NCBI GenBank assembly: GCA_031273075.1 | Contig: JAISSM010000019.1 | Coordinates: 1-35,151 of the forward strand | Source: Rickettsiales bacterium | GTDB taxonomy: Bacteria; Pseudomonadota; Alphaproteobacteria; Rs-D84 | Reading direction: 5' to 3' | Length of the DNA stretch: 35,151 nt | Shown here: in pieces, positions 1-35,151 of the stretch | Position numbering within the stretch: the stretch's first letter is position 1 | How the letters are laid out: each line of letters begins with the position of its first letter | Made by a program: the position numbers and the translations under genes | Notes under the pieces: model-generated | Seen by the model: the letters and a program-made list of their open reading frames with translations, nothing else | Told to the model about the DNA's origin: nothing | The model's database searches: none

Positions 1-750
1 GTCCCTTCCGCTGTTCGCCTCCGCCCTTTCGCTTACATAATCTTCTCCAAGCGCCCTGTTGATCCCGTCCGTGTCCGTGCCTCTGTTTTGATACAATCGC
101 GACGTGTCGGCGATCAACTCCGATTCTATTCCCGGCGCCATCCCGAGAACTTCCTTCGCGGACTTCGTTTTGCCCGCAAGCTCCATGTATTTCCTTCGCG
201 CGGTAAAAAGCTGACCCGGGTCCTCAGGCGACGATCCAGTATTTTCATACGGAACGCTTTTGCCGCCGCCGATCCCGCATATTATCGTGCTCAAGTACGA
301 CCGCATTTCCGCGTCCGCCGCCTTGTCCGCGTTCATTTCCGCGATGCCCTGCATCATCTGCATCCCGCCGATCCCGGTCGCCGCCATCGTAAGCCCGCCA
401 AGCATTCTGTTTTCCAGCGACGTTTCATTTTCCTTGGCGGCGTCCGCTTTTCTCCGAAGGTCCGCCACATCCTCCGCGGAATACGTTTTTTCCGACGCGG
501 CCTTCGCGTCCCTTATCGCCTTGTCCCTGACGCTTTTATTTACTTTGTCTTTCCAATCCGCGGCCAGGTTCTCGACGGCTTTCATAAGCGTGATTTTGGC
601 GGTCTCTATCGATTTGGCGTTCGTTATCGCGGCCTTATCGCCGTTGAAATCCGAAAACGCCGAAATCGGCGCAAAAAACGCCAGCGCAAACGTCAGAGCG
701 CAAAAAACGCACGGCAAAAAAGGGTGCCTTGGACACCGTCCCGATTTCAT
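1..750 (-). CDS. hypothetical secreted protein; 3' end lies outside the window and it is absent from the supplied ORF track
   Basis: Checked by hand: minus-strand frame is open for 250 codons from ATG at 748-750 to the window edge, with no tta/cta/tca triplets in plus frame 1. N-terminus MKSGRCPRHPFLPCVFCALTFALAFFAPISAFS looks like a signal peptide. The overlapping plus ORFs are Arg-rich nonsense. Confidence 0.55.
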   Translation of the reverse strand, partial: MKSGRCPRHPFLPCVFCALTFALAFFAPISAFSDFNGDKAAITNAKSIETAKITLMKAVENLAADWKDKVNKSVRDKAIRDAKAASEKTYSAEDVADLRRKADAAKENETSLENRMLGGLTMAATGIGGMQMMQGIAEMNADKAADAEMRSYLSTIICGIGGGKSVPYENTGSSPEDPGQLFTARRKYMELAGKTKSAKEVLGMAPGIESELIADTSRLYQNRGTDTDGINRALGEDYVSERAEANSGRD

Positions 751-797
751 TTCTCTCTATCTTTATAATTTTATCAGAAATCGGGGGGAAAAAAAAG

Positions 798-1583
798 TTA
801 TTTATCGCGGATTTTCGCGCCAAGTTTTTCGACGGACGCCGTCACTTTGTTCTGGATTTCCAAAAGGTCCGCGTCGGTCAGATTCCGCGCCGGTTCCAAC
901 GTTATCTCGAACGCGACGGAGTTTTCATAAAAATCGAATTCGGTGACGCTTTTGATCTGCGGATCCGCGGATTTCGCCGCCGCGACGATTTTTTCGGCCG
1001 GGAGTTCCCCCTTCAAGGCGAATGAAAAGTCGCGAGTTATGGGTTGGAAGTTATTCTCTGCGATATGCGATATGCGATCCCCGCCTCCGCGGGGATGACA
1101 ATAATTTTTGATATATGATATATCGTCTATTACGCCCAGAACCACAGGGGTTTTGATTTTCCAATATTTTGCCAGTTTCGGGTGCAATTGGCCGAATTCC
1201 CCCAAGGTTTTTCCGTCCCTTACAAGGCGGCCGTATCTGTACGGATGCGCCCACATCGGAGGATTGTCGGTTTTCGTTTCCGCTTTGCCAACGTACGCCA
1301 AGAGGTCGGCCTTCACGTCGAAGATATCGACCGGTCTTTCGCGTTTAAGCCAATGTCTTTTTTCGGCCGCACCCGCGCGCGCTATCACTATCTGTTTATG
1401 CTCGTCCCCCGGATCGGGCCCGTCGAACACAGTTCCGACCTCAAACATAGCAAGGTCGGGATATCCCCTTTTTTCGTTCTCCGCCACCGCGTCCAGCATA
1501 TTCGGAACAAGGCTGTTCCGCGCCGTGTTCATATAATCGGCCAAAGGATTCGCCAATTTCACATTCGGTTTATCCGAAACCAA
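798..1583 (-). CDS. pheT: phenylalanine--tRNA ligase beta subunit, C-terminal fragment (B6-B8 region); same frame as the upstream fragment
   Basis: 261-aa ORF opening at a TTG. Its C-terminal FDX-ACB-like end and synteny after pheS fit PheT. It continues the frame of 1623-3131 across a single TAA. Confidence 0.85.
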   Translation of the reverse strand: MVSDKPNVKLANPLADYMNTARNSLVPNMLDAVAENEKRGYPDLAMFEVGTVFDGPDPGDEHKQIVIARAGAAEKRHWLKRERPVDIFDVKADLLAYVGKAETKTDNPPMWAHPYRYGRLVRDGKTLGEFGQLHPKLAKYWKIKTPVVLGVIDDISYIKNYCHPRGGGDRISHIAENNFQPITRDFSFALKGELPAEKIVAAAKSADPQIKSVTEFDFYENSVAFEITLEPARNLTDADLLEIQNKVTASVEKLGAKIRDK

Positions 1584-1622
1584 TCTCTCTTTGAAAAGGT
1601 TGCCGAAGCCGTACGATTTATG

Positions 1623-3131
1623 TTAGACAAGCCTTCGCGTTTTCGCAAAGAAATCGTTCTCTTCGCAAACCGGCTTTATGTCGACCATTTTCGGCGACGG
1701 GCTTATATTCATATCCGCGATCCTGTCATAGCCGCATATACGCACTATGTCGGAGGTCAATTTTTCCGCTATCGCGTCGTCGACGCGCCAAGGCGGACAG
1801 CTTACCGTCCAAAGTTCGCGGTCGACCGTGATTTCATAACCGAGTTTTTCAAGGATCTCTTTTTGCGTTTTTTCATCGACGTCGAATCCTATTCTTCGTT
1901 TGAAAAATTTCGGGTCGTATTTTATTTTCGGGCCCGTGAATTCCGCCCGGACGCAACTTGCCGCCGAAATTTTTCCGCCGCATTCCTTCATAATGATTTC
2001 CGACGCCAAGGCAAGCGCCTGTGTCGTCATGGTCGGGTCTATGCCGCGCTCAAACCTGTAACTCGAATCCGTCGAAAGGCCCAAACGACGGCGCGTTTTC
2101 CTTATTCCCAGCGGTTCGAAATACGCGGATTCCAAAATTATATTTTCGGTTTTGTCCGTCGTCATTCCGCGCTTGCCCCCCATCACGCCCGCAAGCGCGA
2201 GTATCCCGTCCGCGTCCGTGATCACAAGGTCGTCCGCCGAAAGAATGTGTTCGGCGTCGAAAAGGTCCGTGAATTTTTCGCCGTCCTTCGCGTTCCTGAT
2301 TATAATATCGCCCTTGATTTCGTCCGCGTCGAAGCAATGCATCGGCTGACCTATATCAAAGCAAACATAATTCGTCGCGTCGACCGGCGCGTTCTTCGGA
2401 TTGATTCCGATCGCGGACAGGCGCGATGCGATCTTGTCGCACGACGGCGCGATTTTTATTCCGCGGATTTCAACGAAGTTATAGGTCGGGCATCTTTCCG
2501 GGTTTTTAATAACAATTTTTCGGGATTCGGGATTCGGGATTCGGGATTCGGTTCCCGCCTTCGCGGGAATGACAGGGATTCGGGAGGCGATGAATTTTCC
2601 TATGCCGGTTGCGGACAGATCGCGCGCTATGCCCCGGACGGCCAAATAATCCGGGCGGTTCGCCAAGACCTTCGCATCGAACACGGCGTTCGCGTCGGAC
2701 GCCTTTTCGCCGTTCCACGGTTCGCCCAATTTCGCGTTTTTAAGCTCCATAATCCCGCCGTGATCGTCGCCGGCGCCCAATTCCTTTTCGCTGCACATCA
2801 TTCCGTCGGATTCGAATCCCTTGATTTTTCCGACTTTGATTTCAACGCCCCCGACAACGCATCCCGGACGCGCCAAGGCCGACACAAGTCCGACACGGCA
2901 ATTCGGCGCGCCGCACACGACCTGTCTTATATCCTTTCCGTCATCCACTTTAAGCAGATGCAGATGCGTGTCCGGTATGTCGGAACATTCGACGATTTTC
3001 GCCGCAACGGGTTCGGAAGGCGCGGACAGATTTTCGACTTCAAGCCCTATGCCGGTCAATTTGTCCGCAATCCCGCGCGCCGTCTCCTTTGTGTCCAGAT
3101 AATCCAAAAGCCAATCGTAAGTCCAATTCAT
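1623..3131 (-). CDS. pheT: phenylalanine--tRNA ligase beta subunit, N-terminal fragment (tRNA-binding, B3/4 and B5 domains), ending at an in-frame TAA (1623-1625)
   Basis: ATG at 3129-3131 lies 1 nt after the pheS stop. MNWTYDWLLDYL start and the VVCGAPN / MMCSEKELG tRNA-binding-domain motifs are present. Confidence 0.9.
   Translation of the reverse strand: MNWTYDWLLDYLDTKETARGIADKLTGIGLEVENLSAPSEPVAAKIVECSDIPDTHLHLLKVDDGKDIRQVVCGAPNCRVGLVSALARPGCVVGGVEIKVGKIKGFESDGMMCSEKELGAGDDHGGIMELKNAKLGEPWNGEKASDANAVFDAKVLANRPDYLAVRGIARDLSATGIGKFIASRIPVIPAKAGTESRIPNPESRKIVIKNPERCPTYNFVEIRGIKIAPSCDKIASRLSAIGINPKNAPVDATNYVCFDIGQPMHCFDADEIKGDIIIRNAKDGEKFTDLFDAEHILSADDLVITDADGILALAGVMGGKRGMTTDKTENIILESAYFEPLGIRKTRRRLGLSTDSSYRFERGIDPTMTTQALALASEIIMKECGGKISAASCVRAEFTGPKIKYDPKFFKRRIGFDVDEKTQKEILEKLGYEITVDRELWTVSCPPWRVDDAIAEKLTSDIVRICGYDRIADMNISPSPKMVDIKPVCEENDFFAKTRRLV
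2522..2581 (-). repeat. heptad-flanked palindromic repeat inserted in frame inside pheT
   Basis: (GGGATTC)x4, then hairpin TTCCCGC-CTTC-GCGGGAA, then a fifth GGGATTC. It translates as SRIPVIPAKAGTESRIPNPES. Confidence 0.8.
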
Positions 3132-3132
3132 C

Positions 3133-4110
3133 TTAAAATCCTTTCGCTTCAAGCCAGCGTATGTCGCCGTCGAAAAATTTGCGTATGTCGTTAAGTCCGT
3201 ATTTCAGCATAGCAAGTCTGTCAAGGCCCGGTCCGAACGCGAAGCCCTGGACCTTGTCCGGATCAAGCCCGCACATTCGAAGCACGTTCGGATGCACCAT
3301 GCCCGCGCCGCCCATTTCCAGCCAAAGGCCGCTTCCCTTCGACGGAAGGCCCGTTTTTTTATCCCATTCCAAATCGAATTCTATGCTGGGCTCCGTAAAC
3401 GGGAAGTACGACGGGCGGATGCGAAGCGATATGTCCTTCGTTCCGAATATCAATTCAAGATACGTTCTTATGTCGGATATCAGGTCCGCAAGCGTTATGT
3501 CCTTTCCCAAGACCACGCCGTCGTATTGGTGGAACATCGGCGAATGCGTCGCGTCCAGATCGCGCCTGTATGTCGCGCCCGACGTGATGACCTTGGTCTT
3601 GTCTTTGCGCTTTGTCATTTCGCGCACGGTAACCGTCGTCGAATGGCCGCGCAGAAGATTGTCGGTTCCCTCTATGAAAAACGTGTCCTGCATGTCGCGC
3701 GCGGGATGATACGGCGGAACGTTCAGCGCGGTGAAATTATGGAAATCGTCCTCCAGTTCCGGCCCTTCGGCCAATTCGTATCCCATGCTTTGGAAAACGC
3801 GGCTTAAATCCTTCCAGATTCGCGTCAACGGATGGACCTTGCCCGACCGTTCCGGCGCGGGGCTTCTTGTCGCGTCGATCTTGTCGCCGGACAACGCGGC
3901 CATTATTTTTTCATTCTCTATTTCCGACCGGCGCGTTTTGAACGCGTTCTGCAATTCTTCCTTTTCCGCATTAAGCGCCGCGCGCTCTTTCTCCGGCAGA
4001 TCCTTCATCGTTTTAAGACGCGCCGTCATGGTTCCGTTTTTGCCGAACGCGGCCGAATGCAATTTCTGCAGCTCTTCAAGATCGTTTATTTTTTTTATCT
4101 GTTCCAACAT
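3133..4110 (-). CDS. pheS: phenylalanine--tRNA ligase alpha subunit
   Basis: 325 aa from ATG 4110 with a GGAAAGGA SD. Class II aaRS motifs are present (FPFTEPSIEFD, GGAGMVHPNVL). The upstream extension to 4257 is implausible. Confidence 0.95.
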   Translation of the reverse strand: MLEQIKKINDLEELQKLHSAAFGKNGTMTARLKTMKDLPEKERAALNAEKEELQNAFKTRRSEIENEKIMAALSGDKIDATRSPAPERSGKVHPLTRIWKDLSRVFQSMGYELAEGPELEDDFHNFTALNVPPYHPARDMQDTFFIEGTDNLLRGHSTTVTVREMTKRKDKTKVITSGATYRRDLDATHSPMFHQYDGVVLGKDITLADLISDIRTYLELIFGTKDISLRIRPSYFPFTEPSIEFDLEWDKKTGLPSKGSGLWLEMGGAGMVHPNVLRMCGLDPDKVQGFAFGPGLDRLAMLKYGLNDIRKFFDGDIRWLEAKGF

Positions 4111-4189
4111 GGTTTTTCCTTTCCAGACGTTTAGGCAATAATACCGCCTTTCGGCGGCATTATCAACACAACAAAGCGCGGCCGAAAAT

Positions 4190-4555
4190 CTATTTCTTAG
4201 CGGTCGTAAATCGTTTTGATTCTTCGATAAGTTTTTTGAAGTTTTCGTCGTTCGCAAACGCCATCTCGGCCAAGACTTTCCTGTCGACCGTTATGTTCGC
4301 CTTCTTAAGCCCGCTCATAAACGAAGCGTACGTCATTCCGTTTGCCCTTACCGCGGCGTTGATCCTTATGATCCACAGCGATCTGAACGTCCGCTTTTTC
4401 GCGCGGCGGTCGCGGTACGCGTACTGTCCCGCCTTGTCGACTTTTTCCTTCGCGGCCTTGAACGTGCCGTGATGGCGGCCGAGGAATCCCTTCGCCTTTT
4501 CCAATACTTTTTTATGTTTCTGCTTTACGGTCGTCCCGCGTTTTACACGTGCCAT
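4190..4555 (-). CDS. rplT: 50S ribosomal protein L20
   Basis: [24 protein letters not shown]... is a canonical L20 sequence. Confidence 0.97.
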
Positions 4556-4565
4556 TTTTCACCCC

Positions 4566-4772
4566 CTAGTCCCGCAAACCATACGGCGCCAGTTTTTTAA
4601 TCTGATCCGCCATATTCTCGTTGACATATTGAACTTTGCGCCCCGCGCGAAGCGACCGCTTCGCCCTTTTGCGCAGCATGTGATTGTGGCCCTGACGCCG
4701 GACCTGAACAAGGCCCCCCGCCGTCATTTTGGCACGCTTTTTAAGCGTTGACTTTGTTTTCAGCTTTGGCAT
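4566..4772 (-). CDS. rpmI: 50S ribosomal protein L35
   Basis: MPKLKTKSTLKKRAKMTAGG... from ATG 4770-4772, directly upstream of rplT. Confidence 0.93.
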   Translation of the reverse strand: MPKLKTKSTLKKRAKMTAGGLVQVRRQGHNHMLRKRAKRSLRAGRKVQYVNENMADQIKKLAPYGLRD

Positions 4773-4830
4773 TTCTATATCCTTTTTCACATCCTTGCGG
4801 CAGCCATATCAAGCCGTTTCGGATGCGCCG

Positions 4831-4858
4831 ATTATTGCATAAAAATTCGGAAAAGCAA
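4831..4858 (-). promoter_or_regulatory. candidate sigma70 promoter for rpmI-rplT-pheST
   Basis: In minus sense: TTGCTT, 16-nt spacer, AATAAT preceded by TGc (extended -10-like). It lies about 60 nt upstream of the rpmI ATG. Confidence 0.4.
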
Positions 4859-4870
4859 CTAAAAAATCGT

Positions 4871-5416
4871 CTATCCTTCAATGCACCCGCGGCAATCTTT
4901 GAGATACTCCACCATTTTCATCACAAGGTCATCAAGGTCTGGGACGGATTTTGCCGGGGAAACGTCGACAAGCTCTATTTTTTTGTTTTCGGGGTCAATC
5001 ACCGCCGTGGCCGTTATCAACCGTTTGGTTTTTTCGTCTATATATTCCATCTGGACGTTGCTTATAAGGCATGAATCAATGAATTTGATATTCATGCGCG
5101 GGCCGTATATTTCAAACGAATCCCGACCCCAAAACTTCCATTCGACAGGATTGCCGTTGTCGATGATCAACTGTTCCCTGTCCCAAAAACCGGGCTTTAC
5201 ATACGTTCTGGTCACACATTTCACACTTTCATTATTACCGACCTTGACAGTTATTATTACATACGAATCGCCTTTTCTCGTATGACTGTGGCCGGGCTTG
5301 TCGCCAGGAAATCTTTTAAGCAACGCGTCTTTCCCAAACATACCCAGGTCCTTCAAGAAATGTGGCCGCTTTGTTTTGAAGGCACTTTTATAGCCAAATA
5401 ATGATTTGAATAGCAT
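4871..5416 (-). CDS. hypothetical protein (orphan, AT-rich)
   Basis: 181-aa ORF with AAGGATAAAAAATG ribosome-binding context and its own promoter. I recognise no family. Confidence 0.7.
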   Translation of the reverse strand: MLFKSLFGYKSAFKTKRPHFLKDLGMFGKDALLKRFPGDKPGHSHTRKGDSYVIITVKVGNNESVKCVTRTYVKPGFWDREQLIIDNGNPVEWKFWGRDSFEIYGPRMNIKFIDSCLISNVQMEYIDEKTKRLITATAVIDPENKKIELVDVSPAKSVPDLDDLVMKMVEYLKDCRGCIEG

Positions 5417-5441
5417 TTTTTATCCTTATTAAAGTGGGCAT

Positions 5442-5470
5442 AATATATTATATTAAATATAATTTGTCAA
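5442..5470 (-). promoter_or_regulatory. candidate sigma70 promoter of orphan 4871-5416
   Basis: In minus sense: TTGACA (5465-5470), 17-nt spacer, TATATT (5442-5447). Confidence 0.5.
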
Positions 5471-5490
5471 GATTTTTTTGACCGACCCGA

Positions 5491-6045
5491 TTATTGGATA
5501 TGGGCGATATTTTTAAGGATTCCTATGAGACGGCCTATCTCAGCCCGTTTATATTCCGCATACTGCCCTTTAAGCGCGATTTCAACCGCCGCGTTTATTT
5601 CTTGGGCCAGCATGACGCCGCGGCCGGGAACGTCGCCGTCGTCATTCACCATATATGTTGTTTCGATGATCGGGCCGTGGAGGAAAGCGGGCTGCTCTAC
5701 ATAAATCCCAAATTTGTCTTTAAGCATCGCGCGGACATTCCCGTCATTCTTCCATCCGCAATGTTTTCTGGCAAAATTTTCCAGGGACTGTTCGGCATTG
5801 ATCGCAACCATGTAGGTTTTCCTACATATGCCCTTGCATACGAACGCGCGCTTCGGGCTGAGCGGCCCGGATTTTTTCTCCACGTTTTTGTCGGCAAAGA
5901 ACAGACATTCCGGACTGCAAAAAGCCCTATGTTTAAACTTTACCTTCTCGTGTTTGGCCCCTTTTATTTTAAGGCCTATTCCGACGACTATTTCGCCGAC
6001 CGGATTTGCGGACGCATCGGAAGATAAAGACAGGACATGTTCCAT
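5491..6045 (-). CDS. hypothetical protein with a CxxxC...CxxxC motif (orphan, AT-rich)
   Basis: 184-aa ORF with CAGGAATAAAAAATG context. Contains FCSPEC ... VCKGIC, four Cys that could bind zinc. I recognise no family. Confidence 0.7.
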   Translation of the reverse strand: MEHVLSLSSDASANPVGEIVVGIGLKIKGAKHEKVKFKHRAFCSPECLFFADKNVEKKSGPLSPKRAFVCKGICRKTYMVAINAEQSLENFARKHCGWKNDGNVRAMLKDKFGIYVEQPAFLHGPIIETTYMVNDDGDVPGRGVMLAQEINAAVEIALKGQYAEYKRAEIGRLIGILKNIAHIQ

Positions 6046-6072
6046 TTTTTATTCCTGAATCAAACGAGGGTA

Positions 6073-6101
6073 ACTTTAATATATAAAACATAATTTGTCA
6101 A
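6073..6101 (-). promoter_or_regulatory. candidate sigma70 promoter of orphan 5491-6045
   Basis: In minus sense: TTGACA (6096-6101), 17-nt spacer, TAAAGT. It shares the TTGACAAATTAT block with the 5442-5470 promoter. Confidence 0.4.
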
Positions 6102-6112
6102 TAATGACGCGA

Positions 6113-7165
6113 CTATCTGTATTCTTTCGGCAACAGGATATACATTTGGCCGGGCGCGTTCTGGCCCTGGGCGTATTCGAACGCCTCGTCGCCTTCGCCG
6201 AAATATATGTCGCCGCGGTTATAGCCAATTATCGCGCTTCCCGTGTCCTGGGCGACCATAAGTTTTTGGAATGATTTTCCGTTCGTCAACGTGGTCGCGA
6301 CATACGTCGGCATTCCCAGAGTATAGATGTTCTTGTCTATCGCAACGCTTCGTATTTTCGTCAAGGGAACGCCCATGTTTCCCGTCACTTCGTCCGCCGC
6401 GGATTCGGCGTAATACACATAACGCGCGTTGTTGGATATCAACTCCGCCGCCAAGGCGCGGTTCTTTTTAAGGTATTCGCGGACGGAATGCATGCCGTAT
6501 CCGTCGGGCGGACGGATGCCGCGCTCCACCAGCTGGGCCCCTATTCCCGTAAACTGCATTTCGTTCGTAGTCGCGACCGAAAGCCGAATTTCCGTTCCGT
6601 CGTCAAGGGCCAGCTTCGCGGCCCCGTTTATTTGCGCGACCTGCAAGTCGATCGGATCCGTCCAATACAGTATCTCGCCTATGCGGTCGTTTATTATCCT
6701 TTGGCTGTGCACGCCTTTGAATTCGCGCCCGTCTTTCGGAACGCCCAAGACCGGCGCGCTGCATTCCGTGCTTTTTTGGCGGCACGCGGGGATGATCAAA
6801 GTGGCATAGCCCGTGAATTTTCCGCCCTTCGTCGCGTCGTCCGACACCTTATAGGGCTTAAAATGCTGTTCGAACCATTTCCGGACGGTCAGTGTGTCCG
6901 CGGACGATCCGGGCAGAAACCGGCACTTTTCCCGAACCAATTGTTCGTCCGGGACCACCCGGCCCGCGTATTGTATGGATTTAGCGCGGCATGTGTTTCT
7001 GAACGCCTGAAGCGCGTATCTTTGGTCGTCGTTCCGCCAGCCCGGAAGTTCTGAAAACCCGACCGGGGTCATATTCCGCGTGATTTTGCTTTGGTCCCCG
7101 GCATGGTCGGGCATATCGAATATCCCGCACGACGACAACAGCAATACAAAAATCAATTTTTTCAT
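6113..7165 (-). CDS. mltA: membrane-bound lytic murein transglycosylase A (lipoprotein)
   Basis: Lipobox LLLSSC at the N-terminus. The C-terminal 3D-domain signature VAQDTGSAIIGYNRGDIYFGEGDEA is typical of MltA. Confidence 0.88.
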   Translation of the reverse strand: MKKLIFVLLLSSCGIFDMPDHAGDQSKITRNMTPVGFSELPGWRNDDQRYALQAFRNTCRAKSIQYAGRVVPDEQLVREKCRFLPGSSADTLTVRKWFEQHFKPYKVSDDATKGGKFTGYATLIIPACRQKSTECSAPVLGVPKDGREFKGVHSQRIINDRIGEILYWTDPIDLQVAQINGAAKLALDDGTEIRLSVATTNEMQFTGIGAQLVERGIRPPDGYGMHSVREYLKKNRALAAELISNNARYVYYAESAADEVTGNMGVPLTKIRSVAIDKNIYTLGMPTYVATTLTNGKSFQKLMVAQDTGSAIIGYNRGDIYFGEGDEAFEYAQGQNAPGQMYILLPKEYR

Positions 7166-7171
7166 ATTTTT

Positions 7172-7199
7172 TTGACAATCCGGTTAATTGCGCTATATT
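7172..7199 (+). promoter_or_regulatory. candidate sigma70 promoter of secB
   Basis: TTGACA (7172-7177), 16-nt spacer, TATATT (7194-7199), followed by a CAGGAG SD. Confidence 0.55.
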
Positions 7200-7225
7200 A
7201 TACCAAAAACAGGAGTATTTACAAA

Positions 7226-7651
7226 ATGGCGCAATTCAAACTTATGTCCTCGTTCCTTAAAAAACTGTCGTTCGACTCGCCCAGCGTGCCGGAGTTGTTT
7301 TTCAAACAGGACAACACCCAGGCGAAAATGGACATCAATCTGGATATTCAGATCAAGTCCAGCGAAAACAAATTGTTCATGGTCGACCTTGTCACAAAAC
7401 TTCATTCCAAACTTGACGATCCGAAGGCGGCCAAAACCGTGTTCGAAATCGACTGCGTATATTCCGCGCTGGTCCAAATCGAAAAGGACGACGGCGAGGA
7501 AGACGTGAAACATTCCCTTTTGGCCGACGTTCCGACGCTGTTGTTTCCGAACGTCCGCGCTTTGGTCCTTCGCATGACGGCGGAGTCGGGCTTTCCGCCC
7601 TTCCAAATGCAGGTCGTGGATTTCGAGGAACTGTACAAGAGCAAGAAATAA
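7226..7651 (+). CDS. secB: protein-export chaperone SecB
   Basis: 141 aa from ATG 7226. The pattern ...LLFPNVRALVLRMTAESGFPPFQMQVVDFEELY is SecB-like. Confidence 0.85.
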   Translation: MAQFKLMSSFLKKLSFDSPSVPELFFKQDNTQAKMDINLDIQIKSSENKLFMVDLVTKLHSKLDDPKAAKTVFEIDCVYSALVQIEKDDGEEDVKHSLLADVPTLLFPNVRALVLRMTAESGFPPFQMQVVDFEELYKSKK

Positions 7652-7654
7652 AAA

Positions 7655-7678
7655 AATCCCCGAAAGGGGATTTTTTTA
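7655..7678 (+). terminator. rho-independent terminator after secB
   Basis: Hairpin ATCCCC-GAAA-GGGGAT followed by T7, with an A-run upstream. Confidence 0.8.
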
Positions 7679-7684
7679 TTTAAT

Positions 7685-7712
7685 TAGCAAATAGCAGGTA
7701 GCAATTAGCAAT
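7685..7712. repeat. TAGCANN heptanucleotide tandem array (4 units)
   Basis: tagcaaa tagcagg tagcaat tagcaat. A near-identical array lies at 15966-15993. Confidence 0.85.
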
Positions 7713-7716
7713 TGTT

Positions 7717-7900
7717 GTCGCGGGGCTTTGCCCCGCGCGCTTATTACTGGATACCGCGGTTAAACCGCGGTATGACAAAGGATTGGATTGCCGCGCCGCC
7801 TATGGCGGCTCGCAATGACGATAAATTAACCCCTATCAAGATTTCCTAAGGCGGTGAAACCGCCAAGGAACTCTGTCCTTCCCCTGTTCCAGGGGAAGGG
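7717..7900. repeat. array of five short GC-rich hairpins (intergenic palindromic repeat cluster)
   Basis: The hairpins are gtcgcgggg-cttt-gccccgcgc, ataccgcgg-ttaaa-ccgcggtat, gccgcc-tat-ggcggc, ggcgg-tgaaa-ccgcc and ccttcccct-gttcc-aggggaagg. Confidence 0.75.
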
Positions 7901-7916
7901 GCCGGCACTCACTTTT

Positions 7917-8774
7917 TTATGTTATCGCGGCGCGGCGGCGGAGTTGTTTCAGCAATTGATCGGCCTGGAACAATGCGCGTTTGTAAATCGCGTTTTGTTT
8001 TATTATATCGTCCAGTTGTCCCCACTCTTTCGTTTTCTTTTTATCGCATATCAAAAATGTCCGCCCCTCCGTCAACGGCGACCACGCAAAGACTTCAAGC
8101 CCTATAAAGTGTTCGCGTACTTCCGGCGCAAGCTCGTACTCCAGGGCATTTATTTTTTGCGGCGCTCCACCGAGTTTTTTCGCCATATTCTCGGCATCGA
8201 TGCACGAGTTCGGTTTTCCCAATTTATCATATATCTCTTTCGGAACGTCTATAAGGCGCAGAAACGTCACGTCCAAGGGCAAACCGTGCGCCCTTTCCAA
8301 ATCCGCCATTTCCATATCCAAATCCGATTCCGAGACAGATATCGACGGAACCAGCGCGCGCATTATCATTATTTGCCACGAAAGCGTCGCGCGCGCATAA
8401 AGCCGCATTTGCGGATTATCCTTGTGTTCTTTTATCGCGGCCGCGACTTCCTTTTCAGACGGTTCTATTTTCATCGACTTGGCGTATTCGAGTTTTATAT
8501 AGTCGTCTATGATCGCGTTTTTCGCCGCGTCGCGATTATTAAGGGCCGGCGGTATTATCTTTGTTCTTTCCGTAATGTCGACGTCGGTTATCGGGTTGCC
8601 GTTCACGGTCGCGACGATCGTCGCCGCCATTGTCAATGAAGAATGAAGAATGAAGAATGAATAAAGAAAAATGAATAAAGCTCCCCCTCGGCGCCAAAGG
8701 CGCCACTCCCCCTCAAGGAGGGGGAGACAGGGGCCGCCCAGAAACCGAAATAAAAAACTTTCTTCATTCTTCAT
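7917..8774 (-). CDS. surA: SurA-like periplasmic chaperone (N-terminal chaperone domain, no obvious PPIase domain); start uncertain (8774 or 8630)
   Basis: ATVNGNPITDVDITERT... resembles the SurA N-terminal domain, and the gene lies directly downstream of lptD as in Proteobacteria. Only the 8774 start provides a signal-peptide-like N-terminus. Confidence 0.6.
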   Translation of the reverse strand: MKNEESFLFRFLGGPCLPLLEGEWRLWRRGGALFIFLYSFFILHSSLTMAATIVATVNGNPITDVDITERTKIIPPALNNRDAAKNAIIDDYIKLEYAKSMKIEPSEKEVAAAIKEHKDNPQMRLYARATLSWQIMIMRALVPSISVSESDLDMEMADLERAHGLPLDVTFLRLIDVPKEIYDKLGKPNSCIDAENMAKKLGGAPQKINALEYELAPEVREHFIGLEVFAWSPLTEGRTFLICDKKKTKEWGQLDDIIKQNAIYKRALFQADQLLKQLRRRAAIT

Positions 8775-8789
8775 TCTTCATTCTTCATT
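8635..8789. mobile_element. MITE-like element with 27-nt heptad terminal inverted repeats around GC hairpins
   Basis: AATGAA(GAATGAA)x3 at 8635-8661 faces (TTCATTC)x3TTCATT at 8763-8789. They flank hairpins ggcgcc-aaa-ggcgcc and ctccccct-caa-ggagggggag. Confidence 0.6.
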
Positions 8790-8792
8790 ATT

Positions 8793-10826
8793 TTACTTTC
8801 CCATTTTTATCGAAAATTTCAATTTGAACGACTGAGAGCCGCGAAAGCTCAATTCTTTGTCAGCATCGTATATTTTGCTCGCATTGTCAACGCTGTATAT
8901 GAATCCGAGCGTATAGCACGGATGTTCGTAATACACCCCCGCGTTGTATCTTTGCGGGGTTTGCTCTTTGAAATTATACACGCCCCAGCCGCGGACCGCC
9001 ATTCTGCCCGTAAGATAAACGCCCGCGCCGACGGTCCCTTCGGATATGTCGTCGCCGCCCCTGGTATAATCGTTGTCCAAAAACTGAACCGCCCATATGT
9101 ATCCGACCGACACATAGTTTTTCCCGCCGACGCGCACGTCCGTTTCCACATGGCGCAGATCGGCTCTTTCCTTGCCGAACCTGGATCTTGACGTAATGGA
9201 AAGCCCGTTCAGCGGATCAAGCCCCACGCGGCCGACCATATCGGACGCGCCGCGTCCAAGGGTATTATATCCGCTGTTGGGATCCGGACCGGAATCCGTG
9301 TCAAAGTCATAGGTTTGGCCTATGAAAATTTCCGCCCCGCGCCCCGCCTCGTCGTACCCGGTCCACATGATCCCATAATCCGCATACGTTCCGTTCACCC
9401 ATTCGTCGTATCCGGAATATCTGTTGTTCGAAAACAGCGACGCGTCGGATAAAATCGCGCCCCTGGAATCAAGATTCGCAAAGTTCTCGTTTCTGGACCG
9501 CCCCAGCGCCGTCACGCGCGCCTTCGGCCTTATGATTTGCGTGAAATCATTCCCGGCGCGGACAAACGGCATTTCCCAATCGACATAGCCGGACGGAAGC
9601 AGGCGCGATTCGTACCCGTCCCACATCCGATCCCTCGCGCTGTAATTATAATAGTAATAATGGTCGCTTCGCGCCGCGGCGCTTAGCGTGAATTTCTGCC
9701 ACGCGAATTCCAGCGGCGCGACCACGCGCCCCTCTCCTATCGCGCGGTTCACGGACCAATCGTTGTCCATATCGCCGATGCGCATCACGTCGCCCATGAA
9801 GCGGCCGTATAGATTTTCAGATATCCCGACCTGATATACGCCGTGGATCTTGGGCAAAATATCGCCGTCCGGAATCTTAGTCCGCCCCCAACCGCTTCTT
9901 AAGTCCTGGAATATGTTCGCGTCCATGGTCGCATAGCCGCGCTCTTCGAACAACTCCAACTTAACGTTCGATTCCAAAAACGGCTGGTCGTCGTAAAACT
10001 CGTATTGCTGAAGGTAAGTTTTGTCGGACGTGCGCTGAATATTCGCCTTGATGCGCGCGTTTTCGCCAAGCTCTATCGCATCGTTGTGGAACAGGTGCCA
10101 TCTGTCAAGCCCCGTTCCCCGCATTTTCGTGTACGACCCGGCCGTGTCGAATTCCGCGCGATCGGCGCGAAGGCGATGCTCTATCCGAACCAGCGGGTTT
10201 TCCCTGGTAAGGTACGTTCCGGTCACCGTCATATCGTGGTATCCGGAAAAATTTATGTAAAGCGGAACGTTTATCCCAGTTCCCGTATTGGTCGCGGAAC
10301 TGAATTCCGGAACAAGCAGGCCGGACCTGTATTTGACAGTCGGGTCCGGCTGAACGACAAGCGGAAGATAAAAAACCGGCACGCCGTACATATCGAACCA
10401 GAAATTATAAAAATACATTTCCTTGGCCGCGGCGTCGTGCGACGCCCCCGTCGCGCGGACCGTCCACGCCGTGACCGTTTCGTCGCAATTATGGCACGCG
10501 GTATAGGTTATATTGTCGGCCTTGGTCAAATCTTCATTTTTCCCGAACGTTTCGGCGGTCATCATCGTCCGTTCGTCCCACTCCATCACGACATTTTTTC
10601 CGCCCGCGGTCGTTTTCGACAGGTGCGCGTCCAAAAGCGTGATTTTCTGTCCGGTTTTTCCGACGATCTCCGTCTTGCCCGACGTTTTAAGGTTGCCCGA
10701 TTTCACGTTGTATTTCAATTTGTCCGCGGAAATTTCCTTGTATTCGACGTCAAGCGACGCCGCGTATGCCGCGGCAATGAAGAATGAAGAATGAAGAATG
10801 AAGAAAGAGCAAAGCAACTTTTTCAT
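8793..10826 (-). CDS. lptD: LPS-assembly outer-membrane protein LptD (OstA)
   Basis: 677 aa with signal peptide MKKLLCSFFILHSSFFIAAAYA, an OstA-like N-terminus and a large beta-barrel region rich in Y/G/aromatic-ended strands. Its ATG overlaps the stop of the upstream permease (ATGA). Confidence 0.88.
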   Translation of the reverse strand: MKKLLCSFFILHSSFFIAAAYAASLDVEYKEISADKLKYNVKSGNLKTSGKTEIVGKTGQKITLLDAHLSKTTAGGKNVVMEWDERTMMTAETFGKNEDLTKADNITYTACHNCDETVTAWTVRATGASHDAAAKEMYFYNFWFDMYGVPVFYLPLVVQPDPTVKYRSGLLVPEFSSATNTGTGINVPLYINFSGYHDMTVTGTYLTRENPLVRIEHRLRADRAEFDTAGSYTKMRGTGLDRWHLFHNDAIELGENARIKANIQRTSDKTYLQQYEFYDDQPFLESNVKLELFEERGYATMDANIFQDLRSGWGRTKIPDGDILPKIHGVYQVGISENLYGRFMGDVMRIGDMDNDWSVNRAIGEGRVVAPLEFAWQKFTLSAAARSDHYYYYNYSARDRMWDGYESRLLPSGYVDWEMPFVRAGNDFTQIIRPKARVTALGRSRNENFANLDSRGAILSDASLFSNNRYSGYDEWVNGTYADYGIMWTGYDEAGRGAEIFIGQTYDFDTDSGPDPNSGYNTLGRGASDMVGRVGLDPLNGLSITSRSRFGKERADLRHVETDVRVGGKNYVSVGYIWAVQFLDNDYTRGGDDISEGTVGAGVYLTGRMAVRGWGVYNFKEQTPQRYNAGVYYEHPCYTLGFIYSVDNASKIYDADKELSFRGSQSFKLKFSIKMGK
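10776..10802. repeat. GAATGAA heptad array inside the lptD signal-peptide codons
   Basis: AATGAA(GAATGAA)x3, identical to 8635-8661. In minus sense it encodes SFFILHSSFFI. Confidence 0.85.
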
Positions 10827-11896
10827 TTTTTACAAAGATACCATGTCAGGGCGGCGATCAAGACCAATTGTCCGGCGCCAAGGCAATACAACTCCGCGAT
10901 TGTGGACGCCGACGCCGAGACCGTCATAAACAACGTTTCGGACGAAATCATGGCGATCGCGGCGGCAAAGCCCGCAAAGCTGGCCCGTCTTCGAAGCGCG
11001 GTCGTTTTAAGAAGGCACGCCATCGCGATAAGAACGAATATCAGGCCCATAAGCGGGGATAAAAACCTTGTCGCGGCCTCCGACACTATCTTGCTTTTCT
11101 GGGGCGGGCGGAAGTAATCGAGCGTTCGGATAAGCTTCATCAACTCGCCCGTCGAGACGCGCCGGGCGCGAAGCAATTCGGATTCTTTGGCGTCGTTCAT
11201 TTCCAGATCCATCTGCGCGCCGTCGAACGTTCCCATCATCACGCCGCTTTTGCCGCCCATTTGAAGCGCGCCCGCGCCCATGACTATGGAAAGGCCGTTC
11301 GGCGTGTTTATCAATTTGCCGTACTCGGACGTTATAAGCCTTTCGTCGCCGGGATTCCGCGCGTCGCGCATGACAAGGCCTATAAGGTCTTTCTGATTCA
11401 CCTGCTCCACATAAATCACGACGCCGTTCGTCATCTGGTTGAACGACGATTCGCGAAGCTTCAAGTGTCCGATGCCGTATCGAAGCTCCCACTGCGCGGA
11501 ATAGAACATATCCTGGGTTTTCGGTATAAGCCAAAGGCTTGCCCCGTAATTCAGGATCATTATCACAATCGCGAACATCAAGGCCGGGCGCCCTATTCTT
11601 ACGGGCGACATTCCGCAGGCGCTTAAAACCGGTATTTCGTTTTGCTCTATCATTTTGCCGTATACGAACATGACGCTTATAAACACCACGAACGGCGTTA
11701 TGATGCCTAAGAGCATCGGGATCGTATAGACCGACATGCCCACGAATCCGCCGATGTCGACCCCGTATTTGATTATCAATTTCATCAAAAGCAATATCTG
11801 AACCATCCACGCAAGGCCGCCCAAGACAAGGCTGAATCCGGCGAACGACGCCCATATTTGACGGGAAAAATATCCGCTTATTATCATAGGGGCCAT
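10823..11896 (-). CDS. LptF/LptG-family LPS export permease (YjgP/YjgQ)
   Basis: Multi-TM protein of about 357 aa with a central periplasmic domain, adjacent to lptD. Start taken at ATG 11896; the track start at 11923 is a TTG. Confidence 0.8.
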   Translation of the reverse strand: MAPMIISGYFSRQIWASFAGFSLVLGGLAWMVQILLLMKLIIKYGVDIGGFVGMSVYTIPMLLGIITPFVVFISVMFVYGKMIEQNEIPVLSACGMSPVRIGRPALMFAIVIMILNYGASLWLIPKTQDMFYSAQWELRYGIGHLKLRESSFNQMTNGVVIYVEQVNQKDLIGLVMRDARNPGDERLITSEYGKLINTPNGLSIVMGAGALQMGGKSGVMMGTFDGAQMDLEMNDAKESELLRARRVSTGELMKLIRTLDYFRPPQKSKIVSEAATRFLSPLMGLIFVLIAMACLLKTTALRRRASFAGFAAAIAMISSETLFMTVSASASTIAELYCLGAGQLVLIAALTWYLCKK

Positions 11897-12012
11897 TATA
11901 GACTTGCGAATCGGAAAAAACAATACTATAATGCCCCTGTTCTTGAAAGATTTTTAAGGGCGGCCCAAAAAGAAGGCCGCTTCTTTAATAAGGAAATGAA
12001 AAGGAGAAGCAT

Positions 12013-13599
12013 ATGTCCGTAATAGAATCCATGCCAAGACAAGATTTGTTGCTCGGCATCGCGGGAATCGCGACCGAAAAGCTTATAGATATAGAGGTCG
12101 TGTTTGAGTCGCTTGAACAGGCTTTGGTCAAAATCGCAAAGCAGAAATACGGCGAAGAGTGGAACATCGATGTGAAAATCGACCGCAAAAACGGCGCGAT
12201 CGTAGTAAAGCGTTTGTTCGACGTAATCGCCGACGACGCGAAAAACACCGAAGAATACAACGCGTTCACCCAGCTTACCGCGATCGAGGCGAAAAAATAC
12301 GCGGACGCGCCCAAGGTCGGCGACGTCGTGTTCGACCGGCTTCCCGAACCGGAATTCGGACGCATGGCGTTCCAGACCGCGAAACAGATCATGACCGCCC
12401 GCGTCCGCGACGCCGAAAAAGGCCGCCAATACGAAGAATTCAAGGACTCTATCGGCGATATCATCAGCGGCGTCGTAAAGCGCAACGAATACGGCAACGT
12501 TTTCCTCGACATCAACGGCAAGGCCGAAGGATACATTCGCGGGACGGAACTTATCCCGGGCGAACGGCTTCAAGTCGGCGACCGCGTGCGCGCGCTTATC
12601 CTGGACGTCGTGCGCTCCAATTCCCAGCCGCAGATACTTTTGACCCGCACGCATCCGATGTTTATGGAAAGGCTGTTTTTTCAGGAAGTGCCGGAAATAT
12701 ACGAAGGGCTTATTAAAATTAGAAGCGTCGCGCGCGCCCCCGGAAGCCACGCGAAAATCGCCGTTTCCACGGACGACCCGTCCATAGATCCGGTCGGAAT
12801 GACCGTCGGAATCAAGGGCACCCGCATTCAGCCCGTGATCAACGAATGCCACGGCGAAAAAATCGACGTGATTTTATTTTCCGACGATCCGGCCCCCTAT
12901 ATAGTGAACGCAATATCGCCGGCCAAGGTCGTGCGCATCGTCGTGGACGAGGATACCCACGGCGCGATCGTCGTCGTGAACGAGGATCAGCAATCTTTGG
13001 CCATCGGACGGCGCGGACAAAACGTGCGCCTCGCGTCCCAGCTTACCGGATGGAACATCGACGTCATGAACGAGGTCCAGGAGCAAGAGCATCGCGCCAA
13101 AGAAACCAAAGAAAAGACGGAACTGTTCATGACCGGGCTTGACATCGACGACATGGTCGCAAAAATCCTTATCGGCGAAGGGTTCCGCACCATCGAAGAA
13201 ATAGCGTTCGTGGACGCGTCGGAACTTTCCGGCATCGAAGGGTTCGACGCGGATCTGTCCGCGGAACTGCAAAACCGCGCCAAGGCGTTCATCGAATCGA
13301 AGGAACAGGAATACATCAAGCTTTGCATCGACCTTAAAATCGAAGACACTTTGCGCGATTTCGGATTCATAAAGCGCGAAGTCATATTGGAGCTCGGCCG
13401 CAACGCGATCCGGTCGATCGAAGATTTGGCGGACCTCGACGTGGACGAGCTGGTCTCCATATTGGGCGAGGATAATATGAGCGAGCATTTGGCCGGACGC
13501 ATCATCATGAAAGCGCGCGAAATCGCATACGGCATAGGGGTCGAAGAGGAAAAGGAAGAGGCGGACGAAGAAACAAACAAGGAAACCTTGGAACAATAA
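12013..13599 (+). CDS. nusA: transcription termination/antitermination factor NusA
   Basis: 528 aa with an S1 region (GDIISGVVKRNEYGNVFLDI), KH regions (AKIAVSTDDPSIDPVGMTVGIKGTRIQ; AIGRRGQNVRLASQLTGW) and C-terminal acidic repeats. Confidence 0.96.
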   Translation: MSVIESMPRQDLLLGIAGIATEKLIDIEVVFESLEQALVKIAKQKYGEEWNIDVKIDRKNGAIVVKRLFDVIADDAKNTEEYNAFTQLTAIEAKKYADAPKVGDVVFDRLPEPEFGRMAFQTAKQIMTARVRDAEKGRQYEEFKDSIGDIISGVVKRNEYGNVFLDINGKAEGYIRGTELIPGERLQVGDRVRALILDVVRSNSQPQILLTRTHPMFMERLFFQEVPEIYEGLIKIRSVARAPGSHAKIAVSTDDPSIDPVGMTVGIKGTRIQPVINECHGEKIDVILFSDDPAPYIVNAISPAKVVRIVVDEDTHGAIVVVNEDQQSLAIGRRGQNVRLASQLTGWNIDVMNEVQEQEHRAKETKEKTELFMTGLDIDDMVAKILIGEGFRTIEEIAFVDASELSGIEGFDADLSAELQNRAKAFIESKEQEYIKLCIDLKIEDTLRDFGFIKREVILELGRNAIRSIEDLADLDVDELVSILGEDNMSEHLAGRIIMKAREIAYGIGVEEEKEEADEETNKETLEQ

Positions 13600-15935
13600 T
13601 GGCAACACTAACGCTGAAAAAATCGGTGAATACGGATTCGGTCGTCTCCAAAAAAGGCGACACCGTTTTCGTGGAGCGCAAGCGGACGATCACCATGCCC
13701 GGCCAAAATCTTCTGGTCGACGCGCCAAAGTCCCCGAACGCGGCGAAATCGGCCCAGGACGAAAAACTTCGCGCGGTGCTTGCCGCCGCGAAAGAGCGCG
13801 AGGAAGACCGCCGCAGAAAAATGCGCGAAGAGGAGGAACTTCAGACTCAGCGCATGCGCGAAATAGCCCAGGAAAAAGAGAACTATGCCGCCGTCAAGGA
13901 AAAACTTATCCAAAAACAGGTCGGCGAGAAAGACGCCGACGACGGTTCTTCAAAAGGATTCGCCCCCCCCGCGGCCGCGAACCCGAGAAAATCTTTCGAC
14001 GACGACGCGCCCTCCAAGGAAAAGAAAAAGGTCAAGGATTTCTCCAAGGGCAAGATTTCCGTCCGCGATATCATAATGGACAGCGACGAGGACGTCACCA
14101 TTCGGGAAGAGCACCGTAGAAGCGAGGCCTCCATACGGCGGTTCCGCGAAAAAGCGCGCGCTATGTTCAAGCCCGTTCAGAAAGTCGACCGCGAAGTAGT
14201 CGTCGGCGATTCTATCACCGTCAAGGATTTGGCGCTTTCACTGGCGGAAAAGGTCGGCAACGTGATCAAAAAACTTATGGAAATGGGGATGATGGCGTCC
14301 CAAAACCAATCCCTTGACGCGGACACGGTGGAACTTGTCGCGGCGGAATTCGGCGCGAAGGTAAAGCGCGTTCAGGAAAGGCCTTTCGCGGATTTGCTGG
14401 AACGCCGACCCGATCCCGAAAATTTGAAGCCGCGCGCGCCGATAGTCACGGTCGTCGGCCATGTCGACCACGGAAAGACGTCCTTACTCGACGCATTCCG
14501 CGGCACGTTCGTCGCGTCGGGCGAATCCGGCGGGATCACCCAGCATATCGCGGCCTATGAAGTCAAATCGCAAAACGGGCGGACGATCACGTTTCTGGAC
14601 ACCCCCGGGCACGAGACGTTTTCCGCGATGCGCCGCCGCGGCGCCCTTATGGCCGACATAGTGATACTTGTCGTCGCGGCCAACGATTCGGTGAAACCCC
14701 AGACCATAGAGGCGCTTAAACACATCAAGGACGCCAACGTTCCGTTCGTGGTCGCCATAAACAAAATCGATTTGCCGGACGCGAATCCGCAAAAGGTCCG
14801 CACCGATCTGCTTCAGCACGGAATCCAGGTCGAAGAGATGGGCGGCGACGTCATGGCGGTGGAAATATCCGCAAAGGAAAAAACCAATTTGGACAAACTT
14901 GAAGACGCCATTCTGCTTTTGGCCGACGTCATGGATCTTAAGGCCGATCCCGACATGCCCGCGAACGCCGTCGTGGTGGAGGCGAAGATGGAACACGGCC
15001 TTGGTTCGACCGCGACCATTCTTATGCAGCAGGGAACGCTTTCGATCGGCGACGTCTTCGTCGTGGGCGAAACATGGGGCCGCGTGCGCGGGCTTATAAA
15101 CTCCGCCGGCGTACGCGTGAAATCGATAGGGCCCAGCGAGCCGGCCGTAATTCTCGGCATAACGTCCGTGCCGTCGGCCGGAGACGATCTTTGCGGGCTT
15201 TCAACGGAGGCCCAGGCGCGCGAAGTCGCGGCGTTCCGCGCCCATAAATCTAAAGAGTTGTCCAACGTCGCGAAGAAATCGTCGCTTGAAGACCTGTTCG
15301 AACAATCGAAAGAGGCCAAGAAATTGTCGCTTCCGATCGTTCTTCGCGCCGACGTTCAGGGTTCCGTGGAAGCGATCAAAGGCATGATCGGAAACATAGA
15401 AACCGAAAAGGCGAAAGTCGACATCTTGTCCGCCGGCGTCGGCGCCATCACCGAAGGCGACGTGCGCATGGCCGCCGCATCGAAGGCCGTCATCGTCGCC
15501 TTCAACGTGCGCGGCGACGGCGCGGTCAGGGATCTGGCCCGGGAACTTTCGGTCGACATATGGTATCACTCCGTGGTGTATCGCATTTCGGACGAATTGA
15601 AGGAATTCTTGTCGGGCAAGCTTGCGCCCGAACGAAGAGAGAATTTTATCGGCTATGCCGACATCATCCAATTGTTCACCGTCGGCAAGGGCGTGCGCGT
15701 CGCGGGATGCCGCGTGTCCGAAGGCGTCATCCGGCGCGACGCCAACGTCCGGTTATTGCGCGACAATGTTGTCGTATATGACGGCAAGATCGGCGTGATG
15801 AAGCGGGAAAAGGACGAAGTGAAGGAAGTCGGCAAGGGCGTGGAATTCGGTATGAGCTTTGATAAATACAACGACCTTTCCGTCGGAGATCGGGTCGAAT
15901 GTTATGAAGTGGAAAATATTAAGGCAACTTTATAA
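13599..15935 (+). CDS. infB: translation initiation factor IF-2
   Basis: 778 aa. G-domain motifs are present: [26 protein letters not shown]. The ATG overlaps the nusA TAA (TAATG). Confidence 0.97.
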
Positions 15936-15936
15936 A

Positions 15937-15962
15937 AAATCGCCCGCAAGGGCGATTTTTAT
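15937..15962 (+). terminator. rho-independent terminator after infB
   Basis: Hairpin ATCGCCC-GCAA-GGGCGAT followed by T5. Confidence 0.8.
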
Positions 15963-15965
15963 AAT

Positions 15966-15993
15966 TAGCAATTAGCAGATAGCAGGTAGCAAT
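15966..15993. repeat. TAGCANN heptanucleotide tandem array (4 units)
   Basis: tagcaat tagcaga tagcagg tagcaat. Same position relative to a terminator as the 7685-7712 array. Confidence 0.85.
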
Positions 15994-16706
15994 TAAGGGG
16001 TGCAAGCGGTATAAGTGAACGTTCCTTTTGAATCCGAATAAGTGCCCGATATGGTAAGTGCCGGTGAAGTGGTTTCTTCATAACCAGTTCCGCATGACGC
16101 CGTGTCCGCAACGGTTTTGTAATTGGAATTCGTGGTACATGTTCCGCTCGCCGGACAGGTTACGGAGGATATGGTGGTTGGCGCCGGTATTGTGAGGAGC
16201 GCGGAACGCGAACACATGCTGTACGTGCCGTCCCGGATACAGTAGATCGCGCAGCGGTTCGCGCAAAACTGCCGACAGTCGGCCGCGCCGAGGTCGTAGT
16301 TGCCGCCGAAGTACACCCAGGGCGCGCCATTACTGTCCGCCGGACAGGTTTGATTATTAGTACTATCAACTATGTTGGTGACACGACACCAGCAATAGTA
16401 TCCACTACTAGAAGTGTTGGCCACGGGTGGATTTGTCGAATTGTTTGCGGCGCATCTCGATTGACCGCTTATACTTCCAGTTCTGCCAAGTCCGTTTGTT
16501 ATTGTAACAGTAAACGTTGCATCGGCACTGGATGAGGCCGTTTGGCATGTAGGGTTGCATGTATGACTGCTGTTACTGGATATACTGGTATTGCTATTCC
16601 AAGGGTGGGTGCTTACCCAATCGCATGGTATTCCTTTGCACAGTTTTACGGCAAACGCCGGCGGCGCAAGCGCAATAAAGAAAGTGATCAATAAAAGTTT
16701 TTTCAT
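15993..16706 (-). CDS. Cys/Ser/Thr/Asn-rich secreted protein (orphan)
   Basis: 237 aa from ATG 16704-16706 with an AAGGA SD. Signal peptide MKKLLLITFFIALAPPAFA, about 20 Cys, AT-rich codons. The track's upstream extension reads through repeats. Confidence 0.7.
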   Translation of the reverse strand: MKKLLLITFFIALAPPAFAVKLCKGIPCDWVSTHPWNSNTSISSNSSHTCNPTCQTASSSADATFTVTITNGLGRTGSISGQSRCAANNSTNPPVANTSSSGYYCWCRVTNIVDSTNNQTCPADSNGAPWVYFGGNYDLGAADCRQFCANRCAIYCIRDGTYSMCSRSALLTIPAPTTISSVTCPASGTCTTNSNYKTVADTASCGTGYEETTSPALTISGTYSDSKGTFTYTACTP

Positions 16707-16740
16707 GGTATGTTCCTTTTTATCTTTGCAGAGCATAAGT

Positions 16741-16860
16741 TCCCCTCTATGGAGGGGTGGATTGCGAGCCGTAGGCGAGCAAGACGGGGTGGTTCTGCGG
16801 GCTTGGAAAACCACCCCGGCCCTTTCAGGGCCACCCCTCCGACGGAGGGGAACCTGTGCC
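16741..16860. repeat. array of GC-rich mini-hairpins related to 7717-7900
   Basis: cccct-ctatgg-agggg; ggggtggtt...aaccacccc; ggccc-tttca-gggcc; cccctcc-gac-ggagggg. attgcgagccg-taggcg matches the reverse complement of 7790-7817. Confidence 0.7.
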
Positions 16861-16867
16861 CTGCATT

Positions 16868-16892
16868 AAAAAAACCGCCAAGGAATTGGCGG
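16868..16892 (-). terminator. rho-independent terminator (minus sense) closing the ncRNA candidate
   Basis: In minus sense: CCGCCAAUUCCUUGGCGG followed by U7. Confidence 0.7.
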
Positions 16893-17101
16893 TCGGGGAG
16901 TTGATAAAATCATAGTTTCCAATGACCCCGCCGGTCTTCAATATATAACCGGCGGCTCCCCGACCTGGGTCGGAGAGTATGACGAAATAAAAAAGACGCT
17001 CCGCGCGTCCTTGTTTTCGTCAGGCGGATACAACGCGAAAATGTCGCGTCGAGAAACTATGGGCTTTATCAGAACCCCGAAGCCACATCCCTGTGGATTC
17101 G
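16868..17101 (-). ncRNA. candidate structured small RNA of unknown family, about 230 nt, with a multi-helix junction
   Basis: A promoter-like TTGCAA, 17-nt spacer, TATGCT lies upstream. A closing helix of about 20 bp pairs 17053-17078 with 16895-16919. Four internal hairpins of 7-9 bp follow, and the RNA ends in an intrinsic terminator. No credible ORF. Confidence 0.4.
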
Positions 17102-17107
17102 ATCCTA

Positions 17108-17136
17108 AGCATAATAAATGCAAAAAGAAATTGCAA
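17108..17136 (-). promoter_or_regulatory. candidate promoter of the ncRNA
   Basis: In minus sense: TTGCAA (17131-17136), 17-nt spacer, TATGCT (17108-17113), with an AT-rich UP-like tract upstream (17137-17190). Confidence 0.35.
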
Positions 17137-17245
17137 TAAATTAATTATCAATTATAAATTATTAATTATTAATCATTATAAATTCCCCGGGTTTTGGCGG
17201 ATTTTCCCCGCCCGAAAGGGCCTGAAAAATATTTTTCATGCAAAC

Positions 17246-17273
17246 TTGACAAATATATTTTACATGGTATTAT
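17246..17273 (+). promoter_or_regulatory. near-consensus sigma70 promoter of the small ORF
   Basis: TTGACA (17246-17251), 16-nt spacer, TGgTATTAT (extended -10). Confidence 0.6.
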
Positions 17274-17302
17274 ATCGCCTATCAGAAAAAAGGGGATGTG
17301 TT

Positions 17303-17488
17303 ATGCTTGGTATAAAGGACAAATCTTTTGTTAATAAGGCTATCGAAAAGCATGTGGAGTTGCCCAAAGATAAGCCCGTTGATCCCAGAAGTATATCGGC
17401 TGGGGTGCTGGCCGTGGCGCTGTATAGGTCTTCCGTGGAAGAACTCTTGGGCCATGTAGCCAACACGGTCGGCGCGCTTAGCCAATAA
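17303..17488 (+). CDS. small hypothetical protein (61 aa)
   Basis: ATG at 17303 lies 8 nt after an AAAGGGG SD. Bracketed by a consensus promoter and a terminator. Sequence: MLGIKDKSFVNKAIEKHVELPKDKPVDPRSISAGVLAVALYRSSVEELLGHVANTVGALSQ. Confidence 0.55.
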   Translation: MLGIKDKSFVNKAIEKHVELPKDKPVDPRSISAGVLAVALYRSSVEELLGHVANTVGALSQ

Positions 17489-17507
17489 AAATCGGGTTTG
17501 CATAAAG

Positions 17508-17531
17508 AACCCGCCGGTCGGCGGGATTTTT
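17508..17531. terminator. bidirectional rho-independent terminator (small ORF / secG)
   Basis: Hairpin CCCGCCGGTCGGCGGG, flanked by a T-run on the plus strand and UUCUUUAU in minus sense. Confidence 0.7.
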
Positions 17532-17904
17532 AATTCTCGGGTATATTCGGCGTATCCGCGGACGCAGGGGCGTCCTCCATATCGGCCGGTATCGGCGTCG
17601 AAACCGTTTGGGCCGCGGGCGCGGTCGACTGCAACGCCTCTCTGACTTCCGACCGCCCGCCTATATTGCCGCCTTGTTTCGAAACCAAAAACGCCAGCAC
17701 CGCGCATATCACAAAAAATATCGTCGCCAGCCACGCCGTCAATTTTGTAAAGAAATTCCCGGCAGAGGCCCCCGTAAGCGCGCCGCCGAACATGCTTGCC
17801 GCCTGGGATCCGGACATGCCGCCCCCTTCCGATTTTTGCAACAATATCACAAGGACCATTATCACGGAGACTATGATCAGCAATGTCAATAATATAGAAT
17901 ACAT
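17530..17904 (-). CDS. secG: preprotein translocase subunit SecG
   Basis: The MYSILLTLLIIVSVIMVLVILLQKSEGGG...FGG pattern and two TM segments fit SecG. It lies 9 nt downstream of rplQ. Confidence 0.88.
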   Translation of the reverse strand: MYSILLTLLIIVSVIMVLVILLQKSEGGGMSGSQAASMFGGALTGASAGNFFTKLTAWLATIFFVICAVLAFLVSKQGGNIGGRSEVREALQSTAPAAQTVSTPIPADMEDAPASADTPNIPEN

Positions 17905-17913
17905 TTTTGTTCC

Positions 17914-18459
17914 TTATTTTCCGGTCGCGCGGCGTTTGACGGACACTTCCTTCACGCCTTTCGACGCCCTGACCGCCGCCCCGCCCGCATCATGCGCGAC
18001 TTTTTTAGAGGCGTCACGGACACCGGCGTCTTTTACACTTTCTTTTTTCGCCGCCGATTTCTTCGCGCCTTCGGGCGCGGCGCTTTTCTTCGCGTCGACG
18101 TCGCGATCGACCAATTCCATTATCGCCATTTCGGCCGCGTCGCCATATCGAAATCCAGACTTCAACACGCGCGTGTATCCGCCCGGGCGTTTCACATAGC
18201 GCGGGCCCAGCACAGCGAACAATTTTTTTACCGTCTTCGCGTCATTCTCCAATTCGCTTGCGACAAGGCGGCGGTTAGGCACACTGTCCTCTTTCGCGCG
18301 CGTGATAAGTTTTTCCACAACGCCGCGCAGCGCTTTCGCGCGCTGAAGCGTCGTTTTTATCTGCTCTTTTTCTATCAGCGATTTCGCGAGGTTGAGAAAA
18401 AGCGCCTTCCTCGAATTCGCGTCGCGATTAAAATGATAATTCTTTTTCCCGTGTCTCAT
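17914..18459 (-). CDS. rplQ: 50S ribosomal protein L17 with a long Lys/Ala-rich C-terminal tail
   Basis: [45 protein letters not shown]... is canonical L17. Confidence 0.97.
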
Positions 18460-18470
18460 TTTCTTTCGCC

Positions 18471-19499
18471 TTATGATTTATACGGATTCTCGTATTTTTT
18501 GGCCAACTGTCCGATGTTCTCAGGCGGCCAGCCCGGGACTTCCATACCCAGCGAAAAGCCCATCGCCTCCAGCTGGGCCTTGATCTCGTTCAAAGACTTG
18601 CGCCCGAAGTTCGGAGTTTTCAGCATGTCGGCCTCCGTCTTCTGGACCAATTCGCCAAGATAATTGATATGGTCGTTTTTCAGACAGTTGTTCGCGCGGA
18701 CGGACAATTCCAATTCGTCCACGTGCTTTAACAGTTTCGGATCGAACGGAAGCGTCTCTTTCTTGACCTCCTCCACTTCCGGCTTTATCTTTTCCGCCGG
18801 ATCTTCGAAGTTTATGAACACGACAAGCTGATCCGTCAAAATCCGCGCGGCGTACGCAAGCGCGTCTTCCGGCGAGACCGCGCCGTTGGTTTTCACAACC
18901 ATGGTAAGCTTGTCAAAGTCGGTCATTTGTCCGACGCGCGTTTCCTCCACCTCCGTCGACACGTTAAGCACCGGCGAATATATGGAGTCGACCGGTATGG
19001 TCCCGATCGGAGTGTTCTGCTGAAACTTCGCGGCGACGTATCCGCAACCGGTGTTCAAATTGATCTCCATGCCCAGGGCCGCGCCTTCGGCCACATGGCA
19101 GATTTCAAAATCCTTGTTCGTCACGGACACGCCGGCGGGACATTCTATCATTCCGGCGGTCACGACCGCGGGGCCCGAAACTTTCAGATGCGCCTTCTTC
19201 GCGCCCTCCGAATCCGTTTTGAAATAGACGCCCTTAAGGTTAAGAATCAAGTCCGTAACGTCTTCGCGAATGCCCGATATCGTCGTGAACTCGTGCTGAA
19301 TCCCGTCGATCTTGACGCTTGTGATCGCACAGCCTTGAAGCGACGACAAAAGCACGCGGCGCAGCGCGGTTCCAAGGGTCAATCCGAATCCCTTTTCCAA
19401 AGGCTCCGCCACCAGGGTCGCCTTGTTCACGTTCTTATCGTCTATGTGAATGCTGATTTTTTTCGGCTTAAGAAGCGACTGCCAATTTTTCTCTATCAT
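18471..19499 (-). CDS. rpoA: DNA-directed RNA polymerase alpha subunit
   Basis: 342 aa. The C-terminal domain carries [23 protein letters not shown]. Confidence 0.98.
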
Positions 19500-19540
19500 T
19501 TTTTTACCTTTTGGTTAGTTTATCATTTTCCCAACTGGTT

Positions 19541-19659
19541 GTTCGCGCCAGAATTGCGCCAAATCGGAACAAAACCTCCCCACTCATGTACCCATCAGTA
19601 CACTTCGGGGTCGGTTTCGCACCACCTTGGCACATTCTAACGCGAACAAGTGCGTTAGA
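19541..19659 (-). repeat. intercistronic structured RNA element, type B (copy 1, rpsK|rpoA)
   Basis: Outer stem GTTCGCG/CGCGAAC. It shares about 100 nt with copy 4, including the core CACTCATGTA...GTACACTTCGGGG. Confidence 0.8.
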
Positions 19660-19665
19660 CGCGCA

Positions 19666-20046
19666 TCACACGCGGCGCACTTTTTTCGGACGGCATCCGT
19701 TGTGCGGAACGCGCGTCGTGTCCGTAATCGTCTGCACGATAAGGCCCGCGTTGCCGAGGCCCCGGACCGCGGACTCGCGCCCGCCGCCGATGCCGCGCAT
19801 AAGCACGTCTATCGTTTTCATTCCCAAATCGCACGCCTTTTTCGCCACGCTTTCCGCGACTATGGCCGCGGCGTAGGGGGTCGATTTTTTCGCGCCCTTG
19901 AAATTGTTCGCGCCCGCGGTGGCCCAGCACAACACCGCGCCGCCCTGATCCGTTATAGTGATGCGCGTGTTGTTCATCGTCGCCAAAACATGCGCGACGC
20001 CGTGCGACACTTTCTTTTGAACTTTTTTCTTATGCTTCAACGCCAT
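19666..20046 (-). CDS. rpsK: 30S ribosomal protein S11
   Basis: ...GVAHVLATMNNTRITITDQGGAVLCWATAG... is canonical S11. Confidence 0.97.
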   Translation of the reverse strand: MALKHKKKVQKKVSHGVAHVLATMNNTRITITDQGGAVLCWATAGANNFKGAKKSTPYAAAIVAESVAKKACDLGMKTIDVLMRGIGGGRESAVRGLGNAGLIVQTITDTTRVPHNGCRPKKVRRV

Positions 20047-20047
20047 A

Positions 20048-20425
20048 TTATTTTCCTTTAGTCGCCGATCCCGCGACCGCGACGCGTTTGCCCTTCCGGG
20101 TGCGCGCGTTCGTCTGAGTGCGCTGACCCCGAACCGGAAGACGGTTCCGATGGCGAAGCCCGCGGTACGTTTTAAGGTCCTGCAAGCGCTTTATGTTCAT
20201 CGTGACTTCGCGGCGAACGTCGCCCTCTATCTTGAAATTCTGTTCTATATAGCGCGATATGTCTATGATCTGCGCGTCCGTCAAATCTTTCGCGCGAAGC
20301 GAGCTTGGAAATTTAAGCGCGTTCACTATCTGTTTCGCCCGCGTCGGACCGATGCCGTATATGTACGTCAAGGCAACTTCTACCCTCTTCTCAACTGGAA
20401 TATTTACTCCTGCTATTCTCGCCAT
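20048..20425 (-). CDS. rpsM: 30S ribosomal protein S13
   Basis: [26 protein letters not shown]... is canonical S13. Confidence 0.97.
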
Positions 20426-20443
20426 ATACTTTCTTCCTTTAAT

Positions 20444-20489
20444 CTATCGGGTCGCGTGAAACTTTTGACGCGACGTCCTTGCTTGACCC
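20444..20489 (-). repeat. intercistronic structured RNA element, type A minimal form (copy 2, secY|rpsM)
   Basis: ctatcGGGTCGCGTgaaacttttgACGCGACgtccttgcttgaccc. Only the outer hairpin and the conserved flanks are present. Confidence 0.75.
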
Positions 20490-20541
20490 TTTTTTATTCT
20501 TTTTATTACGGTTTCCTATTTTATCCTAATATTCCGCAATG

Positions 20542-21858
20542 TCAAACGCGAAAGCGACTTTTCTTGCCCGCCTTTTTGATCACGCTCGAATATTGCTTTG
20601 CGAAGATATAAGACTGTATCTGATTGAACGTGTCAAGCACGACGCCCGCGACGATCAGAACGCTTGTCCCGCCGATCACAAGCGGCATTCCGAACCTCGT
20701 GTTAAGCACTATCGGCATGCAGCACACGAATATAAGGTACGCGACCCCGATCGTCGTCGTGCGCGAAACTATATCGTCCAGAAACATCCGCGTCTGTTCG
20801 CCCGGACGGACGCCGGGGATATAACCCCCCGCGTTTTTAAGGTTGTTCGCCGTTTCCTCGGAATTAAACACTATCGCCGTTTGGAAAAACGCAAAGAACG
20901 CGACCAGAAAAGAGAAAAGGATTATATACGACCACGTTCCGTACGTGAAGAACGCCATGACCTGCTGGTACCAAAGCGAATCGGACTCTATAAACTTCGT
21001 CAGAAACGCGGGAAGCATCATTATCGACGACGCGAACACCGGACCCATCACGCCCGACATATTCAATTTTATCGGAAGGTAAGACGATTGGTTGTTCTGC
21101 ATGCCCATCATCGAAGCCTGGCGCGGATAAAGTATCTGTATCCGGCGCTGAGACTGTTCCATGAACGCGATCAGCGCGATTATGCCGACGACAAACGCCG
21201 CGATCACGAACATCATGAACGGCGACACGCTTCCGACGCCGCCAAGCTGGGCCAGCTTTACGATCCCGCCGGGTATTTCGGCGACTATCCCCGCGAATAT
21301 CAACAGCGACGCGCCCTGACCGAAACCGCGCGCGGTGATTTGCTCCGCAAGCCACATTACGAACGACGTTCCGCCGACCAGCGCCACGACCGTCGATATT
21401 TCAAAGAACAGGCCCGGATTCACCACCGCCGGAACGCCGTTCACCGGCGGCATCGCCGACAATCCCTTCGCGACCGCCCATCCCTGGACTATACACAGCA
21501 CTATGGCGAGATAGCGCGTGTATTGGTTTATTCTGACCCGGCCCGATTCGCCTTCCTTGCGAAGCTCGCTCAGCGTTTTCGACGCCGTGGACATCAGTTG
21601 TATAACTATCGACGCGGATATGTACGGGAAAATGTTCAGCGCCAAAACGGACATTCTGGACAATGATCCGCCCGCGAACACGTCGAACATGCCCAGCATT
21701 CCGGTGCTGTCGTCGAACAGGCGAAGGACGGCCGACGCGTTCACGCCCGGAAGCGGAACGAACGAGCCGACGCGGTATATGACGAGCGCGAACAATGTAA
21801 AAAGCAGCCGCTTTTGCAGATCGCTTAAACCGCTTAAATATTCCTTGATTATCGTCAT
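20542..21858 (-). CDS. secY: preprotein translocase subunit SecY
   Basis: 438 aa from ATG 21856-21858, overlapping the rplO stop (ATGA). Ten-TM pattern; starts [40 protein letters not shown]. Confidence 0.97.
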   Translation of the reverse strand: MTIIKEYLSGLSDLQKRLLFTLFALVIYRVGSFVPLPGVNASAVLRLFDDSTGMLGMFDVFAGGSLSRMSVLALNIFPYISASIVIQLMSTASKTLSELRKEGESGRVRINQYTRYLAIVLCIVQGWAVAKGLSAMPPVNGVPAVVNPGLFFEISTVVALVGGTSFVMWLAEQITARGFGQGASLLIFAGIVAEIPGGIVKLAQLGGVGSVSPFMMFVIAAFVVGIIALIAFMEQSQRRIQILYPRQASMMGMQNNQSSYLPIKLNMSGVMGPVFASSIMMLPAFLTKFIESDSLWYQQVMAFFTYGTWSYIILFSFLVAFFAFFQTAIVFNSEETANNLKNAGGYIPGVRPGEQTRMFLDDIVSRTTTIGVAYLIFVCCMPIVLNTRFGMPLVIGGTSVLIVAGVVLDTFNQIQSYIFAKQYSSVIKKAGKKSRFRV

Positions 21859-22313
21859 TTGGATTCTATAGTTCCGCCCGCTTTTACGACCGCCGCCTCC
21901 GCCGCCTTGGACCATTTGGCCGCCACTATGCTCATCTTGGATGCGATCGCGCCTTTGGCCAGAACTTTCAATCCGTCAGATTCGCCTTTGATTATTTTCG
22001 CGGCTTTAAGGGTTTCAAGCGTGATTTCTTTCGACGCGTCTATCCTTTTCGCCTTTATGAATTTTTCCAAATCGCCCAGATTTATTTCGGCGTATTCCTT
22101 ATGAAACGGGCTTACAAAACCGAACTTCGGAAAGCGGCGCAAAATATTAAGCTGCCCCCCCTGGAACGTCGCGATCTTGCGCGCGCCGGCGCGCGCCTTG
22201 GCGCCCTTGTGCCCGCGACCAGCCGTCTTGCCTTTGCCGGACGCTATTCCGCGGCCCACTCTTTTCCTATAGTGAGTCGCCCCAGGCTTGCTTTTCAATT
22301 CGTTAAGTTTCAT
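21855..22313 (-). CDS. rplO: 50S ribosomal protein L15
   Basis: [37 protein letters not shown]... is canonical L15. Confidence 0.97.
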
Positions 22314-22867
22314 TCCACAACCTCTTCTTTCTTCGCGGCCATGCGCCCGCCCTGGTTCGAAACTATTTCCGCAACCGGCTTGCCGCGGCGGTTCGCCACT
22401 ATCTTAGGGCTGTTCATTCTTCCGAACGCAAGGAACGCGGCGCGCACCATGTTGTGCGGATTGTTGGACCCTTTGGATTTCGCGACGACGTCCTGAACGC
22501 CAAGGCAGTCGAACACGGCGCGAAGGGCGCCGCCCGCGATGATCCCCGTTCCTGGAACGGCCGCGCGCATGACCACTTGGCCCGCGCCGAACTTCGCGGA
22601 TATATCGTGATGCAGAGTTCTGCCCTCTTTAAGAGGGACCTGCACCATTTTTCTTTTCGCCTCTTTCGTCGCCTTTTGCACCGCGGATTGAACCTCGCGC
22701 GCGTGGCCTTTGCCGAACCCGACCTTGCCCGCCTTGTCGCCGACGACGACAAGCGCCGAGAACGACATCGTGCGGCCGCCTTTCACGGTTTTGGACACGC
22801 GGTTGATCGCGATCAATTTATCGACCAAATTGTCGGTTTGCAAATCTTTATTTTCAAATCGTGCCAT
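22310..22867 (-). CDS. rpsE: 30S ribosomal protein S5
   Basis: ...[42 protein letters not shown]... is canonical S5. Confidence 0.97.
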
Positions 22868-22869
22868 TT

Positions 22870-23256
22870 TTATTTTACCTTTTTTATATTATTCGAACAT
22901 TCCATAATATAGTATGTTTTTGCCGCAATTGCCGAAGCAAAAGCCGATGCCGAGGCGCTGAACATCGGGATCGTGGTCGATAAATCAACCATTTCCGCCG
23001 GAACAGACGACAACACCGTGCCGGACAACATAAGAGGCATGCCCGATATCGCCAAAATCCAATTTGCCGCCTCATTTTCCTTTGGAAGCCGCCGGCCCCG
23101 CTCCAAATTAAATGTAAGTTCTTTACACAGCCAACTCGTAGAACATTTTTCACATAACCAATCCGCAAAATTTTCGAGCTTAGTCGACAGGGTTGCGCCT
23201 TGACCCGGTTGCAACAAATTGCCATCCAAAAAATTCTTGCCAAGAGGGTTCGTCAT
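22870..23256 (-). CDS. orphan cistron between rplR and rpsE (128 aa, hydrophobic C-terminal half)
   Basis: ATG 23254-23256 lies 16 nt after the rplR TGA with an AGGA SD. Its TAA is 2 nt before the rpsE ATG. AT-rich. Putative TM segments: [23 protein letters not shown] and [17 protein letters not shown]. Confidence 0.6.
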
Positions 23257-23272
23257 ATTTTTTATTCCTGTA

Positions 23273-23623
23273 TCAAAACTTCACGCCGCCGGCGCGGATC
23301 GCATCCGCAAGGGCTTTGATGCGGCCGTGGTATTTGTATCCGCCGCGGTCGAAATACACTTCCTTCAACTTGGCCTTCTTCGCGCGTTCGGCAAACATCT
23401 TTCCGACTTCCTCTGCTCCGGCCGCGTTCCAACCCTTGCCTTTGAAGTCTTTTTCCTTGCTCGACGCGGCGCAGATCGTCCTGCCGTTCACATCGTCGAT
23501 CGCCTGTATCTCCATATGGCTGTTGGAACGGAACGCGCAGAGGCGCACCCGGCCGTAATTTTTTCTTTTAAGAGAGGCGCGGTTCGCAAATGTGCGCCGC
23601 TCGCCCGAAGTTAAGTGTTTCAT
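23273..23623 (-). CDS. rplR: 50S ribosomal protein L18
   Basis: ...RVRLCAFRSNSHMEIQAIDDVNGRTICAASS...DRGGYKYHGRIKALADAIRAGGVKF is canonical L18. Confidence 0.97.
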   Translation of the reverse strand: MKHLTSGERRTFANRASLKRKNYGRVRLCAFRSNSHMEIQAIDDVNGRTICAASSKEKDFKGKGWNAAGAEEVGKMFAERAKKAKLKEVYFDRGGYKYHGRIKALADAIRAGGVKF

Positions 23624-23639
23624 TTTTTATCCATTCGTT

Positions 23640-23837
23640 CTATTTTTCTTTCGCTATTTTCGCAATTTGGTCCTTGGAATACGACTTCGACTGCTTCCAC
23701 TCCTTGAATAATTTTAATATCTCTTTTTTACATTCAACGCCCTTGGATATGATCTGGCCTTTTTCCACATCCACCAAATCATAGGTTCTTCTCTCCACAA
23801 CTTTCAATGAATCGGTTTTCCTTATTACCTTTTCCAT
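23640..23837 (-). CDS. orphan cistron between rplF and rplR (65 aa, Lys-rich)
   Basis: ATG 23835-23837 lies 4 nt after the rplF TAG, and its stop is 16 nt before the rplR ATG. AT-rich. Starts MEKVIRKTDSLKVVERRTYDLVDVEKGQIISKGVECKKEILKLFKEWK... Confidence 0.55.
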   Translation of the reverse strand: MEKVIRKTDSLKVVERRTYDLVDVEKGQIISKGVECKKEILKLFKEWKQSKSYSKDQIAKIAKEK

Positions 23838-23841
23838 TTTA

Positions 23842-24390
23842 CTACTTCTTCTTGCCTTCTTTGCGGCGAATCGTTTCGTTTTTATAGAATATGCCCTTGC
23901 CCTTGTACGGTTCCGGCTTGCGGACTTTGCGGATCTTGTCAGCGAATATCCCGACCGCGTTCTTGTCCGTGCCCGAGATTTTGAATTCCGTCGCGGATGA
24001 AACCTCCACCGATATTCCATTTGGAATCGGCATAACGACGTCGTGCGAATAACCCGCGGTCAAAACCAGATCTTTTCCTTTGACGACCGCCTTGAATCCG
24101 ACGCCTTTCATTCCCATCTCTATAAAATATCCCATCGTGACTCCCGTGACCGCCTGTTTGATATTCCGCGCCATTGTGCCCCACATCGCGCGCGACGCCT
24201 TGTCATCCGGATTAAACGGCGAGACCAAAACCGATTTTTCATCAATGTCGACTTTGACAAGGTTCGAATTGGCGGTGTCGACGCGAACGGAAAGTTCGCC
24301 CTTCGGCCCGCGGACGACTATCGCGCCGCCCTCTTTCGCGACGGTTACGCCGTTCGGAATTTCTATCTTATTTTTGCCTGCTCTCGACAT
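23842..24390 (-). CDS. rplF: 50S ribosomal protein L6
   Basis: MSRAGKNKIEIPNGVTVAKEGGAIVVRGPKGELS... is canonical L6. Confidence 0.97.
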   Translation of the reverse strand: MSRAGKNKIEIPNGVTVAKEGGAIVVRGPKGELSVRVDTANSNLVKVDIDEKSVLVSPFNPDDKASRAMWGTMARNIKQAVTGVTMGYFIEMGMKGVGFKAVVKGKDLVLTAGYSHDVVMPIPNGISVEVSSATEFKISGTDKNAVGIFADKIRKVRKPEPYKGKGIFYKNETIRRKEGKKK

Positions 24391-24400
24391 GATCTTTTCC

Positions 24401-24799
24401 TTAAATTACGCGGCACAAAACTTCGCCGCCGACATTCTTCACGCGCGCGGCCGCATCCGTCATTACGCCCATCGGGGTCGACACTATCGCGACGCCAAGC
24501 CCGTTCATGACGCGCGGCATTTTGTCCACGCTGAAATACGCGCGGCGACCCGGCTTTGATACGACCGATATCTCCTGGATCGCGCCCGACCCGCCCGTGT
24601 ATTTAAGCGTCGCTTCCAGGTCGAATTTGTTCGCGCCCGCGGCAACCTTTTTGAAACCGGTTAAAAACCCCTCGTCCACAAGGACGGAAAGCACGGCTTC
24701 CTTAAGCGCCGAATACGGCATGGAAACGGTTTCCTTGCCGGCCTTCTGCCCGTTGCGAATTCTCGTAATCATGTCCCCGACGGGGTGAGTCAATGCCAT
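24401..24799 (-). CDS. rpsH: 30S ribosomal protein S8
   Basis: MALTHPVGDMITRIRNGQKAGKETV... is canonical S8. Confidence 0.97.
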   Translation of the reverse strand: MALTHPVGDMITRIRNGQKAGKETVSMPYSALKEAVLSVLVDEGFLTGFKKVAAGANKFDLEATLKYTGGSGAIQEISVVSKPGRRAYFSVDKMPRVMNGLGVAIVSTPMGVMTDAAARVKNVGGEVLCRVI

Positions 24800-24815
24800 T
24801 ATTATTTTTCCTTTG

Positions 24816-25118
24816 TTACCAACTTGATTTCCGGACGCCGGGAAGTTTTCCCTCGCTTGCCAATTGTCTCGTCTGCTGGCGGCAAAGGCCGAACTGACGG
24901 CTGTACGAGCGCGACCGGCCCGTGATCGCGCAGCGGTTGCGAAGACGCGTCTTGTTCGCGTTGCGCGGAAGTTTCGCCAGCTTTTTCATGGCGTCGATCC
25001 TTTCCTCAGGCGTCGCGTTAAGGGACATCTTCTCTTTCAAAAGATCGCGTTTGCGCGCGTATTTCGCGACCATCTTCACGCGCCTTTCCTGCTTCAAAAT
25101 CAATGCCTTCTTCGCCAT
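24816..25118 (-). CDS. rpsN: 30S ribosomal protein S14 (long form)
   Basis: [25 protein letters not shown]...LPGVRKSSW is canonical S14. Confidence 0.97.
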
Positions 25119-25133
25119 ATCCGTTTTTCCTTT

Positions 25134-25679
25134 TTATTTGAGCACAAGCGGCAATCCCATTTTGGAAAGCAGCGCCCGGCCCTCGTCGTCCGTTTTCGCA
25201 CTCGTCGCGATTATTATGTCCATGCCGCGGATCGATTCCAACTTTTCAACCGATATCTCCGGGAAGATCAGATGTTCTTTGATCCCGAACGCATAGTTTC
25301 CTCTTCCGTCGAATTTCGATTTGGACAGCCCTTGAAAATCCTTGATGCGCGGAAGCGCGATCGTGACCAGCTTGTCGAAAAAGTCGTACATTCTTTTGCC
25401 GCGAAGGGTCACCATGGTTCCGACCGCCTGGCCTTCGCGCAGTTTGAAATTGGCTATGGATTTTTTCGCGAACGTCGTCTTCGGCTTTTGCGCCGCGATA
25501 AGCGTCATATCGGCGACGGCCGCGTCCAATTTTTTCTTGTCCAAAGCCCCCTCGCCCACGCCCATGTTCAAAACTATTTTCAAAAGTTTCGGAACCTGCA
25601 TATCGTTCTTGTATCCGAACTCGGCCTTAAGTTCCGGAACGATTTTGCTTTTATAAACATCAAACAATCTTGCCTTCAT
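25134..25679 (-). CDS. rplE: 50S ribosomal protein L5
   Basis: [25 protein letters not shown]... from ATG 25677-25679 with an AAGGTG SD. The longer track start is unlikely. Confidence 0.95.
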
Positions 25680-25738
25680 CTTCTTCACCTTTTGGCCTTC
25701 CGTTTCAGCGGTCGGCGGGTTTCGCCCCATTCTATCAT

Positions 25739-26068
25739 CTATTTCTTCGATTGCAACTTCTTAGATTGCAGTTTTTCGCCGGATTTTTTCGTCACGCGGA
25801 TCTTTTTCCCACTCTCCATCACGTACCCGACGCGCGACGGCTTTTTCGTTTTCTCGTCTAAAATCGCGACGTTGGAGACGTGTATCTTGGATTCCACGTC
25901 GTCGATATGCCCGGGCTTTTCCTTGGTCGGCTTCACATGCCTTTTTACGCGCGCGACGCCTTCGACCACGACTTTGGATTCGGCCGGATAGGCGGCGATG
26001 ACTTTGCCCTTCGCGCCTTTGAATTTTCCGGATATAACGACGACCTCGTCGCCTTTCAGTATCTTCAT
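25739..26068 (-). CDS. rplX: 50S ribosomal protein L24
   Basis: [23 protein letters not shown]... contains the KOW motif. Confidence 0.97.
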
Positions 26069-26071
26069 TTT

Positions 26072-26338
26072 TTACTCCACATCCACTTTGGTGTCCTGTT
26101 CCACGCCGATTTTCGATTTCAGTATCCATGTCTTGGTTTTTGAAATCGGACGGTGTTCCTCTATGGTCACGACTTCGCCGACTTTGCCGGAATTGTCTTC
26201 GTCGTGCGCCTTGTACTTTTTATTGTGCTTCACGAATTTTCCATACAGGGGATGGCGGAACTTGCGTTCCACCTCCACAACGACGGTCTTGTCGTTTTTA
26301 TTGCTGACTATTGTTCCTTGCAGTACTCTTCTAGGCAT
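26072..26338 (-). CDS. rpsQ: 30S ribosomal protein S17
   Basis: [36 protein letters not shown]... is canonical S17. It sits after rplN, which is a non-canonical position. Confidence 0.96.
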
Positions 26339-26352
26339 CTTGTTTTCCTTTT

Positions 26353-26727
26353 TTATAATACTTCCGGCGCGAGGGAAATTATCTTCTGCACGTCGTATTT
26401 TTTTCTTGTTTCGCGCGCGACCGGTCCGAATATGCGGGTGCCGATGGGCTCGAAATTATTCTTATTTATCAGGACGACGGCGTTGTCGTCAAAGCGGATG
26501 ATGGATCCGTCCGCGCGCCGCGTCGGGAATTTCGTCCTTATTATAATGGCGCGCTGAACCGTTCCTTTCTGAACCTTGCCGCGCGGAATGGCGTCCTTTA
26601 TCGCGACGACGATTTTGTCGCCGACGGCCGCATAGCGGCGATGCGATCCGCCCAGCACTTTTATGCAAAGGCATTTTTTCGCGCCGCTGTTGTCCGCTAC
26701 GTTTAATATAGTTTCAGTTTGAATCAT
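26353..26727 (-). CDS. rplN: 50S ribosomal protein L14
   Basis: [28 protein letters not shown]... is canonical L14. Confidence 0.97.
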
Positions 26728-26746
26728 ATCTTTGTGTTTCCTTTAA

Positions 26747-26872
26747 CCTGTCGGGTCGCGTGAAATTCCCGCCACTTCGGGGCGGAGCCCGCCCACTCAT
26801 GTAACTATCCGTACACTTCGGGGCGGGTTCCACCCCAAATTGTCGGTTTTTGACGCGACGTTCTTGTTAGAC
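26747..26872 (-). repeat. intercistronic structured RNA element, type A full form (copy 3, rpmC|rplN)
   Basis: Outer stem GTCGCGT/ACGCGAC, a middle module, and the apical core CACTCATGTAACTATCCGTACACTTCGGGG. Confidence 0.8.
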
Positions 26873-26874
26873 TT

Positions 26875-27069
26875 TTATTTATTTGTTCCTTGCTTATTTA
26901 ACTTTGTCTTTATGCGGGCGACCTCGCGGCGATTTTTGCGGATCACGTGCGTCTTCGGCAATTGCCCCGCCGCATGTTGAAACCGAAGATTCATCCCGTC
27001 TTTTTTAAGATCGGCCAGTTTTGATTCCAACGCTTCCCTGTCCAAATTCACATCTTTCGCCTTTGCCAT
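26875..27069 (-). CDS. rpmC: 50S ribosomal protein L29
   Basis: ...LESKLADLKKDGMNLRFQHAAGQLPKTHVIRKNRREVARIKT is canonical L29. Confidence 0.95.
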   Translation of the reverse strand: MAKAKDVNLDREALESKLADLKKDGMNLRFQHAAGQLPKTHVIRKNRREVARIKTKLNKQGTNK

Positions 27070-27070
27070 T

Positions 27071-27265
27071 TTATTTCACCTCGTACTTTTTCAACTGCCT
27101 TTTTAACCGGCCATTTTGTTTCATCATCTTTTCAAATTTATCCTTTGCCGACGCCGTTTCTTCTTTTGCAAGAAAAACCTCTTTCATAATGTCCGTGTCC
27201 GATGCCAACTTCAAGATTTGATCCAAATGATACTTGATATTTTCAAACTCAAGCATCTTCGCCAT
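27071..27265 (-). CDS. orphan cistron between rplP and rpmC (64 aa, helical/charged)
   Basis: ATG 27263-27265 lies 2 nt after the rplP TAA, and its own TAA is 1 nt before the rpmC ATG. AT-rich. Starts MAKMLEFENIKYHLDQILKLASDTDIMKEVFLAKEE... Confidence 0.55.
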   Translation of the reverse strand: MAKMLEFENIKYHLDQILKLASDTDIMKEVFLAKEETASAKDKFEKMMKQNGRLKRQLKKYEVK

Positions 27266-27267
27266 TT

Positions 27268-27681
27268 TTAATTCGCCTTTCTTTCGACTATTTTCGTTTT
27301 GACCGGAAGCTTCGCGGACGCGAGCGTCAACGCCTCGATCGCGATTTCCGGCTTCACGCCGTCCATTTCGAATATTATGCGGCCCGGCTTTACGCGGCAC
27401 ACCCAGTATTCCACCGCGCCCTTTCCCTTTCCCATGCGGACGCCCAAGGGTTTTTTCGTCACCGGCACGTCCGGAAAAATGCGGATCCAAAGACGGCCAA
27501 GGCGGCGCATGCGGCGCGTGATGGCGCGGCGGGCGGCCTCTATCTGGCGGCTTGTCACGCGCTCCGGCGTCATGGCTTTAAGTCCGAACGACCCGAACGC
27601 AAGTTCCGATCCGCCTTTGGCGACGCCGTGAATGCGGCCCTTGTGCTGTTTCTTAAACTTTGTTTTCTTCGGTTGCAACAT
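27268..27681 (-). CDS. rplP: 50S ribosomal protein L16
   Basis: [24 protein letters not shown]... is canonical L16. Confidence 0.97.
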
Positions 27682-27699
27682 TTTCTTTTACCTTATCCG

Positions 27700-28407
27700 T
27701 CACGCGGGCCTTATTTGTCTTTCCGACGATGCGGCGAATTCCGTCGGGCGCGACAATTCGGCCGCCATTTTTTCCTTGTTCACGACGTCGCCGGTATAGA
27801 CCCAAACCTTGACGCCGATAACTCCGTACGTCGTTTTGGCCTGAATTGCCGCATAGTCGATGTCCGCGCGAAGCGTGTGAAGAGGAATCTGCCCTTCGCG
27901 GATCGATTCCGACCGCGCGATCTCCGCGCCGTTAAGACGGCCGCTGCACGTGATCTTGATTCCCTTAGCGCCGGATTTTTCCGCATTCTGCATCGCCTTT
28001 TTCATGGCGCGCTTAAACGACACGCGACCCTCTATCTGCTGGGCTATATTCTTTGCGACCAATTGCGCGTTCAAATCGGGCTTGCGAACTTCAAATATGT
28101 TCACGACAACCTGATCATTTTTGACCAGTCTTTTAACGGCGTTGCGAAGGGCCTCTATGTCCGCGCCGTTCTTTCCGATGATCATGCCCGGACGGGACGT
28201 GTGTATCGTCACGACAAGTTTTTTGGCAAAGCGCTCTATCACAACGCGGGCGAGGCCCGCCTTGGCCAGCTTTTTTTCGATAAAGTTACGAATCTTCACA
28301 TCTTCTATCAACAGGCCCGGATAGTCCTTTTTCGACGCGATCCAACGCGAATCCGGCGTCTTGTTTATGAATTGTCTTAATGAAACTGGTGATACCTTCT
28401 GCCCCAT
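27700..28407 (-). CDS. rpsC: 30S ribosomal protein S3
   Basis: [16 protein letters not shown]..., with a KH domain and a [12 protein letters not shown] motif. Confidence 0.97.
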
Positions 28408-28427
28408 ATTTTTTATCCTTCTTTACT

Positions 28428-28551
28428 TGCCGGTTCGCGTTATAATGCGCCAAATCGGCACGAAACCTCCCCGCTCATGTAACTATCCGTACACTTCGGG
28501 GTCGGTTTCGCACCACCTTGGCACATTCTAACGCGAAGTCCTTGCTTGTCC
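28428..28551 (-). repeat. intercistronic structured RNA element, type B (copy 4, rplV|rpsC)
   Basis: In minus sense it folds into a rod hairpin of about 110 nt (stems of 9, 8, 11, 5 and 5 bp) with several G.U pairs. Same apical core as copies 1, 3 and 6. Confidence 0.8.
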
Positions 28552-28555
28552 ATTT

Positions 28556-28990
28556 TTATTTCTTTTTTGTTTCTTTTTTCTTTTCCGTTTTTGCGACTTT
28601 CGTTTTCTCTTTCGGCGCGGGCGCACCCGATTCCAAAACGATCGTAAGATGCGAGAACGGTTTCAAAATCGGCTTTGCCTGACCGCGCGGCCCGGCGCGA
28701 TAACGCTTCATCGTGATCGCCTTACCGACCCAGATTTCCTTCACGAACAAAGAGTCCGCGTTCATCTTCTTGTTGTTCTCCGCGTTGGCGATCGCGGACA
28801 AAAGGGTTTTCAAAACTTCGCCCGCAACGCGCTTTTTGGAAAATTTCAGCGCGTCGACCGCCTTCGCCACCGGAAGGCCGCGGACCAAATCCGTCACCAG
28901 TTGCAGTTTATACATAGACGTGCGGATAAGCTTGTTGTACGCGCGCACCTGATTTTCCGCCAAATTGTATCTTGTCTTTTCTTTCGCCAT
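28556..28990 (-). CDS. rplV: 50S ribosomal protein L22 with a Lys-rich C-terminal tail
   Basis: ...AYNKLIRTSMYKLQLVTDLVRGLPVAKAVDALKFSKKRVA... is canonical L22. Confidence 0.96.
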   Translation of the reverse strand: MAKEKTRYNLAENQVRAYNKLIRTSMYKLQLVTDLVRGLPVAKAVDALKFSKKRVAGEVLKTLLSAIANAENNKKMNADSLFVKEIWVGKAITMKRYRAGPRGQAKPILKPFSHLTIVLESGAPAPKEKTKVAKTEKKKETKKK

Positions 28991-29271
28991 TATTTCTTTT
29001 CCACCGCTTTTTTGTTCGCCGCGTGGCCCTTGAACGTCCGCGTCGGCGCGAATTCGCCAAGCTTGTGCCCTATCATATCCTCCACGACCGCGACCGGAAT
29101 AAATTTGCGCCCGTTGTGAACGTCGAACGTAAGCCCCACCATCTGGGGAATAACGGTCGATCCGCGCGACCAGGTCTTGATCGGCTTTTTATCGTTCGCT
29201 TCCAAAGCCTTTGCGGACTTTTTCAACACGGATGGATGAACGTATGGACCTTTCCACACACTTCTTGTCAT
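28990..29271 (-). CDS. rpsS: 30S ribosomal protein S19
   Basis: [18 protein letters not shown]...[16 protein letters not shown] from ATG 29269-29271. Confidence 0.96.
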
Positions 29272-29292
29272 TTTATTTGTTCCTTTTTTACT

Positions 29293-29376
29293 CTGCCGGG
29301 TCGCGTGAAATTCCCGCCACTTCGGGGCGGGGTCCACCCCAAATTGTCGGTTTTTGACGCGACGTCCTTGCTTGCC
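29293..29376 (-). repeat. intercistronic structured RNA element, type A intermediate form (copy 5, rplB|rpsS)
   Basis: Outer stem plus the middle module (cccgcc-acttcgg-ggcggg; ggtccacccc), without the apical core. Confidence 0.75.
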
Positions 29377-29397
29377 TATTTTCTTTTATTTACCTTT

Positions 29398-30231
29398 TTA
29401 TTTCTTCTTGCTCAAGTGACGAGAGCGGATAATGAACTTCTGCGTCAGTTTGTTTTTCCGCGTGCGGAATCCTTTGGCCAAAACGCCGGTCCTGGATTGC
29501 GGATGATGCCCCTTGCCGCGGCCGTTTCCGCCGCCGTGCGGATGGTCGACCGGATTCATGGCGACGCCGCGCGTCGTCGGGCGAATGCCCTTCCACCTTG
29601 CGCGGCCGGCTTTGCCCAAATTGATATTGCGCTGATCCGGATTGGATACGACGCCGATCGTGGCCATGCAATCGGAATGAACTTTGCGAAGTTCGCCCGA
29701 ACCCATCCTTATCTGGGCGTAAACGCCGTCCTTGCCCATAAGCTGAACCCCGCAGCCCGCGCTTCGCGCGAATTGGGCACCCGCGCCGGGTTTCGTTTCC
29801 ACATTATGAATCGTCGTTCCGATCGGAATATTTTTAAGCGGCATCGCGTTGCCCGGCATGATGTCCGCCGTATCGCTTGCGACGACCGTATCCCCGACCT
29901 TCAATTTCTGCGGCGCCAGGATATACGACTTTTCGCCGTCTTTGTATTCCAAAAGCGCGATGAATCCCGTTCTGTTCGGATCATATTCAAGGCGCACGAC
30001 CTTCGCCGGAACGTCTTTTTTAGAGCGCTTGAAATCGATCAGGCGGTATTTTTTCTTGTGCCCGGCGCCCTGATGCGGAACGGTCAGGCGTCCGTAATTG
30101 TTGCGGCCGCCTTTCGATTTGATGCCTCTGGTCAACGATTTTTCCGGATCGCCCTTATGCAGTTCGGAATGGTCGACAAGAACCATGCCGCGCATTCCGG
30201 GGGTAACTGGTTTATAGGTTTTAAGAGCCAT
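29398..30231 (-). CDS. rplB: 50S ribosomal protein L2
   Basis: [17 protein letters not shown]...[24 protein letters not shown] from ATG 30229-30231. Confidence 0.97.
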
Positions 30232-30290
30232 TTCTTTACCTTTTCGATCCGTCTCTAACATCGCTTTGGATTATCAGACGAATTCCTTTT

Positions 30291-30650
30291 TTACTTTTTC
30301 GCGCTTTCGGCCAAAACGTCCACGCCGTGACCTTTAGGCAAAGTCACATACGCTTTTTTGACCGTCTTTTGCGCGCCTTTATTTTTTCCGCGGAAAGATT
30401 TCACCTTTCCTTTTATATTCGCTACGTTCACTTTTTTCGGCGAAACGCCGTAAATCGCCAAAATCGCGTTCTCTATGTCTTTCTTGGTCGCATTCGGCGC
30501 AACTTCAAAAACAAGACCGTCCGATTCGGCCAACTTAGCGGCCTTTTCGGAAATGATCGGCCGGCGCAAAACGTCATAGACCCCCGCCGTCACGACCGCC
30601 TTTTTTTCAACCTTTTTTCCCGTCGAAACTTTCGCTTTCTTTTCCGTCAT
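30291..30650 (-). CDS. rplW: 50S ribosomal protein L23
   Basis: ...YDVLRRPIISEKAAKLAESDGLVFEVAPNATKKDIENAILAIYGV... is canonical L23. Confidence 0.95.
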   Translation of the reverse strand: MTEKKAKVSTGKKVEKKAVVTAGVYDVLRRPIISEKAAKLAESDGLVFEVAPNATKKDIENAILAIYGVSPKKVNVANIKGKVKSFRGKNKGAQKTVKKAYVTLPKGHGVDVLAESAKK

Positions 30651-30967
30651 TGTTTTACCTTTGCGCTTTTCTTTTGTGCGATTTTCTTTACATGAACGAA
30701 AAACTGCGTCGTCACCGACGGCTTCCCTCTTTTGTTTTTGTTTGTTTCACTGGATTTGAAATTAAATTTTCCGACCCTATATCCTTCTTCTTTTAAGCTC
30801 ATATTTACAAGACTTTTGACTGCGCTTATGGGAAGATCATTCGCTTCAGATTGTCCTTCTATCGTCACCACCGCCATAAGCTCTTCTTTAGGCAACCCAC
30901 CCTCGGGAAAATTATTCATGATTGCCAGTTCAGTCTTTTTCGAAGGAAGCTTAATCGTATACGCCAT
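30647..30967 (-). CDS. orphan cistron between rplD and rplW (106 aa, basic C-terminal tail)
   Basis: ATG 30965-30967 lies 1 nt after the rplD TAA, and its stop overlaps the rplW ATG (ATGA). AT-rich. Starts MAYTIKLPSKKTELAIMNNFPEGG and ends KNKRGKPSVTTQFFVHVKKIAQKKSAKVKQ. Confidence 0.6.
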   Translation of the reverse strand: MAYTIKLPSKKTELAIMNNFPEGGLPKEELMAVVTIEGQSEANDLPISAVKSLVNMSLKEEGYRVGKFNFKSSETNKNKRGKPSVTTQFFVHVKKIAQKKSAKVKQ

Positions 30968-30968
30968 T

Positions 30969-31592
30969 TTATCCGCCCAACCTTTCTTCAAGCGCTTTCG
31001 CGCCGTCTTTTGTCAGAACCAAAGCCTTGTGCCTTAGAATATCGCGAACGTTCGCGCCGATCGCCGGCAAGACATCCACGTTCTTTATGTTCGCGATGGA
31101 TTTCTTAAAATTCGCGTCGATTTCGGCGCCGCCTATGAACAACGCCGAAGTCAGTTTCATTTTCGCCAACTTTTTCGCCACGTCGCCCGTCTTCGCCGCG
31201 GCGACTTTTTCCGAATCCAGAACGACAAGCGTCTTTGCGGCAGCATGGGACGACAGCGCCATTTTAAGCCCAAGCGTTCTGATTTTCTTCGGAAGGTCCA
31301 GCGCGTGCGAGCGCAAGACCGGCCCATGGATCACGCCGCCGCCGCGCATATGAACGTTGCGCTTTTCGCCCTGGCGCGCGTTTCCGGTTTTCTTTTGCTT
31401 GTAAACTTTGCGGCCGGATCCCGAAACGTCGGAAACGGATTTAACGGCATGCGTTCCCTGGCGCGCGTTGGCCAATTGCCAGTGAACAACCCGCTGTAGA
31501 ATATCCGCGCGCGCATCAACGCCGAAAACCGCGTCGGACAATTCCGCGCTTCCCGCGACCTTTCCGTCAAAATTTATCACATCCATTTTCAT
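30969..31592 (-). CDS. rplD: 50S ribosomal protein L4
   Basis: ...GSGRKVYKQKKTGNARQGEKRNVHMRGGGVIHGP... is canonical L4. Confidence 0.97.
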   Translation of the reverse strand: MKMDVINFDGKVAGSAELSDAVFGVDARADILQRVVHWQLANARQGTHAVKSVSDVSGSGRKVYKQKKTGNARQGEKRNVHMRGGGVIHGPVLRSHALDLPKKIRTLGLKMALSSHAAAKTLVVLDSEKVAAAKTGDVAKKLAKMKLTSALFIGGAEIDANFKKSIANIKNVDVLPAIGANVRDILRHKALVLTKDGAKALEERLGG

Positions 31593-32350
31593 TTTTTCTC
31601 TTCCGGATTTTCCGCCATAACTTCCGCGGCGTCTTCGGTCTTGCTTTCTTCTTTTATCTCTTCATCGACTTCGACCGCGGATGCGGATTTTGTCGGCATG
31701 GGCAAATCGCCCTGCTCTTTCTTTATCGCGTCCGTGACCATTACGAACGTTCCGTTCGCGCCGGGAACGGAGCCCTCCACAAAAATCAAATTCTCTTTCT
31801 CGTCGATTCCGAACACTTTAAGGTTTTGAACCGACACCAATTCGTTCCCCATCTGCCCCGCCATTTTGCGGCCTTTGAACACGCGGCCGGGCCATTCGCG
31901 GTTTCCGATGGAACCCAATCCGCGATGCGCCTTAAGAACCCCGTGCGACGCTTCCTTTCCGCCGAAATTATGGCGCTTCATTGCGCCTTGAAATCCTTTG
32001 CCCTTGGACGTCGATTGAACGTCGACAAGCTGTCCTGAAACAAAATGTCCCGCGGACATGGGTGTCCCGGCGGGAACGATGCAGTCTTCGGAAACGCGAA
32101 ATTCACACACCTTGCGGTAGAGTTTCACCCCGTCTTTTTTCGCGGCGGCTATCTGCGGCTTCGCCATATGCTTTTCCTTGGCCTCCGACATGCCCAGCAC
32201 GACCGCGCTGTATCCGTTTTTATCGACGCTTCTCGTTCCGACGACCGAACAGTCGCCGACCGAAAGCACGGTGACGCCCTTCGCGGCGCCATTGCCGTCG
32301 AACAATCGCGTCATTCCAACTTTTTTCGTTATCAGTCCCGAACGTCTCAT
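31589..32350 (-). CDS. rplC: 50S ribosomal protein L3 with an acidic C-terminal extension
   Basis: MRRSGLITKKVGMTRLFDGNG... from ATG 32348-32350 with a GAAAGGG SD. The track start at 32365 is a TTG. Confidence 0.95.
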   Translation of the reverse strand: MRRSGLITKKVGMTRLFDGNGAAKGVTVLSVGDCSVVGTRSVDKNGYSAVVLGMSEAKEKHMAKPQIAAAKKDGVKLYRKVCEFRVSEDCIVPAGTPMSAGHFVSGQLVDVQSTSKGKGFQGAMKRHNFGGKEASHGVLKAHRGLGSIGNREWPGRVFKGRKMAGQMGNELVSVQNLKVFGIDEKENLIFVEGSVPGANGTFVMVTDAIKKEQGDLPMPTKSASAVEVDEEIKEESKTEDAAEVMAENPEEKK

Positions 32351-32375
32351 TTTATGCCCTTTCAAGCCATGCGGC

Positions 32376-32690
32376 TTATAATTTTATCTTTACATCCACT
32401 CCGCTCGCCAGATCCAACTTCATCAGGGCATCTACTGTCTGAGGGGTTGGATTCACAATATCGATCACGCGCTTGTGATTGCGAATTTCAAATTGTTCGC
32501 GCGACTTTTTGTTCGCGTGCGGCGAACGGTTGACCGTGAACTTCTGTATCATGGTCGGCAAAGGAACGGGCCCGACAACCTTCGCGCCGGTGCGGTCCGC
32601 GGTCTTCTTGATCTCGTCGGCCGCCTCTATAAGCGTCCTGTGATCATAGGCGGTCAATTTAATCCTTATCCTCTGCGAATCCATAGCCAT
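32376..32690 (-). CDS. rpsJ: 30S ribosomal protein S10
   Basis: ...[41 protein letters not shown]... is canonical S10. Confidence 0.97.
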
Positions 32691-32700
32691 CTTCTTTTAA

Positions 32701-32828
32701 TCCGTCGGGTCGCACGGAATTCCCGCCATTATGGGTGGTTTCCGCCCACTCATGTAATTATCCATACACTTCGGGGCGAAAACCACCTCATACTGTCGGT
32801 TTTCTGTGCGACCGTTTTTGTTTGACCC
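32701..32828 (-). repeat. intercistronic structured RNA element, type A full form (copy 6, tuf|rpsJ)
   Basis: Outer stem GGTCGCAC/GTGCGACC, compensatory relative to copy 3. A 14-bp middle stem and the apical core CACTCATGTAATTATCCATACACTTCGGGG are present. Confidence 0.8.
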
Positions 32829-32842
32829 TTTTTCTTTTACTT

Positions 32843-34030
32843 CTACTTTATCACTTTCGACACGACGCCGGATCCAACCGTGCGGCCGCCTTCGCGTATC
32901 GCGAAACGGCGTCCCGCGTCCATCGCGATCGGCGCGATAAGCTGAACCGTTATCTTAACGTTGTCCCCCGGAAGAACCATTTCCTTGCCCGCCGGAAGAG
33001 TGATCGTTCCGGTAACGTCGGTCGTCGAGAAATAGAACTGCGGACGATAGTTCGTGAAGAACGGCGTGTGACGCCCGCCCTCGTCCTTGGTCAGAATATA
33101 GACCTCGGCCTCGAACTCCGTGTGCGGGGTTATGGAACCCGGCTTGCAGACGATCTGCCCGCGCTCCACTTCCTCTTTTTTCGTTCCGCGAAGAAGCAGT
33201 CCGACATTGTCGCCCGCCTCGCCCTGATCCAAGAGTTTCCGGAACATCTCGACGCCGGTTATGACCGTCTTCTGCGTCGGACGCAGACCCACGATCTCGA
33301 CTTCGTCGTTGACATGCACGACGCCCGTGTCTATGCGGCCGGTGACAACGGTCCCGCGGCCGGTGATCGAGAACACGTCCTCGATGGCCATAAGGAACGG
33401 CTTGTCCGTCGGACGCTTCGGCGTCGGAATGAATTCGTCAAGCGCTTTCAAAAGCGCGTCGATCGACTCCTTGCCAAGCCCGTCCGATTTGCCTTCAAGC
33501 GCCGAAACCGCGGACCCGCGGATGATCGGGGCCTTCGCGCCGTCAAATCCGTTCGCGGTCAAAAGTTCGCGCACTTCCATTTCGACAAGGTCAAGCAATT
33601 CGGCGTCGGTCGCCAAATCGCATTTGTTCAGATACACGACTATGCTTCCGATGCCCACCTGACGGGCCAAAAGAACATGCTCGCGCGTTTGGGGCATAAG
33701 GCCGTCCGTCGCGGCGACGACCAATACCGCGCCGTCCATCTGGGCCGCGCCCGTGATCATGTTTTTGACATAGTCGGCGTGTCCGGGACAGTCGACGTGC
33801 GCATAGTGGCGCGCTTCGGTTTCATATTCGACGTGGGCGGTGTTGATCGTTATCCCGCGCGCCTTTTCCTCCGGCGCGTTGTCGATATCGTTGACGCCTT
33901 TGTTCCTGTCGCCCCCGACGCCGTAATAGTGAACTATCGCCGCGGTAAGAGTCGTCTTTCCATGATCGACGTGGCCTATCGTTCCGACGTTCACGTGCGG
34001 TTTCGACCGCACGAATTTTTCCTTTGCCAT
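32843..34030 (-). CDS. tuf: elongation factor Tu
   Basis: 395 aa. Motifs [18 protein letters not shown] and NKCD are present. Confidence 0.99.
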
Positions 34031-34100
34031 AACCTTCTCCTTTTTATTTGGTTGTTATAATATTCACTTTTTTCTGATTTCAAGAATCTTTAACCTTGCT

Positions 34101-34128
34101 ATTATATATGCAAAAATCAAAAAGTCAA
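34101..34128 (-). promoter_or_regulatory. candidate internal sigma70 promoter for tuf
   Basis: In minus sense: TTGACT (34123-34128), 16-nt spacer, TATAAT (34101-34106), embedded in phased T/A tracts. Confidence 0.5.
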
Positions 34129-34178
34129 AAAATCAAAAACTTTTCTTGCGCCCGCCCCGACGCGGCCGTTCGCCGCCC

Positions 34179-35151
34179 TTACTTGGTCATCTTTTTCACG
34201 ACTTCGGCCGCGACGTTTTCCGGAACGTCCGCGTAATGCGACAGCTCCATATACGGGTTCGCGCGGCCCTGGGACAAACTGCGCAGAGTCTTCACATAGC
34301 CGAACAGGTTCGCAAGCGGAACGTTCGCGCTCACTAGCTGGTTCCCGAACTGGGAATCTATGCCGTTGATCTGCCCGCGGCGGCTGTTCAAGTCGCCGAT
34401 GATGTCGCCGACGTATTCCTCCGGCGTGTTGACCGAAAGCTTCATGATCGGCTCCATGATCTTCGGACCCGCTTTCTTTATGGCTTCGCGGAAACACGCG
34501 CGCGACGCGATCTCAAAGCAAAGAACGTTGGAATCGACTTCGTGGAATTTGCCGTCGATCAAGGTCGCCTTGAAATCCACGGTCGGATATCCGATAAGAA
34601 CGCCGGTCTCCTGCGCTATGCGAAGCCCTTTTTCGACGCCGGGAATATATTCCTTCGGAATCGCGCCGCCGACGATCTTGTTTTCGAACTCATACCCCTC
34701 GCCCGGGGCCTTCGGTTCGAACACGATTTTGACTTGGGCGTACTGGCCCGATCCGCCGGATTGTTTCTTGTGAGTATATTCCTCGGTCACCGTCTTGGTG
34801 AACGATTCCCTATACGCGATGCGCGGTTCTCCGACGTTGACCTCCACCTTGAATTCCCGAAGCAGCCTGTCGACAAGGATCTCAAGATGCAGTTCGCCCA
34901 CGCCCTGCAATATGGTCTGGCCCGATTCCTGATCGACCGAAACGCGGAACGACGGATCCTCTTTGGCCAAAGCCTGAAGCCCGAGCGACAATTTTTCGAT
35001 ATCGTTTTTCGTCTTCGGTTCCACGGCGATCGACATGACGGGCTCCGGAACGTGTATCTGGCCCAGAATTATCGGTTTTGATTCGTCGCAAAGGGTATCC
35101 CCGGTGATCGTTTCTTTAAGCCCGACCAAAGTTATGATGTCGCCGGCGGAC
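34179..35151 (-). CDS. fusA: elongation factor G, C-terminal part; 5' end lies outside the window
   Basis: Domains III-V are recognisable (...[31 protein letters not shown]...). The frame is open to the window edge. Confidence 0.97.

Follow-up and report, generated by a model that had tools for sequence, protein, structure and literature searches.

A palindromic heptad repeat as the probable source of the export signal of a SurA-like chaperone in a termite-gut Rickettsiales bacterium

Introduction

Where does an exported chaperone obtain its signal peptide when the DNA ahead of its mature part is a repeat element? This question is raised by a locus in a 636-kb MAG (72% complete, 52.7% GC) from a termite-gut metagenome, whose proteins are labelled 'Rickettsiales bacterium'. 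The window, i.e., the whole stretch of DNA that was analysed, comprises 35,151 nucleotides. In it, a surA-like ORF is separated from lptD by a hairpin-forming repeat; according to Pfam, lptD and lptF/G lie upstream of the ORF and an MltA-like gene lies downstream. The original prediction, made from the letters of this stretch, held that the repeat is a MITE-like element which is read through as the N-terminus of the chaperone and which has supplied, or replaced, its export signal. The analysis presented here followed up that prediction, and the features of the locus are collected in Table 1.

Structure of the lptD-surA element

The element at 8635-8789 is a 155-base hairpin. Comparison of its heptad arms bore out the predicted inverted termini, which are perfectly complementary over 27 nt (8635-8661 and 8763-8789), and arms extended to 32 nt (8635-8666 and 8758-8789) are still 97% complementary. 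On the minus strand the order is the lptD stop codon TAA 8795-8793, 3 nt, (AATGAAG)n, a GC-rich centre, (CTTCATT)n and TTGACAATGGCG.... A 21-nt heptad pattern has 8 matches in the window and none in 100 shuffles of it. The A-rich arm carries four ATG codons (8788, 8781, 8774 and 8767), of which only the last two escape the TGA codons of the arm itself. In the mRNA sense the element folds with -92 kcal/mol (z = -7.3). A consensus scan of 8300-9100 found no intrinsic terminator, and a reading of the hairpin as such a terminator was dropped for this reason.

Table 1. Features of the lptD-surA locus; positions are those of the window
Feature	Position	Strand	Remark
lptD	8793..10826	(-)	directly upstream of surA, same orientation; Pfam
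Solo heptad array in lptD codons 8-17	10776..10805	(-)	SFFILHSSFFI of the LptD signal peptide, MKKLLCSFFILHSSFFIAAAYA followed by A
SurA-like chaperone ORF	7917..8774	(-)	285-aa precursor, ~236-aa mature part, no parvulin domain
A-rich heptad arm, (GAATGAA)4 in mRNA sense	8758..8789	(-)	starts 3 nt past the lptD stop
Candidate start ATG of the long SurA precursor (MKNEES...)	8772..8774	(-)	third of the four arm ATGs
Alternative 44-codon frame from the fourth arm ATG	8633..8767	(-)	ends at TGA 8635-8633, 2 nt before ATG 8630
Nested 51-nt GC-rich double-hairpin module	8679..8729	(-)	conceptual translation here CLPLLEGEWRLWRRGGA
T-rich heptad arm, (TTCATTC)n	8635..8666	(-)	codes for LYSFFILHSSL, the predicted hydrophobic core of the signal peptide
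Predicted c-region and cleavage site T-M-A/A	8622..8633	(-)	cut between 8625 and 8624; includes ATG 8630-8628

The two GC hairpins that had been described between the arms are present, and they can be defined more closely as a separate repeat module (8679-8729), of which ~24 other copies occur in the genome at 90-100% identity and without heptad arms (e.g., C70 343-393 and C39 14189-14245). The inner hairpin of this module shows compensatory changes between copies (GGCGCC/GGCGCC, GGCGGC/GCCGCC and GCCGCC/GGCGGC), which indicates that its structure is conserved. Within the module, the CTCCCCCTC stretch has two alternative partners, as GAGGGGGAG occurs twice, and the module is often chained to further modules (AAGTTCCCCTCTATGGAGGGGTGG... 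and TTTGTCATCCCGCGG...). Two other full-length look-alikes, on C45 and C38, are 76-78% identical to the element; the A arm, the linker and the T arm are common to them and the GC module differs. The element is therefore a composite, namely a heptad palindrome (GAATGAA)4...(TTCATTC)4 whose loop contains a 51-nt GC hairpin module.

This construction bears on the class of the element. Terminal inverted repeats, as expected of a MITE, are present, whether counted as 27 perfect nucleotides or as 32 at 97%. However, no shared direct repeat flanks the three full copies (window, C45 and C38) in a visual check for target-site duplications, and no match to Y1_Tnp, DDE_Tnp_1, rve or DDE_3 was found by Pfam in the assembled 72% of the genome. 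In copy number, the two other full-length elements stand beside parts that are abundant, with 108 matches for the heptad arrays and ~24 copies of the 51-nt module. As neither a duplication nor a transposase of these four families was seen and the build is modular, 'MITE' is the wrong label. It is better classed with the REP/ERIC/RPE hairpin repeats, as a modular one whose arms are tandem heptads. Of the overall proposal, an export signal supplied by the repeat arm and a SurA-like fold are supported, and the MITE label is not.

As the element is repetitive, its assembly deserves attention. Independent evidence comes from Logan contigs only, which were examined for four termite-gut runs and which break inside the repeat and drop variants. 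Those of the source sample cover 7800-8708 and 8764-10803, and the 55 nt between them are unbridged; frame continuity of the surA leader therefore rests on one MAG assembly. The repeat could have been mis-joined, so that the real middle differs, either in the number of modules or in being a plain MKK plus heptad leader, and the position of the gap as well as the high copy number of heptads and modules would allow for this. On the other hand, the contig 7800-8708 contains the T arm and then the upstream linker and most of the GC module, with no start codon there, and the contig 8764-10803 has the A arm beginning 3 nt after the lptD stop. Moreover, the adjacency of lptD and surA is conserved in relatives, and two sister loci share the architecture. 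An assembly artefact is accordingly given only a slim chance.

The lptD-surA element locus had no match in other assemblies, whether by a search for related loci or by an exact junction pattern in metagenome contigs. A separate observation concerns the heptad arrays themselves (8549-8869 and 10689-10902), over which the summed contig depth reaches up to ~3,900 in runs X2-X4. These runs are other termite-gut metagenomes, with little (X2) or none (X3 and X4) of the source genome. Together with the finding that no other family genome searched is rich in the unit, this depth points to some other abundant organism, or to the host or a protist, as a carrier of (GAATGAA)n.

The SurA-like protein and its leader

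Identification of the protein at the sequence level gave little. Pfam SurA_N_2 and SurA_N_3 match below the cut-off only, no Pfam match to a rotamase (parvulin PPIase) domain was found in the ORF, searches with the ORF in NCBIfam and by phmmer against PDB returned no match, and a profile against PDB was marginal (3rgc at E = 0.28). By contrast with these searches, the predicted structure is informative. An AlphaFold (AF2) model built from 41 homologs has a pLDDT of 89.5 and places residues 24-45 as one helix ahead of a SurA-like fold, and the best PDB matches of Foldseek are SurA, the SurA-like Cj1289/PEB4 and PrsA (E = 4e-7, prob 1.0). The protein is thus SurA-like by fold search, on the strength of a modelled structure.

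Comparison with orthologs shows what kind of leader is expected at this position. In 23 of 24 family genomes the ortholog lies directly after lptD, in all cases with an N-terminal signal peptide. Among 110 homologs, the pre-sequence is 21 aa long at the median and terminates in A-x-A right before (A)SVVATVNG. In the long form considered here, the T arm together with TMA ends at the same residue as the signal peptides of the orthologs (...LHSSLTMA/ATIVATVNG). The best 10-residue hydropathy is 2.57 for this form, close to the homolog median of 2.72, against 1.53 for the short forms. The distal arm had been predicted to encode a hydrophobic stretch in front of an AXA-like TMA-A site, and both this hydropathy and the position of its end agree with the prediction.

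The leader was also compared with a set of rules for Sec (SPase I) signal peptides, i.e., a positive n-region, a hydrophobic h-region of 10-15 aa and small residues at -1 and -3. In this rule-based check, RLWRRGGA could be assigned to the n-region and LFIFLYSFFILHSSL to the h-region, with T-M-A/A as the cleavage site. The length is another matter, since Sec leaders usually have about 18-30 aa and the leader here would have 49, with an n-region of 32 aa; the median n-region of the 110 homologs is 3 aa. All but one of these homologs have an n-region shorter than 32 aa, and the one proposed here carries a net charge of just +1.

Heptad arrays as signal-peptide cores

The arms of the element belong to a repeat that is dispersed through the genome. 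Period-7 arrays of at least three exact units number 51 (0 in the shuffle), and no such arrays were found at periods 5 or 8-12. The main units are three, namely GAATGAA (30 arrays), CGGGATT (10) and GACTGTT (5 or more). The coding properties of the first unit depend on the sense in which it is read. In the T-rich sense, (TTCATTC)n is stop-free in every frame, and all three frames give (FILHSSF)n. The A-rich sense contains one TGA and one ATG per 21 nt, and its last two ATGs stay open, as MKNEE... or MKK.... Because the element is palindromic, the succession of ATG, polar arm, core and hydrophobic arm can be read in either orientation.

Many of the ~75 arrays are found at the 5' end of long ORFs in the T-rich sense. 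At least 11 ORFs follow the pattern MKK..FFILHSSFFIA..A.A: their start codon is adjacent to the array, their n-region contains Lys or Arg, and an A-x-A site is present (e.g., MKKLAFFILHSSFFIALALAPARA). Such adjacent-start leaders include those of LptD, BamA (POTRA and Omp85), an OMP_b-brl protein, an SNase and Chlam_PMP-repeat proteins, of which two carry the array. It also serves Slt, an M48 BepA-like protease, a DUF2155 protein and an MltG/YceG membrane anchor, all assigned by Pfam, and a lipoprotein-like leader (..FFILLVSC) is built on it as well. Genes with these canonical heptad leaders are mostly A/T-rich upstream of the start and have no recognisable Shine-Dalgarno motif.

Since the same array heads LptD, BamA and ~20 other envelope proteins, the distal arm in front of surA can be recognised as the 'greasy core' on which export signals are routinely built in this genome. 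We therefore consider, with a probability of roughly 0.8, that the T arm is an h-region supplied by repeat DNA. This agrees with the central proposal, that the export signal comes from a repeat, and adds to it that the unit is species-specific.

The arrays might instead be contingency loci, in which the addition or removal of a single 7-nt unit would change the frame and so turn envelope proteins on or off, as in Neisseria opa. In many genes the repeat does separate the start codon from the mature protein, and its unit length of 7 cannot be divided by 3. At the Slt gene (C36 3737-3759, L058), the array of 23 nt is one unit below the modal 30 nt, and the MKKLLLL start is out of frame by exactly one missing unit. 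However, the arrays are short (3-5 units), at least 11 are in frame, and some stand in the essential genes lptD and bamA, where switching off would be lethal, which argues against an on/off switch. Of all the alternatives weighed in this work, contingency switching appears the least probable.

Several further observations concern the arrays. The Slt start MKKLLLLSSFFILH is canonical in form and lies in the +1 frame relative to the mature enzyme, which may reflect slippage (phase-off), a fresh pseudogene or an assembly error. At C35 4181-4210 (L057), a 30-nt TTCATTC array is in frame within a putative multi-pass membrane protein, CdsA-like by motif, suggesting that the repeat is tolerated as an internal hydrophobic segment too. 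The (CGGGATT)n family has 10 arrays of at least three units, including one in the window (2519-2546) and one of up to 8 units at C57 3663-3718, and is non-hydrophobic when translated. A (GACTGTT)n array at C7 12123-12143 (L074) encodes the signal-peptide core MKKILRLLTVDCLLLTATAAPSHA, so that more than one unit serves as a leader in one genome.

Where SurA translation starts

If the T arm is the h-region, the start codon of the precursor becomes the next question. The surA-like ORF is open through the whole element from ATG 8774-8772, and the encoded N-terminus is identical to the one predicted. After this codon, the only ATG, GTG or TTG triplets in frame are TTG 8636-8634 and ATG 8630-8628. 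The prediction had named ATG 8630 as the sole alternative, devoid of a signal peptide; TTG 8636 has to be added, and the second part is correct for both, as neither start leaves a hydrophobic segment (1.53). With no ATG, GTG or TTG between the arms, an exported SurA needs an arm ATG. From this lack of any other canonical start we infer, at about even odds, that translation begins at ATG 8774 and runs through the element.

The proposed mechanism would consist of initiation at the third ATG of the A arm (8774-8772), followed by translation through the hairpin core. Its product would be a 49-aa Sec signal peptide with a 32-aa n-region ending in RLWRRGGA, the h-region LFIFLYSFFILHSSL and the c-region TMA, and cleavage is predicted at TMA/A. 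In this way, the repeat leader would have replaced an ordinary surA leader of ~21 aa. The start codon is located 18 nt past the lptD stop TAA 8795-8793 and within the 28-bp arm stem. Being locked in this stem, it probably depends for initiation on ribosomes that terminate lptD 18 nt upstream; these could melt the stem and so permit initiation at the arm ATG by translational coupling.

Other leaders of the genome are consistent with such a start, since they form a graded series. It begins with MKK plus array (LptD and BamA), proceeds to an arm ATG with a 13-aa n-region and array (M48 protease), and ends with an arm ATG, a full module and array (SurA and the C38, C45 and C36 proteins). In the sister composites on C38 and C45, the in-frame reading is MKNEER.... 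Six elements lie before exported genes that have no adjacent start; in all six the frame is open from an arm ATG, compared with an open-through ATG in only 4 of 12 control orientations, though these test elements are few and mutually related. It should be noted that openness is cheap in such DNA. Stops are absent from all frames of the T arm, two of three frames find an ATG in the A arm, and the GC module is open in two of three as well, so an open frame says little by itself, and the argument that an open frame equals translation was rejected as a sole argument. The gene for cytoplasmic PlsX provides a chance case of an in-frame open element. Among 19 further ORFs downstream of heptad arrays, Pfam recognised only PlsX, and these ORFs are therefore no clean positive or negative controls. 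Two features of ATG 8774 itself speak against the long form, namely that it has no Shine-Dalgarno sequence and that it is buried in the 28-bp stem. The 32-aa n-region and the unbridged 55 nt of the assembly count against this form as well.

The main competitor is that SurA starts at ATG 8630, or at TTG 8636, without a signal, the long ORF being a by-product of a purely intergenic element; this we regard as rather unlikely. The hairpin might then act as a REP/ERIC-like mRNA stabiliser, attenuator or insulator between lptD and surA, which seems no less doubtful. SurA would in that case be cytoplasmic, as a fresh loss of function, or exported another way, and either outcome is judged improbable to a similar degree. 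Several facts fit the short start. ATG 8630 is outside the stem, the 44-codon frame stops 2 nt ahead of it and might serve as a uORF for coupling, the cheapness of openness and the PlsX case apply here too, and the spacer of the congener G004 has an untranslated heptad hairpin. Nevertheless, every full-length homolog examined carries a signal peptide whose end falls at this same point, and the short product would have no hydrophobic segment in front of a mature part that is intact and has a confident SurA-like fold. In addition, the T arm is placed exactly where the array is the h-region in more than 20 other envelope proteins.

A near-cognate start within the element, such as ATT, or CTG at codon 12, would give a short leader without the hairpin core, in which the T arm would still be translated as the h-region. 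An SD-like GGGGGAG of the GC module stands 8 nt before an in-frame ATT, and the sister elements C14, C36, C38 2546 and C57 have an in-frame TTG or GTG plus Arg just before the T arm, as cases of core-internal starts that are used or usable elsewhere. But ATT and CTG seldom serve as start codons, the leader (M)FLYSFF... would lack a charged n-region, and the SD-like stretch takes part in the base pairing of the GC hairpin. Such a start is quite improbable, and initiation at the arm ATG 8774 is preferred.

Heptad leaders in related genomes

The prediction had suggested comparing surA 5' regions across relatives. The comparison supports it: the signal peptides encoded there, ~21 aa long, reach to the same point as the T arm, and relatives carry other heptads in their leaders. 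The unit of the source genome is largely its own. A 21-nt array, with up to one mismatch allowed, has 108 matches in the source genome and occurs in one of 60 family genomes searched (6 matches), and none was found in the four congeners searched. Instead, the surA leaders or lptD-surA spacers of relatives contain CTTGTCY, CAATTGA, GTTAGTC, TTGTTAA, TTTCACT, CTTTTGC or CTTTATT, often with an inverted A-rich copy upstream. The lptD leaders of relatives contain ATTTGCT x5, CTTTTGC x5, GTCACTY with an upstream inverted arm, CTTATGC or CTTCTTC, and the unit of the CTTTTGC x5 leader is identical to the surA unit of the same genome. In 175 kb of the relatives' loci, 7 is the commonest tandem period. 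The presence of other heptads at the same places indicates that the leaders of orthologous genes, even essential ones, are rewritten lineage by lineage.

Some of these loci resemble the architecture proposed for surA. In the congener G003, the SurA start annotated by NCBI lies within the A-rich arm (MTEKKQETRNKS plus VLVLVLCLL...). For the family relative G015, NCBI places the LptD start (P0025, L098) within the A-rich arm of a palindrome of GTCACTY heptads, and ~30 residues translated from the loop separate this arm from the h-region, which is the same read-through architecture as in surA here. A different arrangement is found in the congener G004, where an untranslated heptad hairpin in the lptD-surA spacer is followed by an ordinary leader.

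Comparison with known repeat systems

Two known systems share individual features with the leaders described here. The STRR heptanucleotide repeats of filamentous cyanobacteria are dispersed tandem 7-nt repeats with lineage-specific units, and the arrays of this genome are like them in both respects. To our knowledge, STRRs have been described as intergenic and not as coding for signal peptides. Autotransporters with an ESPR have Sec signal peptides of ~50 aa, in which a long N-terminal extension precedes the normal n/h/c part. The predicted SurA leader is similar in its length of ~50 aa and in its long N-terminal extension. Whereas the ESPR extension is a conserved protein motif, the one here would be translated repeat DNA without conservation at the protein level.

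Among the closest parallels are Rickettsia palindromic elements (RPEs; Ogata et al. 2000, as reviewed in PMC10969869), which are translated in frame in Rickettsia genes. The likeness consists in a palindromic repeat of ~150 bp in a reduced alphaproteobacterial genome, placed in frame in unrelated genes and translated. RPEs insert inside folded domains and are without tandem-heptad arms. The element described here differs from RPEs in that it stands at the 5' end, its arms are heptad arrays, one arm probably serves as an h-region and the core is an exchangeable module.

In Neisseria opa, CTCTT coding repeats lie in the leader-peptide region (PMC3960869). The arrays here are like them in being pyrimidine-rich short tandem repeats whose unit is not a multiple of 3 and which encode the hydrophobic portion of outer-membrane protein leaders. 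Arrays in opa are long and very variable, and they switch the members of one paralogous family on and off; unlike these, the present arrays, known from assembled contigs, are short, occur in many unrelated and essential genes and often have an inverted partner. Hairpin repeats of the REP, ERIC and Correia type and MITEs are small, non-autonomous, high-copy palindromic repeats (PMC10969869). The element resembles them in that they are often found between operon genes and are strongly structured as RNA (PMC10969869). It differs from REP, ERIC and MITEs in its tandem-heptad arms and modular build, and no target-site duplication was seen and no transposase or RAYT was found. In the literature searched on heptanucleotide or palindromic repeats and signal peptides, no description of heptad-coded signal peptides was found.

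Biological implications

A broader interpretation can be proposed, although it is speculative. Heptad palindromes may be self-spreading 'signal-peptide cassettes' that can replace the 5' ends of envelope genes and leave the genes functional, and that may have done this repeatedly in this bacterial family. Antisense codons are opposite in hydropathy, so that an A-rich/T-rich hairpin reads as an ATG with a charged n-region followed by a stop-free h-region either way. If this proposal were right, which is doubtful, each species would have homogenised the leaders of its secretome, including those of the essential LptD, BamA and SurA, to its own unit. The spread would then have proceeded by copying or by a process of gene conversion, a step that is equally tentative. 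In addition, stems that sequester start codons could make expression of the whole secretome dependent on translation upstream or on a shared antisense partner.

The locus also has practical consequences. Gene callers and tools of the SignalP type will assign wrong starts or wrong classes to genes with heptad leaders. At the same time, such genes are natural test cases for n-regions that are very long and structured, and for start codons embedded in long stems.

The reading of the T arm as an h-region bears on models of how genes tolerate palindromic repeats, in that it extends the RPE paradigm to a functional module. It implies that a 7-nt repeat, selfish or born of slippage, can replace the leaders of essential factors of outer-membrane biogenesis, and that Sec signals need little information. 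It also implies that the leaders of whole secretomes can be rewritten within the life of a species.

Follow-up and report, generated by a model that had tools for sequence, protein, structure and literature searches.

Hairpin-forming repeats at ribosomal-protein gene junctions of an uncultured alphaproteobacterium: a probable family of transcribed palindromic repeats

The ribosomal-protein (r-protein) genes of an uncultured alphaproteobacterial lineage, on a contig labeled 'MAG: Rickettsiales bacterium', are interspersed with a hairpin-forming repeat of about 105 nt, or about 130 nt when its semi-conserved flanks are counted. The window, by which we mean the whole 35,151 nt stretch of DNA analyzed, contains six copies between tuf and rpoA, all on the minus strand, which is the mRNA sense: four full hairpins of 104-105 nt, one deletion derivative of 64 nt and one minimal hairpin of 24 nt. 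A preliminary description had placed these copies in six gaps from tuf to rpoA and none outside the ribosomal cluster. Both statements stand: when a covariance model of 20 family members is run over the whole window with filters off, it recovers exactly these six, and beyond them and their plus-strand echoes, which reach only 12-46 bits, there is no match at E<0.1. Recomputing the gaps returned the sizes first given, 116-166 nt, with one copy per gap, and all copies are, as described, co-oriented with transcription a short distance 5′ of a start codon. The only other long gap nearby, fusA-tuf (148 nt), has no copy and holds a promoter-like site instead.

Copy 1, in the tuf-rpsJ gap (32709-32812, minus strand; model match 32697-32828, 110.2 bits), is a full type-A hairpin of 104 nt; it folds at -60.4 kcal/mol (z -6.6), and 18 nt separate the end of its stem from the rpsJ ATG. 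Copy 2, between rplB and rpsS (29300-29363, minus strand; match 29288-29379, 76.2 bits), is a 64 nt type-A derivative without the apical module (fold z -3.2), its stem ending 28 nt before the rpsS ATG; compared by eye, it equals a copy-4-like element that has lost the stretch flanked by two direct repeats of 13 nt, CCGCCCCGAAGUG. Copy 3, between rplV and rpsC (28434-28537, minus strand; match 28422-28553, 124.4 bits), is a full type-B hairpin of 104 nt (fold z -9.4) and shares 91 % identity with copy 6 when the apical module is excluded. Copy 4, between rpmC and rplN (26755-26859, minus strand; match 26743-26875, 138.7 bits), is a full type-A hairpin of 105 nt and the best match in the window (E 5e-37; fold z -5.4). 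Copy 5, between secY and rpsM (20451-20474, minus strand; match 20439-20490, 35.9 bits), is the weakest (E 6e-8), a minimal form of 24 nt with the 7 bp basal stem GUCGCGU/ACGCGAC, a 10 nt loop and both conserved flanks, whose fold taken alone is without significance (z -1.4). Copy 6, between rpsK and rpoA (19542-19646, minus strand; match 19530-19662, 105.4 bits), is a full type-B hairpin of 105 nt (fold z -8.7) that lacks the family flanks and is inserted 5′ of the native rpoA leader UUGGGAAAAUGAUAAACUAACC, which relatives retain without any hairpin.

The distribution of flanks and outer stems differs from that first reported. The 5′ flank, (G)NCAAGCAAGGAC, was said to be missing from copy 1 and degenerate in copies 3 and 6; it is intact in copies 2, 3 (as GGACAAGCAAGGAC) and 5, degenerate in copies 1 and 4, and absent from copy 6. 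The outer stem GUCGCGU/ACGCGAC, attributed to copy 3, belongs to copies 2, 4 and 5, and GUCGCAC/GUGCGAC, attributed to copy 6, is that of copy 1; copy 3 reads UUCGCGU/ACGCGAA and copy 6 UUCGCG/CGCGAA. The motif CCGAYAGRUUAAAGGAA, proposed to follow type-A copies, is exact in copies 4 and 5 and in no other copy. In copy 1 the 3′ flank with the ribosome-binding site (32690-32708, minus strand) reads CCGACGGAUUAAAAGAAG and is followed by AUG; the equivalent flanks lie at 29270-29299, 28407-28433, 26727-26754 (copy 4, CCGACAGGUUAAAGGAA) and 20425-20450, all on the minus strand. Since no U-tract stands directly 3′ of the hairpin (every 3′ flank reads CC(N)RCAR...), an intrinsic terminator or attenuator is ruled out, and a terminator scan of the minus strand lists none of the copies.

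Rods of about 105 nt, with z scores of -5.4 to -9.4, are formed by the four full-length copies; full-length rods have about 45 bp and energies of -49 to -67 kcal/mol. The basal stem of each rod, (G/U)UCGCGU with ACGCGA(C/A), is conserved, as is a C-C mismatch, and the apical hairpin has a GAA/GA internal loop. The covariation of stems noticed among the window copies is real and becomes far stronger when 16 more copies, taken from metagenome contigs, join the alignment: of 36 consensus pairs, 19 show compensatory double changes, and 97.1 % of cells are paired as against 83.8 % in shuffles (0 of 500 reach the observed value), while slid registers pair at most 53 % of cells. We show that the structure is constrained on the mRNA-sense strand. 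G-U cells outnumber A-C cells by 66 to 5 (about 13:1), and 22 copies out of 23 fold more stably on the sense strand than on the antisense, the mean difference being 8.4 kcal/mol (p=3e-5), so that only one strand is constrained; the G-U pairs, like the conserved mismatches, point to selection acting on the strand that folds. In the basal stem, the C-C mismatch and the apical internal loop, sequence is kept beyond the needs of pairing, and for the first two this hints at a specific recognition factor.

The same asymmetries bear on a purely DNA-level site, a cruciform or protein-binding palindrome serving replication, recombination or nucleoid organization, for which the RNA would be irrelevant. 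The long palindrome with its conserved center would suit such a role, as would the GCGAAGC-type GAA mini-hairpins, unusually stable in DNA, that adjoin several copies. We consider it very improbable, however, because the G-U/A-C asymmetry and the strand stability gap show one strand to be constrained, the variable length of the apical loop speaks against a double-stranded dimer site, and the strict relation to start codons would be left unexplained.

Promoter-like sites lie 30-60 nt upstream of copies in several cases. A sigma-70-like promoter, TTGACA-16-TAAAAT (11/12 matches; 20518-20545, minus strand), overlaps the stop codon of secY some 30 nt 5′ of copy 5 and is also found ahead of the rpsM leader in all relatives examined. 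Another candidate, TGGACA-16-TAGAAT (10/12; 28552-28525, minus strand), is made up of the 5′ flank and the start of copy 3. It would fit an insertion that carries promoters, the -10-like TAGAAT/CAGAAT of type B joining a -35-like box with the 5′ flank to form internal promoters for the downstream cistron, much as Correia elements generate promoters (PMC2649163). Yet just one of the six copies scores, type-A copies are without such boxes, and the consensus scan over-predicts in A-rich sequence (25 sites here, about 12 expected); moreover, a transcript that started within the 5′ arm would be unable to fold into the covarying rod. This explanation is hardly credible.

At the gathering score no Rfam family matches the window (S10 leader, Alpha_RBS RF00140, L2-Alphaproteobacteria or any other); at E<=10 a single hit falls near a copy, Alpha_RBS at copy 5, whose 18.8 bits stay below the cutoff of 38, and the copies in related loci match nothing. 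BLAST against plasmids and phages likewise returned nothing. Together with the covarying fold, this agrees with the earlier view of a lineage-specific structured element outside the known leader families. The further proposal that the element is maintained specifically in r-protein mRNA has to be abandoned. A context-blind sequence pattern, which forces the apical module, found 19 further copies in metagenomes, and the genes behind them are mutS, parB, ybaB, efp, fusA, thrS, rnpA, mreB, rpmF, a nucleotidyltransferase gene, rplN and rpsM. A co-oriented start codon follows all six window copies and 18 of the 19 found by pattern; these 18 lie at most 70 nt upstream of it, and the distance in the family is nearly always 5-30 nt. 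Copies occupy transcribed spacers, either between cistrons or in a 5′ leader just behind the promoter. A copy is closest to those at other genes rather than to its counterpart at the same gene in another genome; the copies at efp and mutS are 100 % identical outside the pattern-forced module.

Close relatives, with 80-92 % RpoA identity, have the same junctions empty or occupied by truncated or palindromised versions. One with 86 % identity has no copy in 21 kb of the same cluster and a rpmC-rplN gap of 1 nt; one with 92 % has none at rplV-rpsC or rpsK-rpoA and elsewhere only short rearranged versions; another has a copy at rpoA-rplQ instead. Locus by locus, rpmC-rplN is a 1 nt gap in L035 and holds only a minimal hairpin in L037, the orthologous rpsK-rpoA sites are empty in L035, L037, L038 and L040, L022 shows a nested insertion and L037 palindromised halves. 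Such presence/absence variation, as is characteristic of MITEs, thus extends over L035, L037, L038, L040 and L041 (junctions empty or rearranged) and L042 (a new site). Within genomes, copies thus appear to come and go, to suffer internal deletions, to turn palindromic and to be homogenised, in which respect the family is closer to ERIC, Correia or RPE-type repeats than to a conserved leader. The same junctions in relatives also carry quite different hairpin repeats, built from heptamers, which suggests that any hairpin is tolerated there rather than one specific operator needed.

The idea first considered, that the classical operon heads have a conserved leader or operator, is not supported by the relatives with 86 % and 92 % identity, which are without the element at shared junctions. 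An autoregulatory r-protein operator likewise appears unlikely, because relatives have no copies at the same junctions and another has a new site. More broadly, the element could be a dedicated cis-regulatory RNA operator of a translation and housekeeping regulon, with an r-protein or other factor binding the apical GAA/GA loop or the basal stem. The downstream genes are enriched for such functions (six r-protein genes, rpoA, fusA, efp, thrS, rnpA, rpmF, mutS, parB, mreB), the position before the ribosome-binding site is fixed, and there is the conservation beyond pairing. Relatives of 80-92 % RpoA identity nonetheless lack the element at these genes, and junctions in relatives bear the unrelated heptamer-built hairpins; copies 2 and 5, deleted and minimal, do without the apical module; and in L042, where copies were found without forcing by the pattern, that module varies. 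We regard the operator as a decidedly improbable explanation.

Taken together, the presence of the repeat at many other genes and its coming and going between close relatives make it look like a new family of a known kind, the transcribed palindromic repeat. We favor, at a probability of about 55 %, an interspersed palindromic repeat family constrained on the sense strand, each copy a predicted RNase III or stability hairpin that punctuates operon transcripts with a Shine-Dalgarno sequence behind it. Copies inside operons must be transcribed, and the hairpins provide the at least ~20 bp of mostly continuous double-stranded RNA in a transcript by which RNase III hairpins are recognized, with no terminator among them. 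A double-stranded RNA of this length would be expected to act both as an RNase III substrate and as a barrier to exonucleases, and the polycistronic r-protein transcript would then be cut or insulated at the copy-bearing junctions; a role in RNase processing or stability is thus plausible. The purine-rich 3′ flank UUAAAGGA would supply the Shine-Dalgarno sequence of the downstream gene. Folding of the hairpin would also hold the upstream stop codon near the downstream start codon, which may be why insertions are tolerated at tightly coupled junctions.

The alternative that deserves most attention is a selfish mobile element for which the RNA fold is a by-product, either a single-stranded-DNA hairpin of the IS200/IS605 or REP/RAYT kind or a site-specific MITE. 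It would insert beside a purine-rich, SD-like RCAAGG on the lagging-strand template and survive only where its own SD-like 3′ flank keeps the downstream gene translated. In all copies the element begins (G/U)UCGCGUCA... and ends ...UCACGCGA(C/A), the whole being an inverted repeat with the terminal inverted repeats typical of MITEs. The polymorphism of presence, the identical copies at unrelated genes and the nested, deleted and palindromised variants all fit, as do the bare hairpin without family flanks at rpsK-rpoA, the RCARG motifs on both sides of the hairpin and a sequence in the tuf leader, AGCAAGGUUAAAG, that reads like both flanks joined with the hairpin missing. The r-protein sense strand is the G-rich one, as expected for the lagging-strand template of co-oriented genes. 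Against this, a non-exhaustive look through about 300 kb of related loci revealed no transposase, RAYT gene or parent insertion sequence. Both flanks share the RCARG consensus, but direct repeats within copies do not significantly exceed those between copies (p=0.09 for 5-mers, 0.35 for 6-mers), leaving copy-specific flank duplication without significance. The position of 18 of 19 pattern-found copies within 70 nt 5′ of a start is tighter than replication-strand bias alone gives, and the conserved mismatches and G-U pairs speak for selection on the folded strand. Parasitic repeats commonly accumulate at the 3′ ends of genes (PMC3049150), whereas this family stands almost only 5′ of them, which argues for function or for a very specific insertion target. 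A purely selfish element is possible, if on the unlikely side.

Occurrence at many non-r-protein genes, variable junctions and identical copies suggest that the transcribed repeat we favor behaves, as far as can be read from sequence, as an ERIC- or Correia-like interspersed palindrome with a sense-strand constraint, unlike a conserved leader. For function, the favored analogy is with phage T7, in which related hairpins with internal loops (R0.3, R1.1 and others) lie between cistrons just 5′ of the ribosome-binding site as RNase III sites. Cleavage is demonstrated in T7 and here only predicted, and the T7 sites are shorter and are not interspersed repeats of a cellular genome. Proteobacteria have other hairpin-forming repeats in the 100-150 nt range. 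The RPEs are found in Rickettsiales, the order under which the source MAG is labeled; they are AT-rich and frequently lie within genes, in frame. REPINs, hairpins about 100 nt long that move as single-stranded DNA, combine two REP units of 20-40 nt in inverted orientation, sit chiefly at the 3′ ends of genes and are accompanied by a RAYT gene, which encodes a Y1 transposase. AT-richness and in-frame location, or REP pairs, 3′ ends and RAYT, could not be shown here, and no GTAG-type REP motif is evident in the arms by inspection. A structure on the sense strand would also be compatible with an intermediate of single-stranded DNA on the lagging-strand template.

The ERIC/IRU elements of enterobacteria are imperfect palindromes, roughly 127 bp long and built around a conserved inverted repeat at the center, found in transcribed intergenic regions with deletion and insertion variants, traits that the present family shares. 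ERICs, however, occur in both orientations and at 3′ ends, and a blastn search with copy 4 found no match in 5,426 complete E. coli genomes and hence no similarity to ERIC/IRU or REP/BIME. Effects of ERIC/IRU on mRNA decay vary with orientation (summarised in PMC3049150). The Correia elements of Neisseria (CREE/NEMIS) are likewise interspersed palindromes, of ~70-157 bp, with length classes arising by internal deletion; they lie mostly 5′ of genes, differ in presence between close strains and are often transcribed, their hairpins being cleaved by RNase III (PMC2649163). They have no sequence similarity to the present family and a different phylum-level host; the present family, for its part, lacks the TA target duplication, is stricter in orientation (always sense to the downstream gene) and has a semi-conserved 3′ flank with a Shine-Dalgarno sequence. 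The TAACTGA heptamers of Beggiatoaceae are abundant a few nt from start codons, including those of r-protein operons, with a suspected post-transcriptional role (PMC4679880). The clade studied here also has heptamer-built hairpins at such sites, but TAACTGA is a short direct repeat without a long covarying hairpin.

These heptamer-armed hairpins bring up a further, rather unlikely possibility, that hairpins of unrelated sequence serve as systematic punctuation of cistrons and 5′ leaders, and that the apical module of this family is read by a conserved factor. The present family and several heptamer-armed hairpins may then be kinds of punctuation in this clade, marking points of RNase processing or insulation in the r-protein supercluster, a parallel to the tRNAs that punctuate mitochondrial transcripts. 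The module CCCC-GAA-GUGUAY...RUACAU-GA-GGG is found as well at the tip of other hairpins, from Fibrobacter, a clostridial MAG and contigs of peat or soil, and may be a small RNA module bound by a widely conserved factor. A kink-turn of the L7Ae type, in which a C-stem and a 3 nt bulge precede tandem sheared G-A and A-G pairs, was considered for the apical loop and rejected: in the invariant consensus columns, read by eye, the strand runs CCCC-GAA and then GU, not GA, and the covarying apical stem would be disrupted if the loop took the kink-turn register.

If the hairpins are processed, they would show how a reduced, uncultured alphaproteobacterium splits and rebalances expression of its single largest operon, and that mobile palindromes bringing their own ribosome-binding site are tolerated or exploited in coupled r-protein junctions. 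The near-exclusive location 5′ of genes in sense orientation is unusual among bacterial interspersed repeats and calls for explanation. The repeats also have practical consequences, as they break short-read assemblies (a Logan contig stops inside copy 1) and cause start codons to be mis-called (rpsM and rplQ of L042 are extended through the element), while the covariance model offers a ready marker of the lineage.

From tuf to rpoA the genes are closely packed or overlap, except at six spacers of 116-166 nt. Each of these spacers is occupied by a single copy of the same repeat family, as the preliminary description had proposed. Copy 1 lies at tuf|rpsJ, copy 2 at rplB|rpsS, copy 3 at rplV|rpsC, copy 4 at rpmC|rplN, copy 5 at secY|rpsM and copy 6 at rpsK|rpoA. 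A covariance model based on 20 copies, 4 of them from the window and 16 from metagenome contigs, was run over the whole window with filters off. Exactly six matches were found, all on the minus strand, scoring 35.9-138.7 bits (E 6e-8 to 5e-37); their reverse-strand echoes reach only 12-46 bits, and the window holds no further match at E<0.1. Marginal model matches at 30236-30298 and 7175-7251 are not elements. The remaining 22 kb of the window (pheST, rplT, mltA, lptD, lptFG, nusA, infB) contain no copy by the model, in agreement with the earlier statement that no copy lies outside the ribosomal cluster in the window. The preliminary description had suggested such a model search. It had also located the six copies correctly, with their common orientation and covariation; its assignment of the 5′ flank and outer stems to individual copies was mislabelled.

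Read in the mRNA sense, the element begins with an A-rich stretch, followed by a 5′ flank, (G)GNCAAGCAAGGAC, and the first strand of the basal stem, (G/U)UCGCGU. This strand is followed by a C-C mismatch, present in 20/20 aligned copies, and a long helix with a few A-G mismatches leads from there to an apical module consisting of CCCC, GAA, GUGUAY, a variable 4-10 nt loop, RUACAU, GA, G, a bulged N and GGG. Past the module come the return strand, the basal stem strand ACGCGA(C/A), a 3′ flank of the form CC(N)RCAR(G)-UUAAAGGA with the SD inside it, and the start codon. The 5′ flank is best preserved in type A (copies 1, 2, 4 and 5) and often missing in type B (copies 3 and 6, sharing 91 % identity). 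Full copies 1, 3, 4 and 6 are rods of 104-105 nt, with energies of -60 to -72 kcal/mol and z of -5.4 to -9.4. Copy 2 (64 nt) corresponds to a copy-4-like element from which the stretch bounded by two direct repeats of 13 nt, CCGCCCCGAAGUG, is missing; copy 5 is reduced to a 10 nt loop on a 7 bp basal stem, with both flanks retained; and copy 6 is a bare hairpin ahead of the native rpoA leader, which is kept hairpin-free in relatives.

The fold is supported by an alignment that was not itself fitted to structure. RNAalifold, applied to the MAFFT alignment of the 20 copies, gives 36 pairs, 19 of them with compensatory double changes. Paired cells amount to 97.1 % compared with 83.8 % in column shuffles, none of 500 shuffles attaining the observed value, and sliding the registers by 1-3 columns leaves just 33-53 % of cells paired. 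The alignment contains 66 G-U or U-G cells (46 when the pair dictated by the search pattern is left out) against 5 A-C cells, and folding energies favour the sense strand over its complement in 22 of 23 copies (mean difference 8.4 kcal/mol; Wilcoxon p=3e-5). Thus the constraint is on the mRNA-sense strand, acting on RNA or, formally, on single-stranded DNA of that polarity. The evidence for a genuine, structured repeat family in the mRNA sense is strong.

Copies in other genomes were collected with one exact pattern scan of metagenome contigs for the apical module, a search that is blind to genomic context and forces the module itself. It returned 28 loci (loci fetched by this pattern or by relatedness carry handles L001-L043, with coordinates local to each), and 18 of them contain 19 copies that the covariance model assigns to the family at 65-143 bits. 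The contigs named Ga0123353, Ga0123357 and Ga0268262 are presumably from termite-gut metagenomes. All but one of these copies (18/19) lie directly upstream of a co-oriented start codon, with 5-69 nt, mostly 22-28 nt, between stem end and start codon. The genes that follow are thrS, parB (twice), ybaB and the gene after it, efp, rnpA, mutS (in three species), mreB, rpmF, fusA, rpsM, rplN, a nucleotidyltransferase gene and two genes cut by contig ends. The family is thus not specific to r-protein mRNA as had first been claimed; it is a 5′-leader or intercistronic element of housekeeping genes generally. The exception is a copy in L022 that is antisense to both neighbours and carries a nested hairpin insertion. 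Sigma-70-like promoters stand 30-60 nt upstream of several copies. At one parB locus (L011:1943-2066), two truncated tandem duplicates of ~70 nt, each containing the 5′ flank plus the element's initial portion, directly precede the full copy.

Whether the element is a conserved leader can be judged from the same cluster in relatives, retrieved via their RpoA proteins. L037 (RpoA identity 92 %) has palindromised short versions at rplB|rpsS and secY|rpsM, in which one arm pairs with a copied complement of itself, a minimal hairpin at rpmC|rplN, and no copy at rplV|rpsC or rpsK|rpoA. L038 (88 %) has a divergent hairpin at secY|rpsM. L035/L036 (86 %) have no copy in 21 kb, their rpmC|rplN gap being 1 nt, and L041 (85 %), L040 (80 %) and L043 (74 %) have no copies either. 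In L042 (85 %), complete copies occupy secY|rpsM and rpoA|rplQ, the latter a junction without a copy in the window. A copy is usually closest in sequence to one at a different gene, not to its same-gene counterpart in another genome; the copies at efp in L008 and at mutS in L021 show 100 % identity when the forced module is disregarded. The empty or rearranged junctions, the bare copy 6 and the identical copies at unrelated genes together show that copies are gained, lost, rearranged and homogenised within a genome. Judged by these comparisons, the element behaves like an interspersed repeat and not like a conserved leader, and the earlier idea of an operator is not upheld, orthologous junctions being empty or rearranged in relatives.

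No transposase was seen at the loci examined in a non-exhaustive look, and copy-specific duplication of the flanks, as a test for target-site duplication, was not significant (p=0.09 and 0.35). Just past a TTGACT-16-TATAAT promoter, the tuf leader (window 34085-34100, minus) reads AGCAAGGUUAAAGAUU, much as the 5′ and 3′ flanks of the element would if joined without the hairpin; chance or an unoccupied target site may account for this. The Logan assembly of the same organism (L001:1-45) breaks inside copy 1, and in L042 gene callers run rpsM and rplQ through the element (5880-6326, 7951-8550).

Known families do not account for the element. Rfam, at the gathering score and at E<=10, gives nothing relevant in the window, in the related loci or in the loci of other phyla, which bears out the earlier remark that no described leader family was recognised. 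BLAST of copies 3 and 4 found no match in 72,556 plasmids, 50,697 phage records and 5,426 E. coli genomes, and the apical-module pattern is absent from viral contigs. A terminator was dropped because no U-tract follows the hairpin; kink-turn, sarcin-ricin/loop E, hammerhead and twister motifs, as well as attC, boxA and SRP-like readings of the conserved loops, were dropped by inspection, their defining nucleotides being missing. Promoter function was also set aside; copy 3 alone scores. The element is best filed as a new family among the known transcribed palindromic interspersed repeats (Correia, ERIC, RPE), with an unusually strict placement 5′ of genes in sense orientation.

Since the copies lie inside operons and lack a terminator, they must be transcribed. 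Double-stranded RNA of ~45 bp with few interruptions is a standard RNase III substrate and an obstacle to exonucleases. In the same setting RNase III cuts Correia elements (PMC2649163), and ERIC elements change mRNA decay (PMC3049150); these precedents, together with a transcribed duplex of this length, favour a role in transcript punctuation. From this analogy we infer a function in processing: cleavage of the hairpin, or its effect as a barrier that stabilises the RNA, would uncouple the cistrons on either side, and the downstream gene would take its ribosome-binding site from the 3′ flank. The folded hairpin would also hold the upstream stop and downstream start near each other, which could explain why hairpin-forming insertions are tolerated in translationally coupled junctions. 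One point speaks against a purely parasitic repeat. Parasitic repeats normally gather at the 3′ ends of genes (PMC3049150), unlike the present family, which is found almost only 5′ of genes; such placement implies either a benefit at these positions or a highly specific insertion target.

Tolerance of hairpin-forming insertions is consistent with quite different hairpins at the same r-protein junctions in relatives. Their arms are tandem heptamers that vary from genome to genome, for example (GGACTAG)n, (GTTTGAG)n, (GTGCGAG)n and (GACTAAT)n, and they occupy intercistronic gaps in L042 (6700-6850, 2410-2480, 3450-3590), L041 (1175-1305, 5000-5115, 6640-6760) and L040 (5870-5950). Thus the common feature of these junctions is the presence of some hairpin, not a particular sequence. 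The window itself has an (AATGAAG)n/(CTTCATT)n hairpin at 8635-8792, directly after lptD and directly before the next start codon. An AATGAAG heptamer array also lies inside the signal-peptide coding region of lptD (10776-10817).

The apical module has a wider distribution than the family. Scanning genome contigs with the pattern gave no family member and just two unrelated elements with the module. In Fibrobacter MAGs it tops a conserved structure of ~129 nt (z -6.5) downstream of argF, between the convergent 3′ ends of argF and its neighbour (L002:1134-1262, L004:981-1108, L016:6785-6913, L028:13557-13685); this element has no Rfam match and just the apical module in common with the family. 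The module also caps a repeated element in a Faecousia MAG, a near-perfect rod of 112 nt in a Ga0182024 contig and a hairpin in a soil contig. Its presence across phyla may reflect homology, convergence or chance, given that hairpin constraints lower the information of the pattern and that the module varies in the L042 copies, where it was not forced by the search and drifts with compensatory changes. Two family loci hold stand-alone modules that lack the outer rod: one (L030:647-705), located after rpsK, has an A-run on one side and a U-run on the other, as a bidirectional terminator would, and in the other (L014:8049-8107) the closing stem is now GGGUGU/ACACCC with the GAA...GA loop kept.

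The gene layout of the window has features of its own. The minus strand reads fusA, tuf, rpsJ, rplC, rplD, a 106 aa ORF, rplW, rplB, rpsS, rplV, rpsC, rplP, a 64 aa ORF, rpmC, rplN, rpsQ, rplX, rplE, rpsN, rpsH, rplF, a 65 aa ORF, rplR, rpsE, rplO, secY, rpsM, rpsK, rpoA, rplQ and secG, and no tRNA or tmRNA was found in the window. The three small ORFs (30647-30967, 27071-27265 and 23640-23837, all minus) match no Pfam family; small ORFs occur at corresponding cluster positions in L001, L035, L040, L042 and L043, which carry additional ones. The gene order is unusual in that rpsQ follows rplN (rpmC-rplN-rpsQ-rplX; window 26072-26727 and 21855-22867), and the cluster is without rpmD, adk, infA, rpmJ and rpsD. 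The rplN-rpsQ order is common to L029, L035 and L037; L043 has the usual order and an L30 gene. Farther along, pheT (798-3152, minus) is seemingly two ORFs, 1623-3152 and 798-1583, with ~40 nt between them, a split for which a frameshift, an assembly error or a stop codon could be responsible. An intergenic stretch at 7700-7900 (minus) without Rfam match contains five small GC-rich hairpins in series and then a terminator-like hairpin, and a TAGCAAT-like heptamer repeat is present at three intergenic sites (7675-7713, 15956-15994 and 17136-17174).

Follow-up and report, generated by a model that had tools for sequence, protein, structure and literature searches.

The ribosomal protein gene string of the S10 and spc operons is a textbook case of frozen gene order. 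We have analyzed a 35,151-nucleotide stretch of DNA (the window), a contig of a MAG of the termite-gut alphaproteobacterium Rs-D84 ("Rickettsiales bacterium"), in which four extra ORFs of 106, 64, 65 and 128 amino acids fill the rplD|rplW, rplP|rpmC, rplF|rplR and rplR|rpsE junctions of this string. Are these ORFs genes, do their products belong to the ribosome, and how did they come to occupy the interior of such operons? The explanation that we favor, and consider probable, is that they are real operon-embedded ORFans that hitch-hike on the expression of the r-protein operons and turn over rapidly, and are not core ribosomal proteins.

Position, coding evidence and composition of the junction ORFs

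All four ORFs lie on the minus strand, which is the operon strand, in the junctions and with the lengths given by an earlier sequence-only reading of this DNA. orfA (30647..30967 including the stop; MDR1826281.1, 'hypothetical protein') begins one nucleotide past the rplD stop (TAA-A-ATG), and its TGA overlaps the ATG of rplW (ATGA). orfB (27071..27265; MDR1826274.1) follows rplP as TAA-AA-ATG, and its stop is separated from the start of rpmC by 1 nt. Behind rplF, orfC (23640..23837; MDR1826265.1) begins as TAG-TAAA-ATG and ends 16 nt before rplR, and orfD (22870..23256; MDR1826263.1) begins 16 nt past the rplR TGA and ends 2 nt before rpsE. These distances (1, 2, 4 and 16 nt upstream; the ATGA overlap, 1, 16 and 2 nt downstream) are those of coupled cistrons, for which stop and start, on one strand, are expected to overlap or to be no more than a few to about 20 nt apart. 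The geometry is of the coupling type, as had been claimed, and can be read directly from the sequence; coupling itself is predicted from it. The 3' end of orfB (GAGGTGAAATAAA) is the source of the rpmC Shine-Dalgarno sequence, and the last codons of orfD (AAAAAGGTAAAATAA) include that of rpsE, which is present in relatives too.

Long junctions are rare in this gene string: about 518 junctions were observed in 80 diverse metagenome loci, and only 8 of these measured 150 nt or more. The earlier statement that no genes are known from the four junctions holds in general; within the bacterium's own order, however, such genes are a recurring habit. The gene for L30 (rpmD) is indeed missing, with rpsE and rplO overlapping by 4 nt. 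The identified neighbors of the four ORFs are all housekeeping genes, as judged from their translations and, in two cases, from Pfam as well, and there is no prophage context around the ORFs.

The ORFs could be artefacts of annotation or assembly, or chance ORFs in non-coding spacers, but this reading is largely refuted and we regard it as very improbable. Assembly artefacts can be ruled out, since the window sequence with its ORFs recurs identically in independent Logan assemblies of SRR14710913 and orfA is present in two ENA assemblies (L164 and L165). Among 2000 dinucleotide shuffles per gap, none gave a gap-filling sense ORF for orfA (P<0.0005), and the corresponding P values were 0.0095 for orfB, 0.0035 for orfC and 0.004 for orfD; a chance origin is unlikely. 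Clade-wide, ORFs cover 0.84 of the sense strand versus 0.63 of the antisense strand in gaps of at least 150 nt (n=37; Wilcoxon p=1.4e-5). The codon model scores the annotated frame best for orfA, orfB and orfC. What favors an artefact is its ambiguity for orfD, which is overlapped by a 119-aa ORF in an alternative frame. The scores of all four ORFs are near zero, so selection on their products may be weak.

The by-eye impression that the four ORFs are richer in AT and poorer in CpG than their surroundings was confirmed by computation. Their GC content is 0.37-0.45 versus 0.46-0.60 for the 24 flanking genes, so that they are more AT-rich than every one of these; GC3 is 0.42-0.52 versus 0.54-0.76, and the CpG observed/expected ratio is 1.09-1.43 versus 1.25-2.14. 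Three other orphans of the window (4871-5416, 5491-6045 and 15993-16706), which had been described as having the same look, show the trend in milder form.

Relatives and predicted products

No relatives of orfA-orfD were found in Pfam or NCBIfam (both searched at E<=1), PHROGs, PADLOC (0 families at E<=1), PDB chains, phage records or viral contigs. In particular, no r-protein family was matched in Pfam or NCBIfam, in agreement with the earlier reading, and phmmer against all PDB chains gave nothing meaningful. Searches of PHROGs, IMG/VR and GenBank phages were likewise negative for a phage or prophage origin. By tblastn no match was found in related loci, and no fetched locus contained source DNA for the orphans. 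An origin as duplicates of neighboring genes was rejected, since similarity to the window's own adjacent r-proteins was not significant (Smith-Waterman with shuffles). The ORF boundaries carry no inverted repeats or target-site duplications, terminator-like sites occur at chance level only, and no mobile-element hallmark, donor sequence or recombinase was found for the inserts. The searches revealed neither a nuclease domain nor a nuclease motif: the ORFs have no Pfam match, and there is no nuclease among the listed top Foldseek matches of the orfA model. The four ORFs, short, AT-rich and without a detectable homologue beyond a narrow lineage, are ORFans.

To judge from their sequences, the ORFs probably encode small accessory proteins. 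The products of orfA, orfB and orfC are small and basic (net charge +4 to +9), with no hydrophobic segment. orfA (+9) has no relative outside its own 90% cluster among 5.8 billion (5.8e9) proteins. Its single-sequence AF2 model (pLDDT 63.6, pTM 0.50) predicts, with moderate confidence, a compact beta-beta-beta-alpha-beta-beta fold, for which Foldseek returned no significant match. orfB, which is Lys/Glu-rich and matches no family above noise, and orfC (+7) are both singleton 90% clusters with no match in family libraries, phage records or related loci. orfD combines a CxxC..C motif in its N-terminal part with a hydrophobic C-terminal half (maximum hydropathy 1.68 over 19 aa) and a helical AF2 model (pLDDT 51), and is probably membrane-associated, by prediction; among 1.84 billion (1.84e9) representative proteins it matched itself and one weak Cys-repeat protein (E=1e-4). 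The earlier reading's suggestion of small membrane proteins is plausible for orfD alone; its suggestion of toxin-like peptides finds no backing in PADLOC or Pfam.

Gain, loss and spread of junction ORFs

Among related genomes the distribution is patchy. The junctions of ordinary Candidatus Enterousia relatives are tight. In the termite-gut sister genomes, 15 different junctions are occupied by other small ORFs, most of them unrelated, with up to nine per genome: four junctions bear inserts in the window, nine in L003, six in L004 and seven in L167, and for the most part neither the junctions nor the inserts correspond. L169, of the same termite-gut clade, has almost none. orfA is absent from L003, L004, L005, L167 and L169, and orfB from L004, L167 and L169. 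The nearest relatives sampled at the orfC and orfD junctions, L172 and L173 (81% nucleotide identity), have gaps of 9-18 nt there and lack both ORFs; orfC is missing also from L170, L003, L004 and L169 (junction gaps of -1 to 32 nt over all six loci), and orfD from L003 and L169. At rplP|rpmC, L003 and L005 have ORFs of the size of orfB, in gaps that measure 196-199 nt in the window and these two loci, with candidate homology only (z=3.0; 15-22% identity). At rplR|rpsE, L170 and L171 have a different 128-aa ORF with two TM segments, whose gap measures exactly 405 nt, as does that of orfD; only about 15 N-terminal residues are common to the two ORFs. About 8 of 27 junction ORFs of the clade contain a TM-like segment. 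This comparison shows rapid clade-wide gain, loss and replacement at r-protein junctions. With different small genes at so many other junctions of sister genomes, new and short-lived genes have a hotspot in the "frozen" r-protein gene string of the termite-gut lineage. ORFs of this class can be genuine genes, as indicated by the orthologous junction ORFs of L003 and L004 (41-57% amino acid identity, dN/dS about 0.2, dS saturated); in some Enterousia junction ORFs omega is as high as 0.84. Gaps of 116-152 nt that contain no ORF also exist elsewhere in the same operons.

The distribution of orfA points to a recent spread across genomes that were diverged beforehand, rather than to vertical inheritance. 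Two short contigs of 1.4 kb, L164 and L165, carry copies with 1/318 and 3/318 differences (99.1-99.7% identity), while the flanking genes diverge by 5.4-10.1% (rplD) and 6.3-14.1% (rplW), mostly at synonymous positions (binomial p=1.3e-7 for L164 and 7e-13 for L165). The near-identity tract between the window and L164, a putative recombination or co-conversion tract (30586..31069, minus strand; 1 difference in 484 nt), covers orfA, ~100 nt of the 3' end of rplD and ~64 nt of the 5' end of rplW; that with L165 extends over about 30658-30995. The bounds were taken from difference positions and 60-nt sliding counts. Judged by these sequences, orfA would be younger than the divergence of its carrier strains, and the simplest means of transfer would be homologous recombination in the conserved r-protein genes on either side. 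That the strains are truly ~99% identical and have had both flanks replaced by divergent imports is a less parsimonious alternative.

Explanations of the junction ORFs and comparison with known systems

We propose that in this Rs-D84 genome short, promoterless, AT-rich ORFs settled between the cistrons of the r-protein sub-operons, each at the site of a short spacer or overlap of neighboring r-protein genes. With a start 1-16 nt past the upstream stop, an insert could borrow the initiation or coupling site that serves the downstream r-protein gene in relatives. With an end 1-16 nt before the next start, or overlapping it, and the next gene's Shine-Dalgarno sequence within its last codons, ribosome traffic along the operon would remain unbroken and the insert would be expressed at no cost, to judge from the geometry. 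At least orfA has apparently moved recently between diverged genomes, presumably by recombination through the r-protein flanks. The earlier interpretation is supported in part. Its hitch-hiking cassettes on a strong operon fit the inserts at 15 junctions of sister genomes, the 99.1-99.7% identity of orfA against flanks 5-14% diverged, and the ORFan composition; its ribosome-associated proteins, taken as a core role, do not.

That role would make the ORFs lineage-specific ribosome-associated proteins produced at r-protein stoichiometry, for example to offset the lost L30 or rRNA changes in a reduced genome. The small basic products of orfA, orfB and orfC, a geometry that implies co-translation with r-proteins and the missing L30 all agree with it. 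Against it, the ORFs are species-specific whereas L30 loss is common to the entire termite-gut clade, including the nearly insert-free L169; they show neither a match to r-protein families or PDB ribosome chains nor the conserved presence of such proteins (orfC and orfD are lacking in L172 and L173, orfA in five loci). The orfA model has no significant Foldseek match, orfD is hydrophobic, and orfA seems younger than the divergence of its carriers; we hold this role to be improbable. Scarcely more credible, and if anything slightly less so, are selfish or defence modules that target junctions. The identical orfA insert with short identical flank tracts in diverged alleles does resemble homing co-conversion, though ordinary homologous recombination with selection explains this pattern equally well; TM-like segments recur in the clade, and AT-rich inserts are common in mobile DNA. 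Each candidate class is nevertheless made improbable: toxin-antitoxin and other defence proteins, including type I toxins, by the negative PADLOC and Pfam searches; phage morons by the lack of phage and viral-contig homology, terminators at chance level and housekeeping neighbors; homing endonucleases by the lack of a detected nuclease domain; and integron cassettes because ORFs that end 1-16 nt from the next start, or overlap it, leave an attC site no space and have no flanking inverted repeats.

A more serious competitor, though still a doubtful one, is that the ORFs are junk inserts tolerated only if translated from stop to start, so that the frame and the ends are selected and not the protein; untranslated inserts would not be tolerated because coupling would break or the mRNA would face Rho or RNases. 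Conservation is apparent only at the ends, in the start context and the 3' Shine-Dalgarno sequence. The L170/L171 ORF and orfD fill equal gaps with 128 codons each while agreeing in only ~15 N-terminal residues, and at rplP|rpmC the window, L003 and L005 have ORFs of 15-22% identity in gaps of nearly equal length. The codon-model scores of about 0, the AT-drifted composition and omega values up to 0.84 point the same way. However, bridging leaves both the origin of the inserted DNA and the sweep of orfA between diverged genomes unexplained, and it does not agree with the protein-level constraint in the L003/L004 orthologs, the compact fold predicted for orfA with moderate confidence, or the tolerance of ORF-free gaps in the same operons.

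Hitch-hiking ORFans, the explanation that we prefer, would have wider consequences. That small ORFs unrelated to one another have invaded 15 junctions, and that one of them has been caught in transit between diverged genomes, indicates that operon interiors are permissive if the continuity of translation is kept. With predicted high expression, sharp boundaries and relatives with empty sites, these operons are a natural system for asking how ORFans originate and are first expressed. More speculatively, the S10 and spc operons of the Rs-D84 clade might be an integrase-free cassette platform, on which promoterless ORFans land in junctions, are filtered by the need for ribosomes to read through to the next r-protein gene, and move between species by recombination in the ultra-conserved flanks. 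If so, the cell's most conserved operon would at the same time be a common, highly expressed site at which genes are born or exchanged in a ~1 Mb genome, and some products would turn into ribosome- or host-interaction factors. Any product that proved to bind the ribosome would be a lineage-specific ribosome factor of a reduced-genome symbiont.

Bacterial ORFans are lineage-restricted, short and AT-rich, and of obscure origin (PMC3514957, PMC12315717, PMC13012023), short length and AT-rich composition being their published signature (PMC3514957). The four ORFs resemble them in having no homologues beyond a very narrow lineage at 64-128 aa, in being more AT-rich and less codon-adapted than core genes, and in their patchy occurrence among close relatives, with orfA apparently imported or spread. 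Unlike usual ORFans, which lie in islands, prophages and variable regions with their own signals, they are promoterless, sit inside S10/spc operon junctions in coupling geometry, and recur across a clade. Phage morons and accessory genes are also small, compositionally deviant, non-homologous genes found in the same slot of related genomes and quickly gained and lost on a conserved backbone; morons, however, typically lie in prophages and have their own promoter and terminator, whereas the junction ORFs have no phage context or terminator and depend on the host operon for expression. Free-standing homing endonuclease genes and intronless homing provide a parallel for orfA, near-identical amid diverged flanks with short tracts that may be co-converted, but orfA has no detected nuclease domain or motif. 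Finally, foreign or relocated genes are known to enter the most conserved gene cluster of bacteria. Those published insertions are a few genes of known function located mainly between operons (such as tusDCB and bfd-bfr) and, in one case (nrdHEF), within the rpoBC operon, whereas here single ORFan cistrons have entered operons repeatedly, at 15 junctions in one clade.

Four additional reading frames between ribosomal protein genes

The S10, spc and alpha operons of the window are encoded on the minus strand in the order fusA', tuf, rpsJ, rplC, rplD, orfA, rplW, rplB, rpsS, rplV, rpsC, rplP, orfB, rpmC, rplN, rpsQ, rplX, rplE, rpsN, rpsH, rplF, orfC, rplR, orfD, rpsE, rplO, secY, rpsM, rpsK, rpoA, rplQ, where orfA to orfD denote four extra ORFs of 106, 64, 65 and 128 aa. 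The placements and junction strings claimed for them in the sequence-only reading all agree with the sequence. orfA (30647-30967, minus strand) follows rplD as TAA-A-ATG, and its TGA overlaps the ATG of rplW. orfB (27071-27265, minus strand) follows rplP as TAA-AA-ATG, with the rpmC start 1 nt beyond it. orfC (23640-23837, minus strand) follows rplF as TAG-TAAA-ATG and lies 16 nt ahead of rplR, while the rplR stop lies 16 nt before orfD (22870-23256, minus strand), with rpsE 2 nt beyond. The four ORFs are maintained in the orientation of the operon with the spacing typical of translational coupling. The Shine-Dalgarno sequence that serves the following gene (A[AG]GGT[AG]AAA) falls within the last codons of orfA, orfB and orfD; at the end of orfD this is AAAAAGGTAAAA, identical to the sequence preceding rpsE in relatives that lack the insert.

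The impression by eye that the orphans are richer in AT and poorer in CpG than the surrounding ribosomal protein genes is borne out by computation. GC ranges between 0.37 and 0.45 in the orphans and between 0.46 and 0.60 in the 24 flanking genes; the corresponding values are 0.42-0.52 and 0.54-0.76 for GC3, and 1.09-1.43 and 1.25-2.14 for observed/expected CpG. Sense ORFs filling the gap were rare in dinucleotide shuffles (P = 0/2000 for orfA, 0.0095 for orfB, 0.0035 for orfC and 0.004 for orfD). A codon model trained on ribosomal protein genes prefers the annotated frame for orfA, orfB and orfC, all of which encode basic proteins with no hydrophobic segment. The frame of orfD is ambiguous in the same model, and a 119-aa ORF occupies another of its frames.

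The four ORFs are ORFans. Searches of Pfam and NCBIfam gave no match above noise, and phmmer against all PDB chains, every solved ribosome included, found no match for the orphans, in keeping with the original remark that none resembles a recognized ribosomal protein family. orfA has no relative beyond its own 90% cluster among 5.8 billion proteins, and orfB, orfC and orfD are singleton clusters. An exhaustive HMMER search of 1.84 billion representative proteins with orfD returned orfD itself and one weak match (E=1e-4) to a 1084-aa Cys-repeat protein; this score is summed over 6 repeats and was judged to reflect a W-x-C-x-x-C motif rather than homology. From its single sequence, AF2 models orfA with moderate confidence (pLDDT 63.6, pTM 0.50) in a beta-beta-beta-alpha-beta-beta topology; the best Foldseek match to this model among PDB entries is not significant (E=0.015, TM-score <0.5). 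The helical model of orfD is poor (pLDDT 51) and too weak for a structure search. Tandem duplication of neighboring genes was also considered and looked plausible by eye. Derivation of orfA from rplW (L23) is unsupported by Smith-Waterman comparison with shuffles, by Pfam or by the orfA fold search; derivation of orfB from rpmC (L29), with which it shares a length of 64 aa and a MAK start, is unsupported by Smith-Waterman with shuffles or Pfam. The orphans therefore do not appear to be diverged copies of the adjacent ribosomal proteins. Comparison of the orphan DNA with all fetched loci by blastn and tblastx identified no donor. Since no Rfam family was found anywhere in the window, known RNA elements do not account for the inserts.

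Junction ORFs among Rs-D84 relatives

A genome scan with RpsC yielded 80 loci of the order Rs-D84, comprising Candidatus Enterousia and termite-gut MAGs; the genomes of this lineage are about 1 Mb, and it is suspected to be an obligate symbiont or parasite (PMC12306168). Typical Enterousia have tight junctions, apparently with rpmD retained, and the usual rpmC-rpsQ-rplN order. The termite-gut clade closest to the window (loci L003, L004, L005, L167, L169, L170/171, L172 and L173) carries small operon-strand ORFs in many junctions other than those occupied in the window. L003 has inserts in nine: rplD/rplW, rplW/rplB, rplB/rpsS (two ORFs), rpsS/rplV (two ORFs), rplP/rpmC, rpmC/rplN, rpsQ/rplX, rplX/rplE and rplO/secY. 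Inserts occupy six junctions in L004 and seven in L167, and L169 has almost none. Somewhere in the clade 15 different junctions are occupied, and ORFs in the same junction of different genomes are mostly unrelated. This class of ORF turns over quickly in the termite-gut clade. Across the 37 gaps of at least 150 nt, ORF cover is 0.84 in the sense and 0.63 in the antisense direction (p=1.4e-5); such gaps are rare in 80 diverse metagenome loci (8 of ~518 junction observations).

When the related loci were searched for orfA to orfD, no match was found in any relative. The orfC and orfD sites are empty in L172 and L173 (81% nucleotide identity), with spacers of 9-18 nt, and orfA is missing from L003, L004, L005, L167 and L169. 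The rplP/rpmC junctions of L003 and L005 hold ORFs of the size of orfB, to which the resemblance noted by eye amounts to a weak signal (z=3.0, 15-22% identity); a similar resemblance of orfA to the rplD/rplW ORF of another locus, L022, is not significant (z=1.2). The rplR/rpsE gap of L170 and L171, a relative at 77% nucleotide identity, is 405 nt, the same length as in the window, and holds a 128-aa ORF with two TM segments (L170 3294-3680; L171 505-876). This ORF has in common with orfD only a 10-15-residue N-terminal motif, G.NF.D.N.L..LL.P (BLASTP E=0.07), and ungapped nucleotide identity is 0.32 against 0.26 expected. Either extreme divergence under a length constraint or replacement of one cassette by another might account for this pair.

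Several junctions have other contents. Two tandem ORFs occupy each of two L003 junctions, rplB/rpsS (8015-8703) and rpsS/rplV (9002-9474); one of these pairs is paralogous and Cys-rich (110 and 117 aa), and in the other a TM protein of 82 aa precedes one of 74 aa that has an L004 orthologue. In L004 the rplD/rplW spacer is 9 nt (TAA-AA-ATG-AAA-TAA), forming a two-codon mini-ORF (M-K-stop) where other genomes carry full-length ORFs. Palindromic simple-repeat spacers of 83-123 nt, devoid of ORFs, fill rplP/rpmC, rplF/rplR and rplR/rpsE in L011, rplP/rpmC and rplF/rplR in L019, and rplR/rpsE in L080, all of them Rs-D84 loci; examples are GGCACTAGG.../...CCTAGTGCC and TGGTGGTTGG.../...CCACCAGCA. 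These spacers are a different kind of junction filler from the ORFs.

One junction ORF, orfA, appears to have spread recently. It is present in the rplD/rplW junction of two ENA contigs from other samples, L164 (ERZ27257293) and L165 (ERZ27257343). Relative to the window, rplD diverges by 5.4% in L164 and 10.1% in L165, and rplW by 6.3% and 14.1%, the differences being mostly synonymous, while orfA differs at 1 and 3 of 318 nt, respectively; at the flank rate, so few differences in orfA would be expected with a binomial probability of 1.3e-7 for L164 and 7e-13 for L165. The identical tract around orfA takes in 27-100 nt of rplD and 0-64 nt of rplW. L173 comes from the same sample as L165, with per-gene identities consistent with a single genome, and has neither orfC nor orfD. 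The simplest reading of these comparisons is that orfA recently arrived in, or swept across, previously diverged genomes by recombination in conserved flanks. The converse, that otherwise near-identical strains had both flanks of orfA overwritten, is less parsimonious.

Other features of the window

In the window rplN (26353-26727) precedes rpsQ (26072-26338), giving the order rpmC-rplN-rpsQ-rplX; the near-universal order is rpmC-rpsQ-rplN-rplX. The inversion is common to the termite-gut loci L003, L004, L005, L166, L167, L169 and L170, and is found in that clade wherever the region is sequenced, but not in Candidatus Enterousia. The operon lacks rpmD (L30) in the window and in the sampled termite-gut loci; in the window rpsE and rplO overlap at 22310-22313, and most Enterousia have a gap of ~290-300 nt (shorter in a few) at rpsE/rplO, where rpmD would sit. 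The genes infA, rpmJ, adk and map are all missing from the secY-rpsM interval of the window, and in its longest version the secY ORF shares 61 nt with rplO.

Six junctions that are not translated contain members of one GC-rich, structured repeat family: tuf/rpsJ (32691-32842), rplB/rpsS (29272-29397), rplV/rpsC (28408-28555), rpmC/rplN (26728-26874), secY/rpsM (20426-20541) and rpsK/rpoA (19500-19665). Immediately 5' of the Shine-Dalgarno sequence is a basal stem, GUCGCGU/ACGCGAC, which in most copies is enlarged by long hairpins, nested and near-perfect (fold z-scores of -5.9 and -8.5). Searches for the strict motif found it in this genome only and not in relatives. Such repeats might represent REP- or MITE-like elements; alternatively, they might mark sub-operon boundaries as leader or processing sites. 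Promoter-like matches occur near the secY/rpsM and rplV/rpsC gaps.

Heptanucleotide tandem repeats are located at 8635-8675, 8760-8789 and 10776-10805, and also at 7682-7713, 15963-15995, 2519-2551 and 17140-17178. Copies of (AATGAAG)4-6 are found in the signal-peptide regions ('FFILHSS') of two ORFs, one lptD-like (8793-10826) and one SurA-like (7917-8774), at the 5' end or close to it; around lptD this repeat additionally makes up perfect inverted repeats of 32 nt. Two intergenic sites have (AATTAGC)4.6, pheT contains (TTCGGGA)4.7, and (ATTAATT)5.6 is at 17140-17178. Because 7-nt units lie in coding 5' ends, they suggest possible slipped-strand phase variation.

Three further ORFans with no Pfam match lie at 4871-5416, 5491-6045 and 15993-16706. 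They had been said to share the composition of the junction ORFs, and the trend is present in milder form: their GC3 is 0.52-0.56, against 0.63-0.71 for housekeeping genes (a range that leaves out the SurA-like ORF, 0.57), and their observed/expected CpG of 1.2-1.4 is lower than in most housekeeping genes. Two stand in tandem upstream of rplT-pheS-pheT, the usual place of infC; the other follows infB and is Cys/Ser/Thr-rich, with a hydrophobic N-terminal stretch resembling a signal peptide.

Origin of the junction ORFs and comparison with known systems

The four ORFs are probably hitch-hiking ORFan genes with real products. An artefact is very improbable: DNA identical to the window is present in independent Logan assemblies of SRR14710913, which excludes an error of assembly. 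When rplR and rpmC were looked up exactly, matches came from the same sample only, and a metagenome scan with rplR gave none closer than 73%. The window is one complete contig of 35,151 nt from the NCBI MAG 'Rickettsiales bacterium', whose annotation lists each of the four ORFs as a hypothetical protein. On comparative grounds, junction ORFs with orthologues appear to be real genes. Three L003/L004 pairs have 41-57% amino acid identity and dN/dS ~0.2, with dS saturated, and the rplF/rplR and rplO/secY families of Enterousia evolve fast (26-60% amino acid identity, omega 0.25-0.84). It is rather unlikely that the inserts are bridging ORFs, held open solely for continuity of translation. A TM-like segment occurs in ~8 of 27 junction ORFs, orfD included. 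In several vertebrate-gut Enterousia (L052-L054, L060, L062, L064, L068) rplF/rplR holds a gene for a 53-60 aa TM protein, and rplO/secY of L054, L062, L064 and L078 holds an ORF of 133-148 aa with a hydrophobic, signal-peptide-like N-terminal stretch.

The sequence-only reading had left a choice between ribosome-associated proteins and cassettes exploiting a strong operon. The clade-wide turnover and the apparent spread of orfA favor the cassette; a role on the ribosome is improbable for products that match no ribosomal protein or PDB chain and are absent from relatives. Selfish or defence modules are slightly more doubtful still. PHROGs and PADLOC gave no match above noise for the four ORFs, tblastn against 50,697 phage records matched none of them, and IMG/VR scans with orfA and orfD were negative. 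Comparison of insert boundaries with empty sites disclosed no target-site duplications, no terminal or inverted repeats and no recombinase; the similar A-rich and ATG contexts at both insert ends are ordinary initiation regions.

Each insert would use the initiation or coupling site directly past the upstream stop, and its last codons, which carry a Shine-Dalgarno sequence, would hand ribosomes to the next ribosomal protein gene; the insert could therefore be expressed with no promoter of its own and with no polar damage. Only inserts capable of this hand-on would be expected to persist, and the conserved ribosomal protein genes might serve as homology arms for transfer among relatives.

What lends these observations significance is the recurrence across the clade together with the apparent sweep of orfA, rather than the four genes by themselves. 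An evolutionary survey of these operons across Gammaproteobacteria and Bacilli draws attention to insertions that comprise few genes, whose functions are known and which lie mainly between operons (PMC8046335). No description of ORFan invasion of ribosomal protein operon junctions was found in the literature searched, which is not proof of absence. In length and composition the window orphans are textbook ORFans (PMC3514957), a class whose origin is under debate (PMC12315717, PMC13012023), and in their slot-wise replacement against a conserved backbone they resemble phage morons. They differ from both in lying inside the S10 and spc operons, promoterless and intercistronic, and in recurring across a clade.

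Follow-up and report, generated by a model that had tools for sequence, protein, structure and literature searches.

Six related palindromic elements stand between the ribosomal-protein genes of an uncultured Rickettsiales-like alphaproteobacterium. Our results support the conclusion that their base pairing has been maintained, and that it has been maintained for the strand of minus polarity, which is the sense strand of the operon. The family thereby provides a clean, checkable case of strand-asymmetric conservation in a palindromic repeat. The G.U asymmetry identifies the strand; it separates neither RNA from single-stranded DNA nor selection from transcription-linked mutation bias.

Six elements in a ribosomal-protein gene cluster

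Pfam matches placed a ribosomal-protein supercluster on the minus strand at 17.5-35.1 kb of the window, by which we mean the whole 35,151-nt stretch of DNA that was analysed. The cluster contains the str-S10-spc-alpha ribosomal-protein genes, and its S3 protein is 90-92% identical to proteins of MAGs labelled Rickettsiales or Alphaproteobacteria. With the six copies of the element numbered c1 to c6, the gene order derived from Pfam is fusA-tuf-(c6)-S10-L3-L4-unknown ORF-L23-L2-(c5)-S19-L22-(c4)-S3-L16-small ORF-L29-(c3), followed after c3 by L14-S17-L24-L5-S14-S8-L6-small ORF-L18-unknown ORF-S5-L15-SecY-(c2)-S13-S11-(c1)-rpoA-L17-SecG. On this map the six copies occupy six intercistronic junctions, each between two cistrons (6/6 intergenic). 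Our census of copies covered 35 kb of the genome; all six are within the ribosomal cluster and none is in the remaining ~20 kb of the window. Look-ups with L14 and S10 led to two contigs of 2-3 kb in SRR14710913 that are 100% identical to the window. These contigs break inside c3 and c6, which we attribute to the typical breakage of assemblies at repeats. Exact-sequence look-ups with S3 and PheS returned no record.

The copies and their parts are the following.

32706..32820, minus strand: copy 6, full-length rod at the tuf/rpsJ (S10) junction; covariance-model unit 32689-32842
29297..29370, minus strand: copy 5, tip-less rod at the rplB (L2)/rpsS (S19) junction; unit 29280-29392
28428..28551, minus strand: copy 4, full-length rod of the second subfamily at the rplV (L22)/rpsC (S3) junction; unit 28414-28566
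26752..26866, minus strand: copy 3, full-length rod at the rpmC (L29)/rplN (L14) junction; unit 26735-26888
20451..20474, minus strand: copy 2, minimal 7-bp hairpin GUCGCGUCAAAAGUUUCACGCGAC with the family flanks at the secY/rpsM (S13) junction; unit 20431-20503
19536..19650, minus strand: copy 1, full-length rod at the rpsK (S11)/rpoA junction, the richest in wobbles; unit 19522-19662
28474..28497, minus strand: apical module of copy 4, GAAGUGUACGGAUAGUUACAUGAG, also found at 19583-19606, 26796-26819 and 32749-32772
28408..28427, minus strand: right flank of copy 4, containing the Shine-Dalgarno sequence (CCGGCAAGUAAAGAAGGAUAAAAAAU) and immediately 5' of the S3 start codon
28552..28566, minus strand: left flank of copy 4, GGNCAAGCAAGGAC, common to copies 2, 4 and 5 and diverged in copies 3 and 6

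In each insert, the palindrome that forms the rod is bordered on the left by a short conserved flank and on the right by a flank with the Shine-Dalgarno sequence of the downstream gene. The right flank, CCGRCAGRUUAAAGGAA, is common to copies 2-6, and the distance from the rod to the ATG is 25-28 nt. As the left flank is also common to several copies, the repeated unit extends beyond the palindrome. When the 35 kb were searched with a covariance model built from the six copies, exactly six matches were obtained, each of them on the minus strand and scoring 66-170 bits. The next best match reached 14 bits, and the reverse complements of the six copies reached 21-43 bits.

The copies fall into two subfamilies, c1/c4 and c3/c5/c6, which align over their entire length, with c5 and c2 as deletion derivatives. 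Copy 5 corresponds to copy 3 minus the tip, and two 13-nt direct repeats (CCGCCCCGAAGTG) exactly enclose the deleted segment, in agreement with deletion by slippage. Apart from this deletion, c3 and c5 are nearly identical. Copy 2 has retained only the basal 7-bp stem. The near-identity of c3 and c5, together with the identical 5' halves and diverged 3' halves of c1 and c4, suggests that recent copying or gene conversion has occurred among the copies. No conserved ORF runs through the rods, where the small ORFs differ in frame and start between copies.

Strand asymmetry of the rods

The initial annotation had described the minus-sense transcript of copy 4 as one continuous rod, and this description proved accurate. 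The quoted sequence matches 28428-28551 exactly, and the helices UUCGCGUUA/UAACGCGAA, UGUGCCAA/UUGGCGCA (one U.G), GGUGCGAAACC/GGUUUCGUGCC (two wobbles), CCCCG/CGGGG and GUGUA/UACAU (one G.U) are all present and together form the predicted minimum-energy rod. The wobbles cited as further examples in copies 6 and 3 are also correct. For copy 1, a 5' half identical to that of copy 4 and a 3' half differing by transitions had been reported. The 5' halves are indeed identical over 49 nt. Most of the differences in the 3' half are C>U or A>G changes, which result in wobbles, but this half also contains two transversions and one inserted A.

A comparison of the folding of both strands, which had been proposed as a check, gave the minus strand the better minimum free energy (MFE) in 5/5 long copies, and the counts of G.U pairs were also higher on this strand. 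The RNA values for the minus/plus strands, with z-scores relative to dinucleotide shuffles, are listed here.

c1: MFE -68.5/-43.4 kcal/mol; z -11.2/-5.9
c4: MFE -66.6/-49.8 kcal/mol; z -8.9/-6.1
c3: MFE -60.6/-57.3 kcal/mol; z -6.4/-5.8
c6: MFE -60.4/-56.9 kcal/mol; z -9.5/-8.7
c5: MFE -35.4/-29.7 kcal/mol; z -4.1/-1.5
c2: MFE -11.8/-13.6 kcal/mol; z -1.4/-1.8; strand preference absent

The margin of the minus over the plus strand is small in c3, c5 and c6 (3-6 kcal/mol). The MFE structures of the five long copies contain 10, 6, 3, 2 and 2 G.U pairs on the minus strand, against 0, 0, 1, 0 and 1 on the plus strand. Aligning arm against arm in the six copies yielded 179 Watson-Crick pairs, 17 G.T, 2 A.C and 28 transversion mismatches. 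RNAalifold predicted 32 pairs for the six copies, 12 of which have compensatory double changes.

The transversion mismatches display a second asymmetry, absent from the initial annotation: an excess of purine.purine mismatches. Read in the minus sense, 24/28 are purine.purine (G.A, A.G, A.A) and 4/28 are pyrimidine.pyrimidine, an excess of 24:4 with p=0.006 against strand composition.

It had been proposed from the wobbles that selection acts on structure in the mRNA and not on a DNA palindrome. The maintained pairing and its assignment to the operon-sense strand are upheld by the compensatory changes (12/32 pairs), by the G.U:A.C ratio of 17:2, by the purine.purine excess of 24:4 and by the uniform orientation of the six copies. 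The part of the claim that is specific to RNA does not follow, as DNA parameters, mutation skew and inherited wobbles fit too. With DNA energy parameters, the five long copies gave minus/plus values of -31.7/-23.4, -36.4/-28.7, -32.5/-26.8, -33.0/-30.1 and -21.1/-15.5. Since the minus strand is again the more stable one, single-stranded DNA of minus polarity fits equally well. DNA hairpins, too, can accommodate G.T and sheared G.A.

The mutational background of the operon also bears on the wobble counts. Four-fold degenerate sites on the sense strand of the operon genes carry G 1032, C 919, T 364 and A 204 times, a skew whose direction agrees with a non-template-strand bias towards C>T and A>G changes. 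Under neutrality one would therefore expect G.T over A.C at ~2:1, not 1:1, and against this ratio the 17:2 count has p ~0.03. Several wobbles are common to c1/c4 or to c3/c5. When these were counted once, 11 G.T and 2 A.C events remained (p=0.02 against 1:1, ~0.14 against 2:1), and only 5 G.T versus 2 A.C events are specific to single copies. Much of the asymmetry is inherited between copies. The common orientation in the window is in addition forced by the anatomy of the insert, which carries the Shine-Dalgarno sequence for the downstream gene.

Insertion history

We found no copies in the closest relatives (L037-L040, L043 and L044), either by pattern or with the covariance model. The spacing between L29 and L14 is 0-3 nt in 5/5 relatives, and that between L22 and S3 is 1-2 nt in 3/5 (L043, L044 and L038) and longer in L037 and L040. 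Given these empty junctions in relatives whose S3 proteins are 90-92% identical, the inserts are recent and lineage-specific. In a tight junction the ribosome-binding site of the downstream gene lies inside the upstream gene, so that an insert would survive only if it brought a new one. The inserts do bring their own Shine-Dalgarno sequence. Between L2 and S19, the ancestral junction can still be recognised upstream of the insert (TAAAAAGGTAAATAAAA; compare L040). Relatives have hairpins between tuf and S10 that are unrelated in sequence to the window family.

Two features of MITEs were found in the window family, namely several similar short non-coding copies (six copies, 66-170 bits) and sites that are empty in relatives (the L22/S3 and L29/L14 junctions). 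There is no transposase gene within the window. Other observations count against a MITE-type reading, among them the confinement of all six copies to the ribosomal cluster within the 35 kb covered. None of the six copies has clear terminal inverted repeats beyond the palindrome itself; as the whole element is palindromic, inverted ends are trivially present. No consistent target-site duplication could be established at the window copies in their A-rich flanks. The candidate duplicated 8-mers (AAATAAAA at c5, TAAAAGAA at c6 and AAGAAATA/AAAAAATA at c4) are located in A-rich stretches and would place the element boundaries inconsistently, and the flanks are homologous between copies. Homology between copies that reaches into the flanks would fit recombination or duplication as well as transposition.

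The apical module and its relatives in other bacteria

The tip of copies 1, 3, 4 and 6 has the form GAAGUGUA-NN-GAU-NNN-UACAUGAG, a pattern with four matches in the window versus 0.00 expected. It measures 33 nt, and its core, C-GRA-GUGU ... ACAU-GAG, forms a 3x2 internal loop of purines above a G.U/U-A/G-C/U-A stack. An exact scan for the tip in one genome per species identified 36 loci, and a metagenome scan added 32 more. These loci represent a few families of ~110-nt rods.

The families differ in how their copies are distributed. In Desulfobacterota MAGs (JAHYIV01, CALENA01 and FLOH01), the tip is carried by high-copy 154-bp elements with inverted ends GTAACTATCCAG and perfect 8-bp target duplications, which makes these elements genuine MITEs. 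GTAA ends with 8-bp duplications are typical of the IS66 family, and by these two characters the foreign tip-bearing MITEs are IS66-like. In the vicinity of the Desulfobacterota MITEs, we searched for a complete parent transposon and found only more MITE-like ends. Tip-bearing rods of Bacteroidota occur as tandem or paired copies, those of Gammaproteobacteria as isolated copies, and that of freshwater Burkholderiales at one conserved locus. The Burkholderiales copy occupies a 3' UTR in antisense orientation and precedes a terminator.

What these rods of Desulfobacterota, Bacteroidota, Burkholderiales and Gammaproteobacteria have in common with the window family is the module C-GAA-GUGUAN-NGAUNN-NUACAU-GAG at the tip of a ~110-nt rod and a preference for the tip-sense strand. 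The latter is uniform, the tip-sense strand being the better-folding one in 54/54 distinct foreign rods, by 15 kcal/mol on average. The strand bias thus belongs to elements of this kind and not to the host operon alone. The foreign MITEs differ from the window copies in their inverted ends, 8-bp duplications, large purine-rich internal loops and occurrence in any orientation to genes (~6 in sense and 10 in antisense orientation, 5 flanked by convergent and 6 by divergent neighbours). GTAAC/GTTAC ends are likewise present in foreign copies and absent from the window copies. The window-family covariance model scores the foreign elements at 17-24 bits, the tip being the only common part. Since those foreign relatives that could be typed move as double-stranded DNA, a role of their rod at the RNA level would be the simpler reading.

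To describe variation within the tip, we aligned 24 distinct tips from five families. Partners pair in 87.8% of cells, compared with 73.9% after shuffling, and 0/500 shuffles reach 87.8%. When the partners are shifted by one to three columns, pairing falls to 22-53%. Double changes are found at 8/13 pairs, so the helices around the tip covary across families. The invariance of four tip pairs is not evidence, as they are partly fixed by the search pattern. Variants in L005 (GGAGUGUGC-UACU-GCACAUGAG) and L023 (GGAGUGUAU-UAACU-AUACAUGAG) narrow the core and leave the distal stem and loop free.

No Rfam family covers the window elements or the tip, and the Desulfobacterota and Bacteroidota elements are also without a match. 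The tip sequence had no hits in a search of full-text papers and none in viral contigs, and JGI metagenomes scanned for exact matches to the window-type tip and its CCC/GGG flanks gave none either. The tip that these rods have in common is the sole unexpected part of the system.

Comparison with known palindromic repeats

The transcription of palindromic repeats as parts of operons is a classic subject. The six elements form a new, lineage-specific family within this well-known kind (ERIC, Correia, REP-like), not a new kind of regulator. ERIC or IRU sequences of enterobacteria and Yersinia are ~127-bp imperfect palindromes in intergenic positions, often within operons; after co-transcription they form RNA hairpins, with an effect on mRNA stability that depends on orientation (PMC2229807). 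The window elements are likewise imperfect intergenic palindromes inside an operon, but they occur in another host group, and the Shine-Dalgarno-bearing flank and the conserved apical module are their own. A blastn search with c4 against 5,426 E. coli genomes gave no match, and so no similarity to the ERIC, REP or BIME sequences of enterobacteria.

Correia elements are bounded by defined inverted ends with a TA duplication, and they contain an IHF site; neither was observed in the window elements. In Neisseria, Correia or NEMIS elements are MITE-like palindromic repeats that are co-transcribed with their neighbours, and their RNA stem-loops have been proposed as RNase III substrates that modulate the flanking transcripts (PMC2229807). 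This proposed mechanism is the one we infer for the window rods, where the RNase III step would hold by analogy.

Two further groups have to be considered. REP, BIME and REPIN sequences are short nested palindromes, intercistronic or 3', that act as RNA stability barriers, with REPINs forming ~100-nt hairpins. The window elements differ in having no GTAG-type head, and a RAYT gene is absent from the window. Rickettsia palindromic elements (RPE) are rod-forming repeats of 100-150 bp that proliferate in Rickettsiales and are famous for in-frame insertion into coding sequences. By description only, the window elements resemble them as rod-forming palindromic repeats in a Rickettsiales-like genome; they differ in being intergenic in 6/6 cases. 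Rickettsiales have the highest MITE densities (PMC11602168). A blastn search of PLSDB plasmids gave no match to the window element.

Searches for known motifs

Rfam at the gathering threshold had no matches in the whole window. At E-values up to 10, c4, a Desulfobacterota element and a Bacteroidota element returned only chance-level hits (miRNA precursors, drum, snoRNA). A tRNA/tmRNA scan found none, and blastn against phages, plasmids and E. coli genomes found nothing relevant.

Several specific readings were rejected. A ribosomal-protein autoregulatory leader would be conserved at the same junction in related genomes; the window elements are absent from the junctions of relatives and have no relevant Rfam match. 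A promoter inside the element is suggested in c4 alone, by a 10-of-12 match of which ~ten are expected by chance in the region. A CsrA site would need the GGA that is present in the loop of c3, c4 and c6 only; c1 and all other families have UGA. A kink-turn is a 3-nt bulge 5' of tandem G.A, a sarcin-ricin motif is AGUA/GAA, and a hammerhead is CUGANGA with three stems. On inspection against these consensus features, the tip appears to fit none of them, having a GRA opposite GA (3x2) loop and no three-way junction. Integron attC sites were dismissed because we read no R'' (RYYYAAC) or R' (GTTRRRY) boxes at the ends and because the flanking genes are core ribosomal genes. An IHF site did not fit.

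Discussion

We consider it fairly probable that the elements are a MITE/REP-like repeat that is tolerated, and perhaps used, as a co-transcribed intercistronic RNA rod. As the elements lie within a transcribed operon, the rods would be co-transcribed with it, and as parts of the mRNA they would fold with energies of -35 to -68 kcal/mol. Folding of inserts of ~150 nt would remove ~115 inserted bases and leave ~45 single-stranded bases between the upstream stop and the downstream start. If they resemble ERIC, Correia and REP sequences in this respect, duplexes of 45-50 bp interrupted by small internal loops would probably serve as RNase III substrates or as barriers to RNA decay, and the rods would then cut or insulate the long polycistronic message at these junctions. 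The strand bias may be partly inherited from the element's own biology, the tip being held in common with transposon-derived rods of the same bias. It is probably kept because the essential operon tolerates only well-folded, sense-oriented inserts.

A dedicated host cis-regulatory RNA, in which the rods and especially the tip bind one regulator (e.g. a ribosomal protein or other RNA-binding protein) that coordinates translation or stability of six message segments, would explain why all copies are sense-oriented, why the rod-to-start distance is a constant 25-28 nt, and why a conserved purine-rich tip loop is flanked by helices that covary across phyla. Three copies, c6, c3 and c2, moreover stand before S10, L14 and S13, positions at which E. 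coli has operon boundaries. We still judge such a regulator unlikely: the junctions are empty in relatives with 90-92% identical S3, two copies are tip-less and one nearly rod-less and yet they persist, the tip also occurs in true MITEs of either gene orientation and antisense in a 3' UTR, and no Rfam ribosomal-protein leader or other family matches. That the rods instead split the cluster into transcription units as intrinsic terminators or attenuators is highly improbable. Strong GC-rich hairpins at junctions would suit terminators, and good promoter matches lie just upstream of c2 (TTGACA-16-TAAAAT, 20545-20518) and upstream of tuf (TTGACT-16-TATAAT). A U-tract, however, follows none of the rods (CCGRCAG... 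does), and a terminator scan made no minus-strand call at any copy. No comparably good promoter follows c1, c3, c5 or c6 despite the essential genes downstream, and the sole other promoter-like match, a 10-of-12 site in the left flank and base of c4 (28552-28525), is one of ~ten expected by chance in the region.

Two other readings address the asymmetry itself, and we give little credence to either. The functional structure could be single-stranded DNA of minus polarity, such as a lagging-strand-template hairpin for strand-specific mobility or recombination as in IS200/IS605, REP-RAYT or integron attC, with the asymmetry marking the active DNA strand. The minus strand is more stable with DNA parameters in 5/5 long copies, and the strand bias of the foreign tip-bearing rods is independent of gene orientation. 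It is also established that the sense strand is the lagging-strand template when a gene is co-oriented with replication. Such a role is difficult to reconcile with those tip-bearing elements that can be typed, as their inverted terminal repeats and 8-bp duplications are double-strand DDE hallmarks and not single-strand HUH ones. We read no GTAG-type REP signature or attC R'/R'' boxes in the sequence, and purine-rich non-canonical loops are typical of RNA motifs. Alternatively, the palindromes could decay without any strand-specific selection, under a mutation bias linked to transcription, in which C>T and A>G changes on the non-template strand give G.U rather than A.C on the sense strand. The four-fold-site skew, which predicts ~2:1 G.T over A.C, the p-values of ~0.14 (11:2) and ~0.03 (17:2) against this null, and the mere 5 versus 2 copy-specific events are in line with such decay, although codon selection also acts on four-fold sites and makes the 2:1 null uncertain. 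Decay of this kind does not account for compensatory double changes at 12/32 pairs, for a purine.purine excess of 24:4 above the composition expectation (p=0.006), or for an asymmetric tip loop that is conserved across phyla, with 54/54 foreign rods biased alike whatever the transcription of their host.

On the reading we prefer, that of a tolerated and perhaps used RNA rod, an essential and normally tightly packed operon has accepted six insertions of ~150 nt because each folds away and brings its own ribosome-binding site. More tentatively, and against our expectation, the apical module may be an undescribed, functionally constrained RNA motif on mobile rods of at least four phyla or classes. 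It would be recognised by a widely conserved factor and domesticated here as punctuation that processes or insulates the ribosomal-protein polycistron, like tRNAs in mitochondrial transcripts. If functional, the 33-nt tip would be a new mobile RNA module, common to the window family and to true MITEs of distant phyla.

Gene order and small ORFs of the ribosomal-protein operon

In the window (26072-26727, minus strand) and in all relatives, the ribosomal-protein operon shows the unusual order L29-L14-S17-L24, with S17 placed after L14. S4 is missing from the S11-rpoA interval, and the stretch from L15/SecY to S13 showed none of L30, adk, map, infA and L36. Small ORFs without a Pfam match are scattered through the operon of this clade, both in the window and in the loci of its closest relatives (L037-L040, L043 and L044). 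Those in the window are:

30647-30991, minus strand, L4/L23 junction
about 27071-27268, minus strand, L16/L29 junction
about 23640-23840, minus strand, L6/L18 junction
22870-23256, minus strand, L18/S5 junction

The junctions that hold such ORFs in the relatives are partly other ones than in the window, and the majority of the ORFs are not alike across genomes whose S3 is 90% identical. The L4-L23 ORF has a counterpart in L038 (37% identity, E-value of 9e-15), and this conservation indicates that at least some of the small operon ORFs are real genes.

Other features of the window

Two near-consensus sigma-70 promoter matches were found in the window, the first of which is kept in L037, L038 and L040:

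34101-34128, minus strand, TTGACT-16-TATAAT in the fusA|tuf spacer
20518-20545, minus strand, TTGACA-16-TAAAAT overlapping the secY stop codon, closely upstream of S13 and of copy 2, the minimal hairpin copy of the palindromic repeat family

The pheT gene, encoding the phenylalanyl-tRNA synthetase beta chain, is broken into two ORFs with a gap of about 40 nt; it may be a pseudogene or carry a frameshift or an insertion, or the break may be a sequencing error. Two further repeats occur elsewhere: the heptamer AATGAAG, in runs of either orientation flanking the lptD region, and the 26-nt AATTAGCAnATAGCAGGTAGCAATTA, at two distant intergenic sites.

798-1583 and 1623-3152, minus strand, pheT ORFs
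8622-8683, 8758-8792 and 10756-10817, AATGAAG runs
7682-7707 and 15970-15995, AATTAGCAnATAGCAGGTAGCAATTA

Rod-like structures in other phyla and in the relatives

The Bacteroidota rods, which share the apical tip of the window repeats, occur as tandem or paired copies (L005 3190-3480; L066 30-250; L029, L048 and L076). In these rods the motif CGAA-N-UGAG is found once in the 5' strand, once in the 3' strand and once more at the tip, which gives symmetric, purine-rich internal loops resembling loop E. A subset of the tip-bearing Desulfobacterota MITEs (L009, L021, L026, L033, L047, L061, L063, L070 and L071) has an additional insertion of about 25 nt, GGTAAGCGAGCTTGCGAGACTCCGGATG, within the 3' arm, where it constitutes a hairpin nested in the rod.

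In the relatives, the tuf|S10 and fusA|tuf junctions contain long hairpins that are unrelated to the window repeats and likewise favour the sense strand, for example with folding energies of -30.1 versus -16.2 and -42.3 versus -15.9 kcal/mol on the sense and opposite strands, respectively:

L037 5541-5608 and 4209-4352, long hairpins
L038 5745-5797, long hairpin
L040 5723-5815, long hairpin

Rod-like RNA structures in the tuf|S10/fusA|tuf region seem to be a recurring feature of this clade.
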